The notes under the pieces are model-generated. The model was not told where the DNA came from. It did not search any database and worked only from the letters and a program-made list of their open reading frames with translations. The position numbers were made by a program, and so were the translations under genes. Shown piece by piece: positions 1 through 64,000 of a DNA stretch of 64,000 nucleotides. The DNA is from a virus. How positions within the stretch are numbered: the first letter of the stretch is position 1; each line of letters starts with the position of its first letter. The DNA lies in IMG/VR virus record IMGVR_UViG_3300005617_000581. One strand, written 5' to 3'.

Positions 1-66
1 TTGAACGACGCCGAGCGTAAATCCGCCGGCGAACCCCTGACAATCGATCGCCGTGTATACCACGAG

Positions 67-516
67 CTAGACTGTATCACCAGCGCCGCAGTAACGCGTA
101 CTGCAGGTCACGGCTGGATCGTCTAGGGCGCGGTGACACCAAGGACACTTGGACGAGACGCCGTCGTAGCCGTCGGCCTGGCGCTTAGCGTTGAGACGAC
201 CCTTCGTCTCGTATCGGGCAAATACCTCGCGCGCGAGCTCGACCGGATCGTCGCCGAGCGCCAGCAGCATGTTGATCCAAAAGTGCAGCACGTCGACCAG
301 CTCGCCGACGTACGCGTCGCGCTCGATGTGCCGCGACGTTGCCCACGACTTCCAGCCAACCTCGTCGAGCGCCTCACACAGTTCCATGATCGCGGCCTGC
401 TGCATCTCGCGAATGTAGACGACGCGCTCGGCGGCGAGCATCCGCTGAAAGTTACGTCCGAACGACTCGGTCTGTAGGTCGTGCTGGAGTCGGAACAGTT
501 CCTCAAACCTATCCAT
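67..516 (-). CDS. MazG-like all-alpha nucleoside triphosphate pyrophosphohydrolase (possible dCTP/dUTP-clearing enzyme) with C-terminal Cys-rich tail
   Basis: The ELCEALDEVGWKSW and EL(a)DVLHF helices match the MazG/dimeric-dUTPase EExxE and WKxW pattern. There is a C-terminal CPWC...CSTRYC segment. It is translationally coupled to the upstream gene by an ATGA overlap. Confidence 0.5.
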   Translation of the reverse strand: MDRFEELFRLQHDLQTESFGRNFQRMLAAERVVYIREMQQAAIMELCEALDEVGWKSWATSRHIERDAYVGELVDVLHFWINMLLALGDDPVELAREVFARYETKGRLNAKRQADGYDGVSSKCPWCHRALDDPAVTCSTRYCGAGDTV

Positions 517-1208
517 CAGCGTTGCGCCTCATTCTTAATGATCTCGGCGATTGCCTCGGGCGTTCCGAGGTCGCGCGAACTTACCAACACGGTTCGGTTT
601 CGACCGCCGTGCATGAACTGGGCGAGGTACGGTCCGATCGGCAGCTCGTGACCCGGCTCGACGAAGTGAATCATGCGGTTGAGCACCGAGTAGATGTTGT
701 CGATGCTGCCGACGAACGGCCCGACCCAGCACGGAACGAACAGCTCTTCGGTGTGCGGTAGTACCTTCTCGCGCCAGACGTTGTCGTCGTCGAGGAACGT
801 GTACCGCTGGGCGTCCTCGACGTTCAACATGCGGACGCCGATCGCGCCGTTGTGCACGACCCGCCGGACGTCCTCGTCGGTCGACAGGTTGTCGCCGAGC
901 AGCACCAGCACCCGATCGTCATCGGCGCGACAGGACGTTACGCCGTACAACAGCGCGTGTCCGGGTCCGCGCGGAGACGGCTGCAGGACGAAGAAGACCT
1001 CGTCGACGTCCTCTACCTCGCGCACGATGTCGATCGAATTCTCGGGCGCGACGACGACGACGATCCGCTCGGCGCGCGCCTCGCGCGCGAGCAGCACCGC
1101 ACGGCGTACCAGCGAGACGCCGTCAATCTTAAGCAGTGGCTTACCATACGGACCGGTGATCGACTCGATACGCCGGCCGCGACCTGCGGCGAGAACTACC
1201 GCATCCAT
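516..1208 (-). CDS. Nucleotidyltransferase (sugar-phosphate / MobA-GlmU-like NTP-transferase fold)
   Basis: The N-terminus VVLAAGRGRR...GKPLL is the classic G-rich NTP-transferase signature. Length is 230 aa. Confidence 0.55.
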   Translation of the reverse strand: MDAVVLAAGRGRRIESITGPYGKPLLKIDGVSLVRRAVLLAREARAERIVVVVAPENSIDIVREVEDVDEVFFVLQPSPRGPGHALLYGVTSCRADDDRVLVLLGDNLSTDEDVRRVVHNGAIGVRMLNVEDAQRYTFLDDDNVWREKVLPHTEELFVPCWVGPFVGSIDNIYSVLNRMIHFVEPGHELPIGPYLAQFMHGGRNRTVLVSSRDLGTPEAIAEIIKNEAQR

Positions 1209-2074
1209 CGTTCGACCTCCTCGACCAGCTTGTTAACGAGGAGCTGGAGCTCGTGTCGAATAGGTTCGGCCGGCGCCGTTCGGACGCCGCGCGCGGTATG
1301 GATCGCCGCGAAGTAGACCGCGGCGCGCGCCTCGTTCAGGTCGAAGCCGCGGTCGTCGTCCAGCCACATGTTGAGTACCTCGGCCACGGCGACCCGCGGT
1401 GGGTGGACGTCCCACTTGTCGGCGACCTCGCGCCGGTTGTAGCGGATCCGCTCGTAGCCGACGGCGGTCTGGATGACGCGGCCGACGTCGAGAGCCTCCA
1501 CGTCCGGCAACGCGGAGCAGCTCGGAATCGGATCGATCAGAACCCACGAGGGCTTGGCGAACGGCAGGTCCTGACGATAGAGCAGGTTCTCGGCGATCGG
1601 ATCGCCGTGGGTCAACGCGCGTTGTAGCGACGGCCAGTCGATCGACGCGGCGTAGCGGTCCAGCGTCTTGCGGTGCTGCGCGAGTCCGGCCTGGTTGAGC
1701 AGCTTAGCGACGTAGCGCCGGTGCTGGCGCGCGTTGTAGTAGTTGAGAGCCTCGAACCCCATTCCACGCAACCCAAATCCCCACAGTCCGACCTGAAGGT
1801 TGTCGAGAATGATCTGACAGATGTTCGCCCGGTCGCAGATCAGGTCTTCCAGCTCGGGCTGCTTCAGCAGCTCCATCTCGTAGCCGTTCGCTAGCACCCG
1901 ATAGACCTGCGGAAGAGACGCAACAGTGGTGTGGTTGCGCAGCCAGATTCCCTGGTCGCGGACGCGCGTTCCGGTACGCGGGGCGTCGAACTTCTTAACC
2001 TCGTCCTTCTCGAACACCAGCGTGGCGCCCGAGGAACCGGTCTGGATGTTAGTCTTGATGTCGTCGTTACTCAC
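1196..2074 (-). CDS. APH/choline-kinase-fold phosphotransferase (possible anomeric sugar kinase)
   Basis: It has the Brenner motif HGDPIAENLL and a downstream VLIDPIP (D-x-D/E) typical of aminoglycoside/choline/hexosamine kinase-like kinases. GTG start with a 13-nt overlap with the next gene. Confidence 0.5.
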   Translation of the reverse strand: MSNDDIKTNIQTGSSGATLVFEKDEVKKFDAPRTGTRVRDQGIWLRNHTTVASLPQVYRVLANGYEMELLKQPELEDLICDRANICQIILDNLQVGLWGFGLRGMGFEALNYYNARQHRRYVAKLLNQAGLAQHRKTLDRYAASIDWPSLQRALTHGDPIAENLLYRQDLPFAKPSWVLIDPIPSCSALPDVEALDVGRVIQTAVGYERIRYNRREVADKWDVHPPRVAVAEVLNMWLDDDRGFDLNEARAAVYFAAIHTARGVRTAPAEPIRHELQLLVNKLVEEVERWMR

Positions 2075-3429
2075 AGTCCCAACCTCGACTCGATGATCTT
2101 AAGGTAGTCCAGCGCGGCGATCGCGTCCTCGAAGTGTCGCCGCTGAAGCGTTACGGCCCACGTCCAGACCTCGCGGTCCACGTGAACCATGCGCACGCGC
2201 CGCGCGAGCTCCTTCGGCGACTTGACGCGCAGGAAGTCGTGTAGCTCCGTCGGCGCGCCGTTCAGGACGTGGTCCTGGTCGTCGTAGCGCGGGTGAAAGA
2301 AGCAGACGACGCCGAGGGCGAACGCCTCCCACGGCTTAGCGGTCGCCCAGCCCGAACCGGACGCGGGGGTCGTCAGCGTGCTGTGAACCGTGTGCATCGT
2401 CCCGGGGTAGTCGGCGAGCGGCAGCGGCTCGATCTCGCGGTTCAGGATCCGCCGCGACGCCTCGGACCAGTGCCCGTGCACCCACGCCGGATCCAGGGGG
2501 AGCACGTACTCCTGGAGCGCGCGCAGCCGCGACCTCTGCGGGGCGACCTCGCGCTTGGTCTCGTTGACGACGATGCCGAACGCGGCGCGGCCGTCCCAGG
2601 TATCGTCGAACTGCAGCGTATCGCCGAACGGCGTTCCAGGAATAAGTGACGAGATCTCGAGCCGCGCGTAGACGTTGCGTACCCGCGATTCCCAGATGCC
2701 GTCGTAGCTCTTCGCGGGAAACGCGGCGAGCAGTTCGTCGCCGCGGCCGTAGCGCTCGTGCTTCGCCGTCGAGGTGAACGTGTACTGCGACAGTACCGGG
2801 TGGCACCACGCCCACGCGGCGTCGCGGAACTTGACGTAGTTGCGCGCGTCCGAGTTGAGCAGCACCTCCTCGCGCGCGATCGGGTCGACGTCGCGCCACG
2901 CGTTGACGTTGTGCAGCAGGTAGCCCGCGTACAGCGTCGCCCAGTCGTACGGCTTCGTCAGCGTCGACCGGTCGCGGATCGACGGCAGCGGCGAGTTCGA
3001 CGTGCCGTGCTGGCCGATCCACATGACGATCTCGTCGAGCGACGCGAACGTATCGCGTGTCAGATCCACCATGAGCTGACGAACCCTTAGGTGATCGTCG
3101 ATCGTCAGGTTCGAGTAGTTCAGCCCGTCGGCGTTGAGCCGTTGACGCAGGATCGGCGCCCAGGTGCGCCACGGATTGAGGACGTTCTCGGGTAGACCGA
3201 CATCGGTTGGCTCCTCGCCCGAGTTGCGGCCCACTAGGAGGAAGTCGACGTCCGGGTGTCGTTCGGCGAGCAGCTTGAGGGTCGGTACCATCTCGTGATC
3301 GCCGCCGAGGCTGCCGCAGTTGGCGAGCTGAAGCGGCATGCTGCGGCCGAGCTTCGCGTAGCCGATGATCTTCCGTCTCACTTTCGTCTCCCTCTCGTGG
3401 TGACCGAGGAGGACTGCGTCCTCGGCCAC
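2071..3429 (-). CDS. Hypothetical 452-aa protein; possible Rossmann/GT-B-like transferase acting with the adjacent kinase and nucleotidyltransferase
   Basis: The N-terminus KIIGYAKLGRS...DVDFLLVGRNSGEE is a Rossmann-like beta-alpha-beta. It sits at the head of the nucleotide-modification gene block. No decisive motif was found. Confidence 0.3.
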   Translation of the reverse strand: MAEDAVLLGHHERETKVRRKIIGYAKLGRSMPLQLANCGSLGGDHEMVPTLKLLAERHPDVDFLLVGRNSGEEPTDVGLPENVLNPWRTWAPILRQRLNADGLNYSNLTIDDHLRVRQLMVDLTRDTFASLDEIVMWIGQHGTSNSPLPSIRDRSTLTKPYDWATLYAGYLLHNVNAWRDVDPIAREEVLLNSDARNYVKFRDAAWAWCHPVLSQYTFTSTAKHERYGRGDELLAAFPAKSYDGIWESRVRNVYARLEISSLIPGTPFGDTLQFDDTWDGRAAFGIVVNETKREVAPQRSRLRALQEYVLPLDPAWVHGHWSEASRRILNREIEPLPLADYPGTMHTVHSTLTTPASGSGWATAKPWEAFALGVVCFFHPRYDDQDHVLNGAPTELHDFLRVKSPKELARRVRMVHVDREVWTWAVTLQRRHFEDAIAALDYLKIIESRLGL

Positions 3430-3469
3430 CGTACCAGTTCTAACCTACGCCCCGCAAGTCGGTCTTGAT

Positions 3470-4024
3470 CTAGCCGACCGGCGTCGTGAACGGGTCGTCC
3501 GGCGCTGGAACCGACGGCTGACGTCCGAGCTCGGCCGCGACCGCGGGCGGCGTAGAAGGCGACGACGGGCCGGCTGCGGCGGGCACGACGAATCCGCCGA
3601 GCTGCCCGCCGGAGCCTCCGCCGGGACCTCCGAGGGCCTTCTTGTACTCCTTGATGTTCTCCCGCATGGTGCCGTTCCACTCGCGCGGTTCGACGACGGC
3701 GACGGCCCGGCGGCCCAGCAGCGCCTGCGCAATGACGTCCAGCGGGGCGTTCGAGTTGCGCTGGAAGAAGCCGCTGTCCAGGCCGAAGATCGCCATCTGG
3801 CCGAAGAAGATCCGCATCGCGTTGCCGTTCTCGGCCGAGATGACGAACTGGTCGAACAGCGTCTGTCCCGCCTTCGGACCGGACTCGACGCGGTGCTTAA
3901 CCTTGATCATGGGTTTGTCGTTGGACGACTTCGTGGCGACGGATTCGACGACCACGACGGTGAACTCACCCTCGAGGATCGTTGTGGCGTCCTTGTGGAG
4001 GCTCGCCCAGTTGATGGTCGACAA
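3470..4024 (-). CDS. DUF669-like phage single-strand DNA-binding protein candidate with Gly/Pro-rich C-terminal tail
   Basis: 184 aa lying directly downstream of the Sak4-like ATPase, which is a conserved phage pairing. It has a low-complexity GGPGGGSGGQLGG tail. Confidence 0.4.
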   Translation of the reverse strand: MSTINWASLHKDATTILEGEFTVVVVESVATKSSNDKPMIKVKHRVESGPKAGQTLFDQFVISAENGNAMRIFFGQMAIFGLDSGFFQRNSNAPLDVIAQALLGRRAVAVVEPREWNGTMRENIKEYKKALGGPGGGSGGQLGGFVVPAAAGPSSPSTPPAVAAELGRQPSVPAPDDPFTTPVG

Positions 4025-4034
4025 CGCGTACTCC

Positions 4035-4802
4035 TTACCGGTTGGGATAGATCGCGGCCAGCATGTCCGCGATGTTCGGTTCCTGGATGATGTCGGGAAG
4101 CCGCCCCTGAACGCGCTCGCCGACGACGTACGCCGGGTTGATACCGGCGCCGATCAACAGCTTCTTGTGCTTGACGTTTCCCTCCGAGCCCGCCTCGACC
4201 TCGGTGTAGAGGACGCCGCAGATGTCGACCCAGTACGGAAGCGTGTCGCGGATGCCGCCCTGCATGAACGGCCGCCACTGGCCGTTGTGCATCGCCGTCT
4301 CGCAGTTGAAGACGACGCACCGGATCGTGTTCGGCTGGAGCGTCAGGTCGCGGAAGCCGCGGATCAAGCCGTCCATCTGGTCGAGCAGCTGTCCCCAGCG
4401 CTGCTGGTCCATCAGCGCCGAACCGGTCCGGATGTTGGCCTTGCACCGGCGCTGGATCTCGGTGATCGAGTCGAGCACGATCGAGACGAAGTCGTTGTCG
4501 TACTGGGTCAGCGCCTGAAAGACCGCGACCATCGTCTGCCACGAGTCGACGTGTACGCGCGCGACGTCCCACGTGCCGTCGTAGCGTGGGATCGGCTCGG
4601 TGACCGGGTTCCACGTGATCTTTCGGAGCGGCTTCGTGCCGCGGTAGCCGATGTGATCTATGAACTTCCAGCTACCCTCCGCGTCGATGACGAGGATCGG
4701 TGCCGGCGCGGTCGACGACAGCGTCGACTTACCCTCCTTGGACGCCGAGTGGATCAACATCGAGACGACGTGATCCTTATCGATGACGCGCTCGTACGTC
4801 AC
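4035..4802 (-). CDS. RecA-like NTPase (AAA_24 / Sak4-like recombination ATPase)
   Basis: Walker A is SASKEGKST, followed by a RecA-like core. Position between the SSB-like gene and the Cas4-like nuclease fits this call. Confidence 0.55.
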   Translation of the reverse strand: MTYERVIDKDHVVSMLIHSASKEGKSTLSSTAPAPILVIDAEGSWKFIDHIGYRGTKPLRKITWNPVTEPIPRYDGTWDVARVHVDSWQTMVAVFQALTQYDNDFVSIVLDSITEIQRRCKANIRTGSALMDQQRWGQLLDQMDGLIRGFRDLTLQPNTIRCVVFNCETAMHNGQWRPFMQGGIRDTLPYWVDICGVLYTEVEAGSEGNVKHKKLLIGAGINPAYVVGERVQGRLPDIIQEPNIADMLAAIYPNR

Positions 4803-5785
4803 TCAACCTCCCTCTCGATTCGATCCCCGTAGTAGTCCAGGGGATCGTGCCTTACGTACATGTCCTGGATCGCGTCCTCGACGCGTGAGCCGTCGTCGAA
4901 CATGCGGCAGATCTTAAAGAAGTCACACTTCCACACACAGTCGCGCGACGGGCGCGACGGCACGACGTCCTGCGACGGCTGGCCGGGACCCGTGGATAGG
5001 AACAGCGACGCCTGGACGATCTGGCCGATCGTCCGGTCGAGCTGGCGCCGGTAATTGGCAACCTCGTGTTGGTTGTGGTCGATCGCGACGCGCCCGTAGA
5101 ACGGGGGCCGCGCCTTGTCGGTTCGCTTCACCTTGCGCAGCATGTTGTACAGCGCGCCGGTCGCGCGCTCGAGCGGATCGCCCGGCTGCATCCAGTCGAT
5201 CAGGTGGTAGTGCAGCATCTGCTGGTTGATGCCGAGCGTCGCGTCCGTCAGCGACTGGACGCTCTTATGGTCGATGAAGCCGCGGCGTCCAGCTTCTGGG
5301 TAGAAGATCTTAGCGTCGAGCTTGCCGATGTAGCGAACCTGCGCGCCGTACATCTTAAGCAGCGGCGACTCGACGTAGGTCTCGGCCGCGACTACCTCGA
5401 ACGCCTGGTCGGCGCCCGTCTCCTCGATCCAGTCGAGGTACCCCTCGATCATCGCGCGCTCGAGGTCGAACACCGAGTGGAGCTTAAGTACCTCCTGCGA
5501 CCACCTGAAGTGGTCCTCGTCGTCCCGCGGTTCGTCCAGTCCGGTCTGGATCGCGTCCCGCTGCTGCGCGACGCGCAGCGCCGTCAGCGCGCCGGTCGTC
5601 TGCGCGGGATCGTAGTGCGACGCCAGCGCAACGTGAATCCGCGTACCGGTCGAGCGCGCGTCGGACGTCGTCGTCGCGCGCGGCTTAAGTGCTCTATGCC
5701 AGCCCAGCCACCACCTACGCGGGCAGTCCTTGAACGTCTGGACCTCGGAGTTCGACGCGAGAAATACACCGTCGACGAACGTCAC
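4799..5785 (-). CDS. Cas4/RecB-family PD-(D/E)xK exonuclease with Fe-S cysteine cluster
   Basis: There is an N-terminal CPRRWW, an IDHK (D-x-K) motif, and a C-terminal CVWKCDFFKIC triad, giving the four-Cys Cas4-type arrangement. Confidence 0.6.
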   Translation of the reverse strand: MTFVDGVFLASNSEVQTFKDCPRRWWLGWHRALKPRATTTSDARSTGTRIHVALASHYDPAQTTGALTALRVAQQRDAIQTGLDEPRDDEDHFRWSQEVLKLHSVFDLERAMIEGYLDWIEETGADQAFEVVAAETYVESPLLKMYGAQVRYIGKLDAKIFYPEAGRRGFIDHKSVQSLTDATLGINQQMLHYHLIDWMQPGDPLERATGALYNMLRKVKRTDKARPPFYGRVAIDHNQHEVANYRRQLDRTIGQIVQASLFLSTGPGQPSQDVVPSRPSRDCVWKCDFFKICRMFDDGSRVEDAIQDMYVRHDPLDYYGDRIEREVE

Positions 5786-7662
5786 TTCACATCTCCTAGG
5801 TTGCTATCCATGATTCGCTGTTCCTCGTCGTCGAGCTCGTGCGTCGACAGTCCCGCCGCGGCGAGCCGCGCGCGGTCGCGGGTAATCTCCTCGAGGCGCA
5901 TCGCCTTCTCCCACAGGCGACCGACCTGCGTCTCCTCGACCGTGCCCCGCGCCACGAGGTCCATGACCTGGATCGACTCGTGAACCTCGGATCCGATGCG
6001 GTGTACCCGGTCCTCGGCCTGGACGTTGTCGACCATTGACCACGAACGTTGCATGAACACTATCAGGTCTGCGGCCGTCATCGTCAGTCCCGTACCACCC
6101 GCCTTCAGGGTAAACAGCAGCACCGACAGCTGTCCCGACTGAAAGCTGTTCAGGATCGCGTTGCGTTCGTACGTCGACTGACCGCCGGTGATTAGGCCGT
6201 GGTGAACGTGCAGCTTCTCGAGGCGCGCGGCCGCGAGTTCGACCAGCTGGCGGTGCTCCGCGGCCGCGACGAACGGCCGCCCGGCGCGTTCCTCGACGAT
6301 CTCGACGAGCGCGTCGACCTTCGGCGACGGGTCGCACATGCGGTAGCCGTCGGGTGTCGAGTGCATGGAGGCGCTGGAGAACTGTAGTAGCCGGATCTGC
6401 GCCACGAGGTCGTCCTTGGCAACCATCAGGGAGCCGTCCTCGAGGCGCGTCACCAGCGACTCCTCGATCTCGCGGTAGGCCTTGAACTGCTTCGGCGTCA
6501 GCTCGACGTGGCGCGTCGTCCGGACCTTGGGCGGCAGCTGCGGCAGTACGATCTTCTTGAGCATCCGGCGAAACCTCGGATCGAGGATCTGATAGAACTC
6601 GTCCTTGTGCTCCGGGTTGACGCCCTTAACCTCGAGTCCGCCGTATGTTCCCCACGCGAGTAGGCAGTAGCGGTCGACGAACGCGGACCTACGCGGGTAC
6701 TCGACCGGGTCGACGAAGTGCCCGATCGACCACAGCTCGGACGGGTCGTTGGCGATCGGCGTCCCGGTCAGCGCGAGCCGCCGCGTCACGGTTTTACCGT
6801 GGCCGACGGCCCAGCACGCGCGCGTCTGCTTCGCGTGGGGATCCTTGATCCGGTGCGCCTCGTCGACGACGACCGTCCTAAACGCGATGTCGTTGAGCTG
6901 GCGCGGGTGCACCTCGCAGCGCGCCGCGGTGACGCGCGGATCCTGTCCCCCGCAGTCCGGACACGACGCGAGTCGGATCGAGCCGAACGGCGCGAGCCGC
7001 GAGTGGCCACGTACCGCCTCGATGTTGATGATCACCAGCGCGGAGTCGTCCTGCGCGGCCTCCTTGAGTATCTTCGCGCGCTCGGCGGCCGAGCCGTTGA
7101 TGACGTACGACCGGGCCCACGGGAACCACTTCCACGCCTCGTCGCGCCAGTTGAACTTCGTCGAGTTGGGGCAGATCACCAGCGCGGGAAGCGCGTCCTC
7201 GAGTTCGTTGAGCAGCGTCAGTACCTGGATCGTCTTACCCGTGCCCATCTCGTCGGCGAGCAGCGCCGAACCGGCGACGTGCAGCCAGTCGACGCCGACG
7301 CGCTGGAACGGGTAGAGCCTTCCGACGTCGCGGTCCGTCTGGCTGAGCTCGCGCAGCAGCAGCGACGGCTCAACGCGATCGCGCCGGTGCGCGACGATCA
7401 ACGCGCGCAGTCCGTCGCCGTACGTAATCGTCGGAAACATGTAGCGCAGCTGGACGCACGACGCCCAGGACGGCGACAGCGTCCACGCCTTGGTGGTCGA
7501 GTTCCAGCGCGCGCCGGGAATGCGCTTAATCTGCTCCTTCTCGTTCCACAGCGTCTGGACGACGATCCGGTCTTCGACGAGCTCGGCGTGGGGCACCGGG
7601 TGAACCTCTCGTTCTCTAGATTCCGACGATGCTGGCGAACGTCTCGGGAAACAGCGAGGCAA
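5782..7662 (-). CDS. SNF2-family DNA helicase/translocase with inserted zinc finger
   Basis: Motif I is LADEMGTGKT, motif II is DEAHRIKD, and there is an inserted CPDCGG...CEVH zinc finger. The C-terminal helicase domain has QSTYERN. Confidence 0.7.
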   Translation of the reverse strand: MPRCFPRRSPASSESREREVHPVPHAELVEDRIVVQTLWNEKEQIKRIPGARWNSTTKAWTLSPSWASCVQLRYMFPTITYGDGLRALIVAHRRDRVEPSLLLRELSQTDRDVGRLYPFQRVGVDWLHVAGSALLADEMGTGKTIQVLTLLNELEDALPALVICPNSTKFNWRDEAWKWFPWARSYVINGSAAERAKILKEAAQDDSALVIINIEAVRGHSRLAPFGSIRLASCPDCGGQDPRVTAARCEVHPRQLNDIAFRTVVVDEAHRIKDPHAKQTRACWAVGHGKTVTRRLALTGTPIANDPSELWSIGHFVDPVEYPRRSAFVDRYCLLAWGTYGGLEVKGVNPEHKDEFYQILDPRFRRMLKKIVLPQLPPKVRTTRHVELTPKQFKAYREIEESLVTRLEDGSLMVAKDDLVAQIRLLQFSSASMHSTPDGYRMCDPSPKVDALVEIVEERAGRPFVAAAEHRQLVELAAARLEKLHVHHGLITGGQSTYERNAILNSFQSGQLSVLLFTLKAGGTGLTMTAADLIVFMQRSWSMVDNVQAEDRVHRIGSEVHESIQVMDLVARGTVEETQVGRLWEKAMRLEEITRDRARLAAAGLSTHELDDEEQRIMDSNLGDVK

Positions 7663-8080
7663 GCGCGAGCAGCACGTGGCGCTGCGCGGCGTTCGCGTGC
7701 TGGTCGCGGGACGCGACGTACCAGCCCAGGTCGCGCAGCCGTTGATTAGACGCGATCCTTACCGCGGGACCCGGGTTCTGGTGCACCAGCTGCGCGCCGA
7801 GTTCGTTCGCGATCGCGTCGACCTGGCCGAGTACCTCCAGCGCGTGAGGCTGACGCGTCTTACGCGATCCCTGGACGAACCTCTCGATCGCGAAACACGT
7901 CGGACCCTGGGGTGTCGAACGCGGCGGCCAGTGGTGGTCGTCGAGCATGCGCCGGATCATCGTCCCGACGGACGACGCCTGGACCTCGGAGGTTTCCGGT
8001 CGGACGCAGTCGTCGCACCAGAGCGCGAGGCCGGTGACCTTGCCCGGATCGACGCCGAAGATAATCACTCGTCGACCCAC
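7616..8080 (-). CDS. RuvC-like Holliday junction resolvase
   Basis: The N-terminus IFGVDPGKVTGLALW matches the RuvC GIDPG-TG motif. Length is 154 aa. Confidence 0.65.
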   Translation of the reverse strand: MGRRVIIFGVDPGKVTGLALWCDDCVRPETSEVQASSVGTMIRRMLDDHHWPPRSTPQGPTCFAIERFVQGSRKTRQPHALEVLGQVDAIANELGAQLVHQNPGPAVRIASNQRLRDLGWYVASRDQHANAAQRHVLLALASLFPETFASIVGI

Positions 8081-9840
8081 TCCTTCTTGTCGCCCCAGCG
8101 TTCGCCGTACGAGACCGACGCGGTGATCGGCACCTCAAACTGCTGGTCGTCGTTCATCACCTGGCGCAGCGCGTGGACGGCGTCGGGAACGTCCTCGTTC
8201 GGTACCTCGAGGAAGATTTCGTCGTGGACCGGCGCGACCATGTAGTCGCCGAGTCCCGCGTCGGCGAGCTCGATCTGCTTACGCTTGAACAGCGCCGCGG
8301 CCCAGCCCTGGATCAGGTAGTTCACGAGCGCGTACTCCTTGCCGGGATCGGCCGGGTGCCGCCGGTCCGTCAGCGGGCAGACCGCGTAGGCGACTCCCTC
8401 CTCGTCGCGCCGTCGGACCGAGTCGCTAAAGACCTGCTGCGCGAACTTCTCGATGCCCGGGTATGCCGCGTTGAGTCCGTCGTTGACGTAGCGCATCTGG
8501 TCGTATGAGACGCCGGCCGTCGCGGCCTGGCGCGCGACACCCGCGCCGTAGATCTTCGCGTACATGGCGTTCTTCGTCGGCTGGCGCCGCGGGTCGGACT
8601 TGACCAGCGACGGATCGGAGAAGATGTTGCGCGCCACGGTGACGAAGAAGTCCTCAGGCGCCCGAAACGCGGCGACGAGTCCAGGATCCCGCGACATGAT
8701 CGCGAGGCCGCGCATCTCGATCTGGTCGAAGTCCGCCATCAGCAGCGTGTGGCCGGGCCGGGCGCGCACGCAGTTGCGGACGACCGTCGCCGCCGGGTTG
8801 TGCTCGTTTTTACGTGGTAGGTTCTGCAGGTTCGGGTGGTCCATCGAGCAGCGGCCGGTCCGCGTTCCGAGCGTGTTGATCGACGGGTGAACGCAGCCGT
8901 CGGACTGCGTGTGTTCCAGGTAGAACTTGAGGTACGTCGACGCCATCTTCTGGTACTGGCGCCGCCGTAGGACGGCCTGCGCGAGAGGGTGGTCGATTCC
9001 GTCGAGGACGCCCTTGTCCAGCGAGACGGCGCCGGACTTGGTGGCCTTGGAAAACTGGAAGCCCGCGTCCGCGAGGACGCGGATCACCTCGGCGTTGGAC
9101 CCGGGCTTGATGCCGTACTCGGCGGCGCACCAGCGCTCGACGCGCTCGGCGTAGTCGTTGAACAGCCCGTAGTTGTCGCGTACGTAGTCGACGTCGATCG
9201 GCGCGCCGTGCGCCTCCATCCGCTGCGCGACCCACTGGTACTCGTTCTCGAGTTCGTACGCGCGCGGCGCCTGGTCGAGCACCTTCGGTAGGTGGATGTC
9301 GCTGAGCCGCCGCGTCAGCACCGTGTCGAGCGCGCCGTAGAACCAGTACCCGGGATAGTCGGACGGTATCGTCGCCCACGTCCAGCCGTTCTCGGACATG
9401 GCGCGCTCGAGGACGCCCTGCGACGCGCGCGCCCGCGGGTCGACGTGCCGCGCGGCCTGGTTCTTGAGGGCGCGGGACTGCGTCGGTTCGAGGACGTGCG
9501 CCATGACGCCGACGTCACGAATCCGCGACCGGTCGACGCGGACCCCGGCCTGGTCGAGGAACGACCAGTCGAACTTAGCATTCATCATGTCGACCGGCCC
9601 GACGTGCTCGGCGACGGCTCCGGCGAACAACCCGGACCAGCGTCGCCAGGGCAGCGCCCAGCCGTCGTCGGCGTCGCCGATCTGGACGAGGCGGACGTAG
9701 TCGCCCGAGTGCCAGTAGAAGCCGGTCGTCTCGGTGTCGATCCCCAGCGGCTCGCCACGGCGCGCGCCGATCCACTCGGCGAACGCGCGGACGTCGTCGA
9801 GCGACTCGACGAGGTGCATCCGCGTGTCGTCCAGCGTCAC
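8065..9840 (-). CDS. polA: DNA polymerase I (family A) with 3'-5' exonuclease domain
   Basis: Exo I motif is LGIDTETTG. Pol motif A is DFDQIEMRGLA, motif B is RRQPTKNAMYAKIYGAG, and motif C is VHDEIFLEV. Confidence 0.85.
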   Translation of the reverse strand: MTLDDTRMHLVESLDDVRAFAEWIGARRGEPLGIDTETTGFYWHSGDYVRLVQIGDADDGWALPWRRWSGLFAGAVAEHVGPVDMMNAKFDWSFLDQAGVRVDRSRIRDVGVMAHVLEPTQSRALKNQAARHVDPRARASQGVLERAMSENGWTWATIPSDYPGYWFYGALDTVLTRRLSDIHLPKVLDQAPRAYELENEYQWVAQRMEAHGAPIDVDYVRDNYGLFNDYAERVERWCAAEYGIKPGSNAEVIRVLADAGFQFSKATKSGAVSLDKGVLDGIDHPLAQAVLRRRQYQKMASTYLKFYLEHTQSDGCVHPSINTLGTRTGRCSMDHPNLQNLPRKNEHNPAATVVRNCVRARPGHTLLMADFDQIEMRGLAIMSRDPGLVAAFRAPEDFFVTVARNIFSDPSLVKSDPRRQPTKNAMYAKIYGAGVARQAATAGVSYDQMRYVNDGLNAAYPGIEKFAQQVFSDSVRRRDEEGVAYAVCPLTDRRHPADPGKEYALVNYLIQGWAAALFKRKQIELADAGLGDYMVAPVHDEIFLEVPNEDVPDAVHALRQVMNDDQQFEVPITASVSYGERWGDKKEWVDE

Positions 9841-10343
9841 CGGTTGCTCCTGTCGAGGAATATGTCGGTGGACAGATCCTTATTGACGACGACGACGAGC
9901 CCGCAGTCGCGCATGAACCGGTACGAGTCGTCGCTGCGCCGGTGTTCGTGTTCCCGCTGCGAGTCCACGACGACGAACTGAAGGCCGGAGTTGGCGATGA
10001 GTTTAGCACAGGGCGTGCAGACGTGACTCGTGACGTAGAGCGTTCCACCCATGCGCAGCGTGCGGTCGCTCATGGTGATCGCGTTAGCCTCGGCGTGAAG
10101 CGCCGGGCAGTCCGAATAGTCGTTCGCCACCGGTTCGCCGTGGTTGCGACCGCGGGTGCACCAGTTGCCACAGCGCGCGTCCGCGTGGTCGAAGCCGCGT
10201 GGCGGTCCGTTGTATCCCTCGCCGATGACCTTACCTTCGACGTCGGTGATCAGCGCGCCGACCTGGTCGCGTTCGCATAGGCTGCGCTTCCCAAGGTCGC
10301 GCGCCATGGCGATGCGTACCTGGTGCCACGACGGTCGGGTCAC
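9837..10343 (-). CDS. dCMP deaminase
   Basis: Zinc-ligand motifs CPALHAEANAI (HAE) and CTPCAKLI (PCxxC) are both present. Confidence 0.8.
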   Translation of the reverse strand: MTRPSWHQVRIAMARDLGKRSLCERDQVGALITDVEGKVIGEGYNGPPRGFDHADARCGNWCTRGRNHGEPVANDYSDCPALHAEANAITMSDRTLRMGGTLYVTSHVCTPCAKLIANSGLQFVVVDSQREHEHRRSDDSYRFMRDCGLVVVVNKDLSTDIFLDRSNR

Positions 10344-11191
10344 TTCGCGACCACCAGCTCGGCGAACGTGTCCAGGTACCAGCGTTCGCTGTCCGTGGGC
10401 AGCGCGACGCTGCCGTTGCGGATCGCGCGGGCGCGCTGGCGGACGTCGTCGAAGTTGTCGCCGCCGTTGCCGATCCCGAAGTCGGGATAGCGTTCCTCGG
10501 TCGCGAGTCCCACCCGGTCAGTGACCTGGTACGACAGGTTGACGTGCTCGTGGTAGAGGTGCATCGACCACGCGGTGTGTGTGTACGTCCCGGGAAGGAC
10601 GCCGAGAACGTTGGCCAGCGTCAGCTGCAGCTGCGTGAACTGGAACATGTCGTACGGCAGGCCCAGCCACGCGTCGTTGGAGCGCATGGTGACGCGCATG
10701 TTCAGCGAGTCGTGGCGCGGACCGAGGCTGAAGCCGAGCGCGACGGTGCACGGGTAGTCGGCCTTGTTGCGGTAGTGGTTGTCCAGGTGGGAATCCCACA
10801 GCGTCACGACCGCTTGGCGACTCCACCAGTCGTCGCGCAGCTTGTCGACGACGAAGCCGAGCTGGTCGGCGACGCGCTCGCCGTAGGCGCCCCAGAAGTG
10901 GCCGTTGGGTTCGAGAAACTTCTTGAAGCTCGGGGCGATCCCGACCAGCCAGTCGGGATCGGAAAACCCGCCGATCAGCTGGATCGCCTCGGCGGCCGCG
11001 ATGCGCGCGTTGAGTCCCCGGCCGCAGCCGGTCGGCAGCGCGAACAGCGGCGACTCGACGTGGATCGTGTAGTCGTCCAGGTTGTACGTCAGTCCGTTGC
11101 GGGACGGGCGGCGCTGGCCGCGGCGGCGGAGGTCCTCGAGGACCTGGGGGTAGACGTCGCGACAGTAGCGACCGTCGATGAGTCGGGCCAC
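10340..11191 (-). CDS. Thymidylate synthase homologue (ThyA fold), possibly a pyrimidine hydroxymethylase/methylase with altered base specificity
   Basis: The catalytic Cys context YPCTVALGF is present. The RSNDAWLGLPYDMFQF block aligns to ThyA R(S)xD..LGxPFN, but carries Asp (PYD) where ThyA has the uracil-specifying Asn. Confidence 0.7.
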   Translation of the reverse strand: MARLIDGRYCRDVYPQVLEDLRRRGQRRPSRNGLTYNLDDYTIHVESPLFALPTGCGRGLNARIAAAEAIQLIGGFSDPDWLVGIAPSFKKFLEPNGHFWGAYGERVADQLGFVVDKLRDDWWSRQAVVTLWDSHLDNHYRNKADYPCTVALGFSLGPRHDSLNMRVTMRSNDAWLGLPYDMFQFTQLQLTLANVLGVLPGTYTHTAWSMHLYHEHVNLSYQVTDRVGLATEERYPDFGIGNGGDNFDDVRQRARAIRNGSVALPTDSERWYLDTFAELVVAK

Positions 11192-12159
11192 GTTCCTAGG
11201 TCCTCCTGCTTAGTAAGCGCGAGCGCGATCAGGTTACCGTACTCGCCGCGCTTAAGATGATGAAAGCGCCGGACGTACTGCGGGTGAGGTACGACGCCGT
11301 GGGGCACCGCGAGCTGCGCGAGTCGTCGCTGCGCGTTGCGGCCGAGCGCGACGGTACGCGGGCGTCCGAGCGAATCCCACAGCCGGCGCGGATCGTCGAC
11401 GTCGCACGCGTTGGCGAGCCCGTAGCGGATCGTCGTTCCCGCGTCGGCGAGCGCGCCGCGCAGGAAGTGTCCCGACGTACCCGGGAACGGCAGGAACGCC
11501 GGATCCGTGTTGGCGCGCGCCTCACGGGACGACGGGTCGACGTGGCGCAGCTCGTGGCGGACGTCGCCGAACAGCAGGAACTCTGGGTGCCGAGGTCCCG
11601 AGTACGTCGTCGTCACCAGGTCGACGACCGTGGACTCGCGGACGTGCGCCAACTTGACGACGCGTTCGACCTCCGAGTTCAGCGGCGACGACCACTGGTA
11701 GAACTGCTGCAGCTGGAACGAGCGCAGCCGCACGTCGCGGTAGGCCCTGTCGACCAGCGGCAGCTCGTCGAGCAGCGCGTCGACGTCCTCGCCGCGCTCG
11801 GCGTAGACGCGCCGGTACGTCGCCAGGTCGCCGTAGACGTAGACCACGAGGGCGCCGAGCCGGGCGAGCAGGGACTCGATGGCCCACCACGCGGCGTCGT
11901 CCAGCTGCGAGACGCGACCGCGCAGGGCGGGATAGACGCGCTCCCCCCAGTGCCAGCGGTCGAGGATTAGGTGCGGCGACCTGCCGGGTCGATACCCCGA
12001 GATCGGCCGGAGGTACTCGTCCAGTGGGTGGCCGACCGGGGGTCCCTTGTGCATCCGGACGACGCCGCGCGCGTGGTCGCGTTCGTCGAGAAATTCTTCC
12101 AGTGCCTCGGCGAGCGTCGTCTTACCGCCGCCGTCCGGGCCCTCTAGGATTATGAGCAC
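11089..12159 (-). CDS. Thymidylate-kinase-like P-loop kinase fused to a divergent uracil-DNA-glycosylase-superfamily domain
   Basis: The N-terminus LIILEGPDGGGKTTLAEAL is the dTMP-kinase signature. C-terminal LPFPGTSGHFL and HPQYVRRF resemble UDG family-4 motifs (PFVGxAGxLL, HPSxxxR). There is an approx 100-nt overlap with the downstream ThyA-like gene through a low-complexity tail. Confidence 0.5.
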   Translation of the reverse strand: MLIILEGPDGGGKTTLAEALEEFLDERDHARGVVRMHKGPPVGHPLDEYLRPISGYRPGRSPHLILDRWHWGERVYPALRGRVSQLDDAAWWAIESLLARLGALVVYVYGDLATYRRVYAERGEDVDALLDELPLVDRAYRDVRLRSFQLQQFYQWSSPLNSEVERVVKLAHVRESTVVDLVTTTYSGPRHPEFLLFGDVRHELRHVDPSSREARANTDPAFLPFPGTSGHFLRGALADAGTTIRYGLANACDVDDPRRLWDSLGRPRTVALGRNAQRRLAQLAVPHGVVPHPQYVRRFHHLKRGEYGNLIALALTKQEDLGTWPDSSTVATVATSTPRSSRTSAAAASAARPATD

Positions 12160-12683
12160 CGGTGCCTCATCGCCGGGTGGAGTACCTCGTCGTCGCCGCG
12201 CGCGAGCTCGACGAGCCGCTCGAGCCAGCCGACCCAGTAGATGGACTCGGTGGGTCGCCCGGGTAGTTCACCCTCCGGCGACGGCTCGCTGGTAAGCGCG
12301 TGGTCGCGCGCCGCGCGCAGCCGGTACGTCCGATGGAGGTAGCCGGTCTGCTCGGCCGTCGAGCGCTCGCGGCCGAACCAGTACGACTGGACCTGGTGCC
12401 GCCCGCGGTAGCGCGAACGGCGCCCCCAGTTGCGCGCTGCGCCCGCGACGTCGGCGAGTCCTAGGGCTAGCCACGACGTCGCGTCGCGGGTCGTAGCGAC
12501 GGCGCGACGCGCGCCTGCGGCGATCCGGCGCCGGACCTCGGGAAGCTCGGCGACGAGCTGACGCGTCGGCGTCGGCTGCGCGTAGATCGGGACGTCGTCG
12601 ATAGAAACGAGGAGGTCGCCGTCCCCGGTGGACTCGGGGACGGCGACCTCGGATTGGATTGGCAGTGCTGCGACTGTGGTCAC
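12150..12683 (-). CDS. Hypothetical protein
   Basis: 177-aa ORF in the leftward operon with a 10-nt overlap with the downstream gene. No recognisable motif. Confidence 0.45.
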   Translation of the reverse strand: MTTVAALPIQSEVAVPESTGDGDLLVSIDDVPIYAQPTPTRQLVAELPEVRRRIAAGARRAVATTRDATSWLALGLADVAGAARNWGRRSRYRGRHQVQSYWFGRERSTAEQTGYLHRTYRLRAARDHALTSEPSPEGELPGRPTESIYWVGWLERLVELARGDDEVLHPAMRHRCS

Positions 12684-12738
12684 TTGGGGGCCCTTCGGTT
12701 GAACTGGAGCAACCTAGGTATCCTACAACCGACCGATG

Positions 12739-13800
12739 CTATTGCATCAGCGTTCGCAGCGTCTCGGACAGGGCTTCGTACTTGGCGACCTTGGCGAGCA
12801 TCTCGTCCGAGACCGTCGGCGAATCGGCGATCTTCTTGAGTTCGCCGCGCAGCGCGTCGAACTGGCGCTGGACGTTGGCCGTCGTGACGATGAGCGTCGC
12901 GAACGCGTCGGCGAGCTGGTCGAGAATGCCGTAGACGGCCGCGAGGTGCGCGGACAGCGGCGTCCCGGTCGCTGCTGGGTGCTGTTGGGTAGGTGGTGTC
13001 ACGGTAAAGTTTATCCTCGTCTCTCGTTCTCGCTTGAGCTGTTCCTCGAGTTCCTGGCGCGCGGCCTCGGCGGCGCGGGCCGCGCGAACGGCGATCATCC
13101 GGGTGGAGTGAATCTTCAGGTGCGCCCGGATCGAACCCGGGTTGAATCCCCACGTCGTGCACTCGGGCGCGTTCGGCGAGTTGCACATGAACACGGTCCG
13201 GCCGTCCTCGAGGAGCGTCTCGAGGACGGTGCTCGTCGTGTACGGTCCGTGCGCGTTGCCGAACGGCATGACGGCGGGCTGCGCCGCGATCACCCGCGAA
13301 CCGTCGATCAGCGTCCGCGACGGCGCGCAGAACAGCGATACGTACGGACGGTCCGGGCGCGCGTCGTGCGCACCCGGGTCGACCAGCGCCATCCGGCGGG
13401 GTTGCTGGTGCTGCTGTGCGTCCGTCTCGGACGCGGCCGGTTCGTCGGGTTCGGTCCGCGAGCCGTCGCCTCCCCCGTTCGCGATCATCGCGGCGTTGAT
13501 CTCGTCGATGCGCGCCTGGTTCGCCGCGCGGTCGGCCGCGATCTTCAGCAGTCGGTTGTTCTCGCGTACCCGCGCCGTGGCGGCCTCCAGCTTGGCCAGT
13601 CCGTGTCGGTTCGCCTCGGCGATCGCGTTCTTTTCGACGTAGCCGCGGCCCGTCGGCGTCGACGCGAACGTAAACAGCAGCTTCGCGCGCTGGTCGAGCA
13701 CCTTGTAGTGTCCCGAGTTCGAGTAGACGACCTGCCAGCCGACGTCCTCGCAGCGTTCCTTGAGCTTGAGCGGCCACTCGCGGCCGGTGCTAACTCCCAC
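12739..13800 (-). CDS. Hypothetical protein with coiled-coil regions
   Basis: 353-aa ORF containing a C2H2-like FMCNSPNAPECTTWG..H..H segment and K/E-rich helical stretches. Confidence 0.45.
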   Translation of the reverse strand: MGVSTGREWPLKLKERCEDVGWQVVYSNSGHYKVLDQRAKLLFTFASTPTGRGYVEKNAIAEANRHGLAKLEAATARVRENNRLLKIAADRAANQARIDEINAAMIANGGGDGSRTEPDEPAASETDAQQHQQPRRMALVDPGAHDARPDRPYVSLFCAPSRTLIDGSRVIAAQPAVMPFGNAHGPYTTSTVLETLLEDGRTVFMCNSPNAPECTTWGFNPGSIRAHLKIHSTRMIAVRAARAAEAARQELEEQLKRERETRINFTVTPPTQQHPAATGTPLSAHLAAVYGILDQLADAFATLIVTTANVQRQFDALRGELKKIADSPTVSDEMLAKVAKYEALSETLRTLMQ

Positions 13801-14164
13801 TCTCTTCTCCCTCTCCTCGTAGATCGGCGTACAGGTCGCCGCCGCCGTCGGTGAACGGGGCCGTTCGCCAGTGGTAGTCGACCTCGACGAGGTACGCCAG
13901 CGCGAACGCCACCGAGTCGTCGCGGTATCTGTTCGATACGTTCATTGCGGCGACGGCCGTCGGGTCCCGGTCCGCGATCTGCTCGACGAGTTCGTCGAAC
14001 TGCGGCGAGTTCGGGGATACCCGCGCGTCGTGCACGGCCTGACGGCGCGCCCGCTCGAGCGCGTCGTCGACGTAGGCGCGCGCTCTGCGAAACTTGCCCA
14101 GCGACCGAAGCATGTCGCGGTACAGGTGCCGCGCGTTGACCAGGGGGCCGATGTTGTTTACCAA
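13790..14164 (-). CDS. Hypothetical protein (start is either TTG at 14164 preceded by a start-associated sequence, or upstream ATG at 14242)
   Basis: ORF track gives 13790..14242. An in-frame TTG at 14164 is immediately preceded on the minus strand by GAGAGGAGACGAGAAC, matching the conserved start motif of this genome. Confidence 0.4.
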   Translation of the reverse strand: MVNNIGPLVNARHLYRDMLRSLGKFRRARAYVDDALERARRQAVHDARVSPNSPQFDELVEQIADRDPTAVAAMNVSNRYRDDSVAFALAYLVEVDYHWRTAPFTDGGGDLYADLRGEGEESGS

Positions 14165-14330
14165 GTTCTCGTCTCCTCTCAACTCGGAACCTCGGGGGAC
14201 CGGGCCGCGGGCTAGCCGGTCCGGGCCCCGGAGGTCCGTCACGCCAAGCAGCCTGGGGATTCAAACCCCCGACCACCCGACGCCTAGTAATTGTACCGTA
14301 ACACAATCGTATGATCGTGTAAAACCGGGA

Positions 14331-14417
14331 CTAGTGGCGGCGTCGACCCAGCGCGTAGACGAGCATCGCGAGCCCGGTTACGACCAGTAGGACGCCGACG
14401 ACGAACAGTCCGTTCAC
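14331..14417 (-). CDS. Possible 28-aa membrane peptide
   Basis: GTG-initiated hydrophobic ORF (VNGLFVVGVLLVVTGLAMLVYALGRRRH) lying 4 nt after the upstream stop. Below the ORF-track size cut-off. Confidence 0.2.
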   Translation of the reverse strand: MNGLFVVGVLLVVTGLAMLVYALGRRRH

Positions 14418-14420
14418 GGC

Positions 14421-14894
14421 TTAGACCACCGCCCGGTTGACGTACGCGTCCCGGATGTCCGCGTCGAACTGGGACGCGACGGCCAGGGCGCGCGCGTGCT
14501 GCGGCGGCATGAACGTCTCGCCCGGCCGGTCCCCACCTGGGGGACGCCGAACGGTCAGGAACTCGACGACCTCGTACGCCGATTGGGTCTCGAGGACCTT
14601 CTCGAGCGTTACCTCGCCGGGCGCGCGCGACCGGCCGACCCGGACGACGACGTAGTCGTCGCGACTCGGCTCCACGTGGTGACGCCGGTAGATCGCCAGT
14701 TCGATCCAGCGGCACGCCGAGCACGTCGTGCCGCGCGGTACGACGCCGTCGGCGTCGTGCGGCCTCGCGTTGTGTCCTATCTTTTGACTGGAGGCGACGG
14801 CGAGGACGCGGCCGTCGAACTCGTAGCTTCGACCGTCGGCCGTGAACGTGATCCGGTGCAGTTCGCCGACGGCGAACCTAGGCATGGTAGTCAA
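14421..14894 (-). CDS. Hypothetical protein (first gene of leftward operon)
   Basis: 157-aa ORF whose start abuts the divergent control region. Confidence 0.45.
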   Translation of the reverse strand: MTTMPRFAVGELHRITFTADGRSYEFDGRVLAVASSQKIGHNARPHDADGVVPRGTTCSACRWIELAIYRRHHVEPSRDDYVVVRVGRSRAPGEVTLEKVLETQSAYEVVEFLTVRRPPGGDRPGETFMPPQHARALAVASQFDADIRDAYVNRAVV

Positions 14895-15071
14895 GTCAAT
14901 TCTCCTCTCATCTCCTTGTTGGTCTTCGGTTTCGGGTCGGTCCCCGCGGATAAAATCAGCATATGTTTTAGCCCCGAAACGCGCCCCCGGGATCGTCTCT
15001 GGCGAGTTCGATCCCGGGGGCGACGCGGTCCCTGGGGAGGACCGTGGAGCCCCGAAGGAGGCGCCCAGCTG
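14895..15071. promoter_or_regulatory. Divergent intergenic control region between leftward and rightward operons, carrying a 13-bp inverted repeat and an AT-rich near-palindrome
   Basis: CGCCCCCGGGATC at 14982-14994 pairs with GATCCCGGGGGCG at 15010-15022 across a 15-nt spacer. TAAAATCAGCATATGTTTTA lies at 14951-14970. The RBS GAAGGAGG precedes GTG at 15072. Confidence 0.4.
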
Positions 15072-17522
15072 GTGACTACACTACCACAAGCCCCGCTAGA
15101 ACCCCGCGACCAGGGGGAACGTATACTCGCGGCCGCGCGGGAGCACGCCGCGGCCGGAGTTCGGATCTTTCCGGTCCACGGACTGCGGCGCGTCGTTGCG
15201 CCCGAAACCGGGGGACTCGACGTCCGCACGGAGCTACGGTGCGGCTGCGGCGACGCCGCGTGCCCCAACCCCGGTAAGCACCCCGTCGGGCTGCTCGTCC
15301 CGAACGGGCACAACGGCGCGACGACCGAGCCGGGCACGATCGACCGGTGGTTTAGGCTGCCGTCGGCCCGCGACGCCAACGGCTGGATCCCGTACAACAT
15401 CGGCGTCGCGACCGGGCGCGGACTGGTCGTCGTCGACGCCGACGTCAAGCAGGCGCGACCCGACCTGCCGACGGGACTGGACGTACTGGACGACTGGGAG
15501 ACGTGGACCCAGGGGACGACGCTTCCCGACACGCTGACGATCCGCACCGGCGGCGGCGGCCGCCACCTGTGGCTGCGCGTCGATCGGAACGTCCGCGTCG
15601 CGGCGCGCAACCGGGTACTGCCCGGGATCGACCTGAAGGGCGACGGCGGCTACGTCCTGGCGACGCCGTCGCTGCACGTTTCGGGCCGCTACTACGAGGT
15701 AGCGCGCGACCTGGAGGCCGCCGAGGCGTCCGTCGAGCTGGTCGCGTGGCTGCTAACGGTCCGCGGCGGCCGCTACGTCACCAAGCGCGCGGGCGACGCC
15801 GCGGGCGTCGTCCCGGACGAGTACGACTTTAGGGCGATCGTCGGCGGCGTCCGCGGCTGCGCGGCCGGGCATCGGGACTACTTCGTCAACGACCTGTGCT
15901 TCAGGCTGCGGCGCGCCGGCTCGACGGTCGAGGAGGCCGCCCGGGCCCTCAGGCGCGAGTGGCTGCGCATGGAGCAGCCCGCGGGCGACGAGTTTCCGTG
16001 GGAGTCCTGCCTGTACAAGCTGCGCCGCGTCTGGGACGAGGTCACGCCGCAGGAGGTCGTCGACATACCGGCGTGGCGACCGCCGTCGGCCGCGTCGGCG
16101 ACGTCCGGCGCCGTCGAGCCCGAGGACGACGACGGACTCGGCGGGCTGTCGGCCGCCGAGGCGCTGGTCCGGCCGGAGCTGACGTTCCTGCTGACGGACA
16201 CCGGCAACGGGATCCGGTTCGCCCAGCGGATGCGCGAGGTCGTCCGCTACTGCCCGGGCGAAAATAGGTGGTACACCTGGGACGGACTCCGGTGGCGGCT
16301 GGACGCCAAGCGCGAGTCCTTCCTCCTAACGGAGGAGGTCGTCAAGGACCTGTACGTCGAGGCCTCGCGGCTGCCCGAGCACGAGCGCGACCGGGTCGAG
16401 CGCTGGGCGATCACCAGCCAGTCCGTCGCCCGCCGCGAGGCGATGCTGTCCGCCGCGGGGGCGCAGCCCGGGATCGCGATCGAACCGGACGACATGGATC
16501 GGGACCCGTGGCTGCTGGTCGTCCGCAACGGGACGCTGGACCTGCGGACCGGCGCGCTGCGCGCGTCGGACCCGCGGGACCTATGCACGCGGCTCGCCGA
16601 GGTCGACTTCGACGCCGGGTCGCGGGCGCCGCTGTGGCTGAAGCACGTCGAGTTCGTCACCGACGGCGACGACGTGCTCGCCGAGTGGCTGCGCAGGGCC
16701 GTCGGCTACACGCTGACGGGACTGACGGACGAGCAGAAGCTGTTCTTCCTGTGGGGCAACGGCGCCAACGGCAAGTCCACGTTCGTCGACGTCGTCGCCT
16801 CGATGCTCGGCTCGTACGCCGCGCAGGCGGACGCGGGACTGCTGGTCGGCGAGCGCGAGCACCCGACGCAGCTCGCCGGGCTGCGCGGGGCGCGGCTCGT
16901 CGTCGCGGACGAGACCGAGGCCGGGCGCAGGCTCGCCGAGCGCCGGATCAAGGCCCTGACCGGCGGCAAGAAGGTCCGGGCGCGCTACATGCGCCAGGAC
17001 TACTTCGAGTTCACGCCCCGCTTTAAGATCTGGATCACGGGCAACCACAAGCCGGAGGTCGCCGGTACGGACGGCGGGATCTGGCGCCGCCTCAAGCTCG
17101 TCCCGTTCCGCGCGACGCTGGACGACGACCGCCGGATCCTAGGATACGACGAGGTGCTCCACCAGGAGCTGCCGGGCATACTGAACTGGGCCTTAGACGG
17201 ACTCGCCGCCTGGCGGACGATCGGCGGACTCGGCGAGCCCGAGGTCGTCGGCGAGGCGACGCGCGAGTACCGGTCGGAGGAGGACACGATCGGGCTGTGG
17301 CTGTCGGAGCGCGCGGACCTGGGGGTACGGGACGCCGCCGCGGCGAACGCGCAGCTGTACGAGTCCTACCGCTGGTGGTGCCACGCCAACGGGATCCAGG
17401 ACGTCCGGTCGAACGTCGCGCTCGGCCGGGAGCTCGCCGCGCGCGGACTCAGGCGGGAGATCGTCAAGCTGGACGGCAAGACCACCCGCGTCTGGTACGG
17501 CGTCGCGCTGCGCGAGCAGTAG
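15072..17522 (+). CDS. Bifunctional DNA primase-polymerase / D5-type helicase (prim-pol N-terminus, P4-type primase C-terminal NTPase)
   Basis: The N-terminus GVRIFPVHG...HPVGLLVPNGH is prim-pol-like. The C-terminus has Walker A GNGANGKSTF and Walker B LVVADE. Start is placed at in-frame GTG 15072 with the GAAGGAGG RBS. The ORF track opens at 14496, but that stretch overlaps the divergent minus-strand gene. Confidence 0.8.
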   Translation: MTTLPQAPLEPRDQGERILAAAREHAAAGVRIFPVHGLRRVVAPETGGLDVRTELRCGCGDAACPNPGKHPVGLLVPNGHNGATTEPGTIDRWFRLPSARDANGWIPYNIGVATGRGLVVVDADVKQARPDLPTGLDVLDDWETWTQGTTLPDTLTIRTGGGGRHLWLRVDRNVRVAARNRVLPGIDLKGDGGYVLATPSLHVSGRYYEVARDLEAAEASVELVAWLLTVRGGRYVTKRAGDAAGVVPDEYDFRAIVGGVRGCAAGHRDYFVNDLCFRLRRAGSTVEEAARALRREWLRMEQPAGDEFPWESCLYKLRRVWDEVTPQEVVDIPAWRPPSAASATSGAVEPEDDDGLGGLSAAEALVRPELTFLLTDTGNGIRFAQRMREVVRYCPGENRWYTWDGLRWRLDAKRESFLLTEEVVKDLYVEASRLPEHERDRVERWAITSQSVARREAMLSAAGAQPGIAIEPDDMDRDPWLLVVRNGTLDLRTGALRASDPRDLCTRLAEVDFDAGSRAPLWLKHVEFVTDGDDVLAEWLRRAVGYTLTGLTDEQKLFFLWGNGANGKSTFVDVVASMLGSYAAQADAGLLVGEREHPTQLAGLRGARLVVADETEAGRRLAERRIKALTGGKKVRARYMRQDYFEFTPRFKIWITGNHKPEVAGTDGGIWRRLKLVPFRATLDDDRRILGYDEVLHQELPGILNWALDGLAAWRTIGGLGEPEVVGEATREYRSEEDTIGLWLSERADLGVRDAAAANAQLYESYRWWCHANGIQDVRSNVALGRELAARGLRREIVKLDGKTTRVWYGVALREQ

Positions 17523-17657
17523 GGACTCGGCGGGGACCGAGGTAGGGGACTCGTGTAGATGTTGGTAGATACGTTGTGCGCGGGTTCGCGGGTTGAGAAA
17601 TCGAGGTTGGTGCGCGCGAGAGCGTAACGGGAGGCCCGCGGGCGTAACCTGAATGTG

Positions 17658-17696
17658 AGTGAGAGGTGGGTTGCGGTTACGGACGGGTTACGGACG
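17658..17696. repeat. Iteron-like direct repeats GGGTTGCGG-[GTTACGGACG]x2-GGGTTGCGG
   Basis: Read directly. The tandem GTTACGGACG units are flanked by two GGGTTGCGG copies. Further CGTAACGG/GTTACGG copies occur at about 17619, 17643, 17797 and 17925. Confidence 0.5.
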
Positions 17697-17744
17697 AGGG
17701 TTGCGGGAGTGAGGGGCGTGATAAATCATGTGAGTGAGCGCGCT

Positions 17745-17935
17745 GAGCTGGTATCAGGTAGTAGTAGATCTAGTATTAGTGAATAAAAAAGTTACGGATA
17801 ACAGATTTAAAGCCCGCAACGAGTATAGTGCGCGCGACTACTGGAGATAGTTGACTACGCTCGATAGGATCACGACGAGCTGGGGAAACGAAAATCACTA
17901 TAGAGCAATGCACGAGTAATGTGTACCCGTAACGG
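17745..17935. promoter_or_regulatory. AT-rich non-coding core (candidate replication origin / early promoter region) downstream of primase gene
   Basis: The approx 450-bp gap 17523-17970 has no credible ORF. GC drops sharply (GTAGTAGTAGATCTAGTATTAGTGAATAAAAAAG). It is adjacent to the iteron-like repeats. Confidence 0.35.
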
Positions 17936-17970
17936 GATCGGGGGGACTCGGGCGGAAGGAATCGAGGAAC

Positions 17971-18714
17971 GTGGCAGGTAATCGACGTCGAATCTGGGGC
18001 TGGGAACCCGGGATGTCGACCGAGGAGCTCGCCGAGATCGAACGGTCGATCCGGGACGCGCAGGAGTTCATTCGGACGGGGAGGTACCTGCGGGTCGAGG
18101 TAGACAGGGACCCCAACGGGGAGGTAGTAGGCTGGGAACTACCTACGGGAAGGGGACCGGACACGCCGCCGTGCGGCGAGTTCCTGCGGTCGGATCCGAC
18201 GCGGACGTGCACGCGGTTCGCCGGGGCGGGGACGCAGCACCCGGGGGTAGGTCCCTGCGCGTGGCACGCACGAGGACTCGGACGAGGAACGGGAGCGTGG
18301 ATAGTGGCACACGCGTTCGCGCGGGCGCTCGACGTCAGTCCCTGGGAGGGGCTGCTGACGGCGGTCAAGATCGCCGCTGGGCGCGTGGCGTTCATCGAGG
18401 CGAAGCTGGGTGAGGCATCGTGCGACGATGACCTGCTTCCGTCCGGGTACCTATGGCACTGGGTCATACAGGCGGAGAAGTGGCACGAGCGCCTCGCCAA
18501 GGTGTCGAAGCTCGCGATCGACGCGGGCGTCGCCGAGCGCCTGGTTAGGCAGCTGGAACTCGAGGCGCAGCTGATGCTGCGCGCGACGTCGATCACGCTG
18601 GACGAACTGGGACTCGACGACGACACGAGGAGGCGAGCGCTGGGTATTATGAGTCGCACGCTCCTCGCCTTGGAAGCGGAGGAGTCCGGCGTAGTAAGGG
18701 AAGACGAGGAGTGA
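17971..18714 (+). CDS. Hypothetical protein (alternative ATG start at 18013)
   Basis: 247-aa ORF that is the first gene of the rightward small-gene block. Confidence 0.5.
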   Translation: MAGNRRRIWGWEPGMSTEELAEIERSIRDAQEFIRTGRYLRVEVDRDPNGEVVGWELPTGRGPDTPPCGEFLRSDPTRTCTRFAGAGTQHPGVGPCAWHARGLGRGTGAWIVAHAFARALDVSPWEGLLTAVKIAAGRVAFIEAKLGEASCDDDLLPSGYLWHWVIQAEKWHERLAKVSKLAIDAGVAERLVRQLELEAQLMLRATSITLDELGLDDDTRRRALGIMSRTLLALEAEESGVVREDEE

Positions 18715-18887
18715 CGACTCACGTGGAGCTCGTTGAGGACCTATCCGTTGACGAGGTCGTCGAGATCTTAAACGCCGCGTACGACCGCTACGACTACCCG
18801 CAGCTCGACAGGTACGTCATCGAGATGCTGATCAACCTCGCCGAGCGGGACGGCGTCAGGTTCTACCGAAAGTGGAGTGACAGGTGA
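18711..18887 (+). CDS. Hypothetical small protein (58 aa)
   Basis: GTG start overlapping the upstream stop (GTGA). Acidic protein. Confidence 0.35.
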   Translation: MTTHVELVEDLSVDEVVEILNAAYDRYDYPQLDRYVIEMLINLAERDGVRFYRKWSDR

Positions 18888-18981
18888 GTAACCGCGTTAA
18901 GATCAGGCCGCAACACCCACTGGCGGTTCCGTCCGTCGGGCGTAAGCGTCGGCGCAGGCATAAGGCGAGGAAGATCGTAAG

Positions 18982-19101
18982 ATGAACCTAGTCTGGCTGG
19001 CCGTGGCGTTCGTCATCGGCGTATCGATGGGAGCGATCATAACGATGGCGCTCGTCGCGGCGTCGATCCGTAGGCAGTTCCGGAACCACTTTTGGTCATA
19101 G
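18982..19101 (+). CDS. Possible 39-aa membrane peptide
   Basis: ATG ORF MNLVWLAVAFVIGVSMGAIITMALVAASIRRQFRNHFWS, which is one transmembrane helix. Confidence 0.3.
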   Translation: MNLVWLAVAFVIGVSMGAIITMALVAASIRRQFRNHFWS

Positions 19102-19113
19102 GGGAGGAACCTG

Positions 19114-19437
19114 ATGATCCAAGTCTTTCGCTACGAGGTTCCCGTCGACGAGGCGTGGCACGCGTACGATCTTAACGGCCCCGTGCTGCACGTCGGCTGC
19201 CGTAAGGTCGACGTCGTCGAATTTTGGGCGGAGGTCCACGGCGGCGTCCTGCCGGTCGTGCGCCGCCTGCGCGTCTACGGCACCGGCCAGCCGGTACCCA
19301 GCGGCGCGGCCTACCGCGGCACCGCGCTGACGCCGCCGTTTCTCAGCGGCAGCGCCGCACACGGCATTCAGGTCGCGTACGGCACCCTGGTCTGGCACCT
19401 CTACGAGCACCCGCTCGACACGGTGTCGGAGTCCTGA
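19114..19437 (+). CDS. Hypothetical protein
   Basis: 107-aa ORF with RBS GGGGAGGAA upstream. Confidence 0.5.
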   Translation: MIQVFRYEVPVDEAWHAYDLNGPVLHVGCRKVDVVEFWAEVHGGVLPVVRRLRVYGTGQPVPSGAAYRGTALTPPFLSGSAAHGIQVAYGTLVWHLYEHPLDTVSES

Positions 19438-19486
19438 GCTATCGTGATCGACGCGAAATATTTCGCCGAGGAGAGGAGAACGAGAC

Positions 19487-19948
19487 GTGAACCAGGAAAG
19501 AATTCGCCTGTGGGTCGAGGCCCTGCGCTCCGGTAGCTACAGGCAGGCCCGCCACAAGCTCAAGGTAGCCCTGCGCGACTCGGACGGAAATTTGACCGAG
19601 GACGTCGGCTACTGCTGCCTCGGCGTCATGTGTGAGGTGGCGATCGCGAACGGCCTGAACCTGGCCACCGAGGAGGAACCCGGCGACGCCGAGCCGTACT
19701 ACCGCTACGGCGTCCCGGGTCGGCCCGAGTCGTGGTCCGGAGGCTACCCGCCGAGCGTCGTCCTGGACTGGTACGGCATCGGCGGCACCGCTGACGGCGG
19801 CCCGATCTACGTCGGCAGCCACCCCGACGGGAAGCGCATCTACGCCGTCGAGGCGAACGACGACATCCGCTGGGACTTCAACAGGATCGCCGACGGCGTC
19901 GAGCGGATCTACCTGACCGATCCGACCGCCGAGGAGGTCGCGTCGTGA
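19487..19948 (+). CDS. Hypothetical protein, paralogue family member 1 (RYCCLGV family)
   Basis: Shares ER(I/V)xLWVxALRSGxY ... RYCCLGVxCEVA..NGL ... DWYG ... FxRIAD..ExIYL with three neighbouring genes. GTG start preceded by GAGAGGAGAACGAGAC. Confidence 0.6.
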   Translation: MNQERIRLWVEALRSGSYRQARHKLKVALRDSDGNLTEDVGYCCLGVMCEVAIANGLNLATEEEPGDAEPYYRYGVPGRPESWSGGYPPSVVLDWYGIGGTADGGPIYVGSHPDGKRIYAVEANDDIRWDFNRIADGVERIYLTDPTAEEVAS

Positions 19949-20364
19949 GCGTGAACAAGGAGCGGGTCGCGCTGCTCGTCGCGGCGCTGCGCTCGGGACG
20001 CTACGCCCAGGGGCGGGGCGCCCTGAAGCGCCAGCGTCCCGACGACCGGTACTGCTGCCTCGGCGTGGCGTGCGTCGTCGCGGCCGAGAACGGCCTGCAG
20101 CTGCGGACGGAAAATTTCGTAAACGCCGTCAAGTTCGGCGATCCCGGCGACTTCGCCGCCGACGCCAGCTGGTCGATCCTGCCGTCGTCGGTGCGCGACT
20201 GGTTCGGGTTCGTCCTGGGTGATCCGATCCTCACCGGCGAGGACGGCCGGAACAAGGGCGCCGCCGTCTGGAACGACGACTACGCGCGCGACTTCGCGTG
20301 GATCGCCGACGCCTTCGAGCGTACCTTCCTTACCGATACGCCGAACCAGGAGGTGCCGTCGTGA
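19945..20364 (+). CDS. Hypothetical protein, paralogue family member 2
   Basis: Same motif set as member 1 (RYCCLGVACVVA, DWFG, FAWIADAFE). GTGA-type overlap start. Confidence 0.6.
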   Translation: MSVNKERVALLVAALRSGRYAQGRGALKRQRPDDRYCCLGVACVVAAENGLQLRTENFVNAVKFGDPGDFAADASWSILPSSVRDWFGFVLGDPILTGEDGRNKGAAVWNDDYARDFAWIADAFERTFLTDTPNQEVPS

Positions 20365-20774
20365 ACGTCGACCGGGAGCGCGTTAAGCTGTGGGTAGACG
20401 CCCTGCGCTCGAGCGAGTTCGAGCAGGGATACAGCCTGCTCAGGACGCCCGAGGGGCGCTACTGCTGCCTGGGCGTCGCCTGCGAGGTCGCGCGCCGTAA
20501 CGGCCTCGAGCTGGACAGCTGGAAGGACGAGGACGGCGACGTGGCGTACGGCGAACGCCACGGCTCGGACTGGTCGACGACGCAGCTGCCGGGCCAGGTC
20601 GCGGATTGGTACGGCTTCGTCGACGACGCGGGCAACTCCGTGGTAGATCCGCCGCTCGGCCGCGGTCCCGACGCCTACGTCGCGACGTTCGTCAACGACT
20701 CGCTGGACGCAAATTTTTCGCGGATCGCGGACCTGGTCGAGCAGATCTACCTGGCCCCGAAGGAGGAGAAGTGA
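20361..20774 (+). CDS. Hypothetical protein, paralogue family member 3
   Basis: In-frame GTG 20361 overlaps the upstream stop. Motifs RYCCLGVACEVA, DWYG and FSRIADLVEQIYL are present. Confidence 0.6.
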   Translation: MNVDRERVKLWVDALRSSEFEQGYSLLRTPEGRYCCLGVACEVARRNGLELDSWKDEDGDVAYGERHGSDWSTTQLPGQVADWYGFVDDAGNSVVDPPLGRGPDAYVATFVNDSLDANFSRIADLVEQIYLAPKEEK

Positions 20775-21151
20775 CGGACAACCTACCGGCGGTTACCGAC
20801 GAGCAGGTCGCGGAGCTCGAGCGGCTCCACGCCGAGAACCGCGGTCGCGACGCCGTCGCCCTGCGCGAACCGGAGCGCGATCCGAACCGGCGGCGTACGC
20901 TTCCCGCGAACGCGTACGTCCGGCCGGGCCTCGGGGACCTGCCGCTGTCCGTGCAGCTGCGGGCGGCGTTCCGGCTGCTCAACGAGACGCTGCTGCCGCT
21001 GATCGACTCGGTCGAGGAGCAGCAGCCCGAGGTGCTGCAGTGCTCGGTCTGCCAGCGCAACCTCGGCGGCTGGCCGCTGCGCGTCCTGGAGGAGCACTAC
21101 TTCCAGCACACGTGGCTGCAGCGGCGCCTGGCGAAGATCGGAATCCGGTAG
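20771..21151 (+). CDS. Hypothetical protein
   Basis: GTG 20771 overlaps the upstream stop. About 126 aa with a CSVCQ segment. Confidence 0.45.
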   Translation: MTDNLPAVTDEQVAELERLHAENRGRDAVALREPERDPNRRRTLPANAYVRPGLGDLPLSVQLRAAFRLLNETLLPLIDSVEEQQPEVLQCSVCQRNLGGWPLRVLEEHYFQHTWLQRRLAKIGIR

Positions 21152-21160
21152 GAGGTCGCC

Positions 21161-21412
21161 GTGGCCTACACGCACGGTACCGCGGGAACGTATGGGCGCG
21201 GCTGCAGGTGCGCCGAGTGCCGCGAGGCCTGGCGGGTCTACAGCGTCGCCCGGCGCGCGGTTCGCGCCGAGCTGCTGCGCAACGATCCGACGCTGGTCGC
21301 CCACGGCCGGACGTCTACCTACGACAACTGGGGCTGCCGGTGCGACGAGTGCCGCGTCGCGGGGTCCGAGACCCTCCGGCGGCGTCGCCGCCACCGTCAC
21401 CGGTTTAGCTAG
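21161..21412 (+). CDS. Small Cys-rich protein with duplicated GTxGYxxGCRCxxCR motif (putative zinc-binding nucleic-acid-binding protein)
   Basis: AYTHGTAGTYGRGCRCAECREAW and GRTSTYDNWGCRCDECRVAG are two copies of one motif, followed by a basic tail RRRRRHRHR. Confidence 0.45.
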   Translation: MAYTHGTAGTYGRGCRCAECREAWRVYSVARRAVRAELLRNDPTLVAHGRTSTYDNWGCRCDECRVAGSETLRRRRRHRHRFS

Positions 21413-21436
21413 GAACGATCAGACAGGAGGAACAAG

Positions 21437-21901
21437 GTGACTAACCGCGAACGTATTCAGAAGTTCGTCGACGGGCTGCGCTTCGGCGGCTACCGGCAGT
21501 ACTACGGCGGCCTCGGGCGCCGCGAGCCCGGGACGGGCGACCGGTTCTGCGCGCTCGGCGTGGCCTGCGAGGTGGCCCGCGCGAACGGCCTGGACGTCGG
21601 CGTCGACTATTCGGCGTTCGGCGGCTTTGTGAGTTACTACGACCCGGCGGATCCGACCCTTAAGACGGCGGAGGTGCTGCCGCGGCTGGTCGCCGACTGG
21701 TACGGCGTCGCCGAGCTGGGCATGCCGGTCGGCGTGACGCACGACGAGGTGCTCGCGCTCAACCCCGGGATCGTCTTCGGCCCGGGCTACGACGGCCGCG
21801 CGACGGACCTGGTGTCGCTGAACGACGGCGTCCGCCTGACGTTCGCGCAGATCGCGGACCTGGTCGAGCGCACGTACCTGAAGGAGGACGACCCGGTCTA
21901 G
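21437..21901 (+). CDS. Hypothetical protein, paralogue family member 4
   Basis: Contains RFCALGVACEVARANGL, DWYG and FAQIADLVERTYL. Separated from members 1-3 by two unrelated genes. Confidence 0.55.
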   Translation: MTNRERIQKFVDGLRFGGYRQYYGGLGRREPGTGDRFCALGVACEVARANGLDVGVDYSAFGGFVSYYDPADPTLKTAEVLPRLVADWYGVAELGMPVGVTHDEVLALNPGIVFGPGYDGRATDLVSLNDGVRLTFAQIADLVERTYLKEDDPV

Positions 21902-22064
21902 CACCGTGTCGAACCGGCGTGCTACGGTGGTCGTAAGTTGCAGAATCCACGATCACCGCCCGACGTGCCCCGGTCCGAGTTCACCAGCTCGGCCGGGGCT
22001 CCGTCAACTTCGAGGATTGGCGAGTGAGGAAACCCGACACGATGTCGTCGAACGGACTACCCTG

Positions 22065-22616
22065 GTGCGCGTGACCGACTTTTTCGTCGCCGCGCAGGCG
22101 ATCCGCTACGACGGCACGAACGCCGTGGCAGTTAATGCGTTCGTTCAGACCGCCAACGTCCAGGTAGGTACGTACCTGGGCTGGGAAAACCCGACCGTCA
22201 CCGAGAACGCCGGGGTGTTGACCGTTACGACGCGCCCGCCTGAGTGGGCGCTGCCCCTGCAGGTCGCGACCGGCCAGTGGCTGGTGCTGGAGGACTCGCG
22301 GTTCCAGGCGTTCGACCACCCGGTGTTCACGGCGCTGCACCGCCGAAACCAGCCGAACATCACGACCGTCGCGGCGGCGCCCGTCCCGGGTATCGCCGCG
22401 CTGTCCAGCGTTCAGGTCAACGTTGACCTGCCGCTGGCGTTCTCCGCCACCGGCGCGTACCAGGCCACCGCGTACCTGGTCGGAGCGACGGCGGGAATCT
22501 CGATCGGACTGGTCGGCAAGCTCGACGTCGACACGGTGCGGGTGCGCGTCGACGCGACCGTCGCGTTTAGCGGCTCGGCGCAGGTCCTCGTCGTGGCGAC
22601 GGGGGATCCCGCCTAG
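22065..22616 (+). CDS. Hypothetical protein
   Basis: The ORF is open from 21906, but the first plausible in-frame start is GTG 22065/22071. A 165-bp gap with a hairpin precedes it. Confidence 0.4.
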   Translation: MRVTDFFVAAQAIRYDGTNAVAVNAFVQTANVQVGTYLGWENPTVTENAGVLTVTTRPPEWALPLQVATGQWLVLEDSRFQAFDHPVFTALHRRNQPNITTVAAAPVPGIAALSSVQVNVDLPLAFSATGAYQATAYLVGATAGISIGLVGKLDVDTVRVRVDATVAFSGSAQVLVVATGDPA

Positions 22617-22634
22617 GAGGTAAAAATCCAAGAT

Positions 22635-22919
22635 ATGGAACCCGGCGTGTCGGCTAGGTTGCGCTACGTCCGCACGAAGCGAGGCGAGCTGCGCTGTGCC
22701 TCGCCGTGGTGCAAAAAGATCATCTACAACACGCAGGCCGAGGCCGAGCGGGAGGCGCGCTACCTGGCGCGCCTGCGCGACGAACCGGTGATGCGGGCCT
22801 ACCGCGACCACGGAGGCTGGCACCTGACGTCGCGGACGAACGAGGACGTGCAGCGTAAGCGCCTGCTCCACCACATCTACTGGATGTTGTGGCGCGAACT
22901 ACGAAGGAGGGCGTCGTGA
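22635..22919 (+). CDS. Hypothetical protein
   Basis: 94-aa ORF with RBS GGAGGT. Confidence 0.45.
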   Translation: MEPGVSARLRYVRTKRGELRCASPWCKKIIYNTQAEAEREARYLARLRDEPVMRAYRDHGGWHLTSRTNEDVQRKRLLHHIYWMLWRELRRRAS

Positions 22920-23281
22920 CTCGACAGCTACTGTTCTCGGTTACGCTCAAGGACTGCGAGGTGCAGCACTTTCGCTCCGGCGGCAAGGGTGGCCAGAACC
23001 AGAACAAGCGCGACACCGGCTGCCGGATCATTCACCACCCGTCGGGCGCGCGCGGTGAATCGCGCGAGGAGCGCTCGCAGCTGCAGAACAAGCGCGCCGC
23101 GTTTAGGCGCATGGCCGCGACGTCGCAGTTTAAGATCTGGATCGCGCGCCAGACGTTCGAGTACGACCAGCGCAGCCGGCTCGGCGATCCGACCAAGCGG
23201 TGGTCCGGCGAGCTGCGCGACGAGGACCTACTGATCGAGGTTCGGCGTCACGGTATCTGGCACAGTGTCGAAAACCTATGA
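22916..23281 (+). CDS. GGQ-motif release-factor-like protein (ArfB/YaeJ-type peptidyl-tRNA hydrolase domain)
   Basis: HFRSGGKGGQNQNKRDTGCRIIHHPSG matches the class-I release-factor GGQ catalytic loop (SGxGGQxVNKxxSAVRxxH). GTG start overlaps the upstream stop, with RBS AAGGAGG. Confidence 0.6.
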   Translation: MTRQLLFSVTLKDCEVQHFRSGGKGGQNQNKRDTGCRIIHHPSGARGESREERSQLQNKRAAFRRMAATSQFKIWIARQTFEYDQRSRLGDPTKRWSGELRDEDLLIEVRRHGIWHSVENL

Positions 23282-23325
23282 TAGGGTCTACCCGGCCTAG
23301 AAAACCACGAGAGGAGAACGAGAAG

Positions 23326-23730
23326 ATGGACGAGCACGACAAGCACGACATATACCGGCGGGTCGCGCGCGGCGCGGCGCTGCTCGACGAGCAGGTTCCC
23401 AACTGGCGCGACCGGATCGACGTCGACCGGCTAAACATGAGGTCCTGTGAGAACTGCGTCCTCGGCCAGCTGTACCTCAACGAGTACGGCGCGCACGACT
23501 GGTCCGCGGGCCTGCAGGCGCTGGGCCTCACGGCCGGCGACACCGCGGACGAGGACTTCGATGACCTGCCCGGCTGTCCCATTGGGAGCGCGGCCAGCTA
23601 CGGGTTCGCGGTGTTCGACGACGAGTTCGAGACCTACGTCGCCGTCAACGACGCGCTCGGCGTCGCGTGGCGCGCGCTGCTGCGCGGCGACGAACCTACT
23701 ATGGCCACCGACGAGGAGGTAACGTCGTGA
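23326..23730 (+). CDS. Hypothetical protein, paralogue pair member A
   Basis: AALLDEQVPNWRDRIDVDRLNMRSCENCVLGQLY is repeated in the next gene. Preceded by CGAGAGGAGAACGAGAAG. Confidence 0.55.
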   Translation: MDEHDKHDIYRRVARGAALLDEQVPNWRDRIDVDRLNMRSCENCVLGQLYLNEYGAHDWSAGLQALGLTAGDTADEDFDDLPGCPIGSAASYGFAVFDDEFETYVAVNDALGVAWRALLRGDEPTMATDEEVTS

Positions 23731-24068
23731 CTACTAGTCCCCTCCTGGACCACCGTGTTCGCGCGGGGATCGCGCTGCTCGACGAGTCCGGACCGACGAA
23801 CTGGCGCGCGCGCGTCGACGTCGATAAGCTCGACCTGGAGAACCCCCGCAGCTGCGTCCTCGGCCAGGTCTACGGGACGTTCGACGACGGAATGGCCGCG
23901 CTGGACCTCAGCTTCTTCGAGGGGGCGCGCTACGGGTTCGTCACCGGCCTCGGGCTGCGCTACGACCGTGACTCCTGGCGTAACCTGACGGACGCCTGGC
24001 GGGACGCGTTCACATCCGTGCCTCCGCGTCGCCGCCGCTGGTTCTGGCCGTTCGCGCGGCGCGCCTGA
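23727..24068 (+). CDS. Hypothetical protein, paralogue pair member B
   Basis: IALLDESGPTNWRARVDVDKLDLENPRSCVLGQVY. GTG overlap start. Confidence 0.5.
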   Translation: MTTSPLLDHRVRAGIALLDESGPTNWRARVDVDKLDLENPRSCVLGQVYGTFDDGMAALDLSFFEGARYGFVTGLGLRYDRDSWRNLTDAWRDAFTSVPPRRRRWFWPFARRA

Positions 24069-24343
24069 TGTCCGATCCACGCGTGACCTGGGCGGGCGTG
24101 ATCGTCCGCCTGTCGGACGGTACGATCGTCGCGACCGAGTTCCCGAGCGGCTTCATTACCGCGGATGTGCACACGCTGCGGCCGTGGGATCCCGGGTCGA
24201 AGAACCAGACGCAGGACGAGGTCCGCATCACGGTGCAGGGCAACGGCCGGATCTGGATGGAGGGTGCCGACGTCGCACGCCGCGGGCACGTGGCGAGCAA
24301 CGTCATCGTCGACGAGCCGTACCGGAAGGAGCTCGAGTCGTGA
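24068..24343 (+). CDS. Hypothetical protein
   Basis: 91-aa ORF with ATGA overlap. Confidence 0.45.
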   Translation: MSDPRVTWAGVIVRLSDGTIVATEFPSGFITADVHTLRPWDPGSKNQTQDEVRITVQGNGRIWMEGADVARRGHVASNVIVDEPYRKELES

Positions 24344-24582
24344 ACACGATCAAGGTCGTGATCGAGCCGTCGACCGACGCGCTGGTCGAGGAGCTGCTGC
24401 CGCTGCTCTGGGAGGTAGATCCCGCGGTGCCGCGCGACATCATCACCGAGATCCGGTCGCTCGGCTACCAGATCGGTCGCCAGGTCGACGTTCCGCTAGC
24501 GGTAATCGAGGCGATCGAGTCCTCGATCGCGCACCCCGAACGCAACGTGCGCCGGGAACGTCCACGGCGAAACGAGGAGTGA
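24340..24582 (+). CDS. Hypothetical protein
   Basis: In-frame GTG 24340 overlapping the upstream stop. 80 aa. Confidence 0.4.
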   Translation: MNTIKVVIEPSTDALVEELLPLLWEVDPAVPRDIITEIRSLGYQIGRQVDVPLAVIEAIESSIAHPERNVRRERPRRNEE

Positions 24583-24585
24583 TTT

Positions 24586-25050
24586 TTGATGGAAATCAGC
24601 GGCTTTGAACGCCCGCTAACGGCGCCGGAGTACGGCGCTAAGACCGCGCAGCTGGTGTTGGAGATCATTCAGCTACACCCCGACATGCACGACCAGCAGG
24701 AGTTCATGTACTGCACAGAGTGTGACGGTAGCGTAAGCGACTGCGTGTGTACCGGCCTCGGCGGCGTCGCGCTGGAGCGTTCGACGTGCAACACGACGCT
24801 GTGTATCGCGGGCTGGACGCAGTTCATTCACGAGGGTCGCGTCGTCGACAGCTGCACGCGGTGCGTGGTCGACAACGTCCATCGCGGTCTACACACCGAG
24901 GTCATTCATGCGGCGGCGCGCTACCTCGGCCTGTCGCTCGGGGACGCCGACAAGCTGTTCTACGCGTCGAACGAACGGGCTCCGGTGGCGCTCGGCTACG
25001 TCGCGCGCGGCGAGCCGATCGACTGGGACGAGGTCTACGCCGGTGCCTGA
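24586..25050 (+). CDS. Hypothetical Cys-rich protein
   Basis: 154 aa with CTECDGSVSDCVC...C..LC...C.RC. Confidence 0.45.
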   Translation: MMEISGFERPLTAPEYGAKTAQLVLEIIQLHPDMHDQQEFMYCTECDGSVSDCVCTGLGGVALERSTCNTTLCIAGWTQFIHEGRVVDSCTRCVVDNVHRGLHTEVIHAAARYLGLSLGDADKLFYASNERAPVALGYVARGEPIDWDEVYAGA

Positions 25051-25339
25051 CGTCGTCGGCATGCACCTCAGCCCGCCACTCGTGGTCCACGACCCCGAGC
25101 GGTGCGCCGGGCAGACCTGCTGCATCCACAACCCGTCCGAGCACCGGATGATCGCGTGGCCGCAGCTGTGGCGGGCGGATCGCTACCTGATGGAGCGCGT
25201 CTGTCCGCACGGGATCGGTCACCCCGATCCGGACGACCTAGCGTATAGGCGCCGCGTCCGCGGCGCGGACGACGCGTACTGGGCGGGCGTTCACGGCTGC
25301 GACGGCTGCTGCGCGGGAGGATATCTTGAACAAGCCTAG
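25043..25339 (+). CDS. Hypothetical Cys/His-rich protein
   Basis: Has CAGQTCCIHNPSEH...CPHGIGHPDPDD...GCDGCC. GTG 25043 or ATG 25061. Confidence 0.4.
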   Translation: MPDVVGMHLSPPLVVHDPERCAGQTCCIHNPSEHRMIAWPQLWRADRYLMERVCPHGIGHPDPDDLAYRRRVRGADDAYWAGVHGCDGCCAGGYLEQA

Positions 25340-25808
25340 GGCCGTCGTCGTCGACGTCGACGGCACGATCACGATCTACTCGGCGGACCGCGCGACGCGC
25401 GCGCGCGACTCGCAGCCGCGCCGTGAGGTCATTGAGGTCGTTTACGCGCTGTACGCGTCGAGCTACGCGATCGTGTTCGTGACGGCTCGGCCGGAGGCGC
25501 AGCGCGCGGCGACGGGTGAATGGATCGCGCAGCACGTCTTTCGTGCCGCGTTCGACGGGGCGCTGTTACTGATGAAGGACACCGGCGACGACGAACCCGA
25601 CGTCGCCTGGAAGCGCCGGATCTACGACGAGGTGATCGAGCCGCGTTACGACGTGCAGCTCGCGATCGACGACATGGAGCGATCGGTGTCCGTCTGGCGC
25701 TCGCGCAACGTCACCGTACTGCAGGTTCGCGCCGCGCACGTTCACCCCGAGGCTCTCGTGAGGTGGCGCGACGCGGAGCACGCGACCGTCCTGGAGGGAG
25801 GAAAGTAG
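25326..25808 (+). CDS. HAD-superfamily phosphatase (polynucleotide 3'-phosphatase / nucleotidase-like)
   Basis: VVVDVDGTIT is the HAD motif I DxDGT. TTG start after GGAGGA. Confidence 0.5.
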   Translation: MNKPRAVVVDVDGTITIYSADRATRARDSQPRREVIEVVYALYASSYAIVFVTARPEAQRAATGEWIAQHVFRAAFDGALLLMKDTGDDEPDVAWKRRIYDEVIEPRYDVQLAIDDMERSVSVWRSRNVTVLQVRAAHVHPEALVRWRDAEHATVLEGGK

Positions 25809-25903
25809 TGACCGCAAAGATCTTTACGTGGATCGCGGCGGGAATCGCCGTCGGCGCGGCCGCGGCGTACGCCGTGCGCCGGTACAAGCAACGACAGGCC
25901 TAG
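25808..25903 (+). CDS. Possible 31-aa membrane peptide
   Basis: VTAKIFTWIAAGIAVGAAAAYAVRRYKQRQA. GTG overlapping the upstream stop. Confidence 0.3.
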   Translation: MTAKIFTWIAAGIAVGAAAAYAVRRYKQRQA

Positions 25904-25905
25904 CT

Positions 25906-26106
25906 TTGTCGACTATCAACGACATGCGTCTACGCGGTCGCGGACGGCTGTCGCCGCCCGCGGCGCGCGGCGACGACGAGCTGCGGCGCGTCCAGCTTCG
26001 GATCGCGCAGCTCGTCGTCGATAATCCGGCGATCGAACCTTGGGCCGAGCGCGCGAACCTGCGCGACGTGCTCGCGGCGCTCGGCCTGCTGCGTAGGATA
26101 GGGTAG
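25906..26106 (+). CDS. Hypothetical protein
   Basis: In-frame TTG 25906 (or ATG 25924). Confidence 0.35.
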   Translation: MSTINDMRLRGRGRLSPPAARGDDELRRVQLRIAQLVVDNPAIEPWAERANLRDVLAALGLLRRIG

Positions 26107-26111
26107 CGGTC

Positions 26112-26468
26112 GTGGCGCTATCGAACGACGAGCTGCGTAGGTACTGGACGGACGGACCGGGCGTCGAACACATCGGCGAACCTGCGGACGCGAGGTACGA
26201 GTACGCGGCGTTCAACGATCCGACCGTTCTCGAGGAGAGTTTCGCGCGGGGCGACATATCGGTCCAGATGCGGTTCGTCCTCGACGAGCCGCTGTACACC
26301 GGAACGCTGTGGTCCGTCGCGCGCTGGGTGCGCCTGATGAACGAGGAACGCGCGGCGAACGGTAAGCTGGACGAGGCTGGGTTAATCTTGATTAAGCGCC
26401 GGACCGTGGTCGAGACGCCGTGGGCGCAGGTATCCTACGACGAGGTCAACGAGTCGCTCGGTATCTAG
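26112..26468 (+). CDS. Hypothetical protein
   Basis: 118-aa ORF, GTG start. Confidence 0.45.
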   Translation: MALSNDELRRYWTDGPGVEHIGEPADARYEYAAFNDPTVLEESFARGDISVQMRFVLDEPLYTGTLWSVARWVRLMNEERAANGKLDEAGLILIKRRTVVETPWAQVSYDEVNESLGI

Positions 26469-26481
26469 GAAGGAAAGATCG

Positions 26482-26709
26482 GTGGGTTGGTTCAAGTCGT
26501 CGCGCAGCGTCTCCAACGGAAACTGCGTCGAGATCAAGTTTAGGACGTCGTCGCGTTCCAGCGGCGGCGAGTGCGTCGAGGTCGCGGCCTGCGTTCACGA
26601 GGTGCTGGTCCGCGACTCGAAGGACCGCGGGGGTCCCGTCTTGCGGTTTACGCCCGCGGAGTGGAAGGCGTTCGTCGACGGCGCGCGCGACGGTGAGTTC
26701 GACCTGTGA
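26482..26709 (+). CDS. DUF397-family protein (actinobacterial; duplicated CVE motif)
   Basis: WFKSSRSVSNGNCVEIKF and GGECVEVAACVHEVLVRDSKDRGGPVLRFTPAEWKAFV match the DUF397 consensus (KSSxSxxxGxCVEVA...VRDSKDPxGPxLxF...W.AF). Confidence 0.6.
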   Translation: MGWFKSSRSVSNGNCVEIKFRTSSRSSGGECVEVAACVHEVLVRDSKDRGGPVLRFTPAEWKAFVDGARDGEFDL

Positions 26710-26774
26710 TCGATTTGACACGGGTGATAGTGTCGACCACGTCATAGTTTTAGGTAAGAGATCGAGAGGAGATC

Positions 26775-27647
26775 GTGATGTTCATTAGTATTTTGATCTT
26801 ATTGTTGGTCGTGGCCGGACTGGTCGCCATCCTCAAGGGCAGCGTCGGCACGGGACAGGACGAGTTTTCGATCCGCTGGATCGGCGGGGTGCTGCTCGGC
26901 ATCGCGTTCGTCGTGTTCCTGCTCGCGACCATCGTGATCGTTCCGACTAAAAACGTCGGCGTCGTGACGGCGTTCGGCCGTCCGACGGGCACGCTTCACA
27001 ACGGCATTCACGTCGTCTGGCCGTGGGAATCGGTTACCGACTACGACGCGACGATCCAGACGTTGTCGACGTCTGACATGCACGTGCGAATGGTCAACGG
27101 CACCGCTACCGCGAACGTCAACGTGACACTTAACTGGCGCCTGGAAGGTGACATTCAGCAGATTCACGTCGACTGGCGCGAGTTTAGCCGCATCCAGACA
27201 TACGTCATTCAACCTCGACTGCAGGACGCGCTGAACAAGGAGTTCATCGACTTCGACCCACTCGTCGCGCTGAAGCAGACTGGCGGTAAGCCGATCTCGA
27301 TGGTGACCATGGAGCAGCGCGTCGCCGAGCGTCTGCAGCACAGCCTGCCCGCCGGTATCTTCGTCGATCACCTGCAGCTGCCGCTGGTCGTCTACCCCGC
27401 GGTCGTCCAGGACGCGCTGAACGCCTACCAGAAGGAACTGGCTAACACGCAGGTCGCGCTGCAGCAGAAGATCACGGCGCAGGCTCAGAAGGACGCGCTG
27501 GATATCTTGTCGCAGGTCCGGATGTCGCCGGAGGCGTTCCTGCAGCAGTGCCTGATCATGACCGAACGCCTGGCGCAGCAGGGTAAGATTATCTCGCAGA
27601 CCTGGTCGTGTGTGTCTGGTTCGGCCGGTACTGTAGCGATTAAGTAG
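26775..27647 (+). CDS. SPFH/band-7 (prohibitin/HflK-like) membrane protein
   Basis: N-terminal TM helix, then a TKNVGVVTAFGRP...HVRMVNGTATANVNVTLNWRL SPFH core and a coiled-coil tail. Lower GC than surrounding genes. Confidence 0.55.
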   Translation: MMFISILILLLVVAGLVAILKGSVGTGQDEFSIRWIGGVLLGIAFVVFLLATIVIVPTKNVGVVTAFGRPTGTLHNGIHVVWPWESVTDYDATIQTLSTSDMHVRMVNGTATANVNVTLNWRLEGDIQQIHVDWREFSRIQTYVIQPRLQDALNKEFIDFDPLVALKQTGGKPISMVTMEQRVAERLQHSLPAGIFVDHLQLPLVVYPAVVQDALNAYQKELANTQVALQQKITAQAQKDALDILSQVRMSPEAFLQQCLIMTERLAQQGKIISQTWSCVSGSAGTVAIK

Positions 27648-27672
27648 GAGGTTAAGGAAGGGACCGAGGTCC

Positions 27673-27861
27673 GTGCCGTCATTCGAACCCGGCACGGGCC
27701 TCCCCTCGTTTGACACGCCTGCTACATTAATCACTATGAGTGCTGTTGCCCAAACCACGATGGACTGGACGTCCGCGACCGTCGTCGCGATCGGCGTCGT
27801 CTTCCTGATCGCGTACCCGATCCTGTCGGCGTTCGGTCGTAGGAAGCCGCCGCGTCGGTAG
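27673..27861 (+). CDS. Hypothetical small membrane protein
   Basis: The C-terminal half is a TM helix (VVAIGVVFLIAYPIL). Start uncertain (27673 or ATG 27736). Confidence 0.35.
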   Translation: MPSFEPGTGLPSFDTPATLITMSAVAQTTMDWTSATVVAIGVVFLIAYPILSAFGRRKPPRR

Positions 27862-27873
27862 TATGATCGCTTC

Positions 27874-29355
27874 GTGCAGCCCAAGACGCGCGCGCAGCTG
27901 TTCGCCGAGCTCGCGGATCCCCCGCAGCTGAAGTGGCGGAGCGATCCGCGCGCGTGGGTGGTTGACCGCGCGCGCGTCGAGGTCTGGTCCCGGCAGCGCG
28001 AGATCCTCGAGGCGGTGCGTGACCACGAGAAGGTCGCGATCCCGTCCTGCCACTCCGCGGGTAAGAGCTTTACGATGGGCCTCCTGACGTGCTGGTGGAT
28101 CGACTGCCACCCCGTCGGCGAGGCCCGCGTCGTCTCGACGGCGCCGACGTCGAAGCAGGTCGACGCCGTCCTGTGGAACGAGATCAACCAGCACCACGCG
28201 CGGATCGGCCTCGGCGGGCGCACGAACAAGAACGAGTGGTACTTCGGTAGGTTCCTCGCGGGCCTGGGTCGCAAGCCACCCGACCACGTACAGGCGGCGT
28301 TTCAGGGTCTCCACGCCCTGTACCTGCTGGTCATCTTCGACGAGGCCTACGGCATTCCGAAGCACCTGTGGGACGAGGGCTCGTCGCTCGCGTCGAACCG
28401 CAACGCGCGGATGGTCGCCGTCGGCAACCCCGACGGACCCGGGGAGTTCGCCGAGATCTGCAAGCCGGGTAGCGGCTGGTACGTCATGCCGATCTCGTAC
28501 CGGGACACGCCGAACTTTACCGGCGAGGACGTCTCCGACCGGCTCAAGGACATGCTCATCGCGCCGACGTGGGTCGAGGACCGGCGTCGCAAGTGGGGCG
28601 AGAACTCGGCCCTGTTCCAGTCGAAGTGCGAGGGACGATTCCCAGCCGAGGGTTCGCCGTGGGACGTCATTCCACACGCCTGGGCCGCCGCGTGCCGCTA
28701 CCTCGACCTGCCGGTCGAGGGCGAACGCGAGGCTGGGATCGACATCGGCGCGGGAAACGACCGTACGGTGATAACGATCCGCCAGGGATCGGTGGTTCTC
28801 GACGTTAGGTGGTTCGTCAGCCCCGACCCGGTGCGGACCGTCGGCGACCTGGCGCTTCACATCCGTGACTGGAAGGTAAAGCGCGCGAAGGTCGACTCGA
28901 TCGGCGTCGGCTGGGGCGTCTACGGCGCGCTCAGCGAGGCCGTTCCGGACGTCGAGATCATTCCGATCAACGTCTCGATGCAGCCGTCGTCGGCCGACGC
29001 GCAGGAGAAGTACCTCAACAAGCGCGCCGAGATGTGGTGGGACGTCGGCCGCGAGCTGATCCGCGCGCGTCAGCTCGACCTGTCGCGGCTGCCCGAGGAC
29101 GTCCAGGACGACGTTATTCACGAGCTGTCGTGCCCGCGCTACGAGATCCTCGACTCGCGGGGTAAGATCAAGATCGAGCCGAAGGAGCGGATCATCGAGC
29201 GCCTCGGCGTCTCGCCGGACCTCGCGGAGTCGCTGCTGCTCGCGTTCGTCCCCGCCAACTGGACGGCCGAGCTGCAGGCGTCGGGTATGCTGGCGATGCC
29301 GTCGCTGCTGGAGGGCCTGCGGCCGTCGGACCTGACGGGCCGACGTAGCTGGTAG
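27874..29355 (+). CDS. Terminase large subunit
   Basis: Walker A is IPSCHSAGKSF. The N-terminal ATPase and C-terminal nuclease-like domain (VGNPDGPGEF...DIGAGNDRTVITI) fit TerL. GTG start lies 9 nt after a TAGTAT -10-like element. Confidence 0.8.
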   Translation: MQPKTRAQLFAELADPPQLKWRSDPRAWVVDRARVEVWSRQREILEAVRDHEKVAIPSCHSAGKSFTMGLLTCWWIDCHPVGEARVVSTAPTSKQVDAVLWNEINQHHARIGLGGRTNKNEWYFGRFLAGLGRKPPDHVQAAFQGLHALYLLVIFDEAYGIPKHLWDEGSSLASNRNARMVAVGNPDGPGEFAEICKPGSGWYVMPISYRDTPNFTGEDVSDRLKDMLIAPTWVEDRRRKWGENSALFQSKCEGRFPAEGSPWDVIPHAWAAACRYLDLPVEGEREAGIDIGAGNDRTVITIRQGSVVLDVRWFVSPDPVRTVGDLALHIRDWKVKRAKVDSIGVGWGVYGALSEAVPDVEIIPINVSMQPSSADAQEKYLNKRAEMWWDVGRELIRARQLDLSRLPEDVQDDVIHELSCPRYEILDSRGKIKIEPKERIIERLGVSPDLAESLLLAFVPANWTAELQASGMLAMPSLLEGLRPSDLTGRRSW

Positions 29356-29368
29356 CCGATCATCATAA

Positions 29369-29432
29369 ATAATTAGCCGAACGTCCGCGGTAATTATTCA
29401 CGACACAGTGCTGTGGTGTGATATAATATAGA
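29369..29432 (+). promoter_or_regulatory. Candidate promoter with extended -10 (TGaTATAAT) and operator-like inverted repeats
   Basis: TGATATAAT lies at 29419-29427. Inverted repeat AATAATTA...TAATTATT lies at 29369-29399 and palindrome CACAGTGCTGTG at about 29403-29414. It sits 45 nt upstream of the 29472 gene. Confidence 0.45.
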
Positions 29433-29471
29433 TAGGCGGGCGAACAGCTCGCCGACCGAGAGGAGAATGAG

Positions 29472-29792
29472 ATGAAGGTCGGAGACGTCCTAACCTGGGA
29501 TTACCAGAGCGACGTATTCCAAGGTCAGTACCAATTGGTCGAAGACCTGGGCCGAGGCACGTGGCGCGCCGAGCACCTAGAGCCGAACGACGAGCTGATC
29601 GAATCTGCTCGCGCATACTACCTGGAGTCCGAGCATCCCTACCTGGACTGGATCGATCCGTTCGGTCCGGAGCGGCGACGCGCTACCCGCCAAGAGTCCT
29701 TCGATGCAGAGATCCTGGATCGGATTGAGCGCGCGGGCCAGACATTCGAGGTCCAATTCGTTTCGGCTGAGCGTTACGCCGCAGCTTTTTAA
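29472..29792 (+). CDS. Hypothetical protein (start-associated-sequence gene)
   Basis: 106 aa, preceded by CCGAGAGGAGAATGAG-ATG. Confidence 0.5.
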   Translation: MKVGDVLTWDYQSDVFQGQYQLVEDLGRGTWRAEHLEPNDELIESARAYYLESEHPYLDWIDPFGPERRRATRQESFDAEILDRIERAGQTFEVQFVSAERYAAAF

Positions 29793-29880
29793 GATTGACC
29801 TAAGAGCGAAACGCCGGGAGGCGTCCGACGGTAGGGCCGTCGCTGAGGATGCTCTCAGAACACAAGAGAAGGAGAACGAG

Positions 29881-30195
29881 ATGTACCAGGGAACGCGCTA
29901 CTACATCCAGCGCCCGACCGGCTACATGAAGGAAGGCGAACCCGAGTGGGTCGACATGGAGTTCGAGCCTGGCAAGATCTGGCGCTCCGGCCGGTTCACC
30001 AGCGCCGCGGACCAGGTCAACCAGATGCGCGACGCGGGCGACCAGCGTCCCCTCCGGATCGTGCACCGCACCTTCCGCGAGGACGTCTGCGGCACCTACG
30101 ACCCGGGCCAGCTGGTCCAGCTCTGGAACGCCGACGCGGACCTCGAGATCAACGATGAATCGTTGAAGTTCGAGGCGCCCGAGGACGAGATTTAA
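29881..30195 (+). CDS. Hypothetical protein (start-associated-sequence gene)
   Basis: In-frame ATG 29881 preceded by AGAGAAGGAGAACGAG. Confidence 0.5.
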   Translation: MYQGTRYYIQRPTGYMKEGEPEWVDMEFEPGKIWRSGRFTSAADQVNQMRDAGDQRPLRIVHRTFREDVCGTYDPGQLVQLWNADADLEINDESLKFEAPEDEI

Positions 30196-30277
30196 AGAGA
30201 TCGAAACCTGATCGCCGGGAGGCAGAGCAGGTCCACCCGTTAGGCGGGTGCCGATGAGATCGAGAGGGAGAAACGAG

Positions 30278-30718
30278 ATGGAACGGTGCAAGATCGATGA
30301 TCTGGTCGTGCTCAACGAGCTGTACGCCACACCGGCGACGCGGGGCGTCGTCTACCGCGTGGTCGAGGTCCGCAAGGTCAACGTCGTCGGCGAGCCCCTC
30401 GGCGGTGGACGTCGACTGGCGGCCAAGCCCTACCAATTCGACCCAGCGCCCGAGGACGCGGCGAAGGTCGCGGTTGGGATTCCCTACGTGCCGCCGCTCT
30501 GGTCCGGCGAGGTCGTGACGATTGCAGGTCCGGGCTGGAAGCAGCCGAGCGACGTGCTTTGGGTCGTCATCAAGGACAACGCGGACCGTAAGGTCCGGGT
30601 CGCCCGCCTCGGCGGCGACGACGGTCGCTACTGGACGGTTCCGCGGGGCATGTTGACGGTCGTCGACAAGAAGCTGCTCCTCGAGGCGGTACTCACCATG
30701 GAAACTTCATCGAAGTAG
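30278..30718 (+). CDS. Hypothetical protein (start-associated-sequence gene)
   Basis: ATG 30278 preceded by CGAGAGGGAGAAACGAG. 146 aa. Confidence 0.5.
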   Translation: MERCKIDDLVVLNELYATPATRGVVYRVVEVRKVNVVGEPLGGGRRLAAKPYQFDPAPEDAAKVAVGIPYVPPLWSGEVVTIAGPGWKQPSDVLWVVIKDNADRKVRVARLGGDDGRYWTVPRGMLTVVDKKLLLEAVLTMETSSK

Positions 30719-30761
30719 ATCATACGAATCCGTAATTCGTGTGATACAATTTAAGAAGGTA

Positions 30762-30842
30762 GGGACCGAAGCTCACGGTGAGCGCAAGCAGCTGCGGCAA
30801 CTGGCAGCTAAGCAGGTTCGGGTTCGACTCCCGACGGTTCCA
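30762..30842 (+). tRNA. tRNA-like element (acceptor stem plus canonical T-arm; anticodon arm non-canonical)
   Basis: 5' GGGACCG pairs with 3' CGGTTCC (7 bp, one G-U). The T-arm is TCGGG-TTCGACT-CCCGA, and D-stem GCTC/GAGC is present. The central hairpin AGCTGC-GGCAACTG-GCAGCT has an 8-nt loop, so the anticodon is not assignable. The element lies in a 400-bp ORF-free region. Confidence 0.4.
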
Positions 30843-31115
30843 CGACCAGCTGCCCAGAAGGGGTGCGATGGGAATCCGGTTTTTAGGCCGGTAGCAACAG
30901 CGGCAGCCAAGAGAGCCCCTTCACAAAGCTCTGCCCGCCGTGTTGGCCCGAGCGGTATGGGGTTGGTTGGGGCAATCGGGCCTCCTAAAAAGTCCGCGTT
31001 GAGGTAACTCCGCGGCACATCTCCAAATCCTGTAAGCGGGTTCGCCGCGCGTTTGGCGCGCGCAGGTTCACGGCCTACGAACTCACGCCTCAATCAACCC
31101 AAAAGGAGGTTCCGC

Positions 31116-31844
31116 ATGGAACACAGGACAGAAGCCGCAAAACTCCGCTCGGAGTGGGCGCACAACGCGTCGGAAGTTATGATCGGCGTGGTGCGGGCGA
31201 TCACCAAGCGCTCAAAGTTGATCACGGGCCTCGCGCTCGGTGCGTCGACCCCACACCAGATCGTCTACCTGCTCGCCCTGTGCGTCCCGCACATGCACCT
31301 GAGTACTTCAGTTGACACCGTTCAACTGGTCCAGAACTACCTGGAAGCCCTGGGGATGATCATCATAGCCCTGGCGGTTCCGATCTGCACCGACATCACG
31401 ATCTACAGCTGCGTCGACACTCTCGGCGCGATGGCTGCGACCAAGACGTCAAAGATTCGTGCGTTCATCTTTCTTCTTATTCCACTCGGCGCGAGTGGTT
31501 TTGTAAACTTCCTCGCGCCGGCGCCGATGATCCTCAAGGGGCTCGCGGCGTTCCTGGTAGTACTCGTTATGATCTCCCAGGGACTTAAGTTCGTCGACAC
31601 GGACTGGGATAAGCTCGAGGAATTTGAGGCACAGAACACGATCGTCGAGGATGCGCCGTCGCGACCGGGACGCCGACCGGTTACGGCCCGTGAGCGTCGG
31701 GCGCGTGAGAGGGATCTCTACGCCGCGATGACCAAGACCGAGCAGTACAAGTGGCGCCTGAAGTGGGACGCCGACGAGCAAAAGCGACTGGCAAAGCTGC
31801 AGACCCAGCTCCCAGCGGTGCCCGAGACGGCTACCGTCGGATGA
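31116..31844 (+). CDS. Integral membrane protein (DUF2637-like) with basic/coiled C-terminal tail
   Basis: In-frame ATG 31116 after AAAAGGAGG. Four hydrophobic helices, then a KR-rich coiled tail. Confidence 0.5.
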   Translation: MEHRTEAAKLRSEWAHNASEVMIGVVRAITKRSKLITGLALGASTPHQIVYLLALCVPHMHLSTSVDTVQLVQNYLEALGMIIIALAVPICTDITIYSCVDTLGAMAATKTSKIRAFIFLLIPLGASGFVNFLAPAPMILKGLAAFLVVLVMISQGLKFVDTDWDKLEEFEAQNTIVEDAPSRPGRRPVTARERRARERDLYAAMTKTEQYKWRLKWDADEQKRLAKLQTQLPAVPETATVG

Positions 31845-31932
31845 GGTACACGAGGACCGCGAAATCTTCGCGGTCCTCGGCTACTTTGGCCGACAAAGTG
31901 ATATTATGAACAGGAAACGAGAGGAGAACGAG

Positions 31933-32982
31933 ATGAAGCTCAATAAGACACGCCGCTCGACGGCGACCCTGCTCGGGGTCGCGTTCGGGGACGCGATGGG
32001 ACGCAACACGGAGTTCGTCTACTCCGTCAAGGAGATCGTGCGCCGCAACCTGGTCGTGTACGACCTGCCGCGCCCGGCCCTGGTCACCGACGATACCGAC
32101 ATGACGCGCTACGTCTGTCGCGCGCTGTTGGCTGTCGACGACGTCGCTAACCTCGAACACGCGTTCGTCGAGCAGTTCATCGACTGGTACGACCAGATGG
32201 ACTCGGGCCGCAAGCCCGGCTCGTCGTGCATCCGCGCGGTGCGCAGCCTGATCGCGGACTCGAAGCACGACTGGCTGAGCAACACGGACCCGTTCGCCAA
32301 GGGATGCGGCGCCAACATGCGCGTCGCGCCGGTGGCGCTCGACACGCGCCTGGTGCCCGACTTCGAGGCCGTCGCGAACGTCGCGCAGCTCCAGTCGGCG
32401 ATCACGCACGCGCACCCGACCGCCCTGGCGGCCGCCGAACTGACGGCGTACGCGATCTGGCTGCTGCGCTGGGAGAACTTCGCGCTCGACGCGCGGCTCA
32501 TCGAGGCGCTGCTCGAACGGTGCGACTCGCAGCGCGGCGTCTACCGCGAGGACGTGCTCGGCGACCTGGCTAAGTATTGGTCCGACCGCAAGGCGATGGC
32601 TGGCTACGGTCGGCGCTGGAAGCCGGTCAACGCTAAGCGCGCGATGCAGCTCGGCTGGGACGAGGTGCTCGGCTCGATCCTCGACGTGTACGACGCGTAT
32701 ACGCTCGAGGACGTCGGCGACGACGTCTGTTCCTACACGGGAGGTGGCTGGATCGCCGAGGAGGCGCTAGCCGGTGCGCTGCTGGCGGCACTGTGGCACC
32801 CCGAAAATCCGGTCCGCGCACTGATGCGCGCCGCGACGACGTCGGGTGACTCGGATTCGCTGGCCAGCATCGCAGGCGCGCTTCACGGCGCGTGCTACGG
32901 GTACGACGCGTGGCCTCACGACTGGTACGCCCGCATCGAATTCGGCGACGAGCTCGCCGAATACGGCGAGCGCTGGGACTAG
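31933..32982 (+). CDS. ADP-ribosylglycohydrolase family protein (ARH/DraG-like)
   Basis: GVAFGDAMG, TEF and VTDDTDMT are the ARH-family Mg-binding signature. Preceded by ACGAGAGGAGAACGAG-ATG. Confidence 0.6.
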   Translation: MKLNKTRRSTATLLGVAFGDAMGRNTEFVYSVKEIVRRNLVVYDLPRPALVTDDTDMTRYVCRALLAVDDVANLEHAFVEQFIDWYDQMDSGRKPGSSCIRAVRSLIADSKHDWLSNTDPFAKGCGANMRVAPVALDTRLVPDFEAVANVAQLQSAITHAHPTALAAAELTAYAIWLLRWENFALDARLIEALLERCDSQRGVYREDVLGDLAKYWSDRKAMAGYGRRWKPVNAKRAMQLGWDEVLGSILDVYDAYTLEDVGDDVCSYTGGGWIAEEALAGALLAALWHPENPVRALMRAATTSGDSDSLASIAGALHGACYGYDAWPHDWYARIEFGDELAEYGERWD

Positions 32983-32986
32983 AAGG

Positions 32987-33148
32987 GTGGACGTCGCGGA
33001 ACTGCTGGACCGAATCGGCCGCTGCGAAGCGTGCGGCCGGTTCGTCGTCGAGGACGAACTAATCGAACTGCTAACCCTGTTGGTCTGTGAAGACTGCCGC
33101 GATGAACTTAAGAGAGAAGGAGAACGAGATGACCAAGATTCACGATGA
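32987..33148 (+). CDS. Possible small zinc-ribbon protein
   Basis: A GTG-initiated 53-aa ORF with CEACG...CEDC. It overlaps the start of the next gene by 20 nt. Confidence 0.25.
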   Translation: MDVAELLDRIGRCEACGRFVVEDELIELLTLLVCEDCRDELKREGERDDQDSR

Positions 33149-33578
33149 ACTACCGGGCGTGCTGACGTGCCCCGAGGGTCACTTTCACGGCTACGTGATC
33201 GTTCACCTAACGTGGGAATCGACGGAGCCGTTCGCGCTCGTCGTCGAGGTTACGCCGCAGGATCGGTGGATGCTCGGTTCGACGGTCCACGGCGTCGCGG
33301 AGCGCGAAACGTTCGCGCAGTGTGCCGCACACGGCGACGTATCGTGCGAGGTCTACGGCACGCCAGGCGCCGTCACGTTCAAGATAAGGGCCACCGAACA
33401 CGAGGTCATGACCATCGCGGTCCCACACGAACTTCCTGACGGCCGCAAGCGCGTCGTGCTGACGGCGTTCGAGCGCGCGTCCGCGATCGGCTTTATCACG
33501 CGGACCTACGACGAGGTTCCGGCCGGCCGCGAGGACTGCGACATCGACCACCTCGCAGCGCGCCTGCTATATTCATAA
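33129..33578 (+). CDS. Hypothetical protein (start-associated-sequence gene)
   Basis: ATG 33129 preceded by AGAGAGAAGGAGAACGAG. 149 aa. Confidence 0.5.
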   Translation: MTKIHDELPGVLTCPEGHFHGYVIVHLTWESTEPFALVVEVTPQDRWMLGSTVHGVAERETFAQCAAHGDVSCEVYGTPGAVTFKIRATEHEVMTIAVPHELPDGRKRVVLTAFERASAIGFITRTYDEVPAGREDCDIDHLAARLLYS

Positions 33579-33607
33579 CTAGCTTCGCAGGCGCTCGGCA
33601 CCCACCT

Positions 33608-33646
33608 AAGGCGCCCTACCTCTACCGAGGTAGGGCGCCTTTTTCG
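33608..33646 (+). terminator. Intrinsic (rho-independent) terminator
   Basis: A perfect 14-15-bp stem AAGGCGCCCTACCTC / GAGGTAGGGCGCCTT with loop TACC, followed by TTTTT. Confidence 0.8.
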
Positions 33647-33669
33647 TCTCCCGGTGTTAGTATCTCCTT

Positions 33670-34065
33670 GTGCTGACGAATCTTTCAACGTGGCTGCCGC
33701 TGCTGCTCGTGATCGCTGCGACGCCGCGCGCCACGCGGATCGTCACCCGGGATAAGCTGCCGCTGATCGCGATACCTCGTGACGCGTTCGTCCGCCGCTG
33801 GGGAGCCTACGAGGACGAACCGAACGACGACGCCGAGACGCGCCGCGAGCGCCGTAAGATCGCGATCGGCGGTAAGGCGACCAACGTCGTCATGTCGTCG
33901 CTAGCGTACCTGTGGGAGTGTGACTGGTGCGTCTCGATCTGGCTCGGCGGCCTGCTGACGTTCCTGACCTGGATGTGGCCCGAAACTATGATCTACGTGC
34001 TCGTTCCGCTGGTCGCGTCGTACGCCGCGGGCTGGAACGCGGACGCCGAAACCAAGGGTAAGTAG
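33670..34065 (+). CDS. Membrane protein (DUF1360-like), leaderless GTG start
   Basis: Two or three TM helices and a CDWC motif. GTG 33670 lies 6 nt after the TAGTAT element at 33658-33663. Confidence 0.45.
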   Translation: MLTNLSTWLPLLLVIAATPRATRIVTRDKLPLIAIPRDAFVRRWGAYEDEPNDDAETRRERRKIAIGGKATNVVMSSLAYLWECDWCVSIWLGGLLTFLTWMWPETMIYVLVPLVASYAAGWNADAETKGK

Positions 34066-34079
34066 GAGGGATCAGCGAG

Positions 34080-35669
34080 GTGGCCGATCGTCCCTCGGCG
34101 CGTACCCGCGTCGCAGCTTCAAGCCACGACGACCGTACGCCGCTCGTCGGCGCGTCGCAGATGCTGCTCGGTCTACCGGGTGAGGACTACGCGCAGCGCT
34201 ACAAGTCGTGGCAGGACGAGCTGTGGGACTACACGCGCAACGTCGGCGAGTACGGCGGCGTCATGGACTGGTTCGCGTCGGGGATCTCGCGCATGCACCT
34301 GGTCGCAGCTGTCCAGCGTCCGGGTGAGCAGCGCGAACCCGAGATCCTGGCCGACGGACCCGCGGCCGACCAGATGCACCAGCTCGCCGCGTACGCCGCG
34401 GGCGGCGAAACACAGTACCTCTATAAGTGGGGTCGACACCTCGGGGTGCCCGGCGTTGGTTTCTTCATCGCGTACGACAGGGACGGCATGCGTCAGTTCG
34501 ACGTCAAGTCCGCCAAGCAGATCAGGCGCTCCGAGAAGCCCTTCTACGACGCGCAGAACCGAATCATTAAGACGCCCAAGGGCGAGGTAATCCGCGGCTT
34601 CGACGTCGAGGTCGCCGAGGGGCGCTGGGAACAGCTTCCCTACGAGTCGCTGGTCGGCCGCATCTACCGGCCGGACGACGAGCTGGACTACGAGGTATCC
34701 TCGTGGTCGCGCGGCGCGCTGACGACGCTACGCGAGATCGACCTGCTGAACCGACACGTCGTCGCTACGCTGCTGTCCCGGCTCGTCTTCAACGGCATCC
34801 TGTTCATACCGAGCGAGGTCACGTTCCCGGTCAACCCGCAGTTCAAGGACGCGCCGGATCCGTTCATCGCGGAGCTGGCGGCCGTCGCGGCGCGCGGCAT
34901 CAAGGACCCGGGCTCGCCGCTGAGCGCGCTGCCGCTGCCGCTGCGCGTCAAGTCGGACATGATCGAGCACTTCAAGCACCTGGTCATCGCGACCGGGGTC
35001 GACCCTAAGATCAACGAACTGCGCGCCGCGGCGATCCAGCGCCTGGCGCAGCAGCTGCCCGCGCCGCCGAGCGCGATGGAGGGCACGCAGGACTCGAACC
35101 ACTGGAACGCGTGGAAGGACTCCGAGGACAACATCAAGCTGTACTTCGGACCGACCATGGAAATCCTATGTGGCGGACACACGGACATCTACCTGCGGCC
35201 GATGTTGAAGGCGGCCGGTCACCCCCTGGAGACCTCCGACGGCGGCCGGATCATCTGCTGGTACGACGCATCGGACCTGATCAACAAGCCGGACAACTCG
35301 GAGAACGCGCGCGACGCGCGCGAAAAGATCGTCATCTCGGACGGGTCGTACCTGCGTCAGCTCGGCATGGACGACGACGACATGGCGACGGACGAGGAAC
35401 GCCGCAAGCAGATCCTGACGACGCTCGCGATCCAGGGGCTTCCTATTCCCGACTCGTACTACCTGCTGTACCCCGACGATAAGCCGGAACCGGGCGTCGA
35501 CCAGCTCGGCAACCCGATCCCGCAACCCGGACTGGCGGCCGGTGGACCGTCGCCTAACGCTGGCCCGTCGGGCGGATCCGCCAACGGTCGACCGGCCGCC
35601 GACCAGTCAACCGTCAAGACGCGCGCGCCGAAGGCTGTACCTACCCCGAGCGGCCCACGGGGAGGTTAG
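34080..35669 (+). CDS. Portal protein
   Basis: 529 aa, first large gene of the head-morphogenesis block immediately upstream of the MuF-like gene. It has an acidic/Gly-Pro C-terminus. Confidence 0.6.
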   Translation: MADRPSARTRVAASSHDDRTPLVGASQMLLGLPGEDYAQRYKSWQDELWDYTRNVGEYGGVMDWFASGISRMHLVAAVQRPGEQREPEILADGPAADQMHQLAAYAAGGETQYLYKWGRHLGVPGVGFFIAYDRDGMRQFDVKSAKQIRRSEKPFYDAQNRIIKTPKGEVIRGFDVEVAEGRWEQLPYESLVGRIYRPDDELDYEVSSWSRGALTTLREIDLLNRHVVATLLSRLVFNGILFIPSEVTFPVNPQFKDAPDPFIAELAAVAARGIKDPGSPLSALPLPLRVKSDMIEHFKHLVIATGVDPKINELRAAAIQRLAQQLPAPPSAMEGTQDSNHWNAWKDSEDNIKLYFGPTMEILCGGHTDIYLRPMLKAAGHPLETSDGGRIICWYDASDLINKPDNSENARDAREKIVISDGSYLRQLGMDDDDMATDEERRKQILTTLAIQGLPIPDSYYLLYPDDKPEPGVDQLGNPIPQPGLAAGGPSPNAGPSGGSANGRPAADQSTVKTRAPKAVPTPSGPRGG

Positions 35670-35670
35670 T

Positions 35671-37812
35671 ATGACGAGGTTTGCCGGTTGGTCTGAGCGT
35701 GAGCTACTCCGGCGTGAGCGGGTGTTTGACGGCCTACTCAACAAGGCGACGCGATCCGTCGGGCGCGTCGTTGCGGCCAACATGCGCGCCGCGCTGACGG
35801 CCGCGGCGGCCCCGGACGACGAGTACGTTCCGAGCGGCTGGCAGCCCGCGGGCGGGGAAGTCGCGACCGCGTGGGCGTACCACGTCGACCACGAGCTGAT
35901 GCCGTACCTCGAGGACGCGTTCCTCGACTCGGCGGCCGACGTCCACGGCGCCGCCGAGCTCGCGGCCGGGGTATCGATCACGAAGGTCACCGACGAACTC
36001 GCGAGCGACTACCTCGCGGCGGCGCGCAACCGACTAGTCGGCGTCGGCGACCTGGTCTGGAACGCGATCCGCGTCGAGCTGTCCAGCGGCTACGCCGCCG
36101 GCGACGGCGTCGAACAGCTCGCGACGCGCGTACGTAAGATCGTCGACGTCACCGAGCCGCGTGCCCGGACGATCGCGCGGACCGAGCTGATCTCGGCCGT
36201 CAACGCGTCGAACCTGCTGCAGGTTAAGATCGCCGGGTTTACCGACGCCGAGTGCTCTAAGTGCTGGCTGGCGACCGACGACGAACGCACGCGGATCGCG
36301 CATCACCAGGCCGACGGGCAGTGCGTCGGGCTGTGGCAGCCGTTCATCGTCGGCGGCGAAGGCCTGCAGTTTCCGGGGGATCCGTCCGGGCGGCCCGACA
36401 ACGTCATCAACTGCCGGTGCAGCCTCGGGTATGAGTTCCACGACGACGATCCGCTAACCGCCGCGGAAGATTTCGGGCTCGACTGGGATCCGACCGAGCA
36501 TCCGCGCAACCCGGCGGACGGACGGTTCGTCGACGTCGTCGGCGCCGTCGAAAGGTTCATCGACGCCGACGAAGCTACCAGGATGCACGTCGCGATGACG
36601 AAGGGTAAGCCCTGGACGAAGGCACAGGACAAGGCCCTGGAGGGCTACGTCACGCGTACGTTCACGCCCGTTAATGGCGTGCTGCGCGGCGAGCAGGAAT
36701 CCGACGAACGAACCGACCAGGAAATCGCGAACATTCACGCCGCGATGAGGCCGACCACGCAGCCGATCCGCGTATCGCGACGCGTGCAGTCGACGGCGTT
36801 CGGAATTCCACCGGGCGTCGGGGCCGACCGCGACTACAGCGGCGACCTGCAGCACCTGGTCGGGCGAACGCTGCGCGAGCCGGGATTTCTGTCGACGTCG
36901 ACCAACGAACGATGGAGTAAGCCGACGCTGGTGGCGGGGCGCATGATCGTTATCGAGCTGGACGTACCGGCGGGCACGCCCGCGGCGTTTCTCGGCGCGC
37001 CCGGCGGACCCGGCATGTCACACGAGAGCGAGCTGCTGCTCGACCACGGCACCAAGTTCGTCGTCACTAAGGTGTTCAAGGAACCCAACGGCCCGACGCG
37101 CGTCTACGGCCGCGTCGTTACCGACACGCTCGTCGCCAAGTACGACCCGAAGGAGCTCCGCGACGACCACGGCCGCTGGACGGATACGCCCGGGTCGGGT
37201 GCCGCCTACAAGATGTTCGACTACCTGGCGGACCAGCGCGACCGGAACGACTTCGAGCGCGAGATGGACGACAACGGCCCCGCGCCGACGACGGAGCAGT
37301 TCAGCGAGCTGGAGCTCTACGCCGACAGCGGCTACGACGACATCAACACGGCGCTCCGCCGAAAGCGAACGCACGGCGAAGATCCGAGTGACGACGTACT
37401 CAACAGCATCACGCTCCTCAGGGACGCCATGCGCCCGACGCCGCGCGACGTTCAGGTACGTCGCCACGTCGAACCGGACGCGTTCGGCATTAAGACTAAC
37501 CACCAGGTCCTACTGAGCAAGCACCACGACTGGTCGAGCGAACTTAAGCACCTCGTGGGAAGGACGCTCGAGGAACCAGGATTCATGTCTACGTCGGTAG
37601 ATCCCAACTGGTCGAGCCACGCGACATACGGAATCATGATCGAGGTCAACGTGCCCGAGGGTACGCCGGCGTACTACATGGGAGGCATGGACGGTCCAGG
37701 CCTCGAAGGTGAGTTTGAGCTTCTCCTTAACGCGGGAACTCGGTTTAAGGTTTTGGACGTGGTACACGAGTCGGGACGGATCACGACGGTGCGCGCGGAG
37801 GTGGTTTCGTGA
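35671..37812 (+). CDS. MuF-like head-morphogenesis protein fused to two tandem C3/VIP2-type ADP-ribosyltransferase domains
   Basis: MuF core has RIAHHQADGQ...NCRCS. ART1 has YVTRTFTPVNGVLRG, VSRRVQ (Arg), FLSTST (STS) and SHESELLL (ExE). ART2 has YDDINTALR, QVRRHV, FMSTSV and EGEFELLL. Confidence 0.75.
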   Translation: MTRFAGWSERELLRRERVFDGLLNKATRSVGRVVAANMRAALTAAAAPDDEYVPSGWQPAGGEVATAWAYHVDHELMPYLEDAFLDSAADVHGAAELAAGVSITKVTDELASDYLAAARNRLVGVGDLVWNAIRVELSSGYAAGDGVEQLATRVRKIVDVTEPRARTIARTELISAVNASNLLQVKIAGFTDAECSKCWLATDDERTRIAHHQADGQCVGLWQPFIVGGEGLQFPGDPSGRPDNVINCRCSLGYEFHDDDPLTAAEDFGLDWDPTEHPRNPADGRFVDVVGAVERFIDADEATRMHVAMTKGKPWTKAQDKALEGYVTRTFTPVNGVLRGEQESDERTDQEIANIHAAMRPTTQPIRVSRRVQSTAFGIPPGVGADRDYSGDLQHLVGRTLREPGFLSTSTNERWSKPTLVAGRMIVIELDVPAGTPAAFLGAPGGPGMSHESELLLDHGTKFVVTKVFKEPNGPTRVYGRVVTDTLVAKYDPKELRDDHGRWTDTPGSGAAYKMFDYLADQRDRNDFEREMDDNGPAPTTEQFSELELYADSGYDDINTALRRKRTHGEDPSDDVLNSITLLRDAMRPTPRDVQVRRHVEPDAFGIKTNHQVLLSKHHDWSSELKHLVGRTLEEPGFMSTSVDPNWSSHATYGIMIEVNVPEGTPAYYMGGMDGPGLEGEFELLLNAGTRFKVLDVVHESGRITTVRAEVVS

Positions 37813-40800
37813 GCGCGCTCAGCGACGGTAAGAACGCGCTGTTCGTCCTCGTCGACGAGGACGAACCGCTGGCGGCCGCGCTGTCGCACAAGCAGGTCAA
37901 GGCGATGGATATCGCTGCTCAGGCGCTTAAGAACCTACCCGGATCCGGCGACTGGGATCCGAAGCTGCACCCGCGGAACCCGAACACCGGGGAGTTCATC
38001 GACAAGGGCACGTCGATCGTTAAGATCTCGAAGGACGACATCGGGCACATCATTGCGCTGGATCCGTCGGCGTTCAACGACTGGTTCATCAAGATAGGTC
38101 CACATACTAAGAAGAGCTGGGACGCGCAGGCGCCGGGTACGCAGAAGATTCTTAAAAACCTCGCGGCTAAGTACGCGGCCGCGGGACAGGGCGCCGACGC
38201 GTTCGACCTCATTCAAGTTTTCGAACACGTGGCAACGCACGGTAAGCTCACTGGCATCAAGTGGGATGCTCCACTCAAGCTGGACGAGCTCGGTCAGAGT
38301 GATTTCTTCGACTGGTTTCACGACATCTTCGTTTCGGGGGACAGCCACCATGATAAGCAGGCCTGGAACGAACTGTCAACGAAGCAAAAGGGTGAGGTCA
38401 TCGCGGAGGTCGCGAAGCTTCTAAGCTCACCTCATACAACCGACGCATACGTTAAGAACCTCGCGAAGAAGATCAACCAGCTCGAGGGTACCCCCGTCCT
38501 GAAGGTCGATACGCCGCCGTCGGCGTTCGTGCCGCAGCCGGCGCAGCCGATCGGCGTCGGAACGGTGCCCGTGGTCGGCGTTCCGTTGAAGATTAACACG
38601 CCGTTCGTCTACAAGACCGCGTTTATGAACAACACGATCATCGCTGAGAAACTGCAGCACGATCCGCCGCTGCGGATAATCTTTAAGAACAGTAAGTTTC
38701 ACATCCAATCGCAGGACGCCAGCGGCACGTGGGCAACGCCGAGCGTGGGGCTGACGCAAAAGCTCGGGATCGCCGGTCCGTACGGTAAGCCGCTCGGTAA
38801 GGGCGAGCTCTATAAGGCGTTTAAGAACGACGTCGGCTGGACGTCGCCCCTCAATACGCAGGCACACTTTAAGACTCCGAGCTCGGCTCCCCCACTGTCC
38901 GCCGAGACTCAGGCCGTGATCGAAGAGATCAAGATGATGTCTGGGCCGGAGTTCGTCGGATTCATGGACGACAACTATGACGAGATACTCGCTATGTGGA
39001 ATACCGCGCCCGACGAGGAGAAGAAGGTACTCAAGGACAAGGCAACCGAAGTCCTAACTCACCCGAAGGCGAATGGGTTCGTCTCGCCGAGCGACAAATC
39101 ATACCTGAAGCCGTACCAGCAGCTCCAGGAGATCGAAAAGCAGGTCAGCAACATGCTGAAGTCGACGACACCTCCCAAGGGGGCTGTCTATGGCACGTCG
39201 ACATTCGCGGTGCCGGGTAACCTGAACACGTACAGTAACGTCAACATCAACCAGTTCTACGACAGCATCACACAGGCCGACTGGGACTCGTTTGACAAGC
39301 CGACCAAGACCTACCTGCAGAAGATCGCGGATCAGTTCGAGCACGACGGTAACGACGAACCAGGCGCCGCGCTAATCGCCTTAAAGAACAACGAGGGACC
39401 CGGTTCGCCTTGGGCGAGCATGCCGACGCTGTCGCAGATGTCGCCGGAGATCTCGAAGATGGATTCGCTGCAGTTTAAGGAGTGGCTGGACAACCAGACC
39501 GCGCAGACGCTGAGCGAACTCAACCACAAGGAGCAGGTTCACCTGTTCGACGTCGCGGCGAACCACACCCTGACGAACTACCTACACGACGTCATCAGCT
39601 CGACGGCGTCGACGTTGACGGATCCACAGTTGTCGCCGCAGGCGAACCCGAACGTGCCGAGTACGCCAAACGTGCCGACGACGCCCGGCGTTCCGGGCAA
39701 CCCGATCCTGCAGTCGATCCACGAAAACGTGCACGTCAACGTCAAGCCGATCGGTCAGATCGGCACGCCGATATCCGACGACCAGGTCGGTGCGTACGCG
39801 TCGATAACGCCGCTCGCGGCGCAGCACATGCAGGCCGAGATGCTTAAGCAGTCCGGTAAGACCTGGACGTCCGCGGAGATCAACTCCGTCGCGAAGTACA
39901 CGACGTCCGAGGGCTACCAGTCGATGAACGCGGTGCTGCGCAACGACCAGGTGCGCATGAAGAAGTTCTCGCAGCAGGCTCTTAAGGCCGCGGGTATGAA
40001 CGCGCGTGATCTTCAAAACGCCATGACGCCGACGACGACGAGCCTGCAGCTGTTCCGAGGAACGGGCGCGCACGCGTTCGGCTTCGACTCGGACCACGCG
40101 CCGAGCCTCGACGCGCTGAAGGCGCTCGAGGGGAAGCTGATCACCGACCGCGGGTTCACGTCGACGTCGATCGTCGACAAGACCGGCGTCGGCTGGGACT
40201 ACACCAAGAAGCCGATCCGCATCGAGATCAAGGTGCCGAAGGGCGCGCCCGCGCTGTACGTCTCGTCCGCGACCCCGGGCTACAAGACCGAGGAGGAACT
40301 GATCCTCGGCGCGGGTACGACGTTCCGGATCGACGAGGTTCGCGCCGCTACCGCGGCCGAGAAGGCGAAGCACGGCGGCGCGCTGGAGCACGTCGTCTCG
40401 GTAACCGTCGTCCCGCGCGCGAATCACCCCGGGCCGAAGAAGTTTCCGTCGTCCGTCGCGTCGCCGCTGTCGGCCGTCGACGCCGCGCAGGTGCCGCAGT
40501 CGCTTAAGCCGAACCCCAGTACGACGGCGACGCCGGGCGCGAAGCCGAAGGTTGGTGGAACGCCGTTCAAGTTCAACACGTCGACCATCTACAAGGTCGC
40601 GTACACGCCCGGCCAGACCGTCGCCGAACGACCGGGGCCCGACGGCGACATTAAGATGGTGTGGAACGTCAAGGGAAAGACGGGTAAGTTCCAGCTTTGG
40701 AAGAACGATCCGAACCTCAACAAGTGGCTGCTCGTCAAGGAGTACGGCAAGGGCGACGCGTACACGGCGTTTAAGAACGACTCGGGCTGGTTCGAGCCCG

Positions 40801-41870
40801 GATCCGTTGGGCAGCCGGACCTGGCGCAGCCGCTCGGCCTAACCGTGTCGCCGAAGAAGATCAGTAAGTACGACGCGAACGCCATCAAGGCCGAGCACGG
40901 CGACACGTACCTGTTTGGGTACGACGAAAAGGAGAGCCTCTACCAGCACTTTAAGAAGAACACCAGCCTCGGCTTCATAATGCTGAATACGCAGCCGCCG
41001 ACCGTCTTTAAGGCCCTCGCCCTGGCCGTCGCCAAGTGGAACAAGGATCACCCGGCGGACCACATGAACATGCTGCAGGGCATTAAGATCATCGACGAGT
41101 TCGGCCACATACACGCGCCCGCCGGAACGCCTAAGCAGACGTTGTGGGAAACCAAGGTCGTCGACTGGCTGACGACCGCGTCCGGTAAGAAGAACGCCGC
41201 CGGGTTCATCAACTGGGCCGAGGACTACGTCAACGCGCCGACGTCGACGACATCGTCCGGTGCGGTCGTACATCTTAAGCTGCCGATCGAGATCGGTACG
41301 CCGGACGCGAGCGAAACGAACTTCCCCGCCATCAAGTCGGCCGAGGCGATGGCCATGCATAAGAAGGCGATGACCAAGCACGGCGTGTGGAACAAGATGC
41401 AGACCGACGTGATCTACGACTACACCGGATCGGGATCCGGATACATCAACGGCGCGCTTCGCAGCGGCAACACGAACGGCAGCGGCTACCAATCCGCCAT
41501 CAAGATGCAGTCCGCGATGTACCCGGCCGAAAAGAGCTTCCAGGTGTTCCGCAACACCGAGAGCGTCGGCGCCGCGTTCAACGGATACACGCTGGAAGAC
41601 TGGCAAAAGATGGTTGGACAGACGCTTCTTGAGCCGGGATTTTCGTCGACCGCGGTCGGTAAGTCGGTGTTCGGGGGAAGAAAGTTCCACCTCGAGATCG
41701 AGGTTCCGAAGGGCACGCCGGGGGCGTACGTCAAGTCCGCGTCGGCCAACGCATACGAAAACGAGTACATAATCGCGGCGGGTACGAAGTTTCGCGTCCT
41801 GAGCGTGGCTAAGAAACCCGGCATCGGCAGCACCTACGGCTTTAACATACGACTGAGGGTGGTGTCTTAG
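37809..41870 (+). CDS. Large polyvalent virion protein (1353 aa) with two ADP-ribosyltransferase domains
   Basis: ART3 has YTTSEGYQSMNAVLR, LFRGTG, FTSTSI and KTEEELILG. ART4 has YTGSGSGYINGALR, VFRNTE, FSSTAV and YENEYIIA. N-terminal HPRNPNTGEFID motif. Lower GC. Confidence 0.7.
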   Translation: MSALSDGKNALFVLVDEDEPLAAALSHKQVKAMDIAAQALKNLPGSGDWDPKLHPRNPNTGEFIDKGTSIVKISKDDIGHIIALDPSAFNDWFIKIGPHTKKSWDAQAPGTQKILKNLAAKYAAAGQGADAFDLIQVFEHVATHGKLTGIKWDAPLKLDELGQSDFFDWFHDIFVSGDSHHDKQAWNELSTKQKGEVIAEVAKLLSSPHTTDAYVKNLAKKINQLEGTPVLKVDTPPSAFVPQPAQPIGVGTVPVVGVPLKINTPFVYKTAFMNNTIIAEKLQHDPPLRIIFKNSKFHIQSQDASGTWATPSVGLTQKLGIAGPYGKPLGKGELYKAFKNDVGWTSPLNTQAHFKTPSSAPPLSAETQAVIEEIKMMSGPEFVGFMDDNYDEILAMWNTAPDEEKKVLKDKATEVLTHPKANGFVSPSDKSYLKPYQQLQEIEKQVSNMLKSTTPPKGAVYGTSTFAVPGNLNTYSNVNINQFYDSITQADWDSFDKPTKTYLQKIADQFEHDGNDEPGAALIALKNNEGPGSPWASMPTLSQMSPEISKMDSLQFKEWLDNQTAQTLSELNHKEQVHLFDVAANHTLTNYLHDVISSTASTLTDPQLSPQANPNVPSTPNVPTTPGVPGNPILQSIHENVHVNVKPIGQIGTPISDDQVGAYASITPLAAQHMQAEMLKQSGKTWTSAEINSVAKYTTSEGYQSMNAVLRNDQVRMKKFSQQALKAAGMNARDLQNAMTPTTTSLQLFRGTGAHAFGFDSDHAPSLDALKALEGKLITDRGFTSTSIVDKTGVGWDYTKKPIRIEIKVPKGAPALYVSSATPGYKTEEELILGAGTTFRIDEVRAATAAEKAKHGGALEHVVSVTVVPRANHPGPKKFPSSVASPLSAVDAAQVPQSLKPNPSTTATPGAKPKVGGTPFKFNTSTIYKVAYTPGQTVAERPGPDGDIKMVWNVKGKTGKFQLWKNDPNLNKWLLVKEYGKGDAYTAFKNDSGWFEPGSVGQPDLAQPLGLTVSPKKISKYDANAIKAEHGDTYLFGYDEKESLYQHFKKNTSLGFIMLNTQPPTVFKALALAVAKWNKDHPADHMNMLQGIKIIDEFGHIHAPAGTPKQTLWETKVVDWLTTASGKKNAAGFINWAEDYVNAPTSTTSSGAVVHLKLPIEIGTPDASETNFPAIKSAEAMAMHKKAMTKHGVWNKMQTDVIYDYTGSGSGYINGALRSGNTNGSGYQSAIKMQSAMYPAEKSFQVFRNTESVGAAFNGYTLEDWQKMVGQTLLEPGFSSTAVGKSVFGGRKFHLEIEVPKGTPGAYVKSASANAYENEYIIAAGTKFRVLSVAKKPGIGSTYGFNIRLRVVS

Positions 41871-42859
41871 TGGGAGCTCTAACCGAGGATACACCCTTCG
41901 AGTTCGAGGTGGTACCGGACCAGGGATACACGACGGACGAGGCCTACGCGCTGCTCGCGGGCCTCGGCCCAAACACGTCCGAGCTGCCCGCGCCGCAGAC
42001 GGCCGCCGGATTCAATCCGCGTCAGCTGCGCGACTGGCACGGCCGCTGGGAAAAGCTTAAGCAGTCGTTCAAGCCCGCCGGTAGCGGCGACAAGTTTAAC
42101 TTCATCGAACACCTTGGGCGCGTAGAGCGCGCGGTATCCGAATCGCACAAGGCGCTGTCGACGGAGAACACGCACACGTACAAGGGAGCGTGGCTGCCGG
42201 AGCGCGACAAGCTGCACCGCCAGATCGTCGACGACCTCTACAAGCAGGCCGCGAACGTCCCAAACCAGGGACGCGCGATCATGCTCGGCGGACCGGCCGG
42301 AGCGGGAAAGAGCACCGTGCTTGAGGGTAAGCTGCGTGTCAAGCCGGGTAGCTTCCTGGTCATCAATCCGGACGACATCAAGGAGGAGCTGGCGCGCCGC
42401 AACCTGGTGCCCGAGATTCCCGGGTACGACGACCTGTCGCCGATGGACCGGACGACGCTGGTTCACCGCGAATCGGTTCGGATCGCGGACATGCTGGCGG
42501 ACCGCGCGTATCGCGATCGAAAGAACCTGATCTGGGATACGACGATGACGCGTTCGGACCTAGCGCTGTACCGCATCAAGCGGATGCGCCAGAGCGGCTA
42601 CGACGACATTCGAGGCGTCTTCGTCAACGCCGACGACCACGTCGCGATCCAGCGCGTTCGCGCACGCTACATGCGGGGCGCGCACGACTACAGCCAGGGA
42701 AAGGGCCTCGGAGGTCGGTTCGTACCGCAGGCCATCCAGGACCAGATGTCGACGGGCGAGACGCGCGCGTCGTTCAAGTACGTCCGTAGGTACTTCGACG
42801 ACTGGAAGATGTACGACAACTCGGGAAGTTCACCGCGACTGCACTCGGAGAAGAACTAG
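41870..42859 (+). CDS. Zeta-toxin-like P-loop kinase
   Basis: Walker A is IMLGGPAGAGKST and Walker B-like is FLVINPDD. An N-terminal approx 100-aa extension carries the LRDWHGRW motif. Confidence 0.55.
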   Translation: MGALTEDTPFEFEVVPDQGYTTDEAYALLAGLGPNTSELPAPQTAAGFNPRQLRDWHGRWEKLKQSFKPAGSGDKFNFIEHLGRVERAVSESHKALSTENTHTYKGAWLPERDKLHRQIVDDLYKQAANVPNQGRAIMLGGPAGAGKSTVLEGKLRVKPGSFLVINPDDIKEELARRNLVPEIPGYDDLSPMDRTTLVHRESVRIADMLADRAYRDRKNLIWDTTMTRSDLALYRIKRMRQSGYDDIRGVFVNADDHVAIQRVRARYMRGAHDYSQGKGLGGRFVPQAIQDQMSTGETRASFKYVRRYFDDWKMYDNSGSSPRLHSEKN

Positions 42860-43095
42860 TGGCAACGGTACGACAGCTTCTCGACGGATACGCCGCGCGT
42901 CGGGTAACGCTCGACCAGCTCGCGGCGAACTTTCGCGCGCGTCGCTGGCCGACGACGGTCGTCGACGAGTGGGCCGTCGAGGATCCGCCGCCGGGCGACG
43001 ATTCCTTCGACGTCGTCGCGGCGGATTCACGACTAACGGCCGCGGAGTATGCGCGCCTGCAGGCCGCCTACCAAACCGCGGTTTCGTCGACATAG
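42859..43095 (+). CDS. Hypothetical small acidic protein
   Basis: 78 aa with GTG overlap start, immediately downstream of the zeta-like kinase. Confidence 0.4.
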   Translation: MATVRQLLDGYAARRVTLDQLAANFRARRWPTTVVDEWAVEDPPPGDDSFDVVAADSRLTAAEYARLQAAYQTAVSST

Positions 43096-43131
43096 TGATA
43101 ACGTAAATCACCAGCACCGGGAGGTGATTTA

Positions 43132-45165
43132 ATGCCCTGGGAAGTTCGCCCGCGCGACGGTAAGTTCTGCGTCGTTAAGATCGCCGACAGTAGCGTCGTC
43201 GCGTGCCACGCGACGTCGGACAAGGCGAACGCGCAGGTGCGCGCGCTGTACGCGTCCGAGGCAAACGCGGCGCTGGACGCGCTGGCGACGTTTACCCGCG
43301 AATCCGACGTGAACATTCCCGTCGGCGGCGGGCACAACCTGCGCGACTACTGGGTCCGTGGTGAGGGCGCCGCCAAGATCCGCTGGAACACCGAGGGCGA
43401 CGGCACGCGCTGCATCAAGCACCTGCGGAAGTACGTCCGCGACCCGGGTGGACTGTGTCAGGAGTATCACCGCATGGCGACCGGTAAGAGCATGCATCCC
43501 CACCCCGGACGGCTGACGGAGGCTGAGGAGATGGAAGAATTCGCGGACACACCGGCCGAGCCCTACGGCGACGTCACGTACGCCGACCCGGGGTACCGCG
43601 GCCGTAAGCGCTACCCGATCGATACGCCGAAGCACGTTCGCGCGGCGTGGGCGTACATCAACATGCCGAAGAACGCCGCTAAGTACTCGACCGACCAGCT
43701 TAGGTCGATCAAGGCGAAGATCCAAAAGGCGATGTCTGGAATCGGCGCCGAGGTCGCCGCGGACGACGAGCTGGTTACCGCGGCCGGCTGTCCGCCGGGG
43801 CACCACAAGATGCCCGACGGCAGCTGCATGGCCGACGAGGACATGCAGGACTACGCGGTGCACATCGACGACGAGGGCGACGACGCGACGCCCGACGAAC
43901 CGTGGGAGGGCCCCCTGGTCGTCGAGGACGTCGAATCTGGCGACGGCCGCATGTTCTCGGCCGGGTCGCTCGACTGGGCCGACCTGCCGCAGCCGCTGAT
44001 GTACCAGCCCGCTAACGTCGGCGGGCACAACGGCTCGATCATGGTCGGCGAGATCCAGCACATGCGCCGCAAGGGCGCCGTCATCCACGGCCGCGGTCGA
44101 ATCTTCGGTCACATCGTCGACGGGGAGCACGGGGACGACGTACTGCAGATGGTTCGGACCGGCGGTGTTTCCGTCGACGTCGACAGCGTTAAGAACGCCG
44201 ACGTCGAGATGATCTACGCGGCCGACGACAAGGAGGGTTTCTTCTCGAAGCCCGAGATGACCGTCTACCATCGAGGTCGCATCCGCGGCGCGACGCTGGT
44301 CGCGTTTCCCGCGTTCGCCGACATGAAGCTCCAGCTTCTTAATGATCAACTAACGGCGTCCGGCGACGGAGGCTGCGATTGCGAGGACCGCTATGTCGAG
44401 CCGATCGTCGCGGCCGCGCACGCGATCACGATTCCGGACCTTCCGCCGCGCGGGTGGTTCGACGAGCCGACGGACGTCGAGCTGTCCGGCGCGCTGACGA
44501 TCACCGACGAGGGCCGCGTCTATGGAATCCTGGCGCCCGGGGGAACGCGCCACCGTAACCACGACGTCACCGTTCCGTTCCACAACGTCGACTACACCCG
44601 GTTCCACAAGGGCGAGACGATCGTCGACGGTGGAGGTCGCGTCGTCACGGGCGTCATCACCGCCGACTGTGGGCACGCGCCGACGCAGAACTACGGCACG
44701 CTGCAGGCGCGAATGGACCACTACGACAACTCGTGCTCGGTGCTGGCCAACGTCCGCGTCGGCGAATCGGCGAAGGGATACGTCTGGGTCGCGGGCGCGC
44801 TCAACCTGGGGGCGCAGCCTCACCAGGTCGCGCAGGCGCTCGGCTGCGCGCTGTCGGGCGACTGGCAGGGACACCCGGATCGGCCGGGCGTACGCGAGTT
44901 TATCGCGGCTCACCTCGTCCCGGTACCGGGATTCCCACTGGCGCGCACCAAGGCGTCGGTAACGCTTGAGGACGGCGTCGTCACGGCGTCGTGGCTTCCC
45001 GTTCGTCACGAGCCGACGCGCGAGCTCGCCGCGATCAACGACGCCAAGGCCGAGCTCGCGCGCCGGTTCGGCGTCGACCCGGCGAGCCGAAAGTCCAGGA
45101 TCTACGCCAAGTCGAGGAAGGTGAGGGCAACGTGTGCGCTTGCGGACATAGCCGCACTGAGGTAG
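43132..45165 (+). CDS. Capsid maturation (prohead) protease, HK97 gp4/S78 family, with extra N- and C-terminal domains
   Basis: The central block FSAGSLDW...NVGGHNGSIMVGEI...GVSVDV...RGATLVAFPAFADM aligns with HK97-type protease (IAPGAF...HD...GCSFGF...VSLVTFPAYEDT). Confidence 0.65.
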   Translation: MPWEVRPRDGKFCVVKIADSSVVACHATSDKANAQVRALYASEANAALDALATFTRESDVNIPVGGGHNLRDYWVRGEGAAKIRWNTEGDGTRCIKHLRKYVRDPGGLCQEYHRMATGKSMHPHPGRLTEAEEMEEFADTPAEPYGDVTYADPGYRGRKRYPIDTPKHVRAAWAYINMPKNAAKYSTDQLRSIKAKIQKAMSGIGAEVAADDELVTAAGCPPGHHKMPDGSCMADEDMQDYAVHIDDEGDDATPDEPWEGPLVVEDVESGDGRMFSAGSLDWADLPQPLMYQPANVGGHNGSIMVGEIQHMRRKGAVIHGRGRIFGHIVDGEHGDDVLQMVRTGGVSVDVDSVKNADVEMIYAADDKEGFFSKPEMTVYHRGRIRGATLVAFPAFADMKLQLLNDQLTASGDGGCDCEDRYVEPIVAAAHAITIPDLPPRGWFDEPTDVELSGALTITDEGRVYGILAPGGTRHRNHDVTVPFHNVDYTRFHKGETIVDGGGRVVTGVITADCGHAPTQNYGTLQARMDHYDNSCSVLANVRVGESAKGYVWVAGALNLGAQPHQVAQALGCALSGDWQGHPDRPGVREFIAAHLVPVPGFPLARTKASVTLEDGVVTASWLPVRHEPTRELAAINDAKAELARRFGVDPASRKSRIYAKSRKVRATCALADIAALR

Positions 45166-45173
45166 TAACCACG

Positions 45174-45299
45174 GTGCAGGCGGAGCAGCAGTTGGTCGAA
45201 CAGCAGGCGTACGCGCAGCTGATGCAGCAGACCGTCGCCGACGCCGAACAGTACCTACGCTCGGCCGCGCAGGCCGCGCGCAACGCCAACTCGGAGTAA
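45174..45299 (+). CDS. Possible 41-aa Gln/Ala-rich helical peptide (scaffold-like?)
   Basis: GTG ORF VQAEQQLVEQQAYAQLMQQTVADAEQYLRSAAQAARNANSE lying between protease and capsid genes. Weak call. Confidence 0.2.
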   Translation: MQAEQQLVEQQAYAQLMQQTVADAEQYLRSAAQAARNANSE

Positions 45300-45402
45300 C
45301 CGCAACACGGTGTCGTTTGCACTACGGTGTTGTGGTCGGTAGTATCTCGAACCAGACGGGCCAGGTCGACAGCTTTACGTTTTCCACGAGAGGGTTTGAC
45401 CG

Positions 45403-47127
45403 GTGCCCGAGCACGAGCAGAACCTGAGCCTCCCCGAGGACATCACCGGCCTCGGCGTGGAGGAACTGAATCAATTCATCGCCGCTGCGAGCGCTCGGAT
45501 GTCCGAACTGGCAAACAGCGGCACCGTCGAGCTGGCGGCCGCCACGGCCGAGGCCGACGAGATGGACGCCCTGGCCGGCGAGATCGAACGCGTCGCGCTC
45601 GAGAAGGCCCGCCGCAAGCAGGTCGCCGCCGCGAACCGCGCGAAGAAGGCCGCGGCGCAGGCGCGTATCGAGGCGTCGGACGACGCGGACGAACCGGACG
45701 GCGAATCCGAGGACGACGACGAACCAGACGGCGAACCCGACGCCGAGCTCGCGGACGACGAACCCGTCACCGCGTCGAAGCGGCCGAAGGGCGGCGCTAA
45801 GACCAAGCCGCGCAGCGAGAACGCCAACTTCCGCAACCCGTCGCTCGCCGACGCGCAGCGCCAGGCGCCGACGGTTCCGACGCGCGCGCCGGAGCCCGTG
45901 TTGACGGCGTCGGCCGACATCCCGAACTTCAACCTCGGGCAGAAGCTCGACGGCATGGACGGCCTCGTCGCCGCGATGCAGGCCCGCGCCCGGACGCTTC
46001 CGATCACCAACCGAGGCGACGACGCGCCGCGCGTACCGATCGCCTCGATGGTGCGCGACTTTACGTTTAACCTCGACCCGAACGCGACGCCCGCGCAGAT
46101 CAACGAGGTTCTAACGGCCGCCGCGGACCCGGGCATCCTAACCGCCGCGGGCGGCTGGTGCTCGCCCAGCGAGATCCGGTACGACTTCTTCAACATCGTC
46201 GCCTCGGACGGCGCGATCGACCTGCCGACGGTCGGCATCAACCGCGGCGGCGTCCGCTGGCCGACCAGTCCGTCGTTCGCCGACGTCGTCCTGGGCAACG
46301 CGCTGTGGGTCTGGTCCGAGACGCAGGACATCGCGGCCGTCACGGGTACCGCGCAGTCCGGCACGAAGACCTGCGGTCGGGTTCCCTGCCCGTCGTTCAA
46401 CGAGGCGCGCCTCGGCTGCGACGGCGTCTGTCTAACGGTCGGCAACCTGACCGAGGACGCCTACCCCGAGCTGATCGCCAACCACACCAAGCTGCTGTTC
46501 GCGGCACACGCGCACAAGATGAACCGCAAGTACATCGACGCAGTTCGTACGCTGGGCGCGGGCTTCACGGTTACGAACGGCTCCGCGGGCGCGGGCGTCG
46601 TCGCCAACGTCCTCGGTGCGATCGAACTGCAGGCGCGCGACTACCGCGAGCGCTACGCGATGGCCGAGGGTTCGACGCTCGAGGTTATCGCCCCGCGCTG
46701 GCTGCGCGGCCCGATGCGCTCCGACCTACGTCGGCGCATGGGCGCGCCGACGGACACGCTGTCCGCGACCGACGCGATGTTGATGGGGCTGTTCGACGCG
46801 GCTAACGTCCGCATCCAGTGGGTCAACGACTACCAGGTCCGGACCGCGGGCTTCCCGGGCGTTCCCGGAACGCTGCCGACGGCCTGGCCGCTGACCGTCG
46901 AGATCATGATGTACGCGCCGGGCACGGTCGTCAAGGGCAACGGCCTGCGACTCGACCTAGGCATCATCCGCGACTCGGTGCTCAACGCGACCAACGACCA
47001 CACGGCCGAGTGGATGGAAGAGTGCTGGCTGATCTTCCAGCCCGGCCACGAGGTTCGTCGTCTCACGATCAGCATCTGCCCCGACGGTACGACCGGCGCC
47101 GCGGACCTGACCGAGTGCGGCGTCTAA
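45403..47127 (+). CDS. Major capsid protein (HK97-like) with N-terminal scaffold/delta domain
   Basis: GTG start. N-terminal coiled-coil and acidic repeats DDADEPDGESEDDDEPDGEPD (delta-like), then approx 300 aa capsid-like. Confidence 0.6.
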   Translation: MPEHEQNLSLPEDITGLGVEELNQFIAAASARMSELANSGTVELAAATAEADEMDALAGEIERVALEKARRKQVAAANRAKKAAAQARIEASDDADEPDGESEDDDEPDGEPDAELADDEPVTASKRPKGGAKTKPRSENANFRNPSLADAQRQAPTVPTRAPEPVLTASADIPNFNLGQKLDGMDGLVAAMQARARTLPITNRGDDAPRVPIASMVRDFTFNLDPNATPAQINEVLTAAADPGILTAAGGWCSPSEIRYDFFNIVASDGAIDLPTVGINRGGVRWPTSPSFADVVLGNALWVWSETQDIAAVTGTAQSGTKTCGRVPCPSFNEARLGCDGVCLTVGNLTEDAYPELIANHTKLLFAAHAHKMNRKYIDAVRTLGAGFTVTNGSAGAGVVANVLGAIELQARDYRERYAMAEGSTLEVIAPRWLRGPMRSDLRRRMGAPTDTLSATDAMLMGLFDAANVRIQWVNDYQVRTAGFPGVPGTLPTAWPLTVEIMMYAPGTVVKGNGLRLDLGIIRDSVLNATNDHTAEWMEECWLIFQPGHEVRRLTISICPDGTTGAADLTECGV

Positions 47128-47176
47128 CCGCGTCCCGCCCGACTAGGACGACGCCGACAGAGAGGAGGGTGGCGAC

Positions 47177-48076
47177 GTGGTAAGCATGCGGGATACGACG
47201 TCGCCGCCCGCCTTCCAGCCGCTTCAGACGCGGCTACAGGACGCCGTCGACGGGCCGTACCCGTTCACCGCGCACACGAAGCTCGGCGCGCAGTACCTGC
47301 CCGACGCCTGCGTGTTTCCGCTGCAGACGTCCGCGGCCTGCGTCACCGGCGTCGGCGCCACCAAGATCGCACAGTCCGGGGTAAACTGGCGCGCGACGGA
47401 CCCGTTCATCGTCTACACGTGGCTCGACTGTCCCCTGGTCGGATCCGATCCGGACGAGGTCCGCGAACGCATTCGCGTGGCGCACGAACACGGCGCGCCA
47501 ACGGTCGTCGAAACGGTCTTCTGGACGGGCGGTGATTTCAACGTCTCGCAACACCTGGCCGAGGACACGCCGATCACCGAGGTTAGCGGCGGCTCGATCG
47601 TCACGCTGCAGACCGGCGCTACCACGATCACGGGCACGTACGACGTCGTCGAGGCAGTCGGCGTCCTCGAGGAGACGATGGCCTCGTGCTACGGCGGCAC
47701 GCCGTTGATCCACGTGCCGCGCGGCGCGACGGCGCACCTGGTAAACAGCCAGATCGTCCGCGAACAGGGTCCGAAGCTGGTCACCGTCGGCAACAGGTCG
47801 GTCGTTATTCCGGCGCCGGGATACAAGCGCACCGGACCGGACGGCGCGCAGGCACCCGCGGGACACGCGTGGTTCTACGCGACCGGCGCGGTCAAGATGT
47901 GGAAGTCTAGCCTAGAGTTTTACACACGCGACGTCCGCGAGTTTCTTAAGCGCGACACGAACGACGTCGTCCTCGTCGGCGAGCAGCGCTTTATGCTCGG
48001 CTGGGACTGCTGCCACTACGCGATACTCGTCAAGCTCGGCGGCGTCATCTCTGGCGCCGTTGCATCGCCCTCGTAA
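47177..48076 (+). CDS. Virion structural protein (second capsid-like protein or major tail subunit candidate)
   Basis: 299 aa. GTPLIHVPRGATAHL...KLVTVGNRSVVIPAPG...VVLVGEQRFMLGWD resembles HK97-type capsid C-terminal strands. Confidence 0.35.
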   Translation: MVSMRDTTSPPAFQPLQTRLQDAVDGPYPFTAHTKLGAQYLPDACVFPLQTSAACVTGVGATKIAQSGVNWRATDPFIVYTWLDCPLVGSDPDEVRERIRVAHEHGAPTVVETVFWTGGDFNVSQHLAEDTPITEVSGGSIVTLQTGATTITGTYDVVEAVGVLEETMASCYGGTPLIHVPRGATAHLVNSQIVREQGPKLVTVGNRSVVIPAPGYKRTGPDGAQAPAGHAWFYATGAVKMWKSSLEFYTRDVREFLKRDTNDVVLVGEQRFMLGWDCCHYAILVKLGGVISGAVASPS

Positions 48077-48085
48077 GGAGACGAC

Positions 48086-48769
48086 ATGGTTGCCCAGTGC
48101 GGAGCCGCAGCACAGGGAACGGTGCTGCGTCTTGTCAAGCTCAACACCTGCGGAGCGCCTGTTACCGGCGCCTCGTCGGCCGTCGTCGTCACCGACGGCT
48201 ACATCAGCGTCCAGTCCGAGGCGCAGTACGAGGACGGCGACGCGATCCGCACCAAGAAGGCAAGTGGCCAGCTCTGCATCAACCGGACGGGACCGAATGC
48301 GTACGTCAACTCCAAGCTGACGATCGCGATGTGCGTCCTCGACCCAGACGCGAACACGCTCATCATGGGTTCACGCCTGATCACCTCCGGCTCGGTGACC
48401 GGAACCGGTACCGCGTACGGCTACAACAACGCGGCGGCGCACTACTCGCTCGAAACGTGGCAGCCCATCTCGGGTCAGGGCGCGTGCGACCCGAACACGG
48501 GTCTGCAGCGCTACGTCTACTGGGCGTGGCCGCACGTGTGGAACACTAAGCTGCTCGCGTTTACGATCGAAAACGGCGCGCTGAGCCTCAGCTACGAGGC
48601 GATAACCGACTACCCGTCGGCGCTATGGGGCGACGGGCCGGGTACGGGTACGTCGTGGCTGCCTGCCGTGATCGACACGTCGGTGTACTTCGACGACTTC
48701 CTGTGGAACATCACAACGACGGCACCGCCGACCCCGCCCGCGGCCTGCGGCGCGTTCCTGCTGACGTAG
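48086..48769 (+). CDS. Cys-rich virion structural protein (head-tail connector or tail protein)
   Basis: 227 aa containing 8 Cys. Confidence 0.35.
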   Translation: MVAQCGAAAQGTVLRLVKLNTCGAPVTGASSAVVVTDGYISVQSEAQYEDGDAIRTKKASGQLCINRTGPNAYVNSKLTIAMCVLDPDANTLIMGSRLITSGSVTGTGTAYGYNNAAAHYSLETWQPISGQGACDPNTGLQRYVYWAWPHVWNTKLLAFTIENGALSLSYEAITDYPSALWGDGPGTGTSWLPAVIDTSVYFDDFLWNITTTAPPTPPAACGAFLLT

Positions 48770-48779
48770 GAGGTTCGGC

Positions 48780-49586
48780 GTGACGGCTTATCAGTTTGGG
48801 CCGTGTACGCCGTGGACGCCGACGTGGACGTGCGACATCGACACGATCGTTGGTGCCGCGGCGGTAACCGGCGTCGCGCTCGAGATCGCGTCCGAGGTGC
48901 TGTACCACGCGACGGCGCAGCGGTTCGACGAGTGCTCGGTCACGATTCGACCCTGTCGTCAGGAGTGCGTCAACTTGTTCGGCGCGCTCGGATCGTGGTG
49001 GCAGTACGGCACGTACCCGCGTCCGTACTGGTGGAACGGCACGTGGTTCAACCTAATTTGTGGTTCCGGCTGTCCGTCTAACTCGTGCTCCTGCGTGACG
49101 ATCGACGAGGTCGTCCTCCCCGGACCGGTCGACGTCACGCAGGTCAAGGTCGACGGCGTCGTCCTGGTCGAGAACGTCAACTACCGCGTCGACGACTACC
49201 GCAAGGTCGTCCGGATCGACGGCGTCCTGTGGCCGTTCTGCCAGGACCTGTCGAAGGCCGACACCGAGGTTGGTACGTGGTCGATGACCGTCACCTTCGG
49301 CGAACCTGTACCGGCGCTGGGAAAGCTCGCCGTGGGCGAGCTCGCGCTCGAGGTGGTTAAGTATCTTATCTGCGCGAACGATTGTCAGCTGCCGCAGGGC
49401 GTCGTCGACATATCCCGGCAGGGCATCTCTATGACCGTCGGGGCGATCTCCGAGATCCTCAAGAACGGGTTCATCCAGCTGCGCTGGTGCGACCTGTTCA
49501 TCAGCACGGCGAACCCACACCACCTGCAGGTGCGGTCCGCGATCATCGACCTCGACAGTCCCGACTTTAGGGTGGTAGGGACGTGA
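48780..49586 (+). CDS. Cys-rich virion structural protein
   Basis: 268 aa containing 17 Cys (CSVTIRPCRQEC, CGSGCPSNSCSC). GTG start. Confidence 0.35.
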   Translation: MTAYQFGPCTPWTPTWTCDIDTIVGAAAVTGVALEIASEVLYHATAQRFDECSVTIRPCRQECVNLFGALGSWWQYGTYPRPYWWNGTWFNLICGSGCPSNSCSCVTIDEVVLPGPVDVTQVKVDGVVLVENVNYRVDDYRKVVRIDGVLWPFCQDLSKADTEVGTWSMTVTFGEPVPALGKLAVGELALEVVKYLICANDCQLPQGVVDISRQGISMTVGAISEILKNGFIQLRWCDLFISTANPHHLQVRSAIIDLDSPDFRVVGT

Positions 49587-50128
49587 CGCTAGGCGCGCTT
49601 ACGGCGGCCGCGGTCGTCACCGGCGTCGGTATGTGTATCGACGCGCAGCTCGACGCGACGCCCGAGTCCGGCGGCGGGCTGGGACGCAACCCAACCATGC
49701 GGCGCTGCCTCCTCGTACCGGGAAACATCGCGTGGGACGGCTGCGACTGTGGCCAGCTCGCGCTGACCATCCAGCGTATCTATCCGTCACAGCGTTTTCC
49801 CGGCGACCAGTCCGAGGAACCGGCCACGGGTGGTTGCGCCGTCGGGCCGCGCGCCGTTCAGGCGCTCGCGTCGCTGACGCGCTGCGTACCGGCGCTTAAG
49901 GTCAGCCTCGGCGGACAGGGCGTCATTCCGTCGTGCGCCGATCTACTTCCGGCCGGAATCGTCATGGCCGCGGACGCGTACGCGATGGACCTCGCGGTCC
50001 GGTGCTGCCTCGCGCAGTTTAAAACCGACCGCGTCATCTGGGACTACCGCGTCGGGGGAGTGAACTTCGTCGGTCCGGAGGGCGCCTGCGCCGGGGTCGA
50101 ACTAACGTTTAAGTTCCAGCTGATGTAG
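49583..50128 (+). CDS. Cys-rich virion structural protein
   Basis: 181 aa containing 12 Cys. GTGA overlap start. Confidence 0.35.
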   Translation: MTLGALTAAAVVTGVGMCIDAQLDATPESGGGLGRNPTMRRCLLVPGNIAWDGCDCGQLALTIQRIYPSQRFPGDQSEEPATGGCAVGPRAVQALASLTRCVPALKVSLGGQGVIPSCADLLPAGIVMAADAYAMDLAVRCCLAQFKTDRVIWDYRVGGVNFVGPEGACAGVELTFKFQLM

Positions 50129-50135
50129 GTCGCCG

Positions 50136-50594
50136 ATGCCCGTTCACGTAACGCACGTCTTCAACGAGGCGCAGTTTCAGTTTCTTATACACAGCCCGCT
50201 CGGCGGCGTCGCTAAGGACCTAATCAAGCGCGGTAAGCGGGTAGAGACGCGCGCGAAGCAGAACCTCGGCGGATCGACCGGCAGCGGCCCGCGGCGCATC
50301 AACACCGGGCTGCTCCGCGCGAGCATCACGAGCCAGCTCATCACGCGCAGGAATGAATTGGCGGTACGCGTCGGTACGAACGTCTACTACGCGCGCTGGG
50401 TACACGACGGCACCGGAATCTACGGCCCTCACAAGGTAAAGATCACGCCTAAGACGGCGCGTGCGCTCGTCTTTAGGTCGAAGATCTACGGCGCGAAGCA
50501 CGGAAAGTGGGCCGGAAAGGTCGTCGTCCGATCGGTCAAGGGTATGCGCGGCAACCCGTTCCTCGCCGACGCGATCGGCGCGTTTAACGACTAG
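50136..50594 (+). CDS. HK97 gp10-family head-tail connector/neck protein
   Basis: VGTNVYYARWVHDGTG matches the gp10-family VGTNVEYAxYVEFGT motif. Confidence 0.55.
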   Translation: MPVHVTHVFNEAQFQFLIHSPLGGVAKDLIKRGKRVETRAKQNLGGSTGSGPRRINTGLLRASITSQLITRRNELAVRVGTNVYYARWVHDGTGIYGPHKVKITPKTARALVFRSKIYGAKHGKWAGKVVVRSVKGMRGNPFLADAIGAFND

Positions 50595-50640
50595 TTCATC
50601 ACTGTAGTGAGGTGGAAAAAGTTGAGTTAGCGTCTGTAAG

Positions 50641-51060
50641 GTGCCGGGAAAAGATTTCACCAAGAAGCGCGAACCCGTGTGGTTCACGATAAACGAGTAT
50701 CGGTATGACTGCTATCCATCGCTGGTTCTCGAGGACCTCAAGGCGCTAAGGCAGGTGGTTAAGAGCGGCATCACCGAGGAAGACGCGATCGAGAAGATCG
50801 AGCAGGTCTTTGAGATCATCATGGAACCCGAGTCGTACAAAACGTACATCGAGGTGAAGAAGGATCGTAAGAACGCCTGGGATCACGAACAGCTGCGCGA
50901 CGTTCTCGAGTGGATGCTGGAGACGTACACGGGCCGCCCTACCGAGTCGCCCTCGAACTCTGCGAATGGATCACCGAGCGGCGACACTGGATCCGGTTCG
51001 ACGGCTGGTGCGTCGGTCGAGGTATCGATCCCCTCGGACTCGATGCGGAACGTGCTCTAA
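50641..51060 (+). CDS. Tail assembly chaperone (gpG-like)
   Basis: Acidic, helical 139-aa protein immediately upstream of the tape measure. An overlapping -1 frame ORF is present. Confidence 0.5.
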   Translation: MPGKDFTKKREPVWFTINEYRYDCYPSLVLEDLKALRQVVKSGITEEDAIEKIEQVFEIIMEPESYKTYIEVKKDRKNAWDHEQLRDVLEWMLETYTGRPTESPSNSANGSPSGDTGSGSTAGASVEVSIPSDSMRNVL

Positions 51061-51296
51061 ACCTGGTGCACTGGTGGCTGCTCCACGTTTGGCTCGGCGA
51101 GCCGTACAGCGACGAGGGGCGCGCCGAACGCGAACGGATCGACGACTACCTGTCGGCCGAGGTTCGGCCAAAGGACGAGGAACTACCGAAGCACGGCATT
51201 AAGCCGCCGAGCTTCTGGCGCGGCCCGGCGACCGGTGAGATCGAGATCACCAACGTCGAGGCACTGGCGGCCGCGATGAGGGGACGAAGGGGGTAG
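50910..51296 (+). CDS. Tail assembly chaperone frameshift extension (gpGT-like -1 frame ORF)
   Basis: An ORF in the -1 frame overlaps the last 150 nt of the G-like gene and runs to the tape-measure start. Slippery site not pinpointed. Alternatively an independent GTG 51066 gene. Confidence 0.35.
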   Translation: MDAGDVHGPPYRVALELCEWITERRHWIRFDGWCVGRGIDPLGLDAERALNLVHWWLLHVWLGEPYSDEGRAERERIDDYLSAEVRPKDEELPKHGIKPPSFWRGPATGEIEITNVEALAAAMRGRRG

Positions 51297-51300
51297 GACG

Positions 51301-53232
51301 GTGACGCAGCCGATCGACATCGCGTACGTCGAGATCGTTGCGCGCACCAAGGACCTTCGCCGCGAGATCAAGGACATCACCGAGAACGACGTAAAGAAGC
51401 TCGAAAAGTCGTTCGACGACGCTACGAAGTCGATCGACAAGGAGCTCGAACACACCGCGGTGGTCGCGGATAAGTCGTTTCGAAGTATCTCCGACGACAG
51501 TAAGACGTCGGCGCGCCGCGTTGAGGACTCGTTCGACAACGTGTTCAGTAGGATCGACGACCACTTCCGACGTACCAAAAATCGGATTCACGACGTCTTC
51601 GACGGCATCGACGAGGACGGCCGCAACGCCGAACGACGACTGCGTAACCGGTTCTTCGTTCCCGTCGAGAACGCGCTGCGTCGCCTCGGCAACGTCGCGG
51701 GAGACGTCGGACGCAACCTTGGCCAGCTCTTTAGCTCGCTAGGTGGGTTCGCGGCCGGGCACCCACTGGCGGCTCTGATCATCTTTCTCATTCCTCCGAT
51801 CATTGCGCTTACGGCCGCGCTGAAGGACCTATTCGGCGTCATTGGTTTGCTACCCGCGGGCATCGCGGTGCTCGCGGCGACGATCATTCCGGCCGTCGTC
51901 GCGTTCCAAAACTTCGGCGACGCGCTGTCGGCGCTGGCGAGTGGCGACACCGAGAAGATTAACGAGGCGTTGAAGAAACTAGCGCCCGCCGCGCGCAGCG
52001 TCGCCGTTGAGATGGCCGCGCTGATTCCGATCCTAAAGGACATTCAACTTCAGGTTCAGCAGGGATTCTTTCAGCCGTTGATCGGACGGTTCTCGACGTT
52101 GGCCAAGGTGCTCGCGACGCCGCTTAAGAACGGAATGACGACGGTATCGTCCGCGCTGGGTAACCTGGTTGCGAAGCTGCTGAAGTTCTTCAGCTCGGCG
52201 CAGAGCGTCGACCTGATCAATAAGTTATTCGCGTCGACGGGGCGGATCATCAACGCGCTGGCGGATCCACTGGTTCGGTTCCTCGGAGCTATGTCGAACT
52301 CCGTCGTCGCGGCGCTGCCGTTCGTTGAGCGGCTCGGCGCGGCGTTCGGTAGATTCCTCGATAAGTTTGCGCGCTTCATCAACGAAGGTATCGAAAGCGG
52401 CGGCTTCGATAAGTTCATTGAGGACGCGTTCACGATCACTAAGGAGCTGCTCCAGCTCGGTAAGGCGCTAACAGGATTCCTCGGCACCCTGTTCGCGGGC
52501 ACCGAGGAGTCGGGGCACGACCTGATCCAGACTCTTACCGATCTGACGAATAAGTTAAACGATTTTCTGAATACCGAAGACGGACAGATGGCCCTCAAGG
52601 AGCTGGTCATACTCGTCAAGCTCTTCGGGGCGAGCCTAGAAGCACTGCTTCTACTGTTCATCTCTTCGCAGCAGGTCTTTTCTCAATTCATAGATTTCCT
52701 ACACCTCATTGGCGTGGCCGTCACGGAGCTCGCCATCAACCACTTCGGTATCTTAATTCACGCGGCGGCTGCGGCATTTGGGTGGATCCCGGGACTCGGT
52801 CCTAAGCTACAGAAGGCGGCCGACGACTTCGACGCGTGGGCGGACGAGGTCCTACGTCATATCAACAGGGTAAACAACAAGACGATCACCATCACAATTA
52901 AGGCCGTTTCAAACGCGGTAGCCGTAGGTGCCCTAGGTGGAGCGATGCCTCACCTCGCCGAGGGTGGCCTCGTCAGGGCACGTCCCGGCGGAATCCTGGC
53001 CAACATCGGTGAGGGTCGCGAGGACGAGATCGTTTCGCCACTGTCGAAGCTCAAGGCGATGATCGCCGAGGTAGGAGGCGCCACCTTCGGGCCGGGCGCG
53101 ATAGTGATCAACTTGAACGGGCAGCAGCCAACGCTGTCCGAGGCACGCGGCATCGGCCAGGCGGTCGGACGCGGAGTAATGTCCATCATTGACCGCACCG
53201 ACGTGCAGGCGACCGCGAAGGCGATGTTCTAA
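51301..53232 (+). CDS. Tape measure protein
   Basis: 643 aa, alpha-helical and repetitive, with hydrophobic segments (AALIIFLIPPIIALTAAL). It has a marked AT-richer composition. GTG start. Confidence 0.75.
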   Translation: MTQPIDIAYVEIVARTKDLRREIKDITENDVKKLEKSFDDATKSIDKELEHTAVVADKSFRSISDDSKTSARRVEDSFDNVFSRIDDHFRRTKNRIHDVFDGIDEDGRNAERRLRNRFFVPVENALRRLGNVAGDVGRNLGQLFSSLGGFAAGHPLAALIIFLIPPIIALTAALKDLFGVIGLLPAGIAVLAATIIPAVVAFQNFGDALSALASGDTEKINEALKKLAPAARSVAVEMAALIPILKDIQLQVQQGFFQPLIGRFSTLAKVLATPLKNGMTTVSSALGNLVAKLLKFFSSAQSVDLINKLFASTGRIINALADPLVRFLGAMSNSVVAALPFVERLGAAFGRFLDKFARFINEGIESGGFDKFIEDAFTITKELLQLGKALTGFLGTLFAGTEESGHDLIQTLTDLTNKLNDFLNTEDGQMALKELVILVKLFGASLEALLLLFISSQQVFSQFIDFLHLIGVAVTELAINHFGILIHAAAAAFGWIPGLGPKLQKAADDFDAWADEVLRHINRVNNKTITITIKAVSNAVAVGALGGAMPHLAEGGLVRARPGGILANIGEGREDEIVSPLSKLKAMIAEVGGATFGPGAIVINLNGQQPTLSEARGIGQAVGRGVMSIIDRTDVQATAKAMF

Positions 53233-55754
53233 TGGGAAACTACAACCCACACGCGCCCTACATCCTCGGTCAGGAGTGGGTGCCGATCCGGCAGGCGAAC
53301 TACCTACCGGACGACAGCGCTGAACGCGGATACATCTTCCGACTGCAGCACACGACGACACCGGTTAGTGGCGCGTACTACATCGCGCAGGTACCCGACT
53401 TTCGCGTCGGTAGCGTCAATGACCTGGTCGCCGTCTACCCCGCGACGACCGCAAAACTGACCGGACCCATCAAGAAGGTAAACATCCCGGTATCGGCGAT
53501 CGCCGTCACGGGTGGATCGTTCATAACGACCGACGGGTTCCAGGCACTCAACAACCCGTCCGACGACAAGGCGATCATATTTAACAACTCGGGCTTCTCG
53601 GGAAACGACTTCATCACGTTTCAGTTCGACATGGACGGATACTCGCAGCAGCTGTTCGGCAAGCGCATCCTCGACGTGAAGATCCGCTACTCGATGAAGG
53701 GTATTCCGAGCGAGATCTCCAGCACCGGGCCCATCGCGAGCGGTGTGTTTATGTACGTTGGGTTCGCGAAGAACCTAAGCGACACGTTCTTCTACGGGAC
53801 GCCTGAGGTAGCGCCGATCGTCTCCTTCCAGTTCAACCAACCACACGAGGTCATCAACTCGTTCAGTCTTAAAAACGTCAACCCGTTTTGGGACGCCGCC
53901 GCGACCAACTGGACGCAGCGCGACGTCTATCCGTGGCGGTATCAGGAGCTCAGCCGGTTCCGCGCTACCGAGGGTCCATCCACGAGGATGTGCGTCGCGT
54001 TTCAGAACAGCTTGACCCTGGCGACGACCGCGGCGCGTATGTACTTCATGGACATGGAGGTCACGTACTGTGAGGAGACGCGGCTCGCGTACGGCGGCCG
54101 TCGTACGGCGTACGTCAACGGAACGCCGAACAGCAACGACGCGTACACTGTGGGCCCACAGTTCGTTAGGCTCCGCGACACCAGCTTTAACCTCGGCGCG
54201 TCGCTAACTCCTAACGAATACCTCGTTACGCTCGTTCACACCGACTCTAACTTTGCGAACCTGGACGGTGCCCCGTCGGTCAACGCCGTCCGCGAGTTGT
54301 ACCAGCTACCGACGCAGCGCGGCGTCGAGCTCGACCAGACGCTGGTCGTCAACGACGAGTTCGTGCAGGAGGACACGGACGTACTAACGCACATAACGCT
54401 GCATACCGCGGCCGGTGTCGTCACCGGAGTTCACGCGTACGGCCAGGTCTACGGCGCACCCGTCTACGGGTCGACCAGCCCGATCCAGGAAATCGAGGAC
54501 GACCCCGTCGGATCGGCTGCGCTATTTCCGCAGGTTCGGTTCTACGCGCGTCGCTTCGGCGCGACGACGGTTCCGCTGACGCTCGTCGACGTCGCGACCG
54601 GGTTGTCTACGGCGAGCATCTCGGTGGCCGACTTCGACGCGCTACCCGAGATCGTCGACGGCTGGCGCGAGGTCAACCTACGCTTTGCTACGGCGCCGTC
54701 GTTCGCGACGGCGGCGGGCGACGTCGACTGGAAGTGGACCGCCGCGGGCGAGCTAGCTGGAAACCAGTGGCAGGTCCTAGCGGCGTCCGGTCCGAGCCCC
54801 GTGGGAACGCAGTCGATCGGCAAGGCGACGTACTACGCGCCGCAGGGCGACACGGTCGACCTGACGTGGTTGTCGCCCAGCGTCTCGGGCGCGGCCGAGG
54901 ACACCCTGGGCGACGCTGTATTGATCTTCTCGCAGGATCCGATGCCCGTCTCCGGGTTCGCGCAGACGCGGACGAGCCAGTCGCTGACGTACGCGCAGCG
55001 CTGCGGCGTCACCAGCCCGAACGTGCCGACGGCGCTCAGCTACGTCAACCTGACGTGGTCCGCGCAGGGATTCCTACCGGTGACCGGCTTCGGCCAGTAT
55101 GAGCTGGAGCGCTACGACGCCGTCGACGGGGCCTGGCGGCAGATCATGTCGGCGTCGACGCCGTCCGTCACCGGGTTCGCCGACTACGAGGCCCGCGTCG
55201 GCGTCGCGACGTACTACCGGATCCGGACATGCAACCTGCTCGACTTCTGTGGACCGTGGATCACCGGCGGCCCGATCACCGTCACCGGAAGCGGCGTCAC
55301 GATCGGCGGCGACGGCAACTCACTACTTATGTTCTCTAGCAACCGACAGCCGTCGCTGAACGTCGCGTACACCATGTCGTTCGATACCGAGGTGATCGAG
55401 GCGTTCGCGCTGCCCGAGGCCGACGAGGTACAGCTGCAGCGTATGTACGGTCGCGACTACTTCACGGCGTTCTTCCCAACCGAACGGGGAGGTGAACAGT
55501 TCTCAAGATTGATCTTGGTGAACGCGGGCGCGATCTCGCCGCCGTCGCTACCCGACGCGATCGGCATGCGCGACCTGGCGCACGCGGCGCTGCGCTACGT
55601 CTGCGTTCGCGACGAGCTGGGTAACCGATGGTTCGCGAACGTGCGCGTACCCGAGGACGCCGTCCGTATGAACCGCGAGGTCTACGTCGTACGCGTCGAC
55701 ATCACGAAGCTGACCGATACACCCGATCCGATCAACCCGGGGGTAGTGACGTGA
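53232..55754 (+). CDS. Minor tail protein (840 aa)
   Basis: First large ORF after the tape measure, with ATGA overlap. Confidence 0.55.
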   Translation: MGNYNPHAPYILGQEWVPIRQANYLPDDSAERGYIFRLQHTTTPVSGAYYIAQVPDFRVGSVNDLVAVYPATTAKLTGPIKKVNIPVSAIAVTGGSFITTDGFQALNNPSDDKAIIFNNSGFSGNDFITFQFDMDGYSQQLFGKRILDVKIRYSMKGIPSEISSTGPIASGVFMYVGFAKNLSDTFFYGTPEVAPIVSFQFNQPHEVINSFSLKNVNPFWDAAATNWTQRDVYPWRYQELSRFRATEGPSTRMCVAFQNSLTLATTAARMYFMDMEVTYCEETRLAYGGRRTAYVNGTPNSNDAYTVGPQFVRLRDTSFNLGASLTPNEYLVTLVHTDSNFANLDGAPSVNAVRELYQLPTQRGVELDQTLVVNDEFVQEDTDVLTHITLHTAAGVVTGVHAYGQVYGAPVYGSTSPIQEIEDDPVGSAALFPQVRFYARRFGATTVPLTLVDVATGLSTASISVADFDALPEIVDGWREVNLRFATAPSFATAAGDVDWKWTAAGELAGNQWQVLAASGPSPVGTQSIGKATYYAPQGDTVDLTWLSPSVSGAAEDTLGDAVLIFSQDPMPVSGFAQTRTSQSLTYAQRCGVTSPNVPTALSYVNLTWSAQGFLPVTGFGQYELERYDAVDGAWRQIMSASTPSVTGFADYEARVGVATYYRIRTCNLLDFCGPWITGGPITVTGSGVTIGGDGNSLLMFSSNRQPSLNVAYTMSFDTEVIEAFALPEADEVQLQRMYGRDYFTAFFPTERGGEQFSRLILVNAGAISPPSLPDAIGMRDLAHAALRYVCVRDELGNRWFANVRVPEDAVRMNREVYVVRVDITKLTDTPDPINPGVVT

Positions 55755-56845
55755 GCCGCTGGGCCCGAACGCTGCGAACGGCGACGGCGAACGCAACCCT
55801 GGACCTGCCGCGATCGGTCGGGCAGCGCTCGACGACGTTCAGGTTCTCGATCGTCGACGTCGTCACCGGCTACCGGGTCGAGGTAAACCCGGTGCGTAGT
55901 CCAGCGCCGCAGTGGTCACACGATACGGCGCGGATGATTAAGCGTCAGATCACCGGGCTCAACCTCGGCGTCGCCGATACTGCGCGGTTCAGTAGCGTCT
56001 CGTCGCGGCTCGAGATCGAGATGATCGTCGCGGGCACGTCGTATCCGATGGGACGCTACGTTCCCTACGCCGACCAGCGGCTGCCGTCGACCGGCGGAAC
56101 CCGGTCGATCGACAGCTTCTACGACGAGATGTACATCGTCGACCAGGAGATCACCGAGGGCTTCGGTATCGGCATCGTCACGTCGGGCAGCATCGAGTTT
56201 GGAATCACCGACCTGCTGACGCCGCTGCCGATCACGTTCGACGTCGAACCGTCGACGTACGCCAACGTCTCGTCATGGGGAATCGGGACGCACCGGGGGC
56301 AGATCTGCGAACAGCTCGCGCTCGACGGCGACTACATGTCCCCGTGGTTCGACAACGACGGCGTCATGCGCTTCGTCCGGACGTTCGATCCGATGGATGA
56401 GGTTCCGACGCTGGACTACGACACGGACGGCGGCGTCATACGCAGCGAGATCGTGACGAGCAACACGCTGGTTGATGCGCCGAACAGGTTCGTCGTCATC
56501 TCCAACGGCAGTTCGGCGATTGGCGACGACGCCGAACCCGTCGCGGGAATCTACGACATACCCGATTCGGCGCCACACTCGATCAGCAACCGAGGTGGGT
56601 TCGTCATCCAGAGCACCGATACGCGGCAGCTTCAGTCCAACGCGCAGGCGACGGCGATCGCGCGCAGCCTAGGTATGCGGCACACGCTGGTCGAACAGCT
56701 ACAGCTGCAGACGGCCGCCGATCCGCGCTACGACTCGTATGACGTCGTTCGCTGGCAGGGCGTCAACTGGCTGGAGATCTCGCGCTCGATGCAGCTGACG
56801 AACGGCGCTCCGATGCAGCACATCTTTAGGAGAACCTACCGATGA
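55751..56845 (+). CDS. Minor tail protein
   Basis: In-frame GTG 55751 overlapping the upstream stop. About 364 aa. Confidence 0.5.
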   Translation: MSRWARTLRTATANATLDLPRSVGQRSTTFRFSIVDVVTGYRVEVNPVRSPAPQWSHDTARMIKRQITGLNLGVADTARFSSVSSRLEIEMIVAGTSYPMGRYVPYADQRLPSTGGTRSIDSFYDEMYIVDQEITEGFGIGIVTSGSIEFGITDLLTPLPITFDVEPSTYANVSSWGIGTHRGQICEQLALDGDYMSPWFDNDGVMRFVRTFDPMDEVPTLDYDTDGGVIRSEIVTSNTLVDAPNRFVVISNGSSAIGDDAEPVAGIYDIPDSAPHSISNRGGFVIQSTDTRQLQSNAQATAIARSLGMRHTLVEQLQLQTAADPRYDSYDVVRWQGVNWLEISRSMQLTNGAPMQHIFRRTYR

Positions 56846-57519
56846 CGTCACCTAGAACTCCGTCGATCGACGACGTCGCCGAGGCGATCCGCATCACGCA
56901 CACCCAGGGACAAGATCCGGACCGGTGGGGACTAAGCTTCGGCAGCGTACAGGATCCGAACAACGCGGACATACCTAACGTCATCCTCGACGGCGACACG
57001 GCCTTAATTCCCGCGATCTCACTCATCGGTGTTAACCTCGCCACCGGCGCGCGGGTATCCGTACTCAGCATTCCACCGAGCGGTAACTACATCATAGCCG
57101 AGCAGATGACGCGCGCGGTTAACGTCTTTTCGAGCGTCGTCTTTACGACGACGAGCACGTCATACACAGCCGTCGGCGCGGTGTTCTGCGGCGTCGCGTT
57201 CGTAGCACCACCTAGCGGGCGTGTGACGATTCACTGGTCGGCCGAGGTCCAAGGTTCCACTACCGCTACGGTCTGCCTCGTTAGCCCGCAGGTAGCCACC
57301 GGTAGCGTCGTCGGCTCGGGCTCGGTCGTCACCGGGTGGGCCGCCAACGACAACCGGCAGGTTCGCGCCGACGTGACGACGCCGGTTCGTACGGCGGACA
57401 TGGACATCGTGGACGGCCTAGTGCCGCGACAGATCTACAACGTCGCGCTGTATCACCGCGTCGTCTCGGGTACCGGAACCATCGGACGGCGGCGCATCGT
57501 CGTCTCACCCGTCGGTTAA
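56842..57519 (+). CDS. Minor tail protein
   Basis: 225 aa, Gly/Ser/Thr/Val-rich beta-type protein. ATGA overlap. Confidence 0.5.
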   Translation: MTSPRTPSIDDVAEAIRITHTQGQDPDRWGLSFGSVQDPNNADIPNVILDGDTALIPAISLIGVNLATGARVSVLSIPPSGNYIIAEQMTRAVNVFSSVVFTTTSTSYTAVGAVFCGVAFVAPPSGRVTIHWSAEVQGSTTATVCLVSPQVATGSVVGSGSVVTGWAANDNRQVRADVTTPVRTADMDIVDGLVPRQIYNVALYHRVVSGTGTIGRRRIVVSPVG

Positions 57520-57534
57520 TAGTACAGTAATCAC

Positions 57535-58233
57535 GTGGCCACCGGTGTTAAAACCACGCGCTACGCGGTGATCCCAACACACAATCGGATCGAACAGCTC
57601 ACCGCGCTGATACGTACGCTCAAGGCGCAGAACTGCGACCACATAATCATCATCGACAACGCGTCGGATCCACCGGTATCCGAGCTCTGGCTACGAACGC
57701 AGACCGACGCGCCTACCGTCGTCGTGCGCGACGAGGAACAGCCGCCGAACCTGTATCGAATGTGGAACCGCGGGTTCGGTCTAGTTGAGATGACGGCGCG
57801 GACGTTTCGTGAGGTTACCTGGGACGTCGTCGTTCTCAACGACGACGCCGAGCTTCCCGACGGCTGGCTCGACTACGTCACGTCGGGCCTGCGTCAGGTG
57901 GAATCGGCCGTCGTGGCCTGCACCGATCCGTACGGAACGCTTCATGGGGCGCTGCTTAAGACCCAGCCCGACGGCAACATCCAGACGCGCATGTGCCCGT
58001 GGGCGTTCGTCGTCCGCGGCGAGCGCGGACTACGCGCCGACGAATCGCTGCGCTGGTGGTGGGGCGATACGGACTTCGACTGGCAAGCCTGCTCTGCCGG
58101 AGGTGTGCTGCTACTACCCGGCTACACAACGAAAAACACGTGCGCCAACTCGACGACGCACGGGGCGCTGGCCGAGCAGGCCGGACGCGATGGCCAGACG
58201 TTCGCACAGAAGTGGGGATGGCGGCCGTGGTAG
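57535..58233 (+). CDS. Glycosyltransferase family 2 (GT-A)
   Basis: YAVIPTHNRIEQL...IIIIDNASD...VVLNDDAE has the GT2 N-terminal signature and DxD. Confidence 0.6.
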   Translation: MATGVKTTRYAVIPTHNRIEQLTALIRTLKAQNCDHIIIIDNASDPPVSELWLRTQTDAPTVVVRDEEQPPNLYRMWNRGFGLVEMTARTFREVTWDVVVLNDDAELPDGWLDYVTSGLRQVESAVVACTDPYGTLHGALLKTQPDGNIQTRMCPWAFVVRGERGLRADESLRWWWGDTDFDWQACSAGGVLLLPGYTTKNTCANSTTHGALAEQAGRDGQTFAQKWGWRPW

Positions 58234-58859
58234 TCGCGTATGGCTGCTGCGTCGGCTCGTGGGAGAAGTATCATGCCTACGTCGAGCCGTGGATCTTCGC
58301 CGAAACGATCGGGCGTCCGATCGTTTTGATCGAAAATCCGCCGTCGATCGGCGTGGCATACAACCAGATGCTCGACTCGTATCGGAGTTGGGCCGTCGAC
58401 GCCGTCGTGCTGCTACACGATGACCTAGAGATCACCGATCCACGAGCCGAGGTTAAGTTCCTCGAGGCGCTAGCCACGGACCCGGAGATCGCGCTGGTCG
58501 GCGTCGCCGGTGGGCACGGCGTCGGCTCGCTCGCGTGGTGGAACGCCAACACTGTCGGTCACCAGCTGATCGACTCTGGCATGCTGGACTTCGGCGAGCG
58601 CACCGGCTACGTCGACCTGCTGGAGGGCAGCATCCTCGTCTTCTCACCCTGGGCTGTCGAGAACCTTCGGTTCGACGAGGACTTCGCCGGATTTCACGGT
58701 TACGACGACGTCGCGATGATCGCGCACTCGTACGGCATGCGCGCCTACGTCACCGACGTCGATACACACCACCACACGCAGCTCGGCTTTAAGTCCGAGG
58801 AGAGCGCGCGGGCGTGGTTCGCGGCCGACGAACGATTCCGTCAAAAGTGGGGATTCTAG
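58218..58859 (+). CDS. Glycosyltransferase-like protein (GT-A-like, HDD motif)
   Basis: VVLLHDDLEI is DxD-like. 16-nt overlap with the upstream gene. Confidence 0.4.
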   Translation: MAAVVVAYGCCVGSWEKYHAYVEPWIFAETIGRPIVLIENPPSIGVAYNQMLDSYRSWAVDAVVLLHDDLEITDPRAEVKFLEALATDPEIALVGVAGGHGVGSLAWWNANTVGHQLIDSGMLDFGERTGYVDLLEGSILVFSPWAVENLRFDEDFAGFHGYDDVAMIAHSYGMRAYVTDVDTHHHTQLGFKSEESARAWFAADERFRQKWGF

Positions 58860-60065
58860 ATGCGCCGAACCAGCTGCAGCGCCTGCGGCTACAACGACCT
58901 ACATACGTTCCTCGACCTCGGGCTGTCGCCGATCGCGGACGCGTACACTAAGAGCCCCAACGAACTGGTCGAGATGCACCCGCTTCAGCTGGCGGTCTGC
59001 ACCGGCTGCTGGCTCGTCCAGCTGCTCGAGGTCGTCGACCCAAAGACGCTGTTCGGGACGGGCTACTCGTTCTACTCGTCGGCGTCGGCGCCGCTGTCCA
59101 ACTACCACGCGGACTACGCAGCCGACGTGCTCTTCCGCTACGACGGCCTAGCTCGCCGCGGCGTCGTCGAGATCGGCTGCAACGACGGGGACATGCTGCG
59201 CTGGTTCGCGCAGCGCGGCTGCCCGAGCATTGGCGTCGACCCGGCGACCGGGCCGGTCGACGTCGCGCGACGGCGCGGACTCAACGTCATGGAAACCGAG
59301 TTCACCTTCGACGTCGCCGAGTCGATCGCCGCCGAGGGTGGTAAGCCGGGGATCATCATCGCCAACCACGTCCTAGCGCACGTCGCCGACGTAGCCGAGG
59401 TACTGCGCGGCGTCGCGGCGTTACTGGCCGTCGACGGCGTCGCGTTCGTCGAGGTCCAGTACCTACCCGACCTGCTGACGGGTAACGCGTTCGACCTGGT
59501 CTACCACGAGCACCGCAACTTCTTCTCGTTGACGAGCCTGGAGAAGGCCGCGAAGCGCTGGGGTCTACACGTCGCCGACGCACGGCTTACCGATCGCCAG
59601 GGAGGATCGCTACGCGTCGAGCTACGCCGTACGCGCGGCGCCCTCAACCTCATCGAGAACATACGCGCGTCCGAGTCGTGGCTATCGCAACGCAGCTCGT
59701 ACGACGGCTTTCAGGGGCGGATCGAACGCGTTCGGACGCGACTACGCGACATGTTGATCACATCGGCGACCGGTCACGTCGCCGGATACGGCGCACCCGC
59801 GAAGGCGACGACGCTGCTTAACTTCTGCGGCATCGATTCCGAACAGGTCGGCTTCACGATCGATACGACGGCCGCTAAGCAGGGCCGCTTCGTCCCGGGT
59901 ACCGGCATTCCGATTCGACCGCCTGATGTCATCGAGTCGCGGCGGGTAGATACATTTCTACTACTGGCGTGGAACTACGCGCCGGAGATCATGCGCCGCG
60001 AACTCGAATTCACGCACAACGGCGGACGCTGGATCGTTCCGATCCCGGTTCCGACGCTGTTCTAG
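58860..60065 (+). CDS. SAM-dependent methyltransferase with N-terminal Zn-ribbon (sugar C-/O-methyltransferase-like family)
   Basis: CSACGYNDLHTFLDLGLSPIADAY...CTGCWLVQL zinc ribbon is followed by a class-I MTase core VVEIGCNDG. Confidence 0.55.
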   Translation: MRRTSCSACGYNDLHTFLDLGLSPIADAYTKSPNELVEMHPLQLAVCTGCWLVQLLEVVDPKTLFGTGYSFYSSASAPLSNYHADYAADVLFRYDGLARRGVVEIGCNDGDMLRWFAQRGCPSIGVDPATGPVDVARRRGLNVMETEFTFDVAESIAAEGGKPGIIIANHVLAHVADVAEVLRGVAALLAVDGVAFVEVQYLPDLLTGNAFDLVYHEHRNFFSLTSLEKAAKRWGLHVADARLTDRQGGSLRVELRRTRGALNLIENIRASESWLSQRSSYDGFQGRIERVRTRLRDMLITSATGHVAGYGAPAKATTLLNFCGIDSEQVGFTIDTTAAKQGRFVPGTGIPIRPPDVIESRRVDTFLLLAWNYAPEIMRRELEFTHNGGRWIVPIPVPTLF

Positions 60066-60073
60066 GAGGACGA

Positions 60074-60586
60074 TTGAACCTGAACCTCGGCTGCGGCGAA
60101 CAGTACGCACCCGGCTGGGTCAACGTCGACCACGAGGGCAGTCCGCACCGGCGTGACCAGACCGTCGACCTGACGGGCGAGCTGCCCTGGCCGCAGGGCA
60201 GCGTCGACGCCGTCTACGCGGGTCACCTACTGGAGCACCTAACACTCGACGAGTGTCGCGGCCTCCTGGTCCGGCTTCGGACGTGCGTCAAGCCCGCGGG
60301 TATGATCATGGTGGTAGGTCCCGACGTCGAGGTCGCCGCGCGGATGGAACGCGACGGCGCGACGCTGGAGGTTCCGCTCGACCAGCTGCGCTTCGGCGCC
60401 GGGCGCTGGCTCGGCGACGTGCACCGCTGGGAGTGCACCCTCGCCGGGCTTACCGTTCTGCTGATCGAATCCGGTTGGTCGAAGGTCACGCACTTCGGTA
60501 TCGACGAGGTCGGCGCGTTCTGGCCGGTCGCGTTCCGCGGGCCGCGCTGGCAGGTCGCCGTGCGGGCGGAGGTACCGGTAGCGTGA
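60074..60586 (+). CDS. Class I SAM-dependent methyltransferase
   Basis: In-frame TTG 60074 after AGGAGG. LNLGCGEQ (motif I) and VDAVYAGHLLEHL (Methyltransf_11-like). Confidence 0.55.
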   Translation: MNLNLGCGEQYAPGWVNVDHEGSPHRRDQTVDLTGELPWPQGSVDAVYAGHLLEHLTLDECRGLLVRLRTCVKPAGMIMVVGPDVEVAARMERDGATLEVPLDQLRFGAGRWLGDVHRWECTLAGLTVLLIESGWSKVTHFGIDEVGAFWPVAFRGPRWQVAVRAEVPVA

Positions 60587-61155
60587 AGATGGACGTCACC
60601 GTCGCGATGCCGGCGATCCCGCCGCGGGTCGGCGGACAGCTGTTCCTGGACGCCGTCAACAGCGTACGTAGCCAGACGCTGCCTCCCGAGGGCGGCATCT
60701 CGTGCGCCCTGGACGTCGACCGCAACGGGGCCGCGGTAACCCGCCAGCGCGCCCTGGACGGCGTCCGGACGACGTGGACGGCGTTCCTGGACGACGACGA
60801 CTACTTCTACCCGAACCACCTCGAGACGCTGAAGAACCTGGCGATCGATACCGGCGCGGACTTCGTGTACTCGTGGTTCGACGGCAACAACCCGTTCCCG
60901 ATGCACCGCGGCCGCCAGTTCAACCGCGATGAGCCCCACCATACGACGATGACCGTCATGGTCCGGACGGCCCTGGCGCGCGAGGCCGGGTTCCTGCTGC
61001 CGAACGGCCCGCTTCACCAGGACTGGATGGGCGAGGACTGGCAGTTCATCCTGCGCTGCGCCGACGCGGGCGCGATCTTCGCGGGTTCGGCCGAGATAAC
61101 GTGGCACTACCGCGTCCACGGCACCAACACCAGCGGCCTACCGACGAGGTGGTGA
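60583..61155 (+). CDS. Glycosyltransferase family 2-like protein (paralogue A)
   Basis: AFLDDDDYFYPNHLETL and EDWQF are shared with the next gene. Confidence 0.5.
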   Translation: MKMDVTVAMPAIPPRVGGQLFLDAVNSVRSQTLPPEGGISCALDVDRNGAAVTRQRALDGVRTTWTAFLDDDDYFYPNHLETLKNLAIDTGADFVYSWFDGNNPFPMHRGRQFNRDEPHHTTMTVMVRTALAREAGFLLPNGPLHQDWMGEDWQFILRCADAGAIFAGSAEITWHYRVHGTNTSGLPTRW

Positions 61156-61157
61156 CG

Positions 61158-61745
61158 ATGCTCGACAGCGTGACGGTGATCGTTCCGCACATTCCGACGC
61201 GGGTCGCCGAGCTGGAACGCGCGCTCGCGAGCGTCTGGCGACAGACGCACCAACCCGACGCGGTCATCGTCCAGACGGACAATCGGCGCGTCGGCTCGGC
61301 GCTGACGCGCAACAGGGCGCTGTGCTACAACCTGTCGACCAACTGGGTCGCGTTCCTGGACGACGACGATGAACTGCTGCCGAACCACCTCGAGGCGCTG
61401 CTGAGCCGCGCCGCGCACGACCTTCCGGGGGTCGTCTACTCCGGCTGTCGCGTCGTCGACAGGTTCGGCTTCGAGGTTCCACAGCGTGAGGAGTGGGGGC
61501 GCTTTGGGCAGGAGTTCGACGCGGACCTGCTGCGGCGGCGTTCGTACATACCGGTGACGAGCCTGGTGAGCGTCTACGTCGCGCAGAAGGCGTTCTTCGA
61601 AGCACCGGCCGGCAGCGACTACGACGACTGGGGCTTCTACCTGCGTGCCCTGGACAACGGCGCGCGGTTTGTGCACGTCCCCGAGGTGACGTGGATCTGG
61701 CACCACCACGGGCACAACACGAGTGGGAGGCCCGATCGATGGTAG
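61158..61745 (+). CDS. Glycosyltransferase family 2-like protein (paralogue B)
   Basis: VIVPHIPTR...AFLDDDDELLPNHLEALL...DDWGFYLR parallels paralogue A. Confidence 0.5.
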   Translation: MLDSVTVIVPHIPTRVAELERALASVWRQTHQPDAVIVQTDNRRVGSALTRNRALCYNLSTNWVAFLDDDDELLPNHLEALLSRAAHDLPGVVYSGCRVVDRFGFEVPQREEWGRFGQEFDADLLRRRSYIPVTSLVSVYVAQKAFFEAPAGSDYDDWGFYLRALDNGARFVHVPEVTWIWHHHGHNTSGRPDRW

Positions 61746-61990
61746 AGATTCCCGAGGAACGTAAGGGTGACGGTCCGTGTCAAAACTGTGCACAGGAATA
61801 CTTCGACTGGTCAGCCGATAATGCGTTCTGGAATAATGTCATAGCGGAGTGGAAGGGTGTTGACTGGACCGGAGGGGATCCTGGAGCGATTCTCTGCATA
61901 ACCTGCTTTGGCGTCATCGCGCATAATCTAGGTTACGACATGATCGGCTTTCGTATGACGCCTGAGTGGCGTTGGCAGCGACGTCTATGA
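61739..61990 (+). CDS. Hypothetical small protein (83 aa), lower GC
   Basis: In-frame ATG 61739. CQNCAQEY...ILCITCFG. Confidence 0.35.
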   Translation: MVEIPEERKGDGPCQNCAQEYFDWSADNAFWNNVIAEWKGVDWTGGDPGAILCITCFGVIAHNLGYDMIGFRMTPEWRWQRRL

Positions 61991-63063
61991 AGGTCTACGT
62001 CTTTCCCGCGGACCACCACGGCTGTGGACACTACCGAATGATCTGGCCCGCCGAGGCGCTGATCGCGCAGGGTCACGACGTGCACGTCGTCGCGCCGGAC
62101 GAGCGCGATCGAATGCTCCAGGGCGCGATGCGTGGCGACAAGATGGTCGAGGTCAACATTCCGCGCGACGCCGACGTCATCGTGCTGCAGCGCGTGGTAC
62201 ACCGCTACATCGTCCAGGCGATCCAGCTGATCCGTAAGAAGCGCGTCGCCGTGATCGTCGACATCGACGACGACCTTACGTGCATCCATCCCGCGAACCC
62301 GGCGTTCACGCTCTTCCACCCGAACAGCGGCGATCCCAACTACTCGTGGCAGAATACGCTTCACGCCGCGGAGGCCGCGACGATAACGACCGTCTCGACG
62401 CCCGCGCTGGTTCAGCGCTACGGACGCCGCGGCAACGCGCACGTTCTCTACAACGGCGTTCCGGCGCGAATGCTGGACGTCCCCCGGGTAGATTCCGATG
62501 TCATCGGCTGGGCGGGTTCGGTACCGAGTCACCCGACCGACCTGCAGGCGATGGGACCCGCGCCCGCGCAGCTGATCCAGGCCGGCTGCCGCTGGAGGAT
62601 CGCGGGTCCGATCGTCGGGGTCCACGAGGCGCTCGGCGTTCCTACGACGACCAACATTGAGTCGACGGGCGTGATCCCGAACATCTACCACTGGCCACTC
62701 GCCGTTGCCAGTCTAGGCATCGGCGTCGCGCCCCTGGCGGACACGCGGTTCAACTCCGCGAAGTCGTGGCTGAAGATGGCCGAATACGCCGCGGCGGGGG
62801 TTCCCTGCGTCGGCTCGCCGCGCGCCGAATACGTCCGGCTCAACAAGCTCGGCGTCGGCTGGCTAGCTAAGACGCCGAACGACTGGAAGGCTAAGCTGCG
62901 AACGCTGGTCGAATCGCAGACCGCGCGTGAGGAGCTGTCCGAACGGGGGCGGTTCGTCATGCAGGAGTACACGATCGAGAGGACGGCGTGGCGCTGGATG
63001 GAGACGTGGCAGCGCGCGCTGTCGCTCGAACGTTCGACGCCCCTCAAGCGCGTCGAGGTCTAA
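61987..63063 (+). CDS. Glycosyltransferase, GT-B fold (GT4-like)
   Basis: Start placed at ATG 61987 (MKVYVFP), overlapping the upstream stop. N-domain FPADHHGCGHYRMIWPAEAL, and the C-domain has an E..E..G-type donor-binding region. Confidence 0.5.
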   Translation: MKVYVFPADHHGCGHYRMIWPAEALIAQGHDVHVVAPDERDRMLQGAMRGDKMVEVNIPRDADVIVLQRVVHRYIVQAIQLIRKKRVAVIVDIDDDLTCIHPANPAFTLFHPNSGDPNYSWQNTLHAAEAATITTVSTPALVQRYGRRGNAHVLYNGVPARMLDVPRVDSDVIGWAGSVPSHPTDLQAMGPAPAQLIQAGCRWRIAGPIVGVHEALGVPTTTNIESTGVIPNIYHWPLAVASLGIGVAPLADTRFNSAKSWLKMAEYAAAGVPCVGSPRAEYVRLNKLGVGWLAKTPNDWKAKLRTLVESQTAREELSERGRFVMQEYTIERTAWRWMETWQRALSLERSTPLKRVEV

Positions 63064-63071
63064 AAAGACGA

Positions 63072-63110
63072 AAAAGCCGCACGTCGTTCTACTACGACGT
63101 GCGGCTTCTA
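63072..63110. terminator. Bidirectional intrinsic terminator between convergent genes
   Basis: 12-bp stem GCCGCACGTCGT / ACGACGTGCGGC with a 6-nt loop, flanked by AAAAAGACGAAAAA upstream and TTCT downstream. Confidence 0.6.
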
Positions 63111-63136
63111 CGTGCTGTATAAGAGACGTACGGCGC

Positions 63137-63445
63137 CTACGTTAGCCACGATAGGCCACACGAGACGCAGACCTCGGAGTATCCGTCCGAGAACAACGTC
63201 CGGTTGGCGCAGCCGGGACACGAGCGTCGCTCGCCGCCGCGCTTCAGCGCGCGACGCTCGTCGTCCGTCGTGCCGCCCCAGATGCCGTAGACCTCGGAGA
63301 ACGACAGCGCGAAGTCGAGGCAGCTCGGCTGAACGCGGCACCGCGAGCAGTACGCCTTCGCCGTTTCGACGTGGTCGGGGTCCTCGAAGATCTCGGGGTT
63401 CGCGCCCGCGCAGAGCGCTCGCTTCTGCCACAGGGGCTCCTGCAT
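63137..63445 (-). CDS. whiB: WhiB-family transcriptional regulator
   Basis: Four Cys residues (ALCAG, CSRC, CLDFAL) and the GIWGG turn, followed by a basic tail. It is transcribed convergently with the structural arm. Confidence 0.7.
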   Translation of the reverse strand: MQEPLWQKRALCAGANPEIFEDPDHVETAKAYCSRCRVQPSCLDFALSFSEVYGIWGGTTDDERRALKRGGERRSCPGCANRTLFSDGYSEVCVSCGLSWLT

Positions 63446-63456
63446 CGCCGATCCCC

Positions 63457-64000
63457 CTAGACGCCCGATAGCAGCAGTCCTGCTGTTCGATTGATGCGCT
63501 TGTGGGTTTCACCCTCGAGCGCGTTGATGAACCGCGACTCGGGCGAGCCACCCGGGCGGTACCAGTCCATGTACTCGGAGACCGCGTTGACGAGGCCCCA
63601 CGCCGTACCGGCGTAGGCGACCGTCGGCGACGACTGCCACAGCGACATGATTGTGGCGAGCCGTTCCTCCCACTGGAGCTGCGTCCGCGGCGTCTTCCCC
63701 TTGGGCTGAGGAATGACGATCTTTAGCACCTCGCGGGCCTTGGTCGCCGTCACGCTGCGATCGGCGAGGCGGTCGGCGAGCTCCTCGAAGCGCTTGACGT
63801 AGAGGCCGATGTTCTTGAGCGACGTCTTAGCCTCATCCAGCTTTGCCTTCATCGTGCTGGTGTGCTTGATCGCCCAGCGGTACTTCACGTCGTTGGTGAA
63901 CGAACGCAGCGTCAGTTGGTTCATGCAGCGGCCGCGCAGCATCATGACCGAGACCTCGACGGCGCGCGAGCAGTCGTGGCTGGTGCGCAGCACCGCGAAG
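63457..64000 (-). CDS. Hypothetical protein, 5' end beyond window (partial)
   Basis: The minus-strand ORF is open to the window edge. Confidence 0.4.
   Translation of the reverse strand, partial: FAVLRTSHDCSRAVEVSVMMLRGRCMNQLTLRSFTNDVKYRWAIKHTSTMKAKLDEAKTSLKNIGLYVKRFEELADRLADRSVTATKAREVLKIVIPQPKGKTPRTQLQWEERLATIMSLWQSSPTVAYAGTAWGLVNAVSEYMDWYRPGGSPESRFINALEGETHKRINRTAGLLLSGV

Follow-up and report, generated by a model that had tools for sequence, protein, structure and literature searches.

A leftward operon with a probable glycosyl-5-hydroxymethylcytosine pathway in an uncultured actinophage

A leftward operon in an uncultured phage probably replaces the cytosine of the phage DNA with glycosylated 5-hydroxymethylcytosine (hmC), following a pre-replicative route like that of T4, judging from sequence comparison and a structure model. 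It occupies positions 67-12159 on the minus strand of IMGVR_UViG_3300005617_000581, whose 64,000 analysed nucleotides are called the window below. The phage is roughly 65-70 kb, PolA-bearing and of an undescribed actinophage lineage. The preliminary description had read the operon as canonical dNTP clearance, formation of a 5-substituted pyrimidine by a ThyA homologue, phosphorylation, and sugar activation for transfer to DNA; every test run agreed with this core reading. The module contains the following features:

1..63, minus strand: C5-cytosine DNA methyltransferase, N-terminal 21 codons, cut by the window edge
67..516, minus strand: all-alpha NTP pyrophosphatase (MazG / dimeric-dUTPase / T4 gp56 superfamily)
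516..1208, minus strand: sugar-1-phosphate nucleotidyltransferase
1196..2074, minus strand: protein-kinase-like (APH-fold) sugar kinase, AfhE-kinase-like, 292 aa
2071..3429, minus strand: GT-B glycosyltransferase, T4 beta-glucosyltransferase-like, 452 aa
3470..9840, minus strand: replication and recombination genes within the operon
9837..10343, minus strand: dCMP deaminase (T4 cd analogue)
10340..11191, minus strand: predicted ThyA-fold dCMP hydroxymethylase, T4 gp42-type
11089..12159, minus strand: P-loop dNMP kinase (residues 1-175) with a UDG-superfamily fold domain (about 180-320)

All seven enzyme genes described earlier as one co-directional leftward set were found in place, and their order is kept in about 70 independent metagenomic contigs, so the juxtaposition is non-accidental. 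GC3 was 0.78-0.92 and GC2 low across the seven, so that all appear to be genuine coding sequences. Adjacent genes share 1-16 nt or are separated by gaps of 10-40 nt; the exceptions are two overlaps of 47 and 103 nt, which probably reflect miscalled gene ends. No promoter-like or terminator-like signals above chance were found within 1-12 kb, which fits a single operon. The genes at 3470..9840 encode a DUF669 SSB, an AAA_24 recombinase-like ATPase, a PD-(D/E)XK nuclease, an SNF2 helicase, a putative RuvC-like resolvase and a family A DNA polymerase (PolA), assigned by Pfam except for the resolvase, and in an order matching relatives. The resolvase candidate has no Pfam match and owes its name to its position and to how the syntenic gene is annotated in phages DSL-LC01 and GodonK. 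This replication set, lying between the seven enzymes, was missing from the earlier gene list.

The pyrophosphatase exceeded the Pfam cutoff for PF08761 dUTPase_2 (E 1e-11) and matched phrog_18650 (dUTPase / NTP-PPase, E 4e-31), with a local similarity to T4 gp56 in BLASTP (43% over 46 aa, E 8e-10). It is proposed as a dCTPase/dUTPase that would turn dCTP into dCMP, and probably dUTP into its monophosphate too. The deaminase matched PF00383 (E 3e-14) and phrog_174 (E 7e-33) and shows the HAE and CxxC zinc motifs; like T4 cd, it would convert part of the dCMP to dUMP for the host thymidylate synthase.

The ThyA homologue matched PF00303 Thymidylat_synt (E 4e-21), and its top PDB sequence match was the MilA CMP hydroxymethylase. 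The altered specificity residue noticed previously is an Asp at the position of E. coli N177. All ten active-site positions compared between 143 and 177 (D143, C146, T147, M165, R166, S167, N168, D169, G173 and D177) were identical with T4 gp42, and over the full comparison of 20 ThyA positions 12 agreed; positions 143, 146, 169 and 177 were invariant in 28/28 relatives. The protein differs from E. coli ThyA at L143 and N177, from the ZC01 dUMP hydroxymethylase at N177, and from the RB69 5hodCMP synthase at N169, and it has neither a thymidylate synthase signature nor that of a dUMP hydroxymethylase or a 5-hydroxy-dCMP synthase. The diagnostic residues of this family have been defined and experimentally validated (PMC13326640). 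Because the signature is identical to that of T4 gp42, the modified base is predicted to be cytosine and not thymine, and the enzyme would hydroxymethylate dCMP at C5; the earlier claim of a replaced pyrimidine was thus largely right and is here sharpened.

Another group at cytosine C5, either 5-methyl-dCMP (XP12-type) or 5-hydroxy-dCMP (RB69-type), with the sugar joined to 5hoC through an ether or no sugar at all, seems quite improbable to us. All three products are made by ThyA homologues that have N177D, the RGP-like and epimerase genes of relatives recall UDP-arabinose chemistry, and the sugar kinase is homologous to that of the RB69 arabinose pathway. Against this, D169 is kept while all validated 5hodCMP synthases are D169N, and position 143 is Asp, versus the bulky hydrophobic residue tied to methyl products.

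The gene at 11089..12159 carries the P-loop GPDGGGKT and a weak Pfam match to Tmk, and fold search returned an NMP kinase with a C-terminal UDG-fold domain, just as first proposed; its low-complexity tail overlaps the ThyA-like gene. In the hmC pathway the kinase domain would produce hm-dCDP, host NDP kinase would produce hm-dCTP, and the phage PolA would incorporate it. The suggested resemblance to 5-hmdU kinase and aGPT-Pplase pathways did not hold: the kinase is Tmk/dNMP-like, tblastn with it found no 5-HMUDK-carrying phage, and the aGPT-Pplase domain was absent in every Pfam scan. Two features of this protein count against hmC. The kinase is of thymidylate-kinase type and no homologue of T4 gp1, and a uracil-type base would be its more natural substrate; the UDG-fold domain, by our motif reading, appears to keep an invariant Asn where UDGs read uracil.

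Both features would suit the replacement of thymine by hmU. In that case hm-dUMP would come either from deamination of hm-dCMP by the phage deaminase or from direct action of the ThyA homologue on dUMP; the Tmk-type kinase would then phosphorylate it, the MazG-like enzyme would remove dTTP/dUTP, and the transferase would attach a sugar to hmU (an SPO1/SP8-like logic with glycosylation added). Classical hmU phages have a dCMP deaminase, a ThyA homologue, an NTP pyrophosphatase and a dNMP kinase, a set that fits the operon equally, and the pyrophosphatase belongs to the dUTPase_2 family. We nevertheless consider hmU improbable, since experiments have established Asp in place of N177 as the residue that determines dCMP use, the full signature matches gp42, and ZC01, an M6-like phage, retains Asn in its annotated dUMP hydroxymethylase. 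The DNA of Stenotrophomonas phage AXL3 also argues against it: this phage has the same block of NTP-PPase, kinase-UDG, D143-D169-D177 ThyA and deaminase, and none of the 35 tested restriction enzymes whose sites contain G/C cuts its DNA, the AATT and TTAA cutters being the only ones that do (AXL3 paper). By analogy, this resistance gives an experimental hint from a relative for a modified cytosine pathway. Avoidance of 4-bp palindromes was absent in the window, which is weakly consistent with modified DNA.

That the deaminase, ThyA, Tmk and dUTPase do no more than raise the thymidylate supply, beside unrelated sugar genes, is highly improbable, although the homologous genes in GodonK, AXL3 and DSL-LC01 are publicly annotated in this sense and the AXL3 paper reads them so. 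L143 and N177, both thymidylate-synthase-defining, are missing in every ThyA member including that of the window, which speaks against the ordinary dTTP enzymes that the preliminary description had named as the refuting outcome. AXL3 encodes ThyX for real dTMP synthesis besides having restriction-resistant DNA, and the BGT-like transferase would have no role.

The module continues beyond the left window edge. Bases 1-63 were 18/21 identical, by tblastn, with the PF00145 methylase of one relative (L002), in which the catalytic motifs are intact, and in 53/53 relatives with enough sequence the gene immediately downstream of the MazG-like gene is a homologue. This C5 methylase, apparently active, closes the conserved part of the module; it and the UDG fusion are the two unexplained features. 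If every C were hmC the methylase would be substrate-less, which counts against a full hmC reading. The completeness of replacement and the roles of the methylase and the UDG-fold domain are conjectural.

For sugar activation, the nucleotidyltransferase exceeded the Pfam cutoffs of PF12804 (NTP_transf_3, E 3e-15) and PF00483 (NTP_transferase, E 1e-9). Its top PDB matches were HddC heptose-1-P guanylyltransferase (best), RmlA and GlmU; no NCBIfam equivalog level was reached, and BLASTP revealed no significant similarity to RB69 gp53. The neighbouring kinase has no Pfam match, while one homologue is tagged PF01636 APH. Its motifs H156-G-D-x4-N163 and D181 are unchanged across 29 homologues, and its family profile aligned with RB69 gp52 in hhalign with probability 92.9% over 182 columns. 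These comparisons make the kinase a homologue of the AfhE-type sugar kinase of RB69, partnered by the nucleotidyltransferase; the kinase would phosphorylate a sugar or sugar phosphate at C1, from which the nucleotidyltransferase would make the NDP-sugar donor. The proposed kinase-plus-nucleotidyltransferase activation thus matches the AfhE-type NDP-sugar route of RB69/HY126 (PMC13326640). Counting against glycosyl-hmC, no SIS isomerase adjoins the kinase, and the sole HAD phosphatase, PNKP-like, is 22 kb away. The nearest precedents for the sugar would be heptose- or pentose-type routes.

The 452-aa protein, described before as a Rossmann-type unknown, was confirmed as a gene and is refined here to a GT-B transferase. 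It has no Pfam match; a confident structure model is GT-B, and a DNA glucosyltransferase, T4 beta-glucosyltransferase (BGT), stands clearly ahead of its other structural matches. At sequence level the match is weak (hhalign 41.8%, 66 columns), and an equivalent of the catalytic Asp100 could not be mapped; both points count against the glycosyl-hmC reading. We propose from the model that it is a DNA hmC glycosyltransferase, which would move the sugar onto the hydroxymethyl group of hmC in duplex DNA. In all relatives the gene lies within the replication/nucleotide operon, flanked by the SSB and dCTPase-like genes, and wherever a relative's flank extends to the ThyA gene, that gene encodes the D143/D169/D177 form. 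This position, the co-occurrence and the structural match make it rather unlikely that hmC stays unglycosylated and the GT-B, kinase and nucleotidyltransferase serve to glycosylate proteins of the virion, as happens in mycobacteriophages, polymers of the host wall or some small molecule. A second glycosyltransferase/methyltransferase cluster at 57.5-63 kb could be the real NDP-sugar consumer, which counts against glycosyl-hmC.

In the roughly 70 contigs the core is conserved and the slot between transferase and MazG-like gene is variable. It holds a kinase with a nucleotidyltransferase, an RGP-like gene with or without an epimerase, an epimerase alone, a nucleotidyltransferase-kinase fusion with an SIS isomerase (L057/58/60), or a UDP-Galp mutase (DSL-LC01). 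Such swapping of NDP-sugar genes is expected for a sugar donor serving the adjacent transferase.

Among known systems, AXL3 gp27-gp30 and Gordonia phage GodonK gp189-194 (annotated thymidylate synthase / kinase / dCMP deaminase) have a homologous ThyA with D143/D169/D177 and an adjacent deaminase, and AXL3 also the kinase-UDG fusion; unlike the window, neither has a BGT-like transferase or sugar cassette beside these genes.

The T-even glucosyl-hmC pathway (gp56, gp42, gp1, cd, alpha/beta-glucosyltransferases) shares its step logic with the window, and the likeness to the T4 hmC route noted at first is borne out by the gp42 signature, the gp56-superfamily pyrophosphatase, the dCMP deaminase and the transferase. 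In contrast to T4, the kinase is Tmk-like and fused to a UDG fold, not gp1-like; the phage would make its own sugar donor, whereas T4 uses host UDP-glucose; the transferase is 100 aa longer with marginal sequence similarity; the parts of the window that were scanned yielded neither a phage thymidylate synthase nor a DHFR; the module includes a C5 DNA methylase; and the phage is a PolA actinophage, not a T4-like myovirus.

The arabinosyl-5-hydroxycytosine pathway of RB69 / DLP3 / HY126 (5hodCMP synthase, AfhE NTase-kinase, AfhF HAD phosphatase, A5P isomerase, DNA arabinosyltransferases; PMC13326640) shares with the window the N177D ThyA homologue and a phage-encoded APH-fold sugar 1-kinase, homologous to gp52, with a nucleotidyltransferase. 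The window differs in having these two as separate genes, in lacking the SIS isomerase and an adjacent HAD phosphatase, and in keeping D169, which predicts hmC rather than 5hoC as the base.

Contig 53 of metavirome 5mYOX subclass III encodes a HAD-APH bifunctional enzyme, a cytidylyltransferase and a BGT-like GT-B, and heptosyl-5hmC was made experimentally by this APH-like kinase, cytidylyltransferase and GT-B trio (bioRxiv 10.1101/2023.12.21.572611). The window has the same trio of kinase, nucleotidyltransferase and transferase, with the heptose-1-P guanylyltransferase nearest to its nucleotidyltransferase. The same study reported ThyS + GT-B + dCMP deaminase/epimerase/APH neighbourhoods from IMG/VR, and the actinophage MAG DSL-LC01 was deposited, un-discussed, with the same layout; novelty for an actinobacteriophage was therefore overstated, while we found no paper describing glycosyl-hmC in one. 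No dioxygenase was found in the window, though the C5 methylase is conserved: contig 53 makes hmC post-replication by C5 methylase and TET-like dioxygenase, whereas the window would use the pre-replicative ThyA route. The kind of system is thus familiar, and the actinophage lineage that carries it is undescribed.

Over its left 15 kb the window carries one uninterrupted series of minus-strand genes with a strong GC3 (0.78-0.92) and a low GC2. The genes at its left end are given here in the order of transcription.

Genes of the leftward module
11089-12159, minus strand: kinase-UDG fusion
10340-11191, minus strand: ThyA homologue
9837-10343, minus strand: dCMP deaminase
8065-9840, minus strand: family A DNA polymerase
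7616-8080, minus strand: putative RuvC-like resolvase (synteny only)
5782-7662, minus strand: SNF2 helicase
4799-5785, minus strand: PD-(D/E)XK nuclease
4035-4802, minus strand: AAA_24 ATPase
3470-4024, minus strand: DUF669 SSB-like protein
2071-3429, minus strand: 452-aa protein, putative transferase
1196-2074, minus strand: 292-aa kinase
516-1208, minus strand: 230-aa nucleotidyltransferase
67-516, minus strand: 149-aa MazG-like protein
1-63, minus strand: C5 DNA methyltransferase, first 21 codons, truncated by the window edge

Gene-by-gene assignment bore out the seven enzymes that the preliminary description had claimed for this arm, each at its coordinates. We consider it probable that they form a T4-like pathway, in which 5-hydroxymethylcytosine (hmC) would be made before replication and, once in DNA, would be glycosylated with an NDP-sugar of the phage's own making.

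Adjacent genes of the arm share 1-16 nt or have gaps of 10-40 nt between them, with two exceptions: a 47-nt overlap at 7616-7662, where the SNF2 helicase ORF meets that of the putative resolvase, and a 103-nt overlap (11089-11191, minus strand) between the kinase-UDG and ThyA-like ORFs. These two are probably a miscalled start and a late stop. The last 35 or so residues of the kinase-UDG ORF form a low-confidence Ser/Thr/Ala-rich tail, similar tails of variable length were found in many relatives, and the tail may reflect a late stop and not functional sequence. The resolvase had no Pfam match; its name is taken from where the gene lies and from how the syntenic gene is annotated in the phages DSL-LC01 and GodonK. 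A consensus scan revealed no promoter- or terminator-like signals above chance within 1-12 kb. At 12612-12650 (minus strand), within the predicted 5' end of a 177-aa ORF (12150-12683), there is a GC-rich inverted repeat, perfect over 16 bp, with a T-containing tail after it. This may be a terminator or a hairpin with a regulatory role; the ORF would then begin further downstream.

The base to be modified is indicated by the ThyA homologue (PF00303, E 4e-21), of which a Cys is aligned with the catalytic C146. In a sequence search of solved structures, the CMP 5-hydroxymethylase MilA outranked every thymidylate synthase. The protein was aligned with E. coli ThyA, T4 gp42, RB69 gp48, the annotated dUMP hydroxymethylase of the M6-like phage ZC01 and 28 non-identical relatives.

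Residues at three ThyA positions (E. coli numbering)
Window protein: 143 D, 169 D, 177 D
T4 gp42: 143 D, 169 D, 177 D
E. coli ThyA: 143 L, 169 D, 177 N
ZC01 dUMP hydroxymethylase: 143 D, 169 D, 177 N
RB69 gp48: 143 E, 169 N, 177 D

An acidic residue at position 143 admits water, which gives a hydroxymethyl product. In the recent experimental study that established these positions as diagnostic (PMC13326640), the N177D exchange changes the substrate from dUMP to dCMP, L143D/E accompanies hydroxymethyl and not methyl products, and D169N marks the flavin-dependent 5-hydroxy-dCMP synthases. The window protein contains D143, C146, T147, M165, R166, S167, N168, D169, G173 and D177, and all ten are identical to T4 gp42, as are 12 of the 20 ThyA positions compared in all. 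D143, C146, D169 and D177 were kept in every one of the 28 relatives. The altered specificity residue proposed earlier is found, as Asp in place of Asn177, in the window and in all 28 of them. This gp42-identical signature predicts 5-hydroxymethyl-dCMP as the product.

Two other assignments of this enzyme were rejected. A thymidylate synthase ThyA does not fit, as Leu143 and Asn177 are both replaced by Asp, and the window protein did not reach the cutoff of the NCBIfam ThyA equivalog; that the genes serve ordinary dTTP synthesis is very improbable. A 5-hydroxy-dCMP synthase of the RB69 gp48 type was discarded because the window and all relatives have Asp169 where gp48 has Asn. That cytosine carries another C5 group in place of hydroxymethyl has, in our estimate, little likelihood.

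The D143/D169/D177 signature was also found in genes annotated "thymidylate synthase" in three other phages, Stenotrophomonas phage AXL3, Gordonia phage GodonK and the lake MAG "Actinomycetia phage DSL-LC01".

Genes with the dCMP-hydroxymethylase signature in other phages
7986-8870 of the GodonK locus (L079): GodonK gp192
9935-10744 of the AXL3 locus (L074): AXL3 gp28
9981-10841 of the DSL-LC01 locus (L075): "thymidylate synthase"

Judged from these residues, the label on the three genes is likely a mis-annotation, and the three phages are candidates for modified cytosine.

The remaining nucleotide branch comprises a pyrophosphatase, a deaminase and a fused kinase. The MazG-like protein matched PF08761 (dimeric-dUTPase family; 45.7 bits against a cutoff of 22.9) and showed 43% BLASTP identity over 46 residues with T4 gp56, a dCTPase/dUTPase (E 8e-10); by these similarities it belongs to the all-alpha NTP pyrophosphatase family of MazG, dimeric dUTPase and T4 gp56, in agreement with the pyrophosphohydrolase first described. 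The deaminase, in which the zinc motifs can be seen, is of the standard dCMP type. The kinase ORF has the P-loop and NMP-kinase fold of thymidylate/dNMP kinases, and its C-terminal domain shows the UDG alpha/beta fold in the predicted structure. Since sequence profiles miss UDGs (the profile of this domain matched none in PDB), the UDG assignment is one of fold level. The same fusion occurs in AXL3 gp29 and in DSL-LC01. Invariant in the family are the motifs GD.R, F222, SG, N250, D253, D255 and HPQ..RRF, and we infer that GDVRH, N250 and HPQ sit where the UDG motifs A/B and the uracil-reading Asn sit.

The kinase is Tmk-like, not gp1-like, and the UDG-fold domain seems, from its sequence, to keep the uracil-type Asn. 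Both features keep alive, with low probability, a route through hmU, the thymine-replacing counterpart of hmC. Against this route stands AXL3, whose DNA was reported to resist every one of the 35 restriction enzymes tested that have G or C in the recognition site, and to be cut by AATT and TTAA cutters only (PMC7504290); this pattern is the sole wet-lab hint for the module and points to C (or G), not T. The resemblance to 5-hmdU kinase and aGPT-Pplase pathways suggested in the preliminary description was not upheld: tblastn of the kinase matched 11 phage records, none from the Salmonella, Pseudomonas, Bacillus or Delftia phage groups with the known 5-hmdU DNA kinase pathway, and no aGPT-Pplase-type Pfam domain was found among the window ORFs scanned.

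For the predicted hmC pathway, the sugar branch would end with the 452-aa protein. Its model is confident (pLDDT 86.5, pTM 0.86) and points to a two-Rossmann GT-B fold closest to T4 beta-glucosyltransferase (BGT); among predicted viral structures, a "DNA beta-glucosyltransferase" was the second-best and the best named match (E 1.9e-18). Between the 452-aa family and BGT, hhalign gave a weak alignment (41.8% probability over 66 C-terminal columns), in which the invariant K365/E368 are aligned with R269/E272, the UDP-binding residues of BGT. Based on genomic context, we propose that the 452-aa protein moves a sugar to hmC in duplex DNA. It is unlikely that hmC is made and this transferase acts on a target other than DNA.

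The two enzymes that would supply the sugar are encoded next to the transferase. The 292-aa protein contains the invariant HGDxxxxN and a downstream Asp typical of protein-kinase-like phosphotransferases, and its family profile matched RB69 gp52 (hhalign probability 92.9%, E 3.6e-7), the kinase half of an AfhE-type enzyme that phosphorylates arabinose-5-phosphate at C1 (PMC13326640); PDB sequence and profile searches returned only a marginal protein-kinase match. The APH-fold kinase named in the preliminary description is thus supported by its motifs and by homology to the C-terminal domain of AfhE. Pfam places the 230-aa protein as a sugar-1-phosphate nucleotidyltransferase, as had been proposed, and its closest solved relatives are heptose-1-phosphate guanylyltransferase, RmlA and GlmU. 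A direct precedent comes from a metavirome contig, whose APH-like kinase, cytidylyltransferase and BGT-like GT-B enzyme were all needed to place heptose on 5hmC (bioRxiv 10.1101/2023.12.21.572611). The window differs from the AfhE architecture (fused nucleotidyltransferase-kinase, SIS isomerase and HAD phosphatase) in that kinase and nucleotidyltransferase are separate genes, and no SIS isomerase match was found in the window. The only HAD phosphatase found is the following.

25326-25808, plus strand: HAD phosphatase of polynucleotide-kinase phosphatase type (PF25109, E 1e-24)

Its best PDB matches are Pnkp1 and T4 PNK, and an AfhF-like sugar bisphosphate phosphatase was rejected as it is nearest to T4 PNK phosphatase domains. 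Because of this PNK likeness and a weak similarity to RB69 gp51 in the DxD region only, it was kept out of the pathway.

A second glycosylation cluster (57535-63063, plus strand) is located at the end of the late arm.

57535-58233, plus strand: GT2
58860-60065, plus strand: sugar C-methyltransferase, Methyltransf_13/14 domains
59969-60586, plus strand: methyltransferase
60583-61152, plus strand: GT2 (tandem, first)
61101-61745, plus strand: GT2 (tandem, second)
61966-63063, plus strand: GT4/GT1-like enzyme

Virion protein glycosylation is reported for mycobacteriophages, and by analogy this cluster probably glycosylates virion proteins; it could be an alternative consumer of the NDP-sugar.

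We gathered 69 viral-contig loci around transferase homologues. Wherever the flank reaches, a core was kept that consists of the kinase-UDG fusion, ThyA homologue, deaminase, PolA, helicase, nuclease, ATPase, SSB, transferase and MazG-like gene. The variable slot is the interval from transferase to MazG-like gene. It holds the pair of kinase and nucleotidyltransferase found in the window; an RGP/GT75-like protein, alone or with an NAD-dependent epimerase (L003, L017 and L019 included); an epimerase alone; a fused nucleotidyltransferase-kinase with SIS sugar isomerase, the AfhE architecture (L057, L058 and L060, about 11332-13433); or almost nothing. DSL-LC01 has at the same place a glycosyltransferase and a UDP-galactopyranose mutase; homology of this glycosyltransferase to the 452-aa transferase was excluded by hhalign, so by sequence the slot is conserved there and the enzyme is not. 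A fixed transferase position with shuffling NDP-sugar enzymes is expected if the sugar donor serves the transferase, and suggests that the DNA of sister phages carries different sugars.

A C5-cytosine DNA methyltransferase homologue lies directly downstream of the MazG-like gene in all 53 relatives with enough sequence; in the window its start is at 1-63 (minus strand) and it continues past the left edge. The copy in the relative L002 has the FxGxG, PPC, ESV, QRR and RE motifs of active enzymes and looks catalytically intact. With all C replaced, a C5 methylase would have no substrate, which is puzzling in a predicted hmC phage, and its retention means either incomplete replacement or another role of the enzyme. 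The methylase and the UDG-fold domain on the kinase are two strictly conserved additions to the T4-like scheme. For example, a glycosylase of the base-flipping kind could clear phage or host DNA of uracil or of unmodified or deaminated bases, and the methylase could protect cytosines escaping replacement or help to install the C5 group on DNA. That the two form a new quality-control or second-layer system, making the pathway no plain copy of T4, is a minority possibility in our estimate; with the swappable sugar slot, these extras would describe a widespread soil-actinophage lineage with mixed 5mC/glycosyl-hmC genomes.

The phage belongs to a soil actinophage lineage that is uncultured and apparently lytic. 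Megablast of window 1-12200 against GenBank phages gave no match, indicating no close cultured relative, and tblastn of the 452-aa protein against the same phages gave none either. The polymerase matched actinobacteriophages only, with Mycobacterium, Microbacterium, Arthrobacter, Rhodococcus, Gordonia and Streptomyces phages leading and DSL-LC01 on top (39% identity). The G+C content of the window is about 65%, and genes for WhiB and DUF932 proteins lie at the right end. Metagenomes contain 631 homologues of the 452-aa protein, many of them on 60-68 kb contigs. Among bacterial genomes, one per species, no true homologue turned up, so a prophage or host link is not obtainable that way; a cluster look-up yielded no names. 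PADLOC defence models matched a deaminase domain and nothing else. Four-base palindromes are not avoided in the whole window (mean O/E 1.14; GGCC 0.98, CCGG 1.09, GATC 1.09), which is weak and indirect evidence; the most depleted six-base palindromes, of those expected more than ten times, are GCCGGC (20 observed, 49 expected) and TTCGAA (4 observed, 13.5 expected). The rightward early arm encodes an RF-1 domain protein (22889-23281, plus strand; ArfB-like peptidyl-tRNA hydrolase, PF00472) and an SPFH/Band 7 protein (26775-27647, plus strand), both unusual cargo for a phage. A 1008-aa Prim-Pol/D5_N/DUF5906 primase-helicase ORF (14496-17522, plus strand), called from its first start codon, overlaps a divergent 157-aa ORF (14421-14894, minus strand); the real start is probably near 15.1 kb, leaving a divergent promoter region there.

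Phages use hypermodified cytosine as a major counter-defence, and it also stands in the way of sequencing chemistry, restriction cloning and CRISPR tools. If the glycosyl-hmC pathway is true, a large soil actinophage group, so far uncultured and known from hundreds of contigs, would have glycosyl-hmC in its DNA with interchangeable sugars, some cultured SEA-PHAGES isolates with the same signature in their "thymidylate synthase", such as GodonK, would carry at least hmC, and T-even-type chemistry would extend to Gram-positive, high-GC hosts. A common mis-annotation would be corrected, and new DNA glycosyltransferases and NDP-sugar cassettes would become available for biotechnology. Two questions would follow: what job a UDG-fold domain has when joined to a dNMP kinase, and what reason an hmC phage has for keeping a C5 methylase. 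The arrangement had been thought undescribed in an actinobacteriophage; this stands in so far as we found no description of such a system in the actinobacteriophage literature, where the hypermodification reports found concern thymidine systems only. However, the kind of system is already known from T-even phages, RB69/HY126 and metavirome clusters, and neighbourhoods of ThyS, GT-B and APH/epimerase genes have already been surveyed computationally.

Follow-up and report, generated by a model that had tools for sequence, protein, structure and literature searches.

Three genes of an uncultured soil phage with an actinobacterial host probably act late in a T-even-like pathway of cytosine hypermodification, where they add the sugar. 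The phage genome is roughly 65 kb; the window, by which we mean the whole 64,000-nucleotide stretch of DNA analysed here, includes a WhiB gene and a Pol I nearest to those of actinophages. The three genes and the pyrophosphatase gene that follows them are:

2071-3429, minus strand: transferase gene; maximal open reading frame of 452 aa, likely product of 436 aa (GTG at 3381)
1196-2074, minus strand: kinase gene; 292 aa, small-molecule kinase with an APH/choline-kinase fold
516-1208, minus strand: nucleotidyltransferase gene; 230 aa, a single domain assigned by profile to the sugar-1-phosphate family
67-516, minus strand: dUTPase_2/MazG-like gene; all-alpha NTP pyrophosphatase (Pfam dUTPase_2, PHROG 18650)

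Judging from their reading frames, the transferase, kinase and nucleotidyltransferase genes are translationally coupled. The TGA stop of the transferase shares 4 nt (GTGA) with the GTG start of the kinase, and the nucleotidyltransferase ATG, which has the Shine-Dalgarno sequence GAGGAGG upstream of it, overlaps the 3' codons of the kinase by 13 nt. The dUTPase_2/MazG-like gene directly abuts the nucleotidyltransferase stop. Positions 1-4200 yielded no sigma-70-like promoter and no intrinsic terminator, which is consistent with one transcription unit for the locus. The neighbours of the transferase in what is otherwise a pure DNA-metabolism operon are an SSB and the MazG-type NTPase. The initial annotation, which had described the three genes, an overlap between the kinase and nucleotidyltransferase genes and the motifs HGDPIAENLL and VVLAAGRGRR, was accurate on all of these at the minus-strand coordinates given above.

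The transferase had been annotated as a 452-aa Rossmann-type protein. A reading frame of that maximal length exists; its true start, however, is likely the GTG at 3381, yielding 436 aa, because this codon is preceded by GAGGGAG, the 98% identical database protein P0001 is 436 aa long, and conservation in the family begins near residue 19 of the 452-aa frame. Structure prediction, proposed by the initial annotation as a check on this protein, yielded a transferase fold that bears out the Rossmann description, namely a two-Rossmann-domain GT-B architecture (pLDDT 86.9). T4 DNA beta-glucosyltransferase (BGT) is the top PDB structural neighbour of the model, ahead by 4.5 Z units; T4 AGT also scores, and the other GT-B neighbours after BGT are mostly lipid or small-molecule enzymes (PimA, BshA and WaaG). 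T4 BGT is also the top PDB sequence-profile match, in the nucleotide-binding helix region, but this similarity is not significant (hmmsearch E 0.17; hhalign probability 47.5% over 69 columns), and no Pfam match to the transferase, the T4 BGT domain (CAZy GT63) included, was obtained at E values up to 0.1. On this weak alignment the invariant residues K365 and E368 align with R269 and E272, the nucleotide-binding residues of BGT. A counterpart of Asp100, the catalytic base of BGT, was not located in the transferase; the invariant Q140 and H141 come after the strand that appears to correspond to the Asp100 strand. The protein is also ~85-100 residues longer than T4 BGT, and its pI of 6.3 (family median 6.8; T4 BGT 9.05) is not that of a basic protein, so that global charge gives DNA binding no support. 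In fold the product resembles T4 BGT; its gene context, a replication operon that also co-occurs with the ThyA-like gene, makes it a predicted DNA 5hmC glycosyltransferase.

The kinase adopts a protein-kinase-like fold closest to APH/ChoK members, as had been proposed for it, and carries the motif THGDPIAENLL at residues 155-165. Its HxDxxxxN catalytic loop, downstream metal-binding Asp and beta3 ATP-binding Lys are all intact, and 29 homologues all share H156, D158, N163, D181 and K28. Pfam PF01636 gave no match in the window's kinase; it is carried by the homologue P0137, and a kinase from a related locus (L085:6007-6786) scores 28.2 bits against it (cut-off 23.2). The enzyme is predicted to act on an anomeric sugar, or on a sugar-phosphate. 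The nucleotidyltransferase reads AVVLAAGRGRR at residues 3-13, in which LAAGRGRR represents the (L)xxGxGxR signature, along with GD motifs. Its likeness to GlmU and MobA was borne out by Pfam scores above the gathering cut-offs for NTP_transf_3 (PF12804; 57.2 bits, cut-off 27, 3e-15) and NTP_transferase (PF00483; 38.8 bits, cut-off 21.2, 1e-9), and in the PDB it matches HddC (heptose-1-P guanylyltransferase), RmlA and GlmU best. Many NCBIfam sugar-1-phosphate nucleotidyltransferase families match it, all far below their equivalog cut-offs, and it is thus assignable by sequence to this family rather than to one sugar or nucleotide.

The expected acceptor is indicated by a nucleotide-metabolism block upstream of the three genes, the ThyA-like gene of which lies 7 kb away. 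The block comprises:

9837-10343, minus strand: dCMP deaminase (Pfam dCMP_cyt_deam_1 2.9e-14, PHROG 174 7e-33)
10340-11191, minus strand: ThyA homologue with a dCMP hydroxymethylase signature, predicted 5hm-dCMP synthase
11089-12159, minus strand: 356 aa, thymidylate-kinase-like P-loop at the N-terminus; candidate 5hm-dCMP kinase

The best PDB match of the ThyA homologue is the CMP 5-hydroxymethylase MilA. Aligned with E. coli ThyA, T4 gp42 and RB69 gp48, it shows L143D, C146, a retained D169 and N177D, within the motifs ADYPCT and MRSNDAWLGLPYD, and the same residue signature was found in 35 of the 37 related loci parsed. In such homologues N177D denotes a cytosine substrate and an acidic residue at L143 denotes water access and a hydroxymethyl product, while every tested 5hoC synthase has D169N (PMC13326640). 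The combination of N177D and L143D with D169 kept therefore predicts 5-hydroxymethyl-dCMP rather than 5-hydroxy-dCMP or 5hm-dUMP as the product, and a hydroxymethylated base as the acceptor. The adjoining 356-aa protein matches PHROG 761 (3e-11) and, below threshold, Pfam Thymidylate_kin (6.6e-4); RB69, DLP3, RL38J1 and phage DSL-LC01 likewise have a TMK-like kinase gene in this position beside the ThyA homologue. The dCMP deaminase belongs to the same conserved block, the synteny of which is kept in relatives. The product of the 67-516 gene (Pfam dUTPase_2 1.1e-11; PHROG 18650 4e-31; best PDB match a dimeric dUTPase) is a candidate dCTPase/dUTPase that may exclude canonical dCTP.

These assignments suggest the following pathway. 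The ThyA homologue, on its active-site residues and synteny, would make 5hm-dCMP, which the TMK-like kinase would phosphorylate for the phage Pol I to build 5hmC into DNA during replication, while the MazG/dUTPase_2-like pyrophosphatase possibly removes dCTP. The APH-fold kinase would phosphorylate a sugar at its anomeric position, and the nucleotidyltransferase would combine the sugar-1-phosphate with an NTP to give an NDP-sugar for which the host's own supply falls short in amount or kind. The GT-B enzyme would then move the sugar to the hydroxymethyl group of 5hmC, as T4 BGT does, and the glycosylated base would shield the phage genome against host nucleases. In a variant of this scheme the kinase would use a sugar-phosphate, like AfhE, and a HAD phosphatase would then strip the distal phosphate. 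No HAD phosphatase is present within the window's cassette; the only HAD gene found in the window lies 22 kb away:

25326-25808, plus strand: HAD-family phosphatase of the HAD_PNKP type (Pfam HAD_PNKP 1.4e-24)

This gene was matched weakly by RB69 gp51, a HAD phosphatase (tblastn, E 0.005), and no relatives of it were retrieved; it is a possible accessory only if the kinase uses a sugar-phosphate. After the tail genes, at 57.5-63 kb, comes a second glycosylation cassette that could also consume NDP-sugar; it has three to four GT2 genes plus one GT4-like and one sugar C-methyltransferase gene.

T4 encodes a dCMP deaminase together with gp42, and the T4 set for 5hmC glucosylation (gp42 dCMP hydroxymethylase, gp1 kinase, gp56 dCTPase, cd deaminase and beta-glucosyltransferase) is paralleled in the window by a gp42-type ThyA homologue, a dCMP deaminase, a nucleotide kinase, an all-alpha NTP pyrophosphatase and a GT-B transferase to which T4 BGT is the closest solved structure. 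In both phages the modification genes sit inside the replication and nucleotide-metabolism module. On the other hand, T4 takes host UDP-glucose and has no donor-synthesis genes, whereas the window couples a kinase and a nucleotidyltransferase to the transferase, in a roughly 65-kb actinobacterial phage rather than a T4-like myovirus.

Donor synthesis has its closest precedent in the AfhE of RB69 and HY126. The initial annotation had likened the pair to AmgK/MurU or NahK/GlmU; the folds and the two-step logic of an APH-fold anomeric kinase followed by a sugar-1-phosphate nucleotidyltransferase do agree, but the match is at the fold or superfamily level, and AfhE is closer. In the arabinosyl-5-hydroxycytosine pathway of RB69, DLP3 and HY126, the nucleotidyltransferase-kinase AfhE (gp52:53 in RB69) makes UDP-arabinose for DNA glycosyltransferases, and donor enzymes of the AfhE type have to date been known from 5hoC systems (PMC13326640). 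As in these phages, an APH-fold kinase and a sugar-1-phosphate nucleotidyltransferase adjoin a GT-B DNA glycosyltransferase (a predicted one in the window), and a TMK-like kinase adjoins the ThyA homologue. The window differs in that its kinase and nucleotidyltransferase are encoded separately and in reverse order, while some of its relatives carry the AfhE-type fusion, with the nucleotidyltransferase at the N-terminus and the kinase at the C-terminus. In an 11-sequence database the kinase and nucleotidyltransferase HMMs gave weak scores against RB69 gp52 (19.4 bits) and gp53 (21.7 bits), and phmmer with gp52 reached 27.8 bits at best against the fusions of the related loci, a weak but reciprocal family link. 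Arabinose-5-P isomerase was not found in the window by tblastn with RB69 gp55, the single query on which this negative rests, since Pfam covered part of the reading frames. Moreover, the ThyA homologues of the window and its relatives keep D169, unlike the RB69-type 5hodCMP synthase with D169N, and the RB69 and DLP3 transferases resemble GT4 enzymes (sucrose-phosphate synthase) whereas the window's resembles T4 BGT. Pyle et al. (bioRxiv 10.1101/2023.12.21.572611) report, from phage metagenome mining, 'subclass III' clusters of GT-B DNA glycosyltransferases that also resemble the window: their BGT-like GT-B genes are often near ThyS homologues and have epimerases, secondary glycosyltransferases and 'APH phosphotransferase' genes as neighbours. 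The clusters tested there were 5mC dioxygenase-dependent, in E. coli, and the authors note that phage DNA glycosyltransferases derive from lipid or small-molecule GT-B enzymes; the accessible text contains no description of clade-wise swapping of kinase/nucleotidyltransferase, mutase and epimerase cassettes beside one transferase family.

Such swapping is suggested by 74 related IMG/VR loci. These conserve a gene order that runs from SSB through the transferase and the sugar cassette to MazG, with the transferase always in the same replication operon and the dUTPase_2/MazG-like gene after the sugar cassette in nearly all of them. The initial annotation had asked whether the three genes co-occur with the ThyA-like gene in relatives: the transferase does so in 37/37 loci whose flank extends far enough to judge, but the combination of kinase and nucleotidyltransferase is confined to the window's own clade. 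In other clades the slot beside the transferase holds a nucleotidyltransferase alone, an AfhE-like fusion, a GT75 MtdL-like NDP-pyranose mutase (profile E 3e-60) or an SDR NDP-sugar epimerase, and the kind of cassette present agrees with the branching of the transferase tree. The gene order is permuted to kinase, nucleotidyltransferase, transferase in L074 and is kinase, transferase in L062/63, yet the adjacency to the transferase remains; L084-87 have the order GT-like gene, kinase, HAD, nucleotidyltransferase, MazG. In DSL-LC01, the closest phage in GenBank, the same slot is occupied by a different glycosyltransferase and a UDP-galactopyranose mutase. We propose that this slot is a swappable donor-supply cassette; alternative sugar-nucleotide cassettes in one position strengthen, rather than weaken, the donor-supply reading. 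In some relatives a gene for a C5-cytosine DNA methyltransferase lies beside the cassette, which would be unexpected if all cytosine were replaced.

The GT-B/BGT fold, the ThyA co-occurrence and the dCMP-hydroxymethylase signature together support the earlier suggestion of activated-donor production and transfer to hydroxymethylated bases, and neither of the two outcomes that the initial annotation had named as refuting it was obtained. It is unlikely that the trio glycosylates something other than DNA (a host envelope glycolipid, a polymer like teichoic acid, or a protein of the phage or the host) and that its position in the replication operon is incidental. The lipid and small-molecule enzymes among the structural neighbours, the ancestry of phage DNA glycosyltransferases given by Pyle et al. 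and the non-basic transferase would fit such an acceptor, but T4 BGT leads those neighbours clearly and T4 AGT scores too, the dCMP hydroxymethylase-type gene co-occurs strictly, and the transferase lies between SSB and the MazG-type NTPase. A rather unlikely arrangement is one in which the transferase draws on a host NDP-sugar to modify DNA while the kinase and nucleotidyltransferase feed the 57.5-63 kb cassette, maybe for virion proteins: the GT2, GT4-like and C-methyltransferase genes there likewise need NDP-sugars, and RmlA-type enzymes are among those that the nucleotidyltransferase resembles. Against this, the pair always adjoins the BGT-like gene, coupled translationally, even in permuted order; GT2b, GT2c and GT4 genes occur in many relatives without the pair; and the cassette type follows the BGT-like tree.

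That the acceptor is 5hmU, or 5-hydroxycytosine as in RB69, instead of 5hmC seems quite improbable: the deaminase adjoining the ThyA homologue would supply dUMP and AfhE-type enzymes have so far accompanied 5hoC, but N177D points to cytosine, L143D to a hydroxymethyl product and the retained D169 away from the tested 5hoC synthases, and T4 too has a dCMP deaminase beside gp42. We regard as very improbable a LicA/LicC-like function of the kinase and nucleotidyltransferase, which would then make a CDP-alcohol (CDP-choline, CDP-ethanolamine or CDP-aminopropanol) for a GT-B phospho-alcohol transferase, leaving a phosphodiester-linked alcohol.

Glycosylation of 5hmC by the three genes would extend a known strategy against restriction to a new group of hosts, by means of a new enzyme family. 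With a swappable donor cassette, related phage clades would put different sugars on their DNA. Tentatively, a large, wholly uncultured clade of actinobacterial phages of roughly 60-100 kb, with 382 transferase clusters at 50% identity, might replace cytosine with 5hmC bearing clade-specific sugars, through one BGT-like family and interchangeable cassettes, the dedicated kinase and nucleotidyltransferase of the window salvaging a sugar new to DNA and the GT75 mutases of sister clades supplying furanosyl donors. If true, these phages would possess a natural means of DNA 'glyco-diversification' in Gram-positive, high-GC hosts.

The window is a phage genome segment of high GC content (~65%), and no near-identical DNA was found among 50,697 GenBank phage records. 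Its left end is a series of minus-strand genes in which three ORFs of 452, 292 and 230 aa overlap by 4 nt and 13 nt, with a MazG-like gene abutting the last of them; neither promoter-like nor terminator-like sites occur within positions 1-4200. The initial annotation had read this trio as a possible sugar-activation and transfer module, and the ORFs, the overlaps and the motifs it quoted are all present. We evaluated this reading from the folds or families and catalytic motifs of the trio, its translational coupling, the signature of a neighbouring ThyA homologue, and synteny and co-variation in relatives.

Minus-strand genes at the left end of the window, in transcription order
Start of the run, minus strand: primase-proximal genes
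11089-12159, minus strand: TMK-like kinase
10340-11191, minus strand: ThyA-like gene
9837-10343, minus strand: dCMP deaminase
8065-9840, minus strand: DNA Pol I
Next, minus strand: RuvC-like gene
Next, minus strand: SNF2 helicase
Next, minus strand: PD-(D/E)XK nuclease
Next, minus strand: Sak4/AAA_24
3470-4024, minus strand: DUF669 SSB-like gene
2071-3429, minus strand: 452-aa ORF, transferase
1196-2074, minus strand: 292-aa ORF, kinase
516-1208, minus strand: 230-aa ORF, nucleotidyltransferase
67-516, minus strand: dUTPase_2/MazG-like gene

The most likely start codon of the 452-aa ORF is GTG 3381, for a protein of 436 aa; a GAGGGAG Shine-Dalgarno sequence precedes this codon, and a 98%-identical database protein is also 436 aa long. 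The protein has no match in Pfam, PHROGs or NCBIfam, a single-sequence PDB search gave nothing useful, and tblastn against the 50,697 phage records returned one weak partial match only and no usable cultured relative. Its homologues number at least 631 at 90% clustering (382 clusters at 50% identity) and come almost entirely from metagenome or sequencing-run assemblies, with three from NCBI. Many sit on contigs of about 60-100 kb, and none carries a functional name, the named ones being 'hypothetical protein'. A GT-B fold is nearly certain. The second-best match in BFVD, a viral protein, carries the annotation DNA beta-glucosyltransferase, and T4 DNA beta-glucosyltransferase (BGT) tops a profile search of the whole PDB, albeit at a non-significant E of 0.17. 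Over the C-terminal nucleotide-binding region, hhalign relates the two with 47.5% probability, in an alignment that pairs the invariant K365 and E368 with R269 and E272 of BGT. An equivalent of the catalytic Asp100 of BGT was not located, and the overall charge of the protein, which is not basic, offers no support for DNA binding (pI 6.3 versus 9.05 for BGT).

The 230-aa protein scores above threshold for Pfam NTP_transf_3 and NTP_transferase, and its best PDB relatives are the sugar-1-phosphate nucleotidyltransferases HddC, RmlA and GlmU. Every NCBIfam equivalog is far from its cut-off, so that none assigns a particular sugar or nucleotide. The 292-aa protein has no match by sequence in Pfam, PHROG, NCBIfam or PDB, nor by tblastn in the 50,697 phage records. 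Aligned with its 29 metagenomic homologues, it shows the features of a kinase: a beta3 Lys that is invariant (K28), the catalytic loop HGDxxxxN at 156-163 and an Asp further downstream (D181).

As for the base to be modified, the best PDB match of the ThyA-like protein is MilA, a CMP 5-hydroxymethylase. Aligned with E. coli ThyA, T4 gp42 and RB69 gp48, it retains Cys146 and Asp169 and has Asp at the N177 and L143 positions. In the study of Lee et al. 2026 (PMC13326640), N177D confers specificity for a cytosine nucleotide, acidity at position 143 accompanies a hydroxymethyl product in place of a methyl one, and D169N is the hallmark of 5-hydroxy-dCMP synthases in RB69-like phages. The enzyme thus bears a T4 gp42/MilA signature and is therefore predicted to make 5hm-dCMP; these residues recur in 35/37 related loci parsed. 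The TMK-like kinase, dCMP deaminase and MazG/dUTPase_2-like pyrophosphatase parallel gp1, cd and gp56 of T4, respectively, each with a presumed substrate. Genes for C5-cytosine DNA methyltransferases also lie beside or near the cassette in several relatives (L001 10590-12101; L022, L023, L025, L068), which would be unexpected if 5hmC fully replaced cytosine and is unexplained.

Searching IMG/VR with a pattern from the transferase alignment gave 74 loci, onto which the window proteins were mapped by tblastn (related loci carry L numbers here). The transferase invariably follows the SSB-like gene within this operon, and the ThyA-like gene is present in 37/37 loci whose flank extends past the dCMP deaminase, the other loci ending short of there. 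The kinase and nucleotidyltransferase occur as a pair only in the clade of the window (L001-L006, L008, L014) and, in a different order, in L074; L062/63 have the kinase without the nucleotidyltransferase. The co-occurrence with the ThyA-like gene that the initial annotation proposed to check for all three genes holds for the transferase, while the other two are a clade-specific option and not constant partners. The other loci with enough adjacent sequence, except L068, hold another sugar-nucleotide gene in the slot adjoining the transferase, ahead of the MazG-like gene.

Alternative contents of the slot
Nucleotidyltransferase alone: L011, L012, L072, L073
Fusions of ~500 aa, N-terminal nucleotidyltransferase and C-terminal kinase: L055-L061, L064, L070
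Protein of ~355 aa with profile matches to the GT75 NDP-pyranose mutase MtdL (PDB 7yua, E 3e-60), adjoining the transferase: L009, L013, L015, L017-L025, L030, L032-L035, L037, L038, L041, L044, L048, L050-L054, L065-L067, L069
SDR NDP-sugar epimerase/reductase
Combinations of these

The ~500-aa fusions share the architecture of AfhE, the nucleotidyltransferase-kinase enzyme of RB69/HY126 (RB69 gp52:53). In sister clades the MtdL-like protein is often paired with the SDR protein, for which the searches did not discriminate between fucose synthase and UDP-GlcA or UDP-Glc epimerases. Homology to MtdL, an enzyme described in PMC9937993, suggests that furanosyl sugar donors may be used for DNA modification in those clades. 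Cassette type follows clade in a neighbour-joining tree of the transferases, and taken as a whole the slot acts like an exchangeable cassette for donor supply, joined to a transferase embedded in DNA metabolism.

The converse search, from the kinase alignment, found the kinase only at this genomic position and added a more distant group, L084-L087 (for example, L085 4763-9063), with the order SSB, 415-aa GT-like gene, kinase, HAD phosphatase, nucleotidyltransferase, 339-aa unknown and MazG. The small HAD-like ORF has a DIDGVL motif, and the arrangement of kinase, phosphatase and nucleotidyltransferase resembles AfhE/AfhF. Tblastn detected no similarity between the 415-aa protein and the 452-aa family. 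Among GenBank phages the nearest is Actinomycetia phage DSL-LC01 (L079/L080; OQ999401.1 84381-96905), assembled from a metagenome. It shares the operon, running from TMK and ThyA via dCMP deaminase and PolA to SSB, but its slot before MazG holds a 348-aa glycosyltransferase followed by a UDP-galactopyranose mutase. Its glycosyltransferase was rejected as a homologue of the window transferase, homology not being detectable.

In the pathway proposed here, 5hm-dCMP would be made and then incorporated into DNA, the kinase would convert a sugar to its 1-phosphate, the nucleotidyltransferase would combine this with an NTP to give an NDP-sugar, and the GT-B enzyme would transfer the sugar to 5hmC-DNA, yielding glycosyl-5hmC-DNA. 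Alternatively, the kinase may act on a sugar-phosphate to give a bisphosphate, followed by a HAD step like that of AfhE/AfhF. A search of the window for RB69-type genes found no arabinose-5-P isomerase by tblastn with RB69 gp55, and one distant HAD gene, a stand-alone HAD_PNKP type (25326-25808, plus strand, E 1.4e-24) that RB69 gp51 HAD phosphatase matches weakly; it could serve the bisphosphate route to the sugar-1-phosphate, though 22 kb separate it from the cassette, and no relatives of this HAD were retrieved. The AmgK/MurU or NahK/GlmU analogy of the initial annotation is better replaced by AfhE; its sugar-activation and transfer interpretation is supported by the transferase fold, the BGT match and the constant company of the ThyA-like gene.

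The BGT match and the 37/37 co-occurrence with the ThyA-like gene speak against an acceptor other than DNA, and we hold with good confidence that the transferase acts on DNA. The active-site residues of the ThyA-like enzyme likewise disfavour a different base: 5hoC, as in RB69, was rejected on the retained D169, and 5hmU on N177D. A LicA/LicC-like route to a CDP-alcohol is possible at the level of fold only. The kinase and nucleotidyltransferase might instead serve a second glycosylation cassette at 57.5-63 kb. This too is disfavoured, as they stay next to the BGT-like gene when gene order changes, and the distal cassette is also found in relatives that lack both; its GT2b, GT2c and GT4 genes are conserved whether or not the pair is present. 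That the pair supplies the donor of the transferase is likely, and the 5hmC-glycosylation pathway as a whole, with a phage-made donor, merits moderate confidence.

The second cassette (57535-63063, plus strand) follows the tail genes, comprises three to four GT2-family genes and a Glyco_tranf_2_5 gene besides those listed below, and may glycosylate virion proteins.

Other genes of the window
14496-17522, plus strand: Prim-Pol/D5_N/DUF5906 primase-helicase, 1008 aa
26775-27647, plus strand: Band_7/SPFH protein
58860-60065, plus strand: sugar C-methyltransferase of the second cassette (Methyltransf_14/13/23)
61966-63063, plus strand: GT4-like gene of the second cassette
63137-63445, minus strand: WhiB regulator, actinobacterial host marker
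63457-63993, minus strand: DUF932 gene, cut by the window end

The WhiB gene and a Pol I nearest to those of actinophages identify the predicted host group as actinobacterial. The primase-helicase is on the strand opposite to the replication operon. Since genes spanning ~3.8 kb, one of them for a C5 cytosine methylase, separate the MazG-like and DUF932 genes of L001, comparable sequence probably falls outside the window, between its two ends. Two ORFs, 12680-13777 (minus strand, pI 11.9) and 60253-61155 (plus strand, pI 11.4), are probably wrong-frame or over-extended calls, typical for high-GC DNA; GC3 is higher in an alternative to the former, 12739-13800. In the structural region, a 1353-aa protein (37809-41870, plus strand) contains, at residues 676-851, an exoenzyme domain of the ADP-ribosyltransferase type (E 1e-42), and a separate ADP-ribosylglycohydrolase gene lies 5 kb upstream (31906-32982, plus strand, E 2e-51); the two could form a toxin and antidote-like pair.

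Glycosylated cytosines are a classic phage counter-measure to restriction and CRISPR, and such systems have been a source of widely used enzymes, T4 BGT serving 5hmC mapping. The window shares the logic of T4, a 5hmC pathway plus a BGT-like enzyme, although in sequence its transferase family is not significantly similar to BGT. To this it adds donor synthesis, recently described as phage-encoded in arabinosyl-5-hydroxycytosine phages (AfhE; PMC13326640). It differs from the RB69 type in that the predicted base is 5hmC and not 5hoC, yet its donor module is AfhE-like, with the kinase and nucleotidyltransferase genes split and reversed in order, and with neither isomerase nor HAD in the cassette. 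Its actinobacterial host group and the swapping of donor cassettes between clades of its relatives also set it apart from known systems. The preprint by Pyle et al. already notes BGT-like GT-B enzymes in metagenomes, often adjoining ThyS homologues, epimerases and 'APH phosphotransferase' genes (bioRxiv 10.1101/2023.12.21.572611), and the idea itself is unsurprising to specialists following the work of 2023-2026. In our literature searches, neither 5hmC nor DNA glycosylation turned up for actinophages.

The trio is a well-defined, experimentally tractable way into an uncultured phage clade, and the system probably leads to new DNA sugars. If the proposed pathway is correct, the transferase would define a new BGT-like DNA glycosyltransferase sequence family with hundreds of members and without a Pfam model, and the transferase/donor pairs would offer a ready-made panel for new DNA sugars and DNA-labelling enzymes. 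T-even-type pre-replicative 5hmC glycosylation would reach soil actinophages without a cultured representative, in a modular arrangement where the donor-sugar pathway beside the transferase is exchanged between clades, and matching defences, of the type IV restriction or DNA-glycosylase kind, would be predicted in their hosts.

Follow-up and report, generated by a model that had tools for sequence, protein, structure and literature searches.

The window analysed here, a 64,000-nt stretch of DNA of the IMG/VR virus record IMGVR_UViG_3300005617_000581, carries a homologue of thymidylate synthase (TS) within a phage operon, with the following features:

10340..11191, minus strand: TS-homologue open reading frame (ORF), 283 aa, thymidylate-synthase fold, predicted dCMP hydroxymethylase
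10637..10684, minus strand: motif RSNDAWLGLPYDMFQF, aa 170-185 of the TS homologue (from alignments)
10745..10759, minus strand: D145-Y-P-C148-T149 of the TS homologue (from alignments)
11089..12159, minus strand: 356-aa fusion protein, N-terminal YorR/dTMP-kinase-like P-loop kinase and C-terminal UDG-fold domain
9837..10343, minus strand: dCMP deaminase (Pfam dCMP_cyt_deam_1, E 3e-14; PHROG dCMP deaminase, E 7e-33)
8065..9840, minus strand: family A DNA polymerase (Pol A), directly downstream in the same operon (Pfam DNA_pol_A, E 4e-62)
2071..3381, minus strand: conserved 436-aa protein, a weak candidate for a GT-B-type, possibly DNA, glycosyltransferase
516..1208, minus strand: sugar-1-phosphate nucleotidylyltransferase (Pfam NTP_transf_3 and NTP_transferase)
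67..516, minus strand: all-alpha NTP pyrophosphohydrolase, dUTPase_2/MazG-like (Pfam dUTPase_2, E 1e-11; PHROG dUTPase, E 4e-31, and NTP-PPase)

The cassette follows the order dNMP-kinase/UDG-fold fusion, TS homologue, dCMP deaminase and Pol A. The 3' end of the fusion gene overlaps the TS-homologue gene by 103 nt, and the longest deaminase ORF begins at a GTG that overlaps the TS-homologue stop codon; the source's gene caller starts the deaminase 36 nt downstream. The nearest cultured relatives of the polymerase are those of actinophages (≤39% identity), and a megablast search of the 8-13 kb portion of the window against phages returned nothing, indicating that the source phage has no close cultured relative.

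The TS-homologue ORF starts with GTG, preceded by a Shine-Dalgarno AGGAGG approximately 10 nt upstream (the coordinates include the stop codon), and its product matches Pfam PF00303 (Thymidylat_synt; E 4e-21). The AF2 model (pLDDT 92.6) was compared with known structures using Foldseek, and the best fold match was MilA, a hydroxymethylase; the TS fold and the equivalents of the catalytic Cys146, Arg166, Tyr94 and Glu58 are all present, with E68 corresponding to Glu58 and Arg125 to E. coli Arg126. An identical protein was found in two independent samples, and 522 IMG/VR stretches encode relatives. These were picked by the motifs MRSND[AV]W and PYDxFQF, a seed that contains the Asp discussed below, so that the scan shows co-occurrence within loci of this Asp-bearing (D) type rather than a contrast between D-type and N-type loci. 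Databases label the protein and its relatives as thymidylate synthase; however, its best NCBIfam ThyA score was 57.6 bits, for a model whose cut-off is 327 (model cut-offs range from 108 to 576), and TIGR03284 gave 44.1 against 108, so far under the cut-offs that the protein is not a ThyA equivalog.

We next consider the position that specifies the base in TS, where the earlier note had read PYD for PFN, that is, Asp in place of Asn177. Asp181 of the query (codon GAC at 10649-10651) falls in the same column as E. coli ThyA Asn177 and T4 gp42 Asp179, as that note had anticipated, and the other equivalences of the block are R170=R166, S171=S167, D173=D169 and G177=G173 (query = E. coli). The assignment was obtained four ways, among them HMMER searches against TS sequences of the PDB and MilA, MAFFT alignment with E. 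coli ThyA and T4 gp42 (the T4 sequence used being 99.6% identical to that of a T4 genome) and Foldseek on the AF2 model; all literature-named E. coli positions carried the expected residue letters. It is unambiguous because the alignment is gap-free from the R166-S167-x-D169 block to 177. Structure-guided alignment, fixed beforehand as the refuting test, placed no Asn at the specificity position. Asp181 was invariant in the 120 nearest homologues (120/120), as were D181, D173, S171, R170 and M169 in the family alignments; the presence of Asp in all of these homologues, in two independent samples and in 522 IMG/VR relatives shows that it is neither chance nor a sequencing error. Position 177 is Asp in the T4 hydroxymethylase, MilA and BcmA, and Asn in TS and the SPO1 dUMP hydroxymethylase (PMC5175136). 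Mutagenesis established it as a major determinant, with N177D shifting TS towards dCMP, and Asp at 177 is over-represented among metavirome contigs with modified cytosine (PMC8670742).

The remaining pocket residues follow the same pattern. The bulky hydrophobic residue at 143, His147 and Gln165 of canonical TS are replaced in the query by Asp145, Thr149 and Met169 (codon at 10685-10687, directly 5' of the motif), and D145, the catalytic C148 (C146) and T149 were invariant in one of the alignments (A2); D145 is thus an acidic residue at the Leu143 position and T149 lies at that of His147. At positions 147, 165 and 177, the query, T4 gp42, MilA and the 5-hydroxy-dCMP synthase 9iqc have Thr, Met and Asp, canonical TS has His, Gln and Asn, and five dUMP hydroxymethylase-type sequences (SPO1 gp29, SP10 and PaMx11, together with the Salmonella phage 38 (ViI-like) and Montesquieu relatives) have N147/N(I)165/N177. 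The query bears the complete residue set of experimentally characterized enzymes specific for cytosine. An acidic residue at 143 is described as giving water access and hence a non-methyl, hydroxymethyl product (PMC13326640). The sugar-reading residues are of the deoxyribose type, namely Ser171 (=Ser167) and Arg125 (=Arg126), and the ribose-preferring Ala at 167 and Lys at 126' of CMP hydroxymethylase, which are Ala176 and Lys133 in MilA (PMC5175136), are absent. D173 (=D169) and the G177-L-P loop are kept.

By overall sequence, the protein is nearer to phage dUMP hydroxymethylases (PaMx11, E 4e-23; SPO1, E 2e-19) than to T4 gp42 (E 0.009), with which no close sequence or clade relation was found. 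Given this higher similarity to dUMP hydroxymethylases, the assignment as a dCMP hydroxymethylase rests on active-site residues and not on clade membership.

The neighbouring genes were conserved in the related IMG/VR loci, with a TMPK-like kinase in 78 of 80, a dCMP deaminase in 79 and Pol A in 78, and the TMPK-like kinase also adjoins the D-type homologue in DSL-LC01, GodonK, GMA2, AXL3 and the Manatee contig. The kinase domain of the fusion (approximately aa 1-180; the UDG-fold domain spans approximately aa 185-320) is a predicted 5-hm-dCMP (dNMP) kinase. The all-alpha NTP pyrophosphohydrolase is a candidate dCTPase/dUTPase; in AXL3 and the Manatee contig, an analogous PRA-PH-type NTP-PPase is the neighbour of the D-type homologue. 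The nucleotidylyltransferase, whose NCBIfam matches of GlmU/RmlA N-domain type are all under cut-off, is a candidate source of an NDP-sugar. The 436-aa protein lies within 10 kb in 25 of the 80 loci; Pfam Glyco_trans_1_2 matched 18 of the 47 members of its family (best E 4e-7), its sole specific PDB profile match was T4 DNA beta-glucosyltransferase (E 0.15), and hhalign gave a probability of 47%, so that the family (436/452 aa) can be put forward only as a weak GT-B candidate. In metaviromes, GT-B DNA glycosyltransferases are reported to occur in association with TS homologues (bioRxiv 2023.12.21.572611). Searches of the window for DHFR, ThyX or a second TS (tblastn and the ThyX motif) found none, and the neighbouring 292-, 177-, 353- and 150-aa proteins gave nothing usable in Pfam, PHROG, NCBIfam or PDB.

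[quoted passage not shown] Similarity of the fusion kinase to the PaMx11 5-HMUDK was confined to the P-loop (E 0.17), and among the neighbouring proteins neither a Pfam match to aGPT-Pplase nor a 5-HMUDK was found.

The same circular genome also carries a gene for a seemingly intact C5-cytosine DNA methyltransferase (C5-MTase; motifs FxGxG, PPC, ESV and QRRR); this enzyme is conserved on at least 14 contigs bearing a D-type homologue. Such an enzyme would be left without substrate if all cytosine were 5-hydroxymethylcytosine (5hmC); replacement may therefore be partial, or the pathway different, and the conservation of the C5-MTase argues against total replacement. A TET/5mYOX partner was sought, and the nearby 306-aa ORF had no Pfam, PHROG or PDB match.

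Taken together, the fold, residue identities, conservation and gene neighbourhood lead us to propose, with a probability of roughly 65%, that the TS-homologue ORF encodes a folate-dependent deoxycytidylate 5-hydroxymethylase. The suggestion of the earlier note that a modified dCMP rather than dTMP is made agrees with every published specificity rule applied and with the T147/M165/D177 triad of our own comparison. Between the 5-hydroxymethyl and 5-methyl products, which that note had left open, the acidic residue at 143, the lack of DHFR in the window and the MilA-like fold of the model favour hydroxymethyl. In the proposed reaction, Cys148 would attack C6 of dCMP, Asp181, replacing the uracil-reading Asn, would orient and protonate N3/N4 of cytosine, and the methylene of CH2-THF would be transferred to C5. 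With Asp145 in place of the water-excluding Leu143, the pocket would be open and the exocyclic methylene hydrated, yielding 5-hm-dCMP and THF instead of methyl reduction with release of DHF. The adjacent kinase domain would then phosphorylate 5-hm-dCMP, host NDP kinase would form the triphosphate and the phage Pol A would incorporate it, while the dCMP deaminase and the all-alpha NTP-PPase would shrink the competing dCMP/dCTP pool and supply dUMP for host dTMP synthesis. The GT-B-like protein and the sugar-1-phosphate nucleotidylyltransferase of the same operon may glycosylate 5hmC in DNA. We infer the substrate, the product, its incorporation and any glycosylation from these features; the phage probably makes 5hmC for its own DNA, which would extend a known means of countering restriction to a new phage lineage.

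A more speculative extension, to which we give limited credence, is that the cassette is an independently assembled actinobacteriophage pathway of cytosine hypermodification that yields a new 5hmC-derived base from parts unseen before (the lineage, the fusion, the C5-MTase and the GT-B protein). The dCMP hydroxymethylase would then have arisen in the siphophage pyrimidine-hydroxymethylase lineage and not that of T4; the fusion of a kinase with a base-flipping UDG-fold domain could act on 5hmC in DNA (or police U/5hmU) and not just on free nucleotides; the C5-MTase-fold enzyme may act on 5hmC-containing DNA; and the divergent GT-B transferase would use a phage-made NDP-sugar.

Several other activities were weighed against dCMP hydroxymethylation. 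An XP12-type dCMP methyltransferase, producing 5-methyl-dCMP and DHF by reductive methylation, would fit the report that TS also acquires dCMP methylase activity when residue 177 is Asp (Liu & Santi 1992; Hardy & Nalivaika 1992; both as cited in PMC8670742), and Xoo-sp2 gp64, a D177 TS homologue of a phage that we infer to be XP12-like, adjoins DHFR. That protein, however, has N143/P147/L165, unlike the query, whose position 143 is an invariant Asp, neither bulky nor neutral; with no DHFR detected by tblastn in the window and a hydroxymethylase as the best fold match, we consider this activity improbable, and in this case, too, the conserved C5-MTase would be no less superfluous. Still less can be said for a flavin-dependent 5-hydroxy-dCMP synthase of the kind of RB69 gp48, DLP3 gp80 and HY126 (PDB 9iqc), which would give 5hoC for ether-linked glycosylation. 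It shares the 147/165/177 triad of the query, but its diagnostic substitution D169N (PMC13326640) is absent, D173 being invariant where 9iqc has Asn, and the query keeps the folate-contacting D-x-W-L-G-L-P in place of N-C-A-V-V-M-Q-L; such an activity is thus very improbable.

It is also conceivable, though quite improbable, that 5-hm-dCMP is made and then deaminated by the coupled dCMP deaminase to 5-hm-dUMP, so that 5hmU or a derivative replaces T and C is left for the C5-MTase. The deaminase adjoins in 79 of 80 loci, with the start of its longest ORF on the TS-homologue stop codon, the conserved C5-MTase implies unmodified C in the DNA, and dCMP deaminases (EC 3.5.4.12) accept some 5-substituted dCMPs. 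In T4, however, the dCMP hydroxymethylase likewise occurs together with a deaminase, and the route is unparsimonious, as phages that make hm-dUMP (SPO1 and PaMx11) use a deaminase with an Asn-type hydroxymethylase; the window neighbours also include no detectable 5-HMUDK or aGPT-Pplase. In addition, AXL3 DNA resists enzymes with G/C-only sites (HaeIII, MspI, HhaI and NotI), for which a modification of T is no explanation. Finally, the protein might still use dUMP despite Asp181, as a thymidylate synthase or dUMP hydroxymethylase. The overall sequence, the database labels and the adjoining dUMP-making deaminase point that way, but at 147, 165 and 177, the base-specificity positions, the protein has the invariant residues of cytosine-type enzymes, mutagenesis studies single out 177 as a major determinant (PMC8670742), the scores fall far under the ThyA cut-offs and AXL3 has a separate ThyX beside its D-type homologue, making dUMP a highly unlikely substrate.

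If dCMP hydroxymethylation is correct, a large family of uncultured, high-GC phages of actinobacterial type (encoding WhiB), seen as hundreds of metagenomic contigs of approximately 60-70 kb, would replace some or all of its cytosine with 5hmC before replication. The same would hold for GodonK, GMA2 and related cultured phages of Gordonia, whose enzymes are now annotated as thymidylate synthase. Our literature search found no report of 5hmC in actinophages and no DNA-modification data in the DSL-LC01, GodonK and GMA2 papers. Many 'thymidylate synthase' and 'thymidylate kinase' labels would then need re-annotation, and the 147/165/177 signature offers a classifier that is simple to apply and to check. 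Restriction digestion, cloning and sequencing of the phage DNA may then give unexpected results, and actinophages used in therapy or biocontrol may escape host defences, or set them off, in unforeseen ways. For enzymology, the fusion of kinase and UDG-fold domain presents a concrete new target.

Among known systems, T4 gp42 (EC 2.1.2.8; PDB 1B5E/6L18) shares with the query the TS fold, the catalytic Cys, the Glu58 equivalent, Ser167/Arg126 and Asp169, as well as Asp177, Asp143, Thr147 and Met165, identical in kind, and it is likewise accompanied by dNMP kinase, dCMP deaminase and NTP-PPase, with a GT-B glycosyltransferase as a possible further partner. MilA, the CMP 5-hydroxymethylase of Streptomyces rimofaciens (PDB 5JNH/5B6D), differs in having Ala176/Lys133 for Ser171/Arg125 and belongs to an antibiotic gene cluster, whereas the TS homologue lies in a phage replication operon. 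E. coli ThyA (EC 2.1.1.45) has in common with it the fold, the catalytic Cys and R21/E58/Y94/R126/R166/S167/D169/G173/H207/Y209; in contrast, the query shows L143D, H147T, Q165M, N177D, R127Q and W80F, and it lacks both a TS-type C-terminus and, in the window, a DHFR partner. The 5-hydroxy-dCMP synthases depart from it in D169N, an altered folate loop and the use of flavin and O2, the query retaining D169 and the L-G-L-P loop.

The phage dUMP hydroxymethylases (SPO1 gp29, SP10 gp188, PaMx11 gp51/M6 and ViI-like; E 1e-17 to 4e-23) are the closest functionally known proteins by overall sequence and share Asp143, a siphophage/replication-module context and a dCMP deaminase, with Arg126-Gln127 common to the query, SPO1, SP10 and ViI-like; however, they have Asn at 147, 165 (or Ile) and 177 in place of Thr, Met and Asp, and their partners 5-HMUDK and aGPT-Pplase were not found beside the query. 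A cultured counterpart is provided by Stenotrophomonas phage AXL3, whose gp27-gp30 are annotated as dCMP deaminase, 'thymidylate synthase', 'thymidylate kinase' and NTP-PPase. AXL3 gp28 is 34% identical to the query and has D143/T147/M165/D177, gp29 is the same kinase and UDG-fold fusion (hmmsearch, 1e-27), and the fusion, TS homologue and deaminase stand in the order of the query with the NTP-PPase alongside. In support of the proposed assignment, no restriction enzyme tested whose site includes G or C cut AXL3 DNA. AXL3 differs from the source phage in its proteobacterial host, its 47.5-kb genome, its own ThyX and a small-molecule-type SAM methyltransferase; its DNA resists 35 of 37 restriction enzymes, being cut only by those that recognize AATT and TTAA (PMC7504290).

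The thymidylate synthase (TS) homologue, which starts at a GTG codon with an AGGAGG ribosome-binding site ahead of it, was aligned with E. coli ThyA, T4 gp42 and all other TS-family sequences used, and in no case did a gap fall between R166/S167/D169 and position 177 (E. coli numbering). Its Asp181 (codon GAC, nt 10649-10651; residues 170-185, RSNDAWLGLPYDMFQF) is therefore the counterpart of Asn177 of E. coli ThyA, Asp179 of gp42 and Asp186 of MilA; it is invariant among the 120 nearest homologues, confirming the earlier note's claim of an Asp at the uracil-specifying Asn position. A structure-guided view agrees with this assignment, since MilA gave the best superposition on the AlphaFold model of the protein (47 homologues, pLDDT 92.6). 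An identical protein was found in two independent samples, and relatives are encoded on 522 IMG/VR stretches recovered through the query's own motifs. The gene and its associated features are as follows:

67-516, all-alpha NTP-PPase, further along the TS operon
516-1208, - strand, sugar-1-phosphate nucleotidylyltransferase, same operon as the replication genes
2071-3381, - strand, candidate GT-B-type protein, 436 aa, highly conserved
10340-11191, - strand, TS homologue, 283 aa (Pfam Thymidylat_synt, E 4e-21)
11089-12159, - strand, fusion of a P-loop dNMP-kinase-like and a uracil-DNA-glycosylase (UDG)-fold domain, 356 aa, directly upstream of the TS gene with a 103-nt overlap
L098:55-1551 (end of the source contig, ~66.9-68.4 kb, outside the window), C5-cytosine DNA methyltransferase, 498 aa, motifs FxGxG, PPC, ESV and QRRR intact

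An Asn at position 177 recognises uracil, an Asp cytosine (PMC8670742; PMC5175136). At position 143 a bulky Leu keeps water out and yields the methyl product, Asp or Glu there accompanies hydroxymethyl or other products, and D169N marks flavin-dependent 5-hydroxy-dCMP synthases (PMC13326640). Ser167 and Arg126' go with deoxyribose, and the Ala and Lys of MilA with ribose (PMC5175136).

Residues at positions 143, 147, 165, 169 and 177 (E. coli numbering; reference genes taken from public phage genomes)
D-type, with Asp177 (query, DSL-LC01, GodonK, GMA2, AXL3 gp28, Manatee Spring 'pyrimidine hmase'): D, T, M, D, D
Characterised cytosine enzymes (T4 gp42, MilA): D, T, M, D, D
dUMP hydroxymethylase type (SPO1 gp29, SP10, ViI-like phage, PaMx11, Montesquieu): D, N, N (Montesquieu I), D, N
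Canonical TS (E. coli ThyA, Rhizobium phage RHph_I34 gp181): L, H, Q, D, N
5-Hydroxy-dCMP synthase (PDB 9iqc): E, T, M, N, D
Possible dCMP methylase (Xoo-sp2 gp64, beside DHFR): N, P, L, D, D

The query residues at these positions, together with the deoxyribose-type Ser171 and Arg125, form the signature of a folate-dependent dCMP hydroxymethylase, a function to which we assign a probability of about 65% from the active-site residues and the mutagenesis literature rather than from clade membership; the cytosine preference and modified-dCMP product proposed earlier are probably right in this form. Further support comes from the low score against the NCBI ThyA models (best 57.6 bits; cut-offs 108 to 576 bits), combined with the lack of a DHFR, ThyX or second TS in the 64-kb window. 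By overall sequence, the query matches phage dUMP hydroxymethylases (E ~1e-17 to 4e-23) better than T4 gp42 (E 0.009), and its base-specificity triad is a departure within an apparent siphophage pyrimidine-hydroxymethylase lineage.

The gene neighbourhood was surveyed at 80 IMG/VR loci carrying a D-type homologue (36-96% identity), with partners counted within 10 kb. A dCMP deaminase and Pol A, the genes 3' of the query, were present at 79 and 78 loci, respectively, the kinase domain at 78 and the UDG-fold domain at 71 (kinase-fused in 70). The fusion protein, modelled as two domains (pLDDT 90.7), was missed by the gene caller of the source record, which instead annotated a spurious 237-aa ORF running in the opposite direction. 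Kinase-UDG fusions also lie next to the D-type TS in AXL3 (gp29) and DSL-LC01, and a kinase adjoins the D-type homologue in DSL-LC01, GodonK, GMA2, AXL3 and the Manatee contig; none was found in the 14.7 kb examined of the Asn-type PaMx11 locus. The UDG fold that is joined here to a P-loop kinase is a base-flipping glycosylase fold.

From the observed fold, residues, conservation and synteny, we infer a substrate, a product and its presence in DNA. The enzyme would hydroxymethylate dCMP, with Cys148 as nucleophile, Asp181 reading cytosine and Asp145 permitting hydration; the fused kinase would then phosphorylate the product, which Pol A would use once it had reached the triphosphate level, with the deaminase and NTP-PPase lowering rival dC nucleotides and providing dUMP. 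The 436-aa protein might conceivably glycosylate 5hmC: its family partly matches Pfam Glyco_trans_1_2, its only specific PDB profile match is T4 DNA beta-glucosyltransferase (E 0.15; hhalign 47%), and this glycosyltransferase-like protein is present at 25 of the 80 loci. With the sugar-1-phosphate nucleotidylyltransferase it forms a possible DNA glycosylation pair.

The C5-methyltransferase complicates complete replacement of cytosine. Its gene directly follows that of the NTP-PPase on the circular map, the protein ends in a wHTH-like tail, and at least 14 IMG/VR contigs with a D-type homologue encode a full-length relative of it (49-67% identity). Because DNA in which every C is 5hmC would offer this enzyme no substrate, its conservation together with the D-type homologue fits poorly with full replacement. 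Replacement may be partial, or the methyltransferase may differ in timing or in substrate; alternatively, 5-hm-dCMP may be deaminated to 5-hm-dUMP. No TET-like partner for the methyltransferase was found. Its presence lowers confidence in complete replacement, not in the cytosine specificity of the query.

The window (G+C ~65%) derives from a 68,414-nt metagenomic contig (ENA ERZ27251806 k141_2806559), of which it covers 64,000 nt. The contig ends in at least 100 nt that repeat window 21-120 (L098:1-300 compared with window 1-120), in keeping with a circular k=141 assembly, and the phage genome is thus complete at ~68.3 kb. It is of the tailed-phage type, with the replication and nucleotide-metabolism operon leftward, structural genes rightward and a WhiB gene; Pol A is closest to actinophage polymerases (<=39% identity), and Megablast of 8-13 kb of the window against phage sequences returned no cultured relative. 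Other features in the window include:

14496-17522, Prim-Pol/D5_N primase-helicase, ~800-1000 aa
25326-25808, HAD/PNKP-type phosphatase
26775-27647, SPFH/Band-7 protein
31906-32982, ADP-ribosylglycohydrolase
57535-63063, + strand, directly 3' of the minor tail genes, cluster with three to four GT2 and one GT4 glycosyltransferases, an NDP-hexose C-methyltransferase (58860-60065) and a further SAM methyltransferase
63137-63445, WhiB regulator

The 57535-63063 cluster presumably resembles the virion-glycosylation cassettes of mycobacteriophages; alternatively, it could feed DNA glycosylation.

Among other phages, the cultured Gordonia phages GodonK (L002) and GMA2 (L016) carry D143/T147/M165/D177 despite their 'thymidylate synthase' and 'thymidylate kinase' labels; judged by these residues, the annotations are probably wrong, and modified cytosine may be present in the DNA of both phages. 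Close relatives by tblastn similarity include Phendrix and Forza. Mycobacterium phage Zenon gp78 (L012:4857-5861) has D143/T147/M165 but Asn at 169 and 177 (MRSNNAFRILPFNVFEF); with D169N, the '5-hydroxylase' signature, alongside an Asn177 of the uracil type, it may act as a 5-hydroxy-dUMP synthase. Xanthomonas phage Xoo-sp2 gp64 (L010:3533-4498) has Asp177 with N143/P147/L165 and, flanked by dCMP deaminase and DHFR, looks like a putative XP12-type dCMP methylase.

An experimental anchor is provided by Stenotrophomonas phage AXL3, which has in common with the query phage the core of fusion, D-type TS and deaminase, with NTP-PPase alongside, but has a ThyX of its own. AXL3 DNA resisted 35 of 37 restriction enzymes, including those with G/C-only sites, and was cut by AATT and TTAA cutters only (PMC7504290), the pattern predicted by global cytosine modification. 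Asp177 TS homologues are already an established marker of cytosine-modifying phages, and pathways associating GT-B DNA glycosyltransferases with TS homologues have been catalogued in metaviromes (bioRxiv 2023.12.21.572611). Less ordinary here are the actinophage-type genomes of the lineage, including cultured Gordonia phages annotated 'thymidylate synthase', the close linkage of the D-type TS to a kinase-UDG-fold fusion and the coexisting conserved C5-methyltransferase; relative to T4 gp42, the query is alike in predicted function without close kinship to the gp42 lineage.
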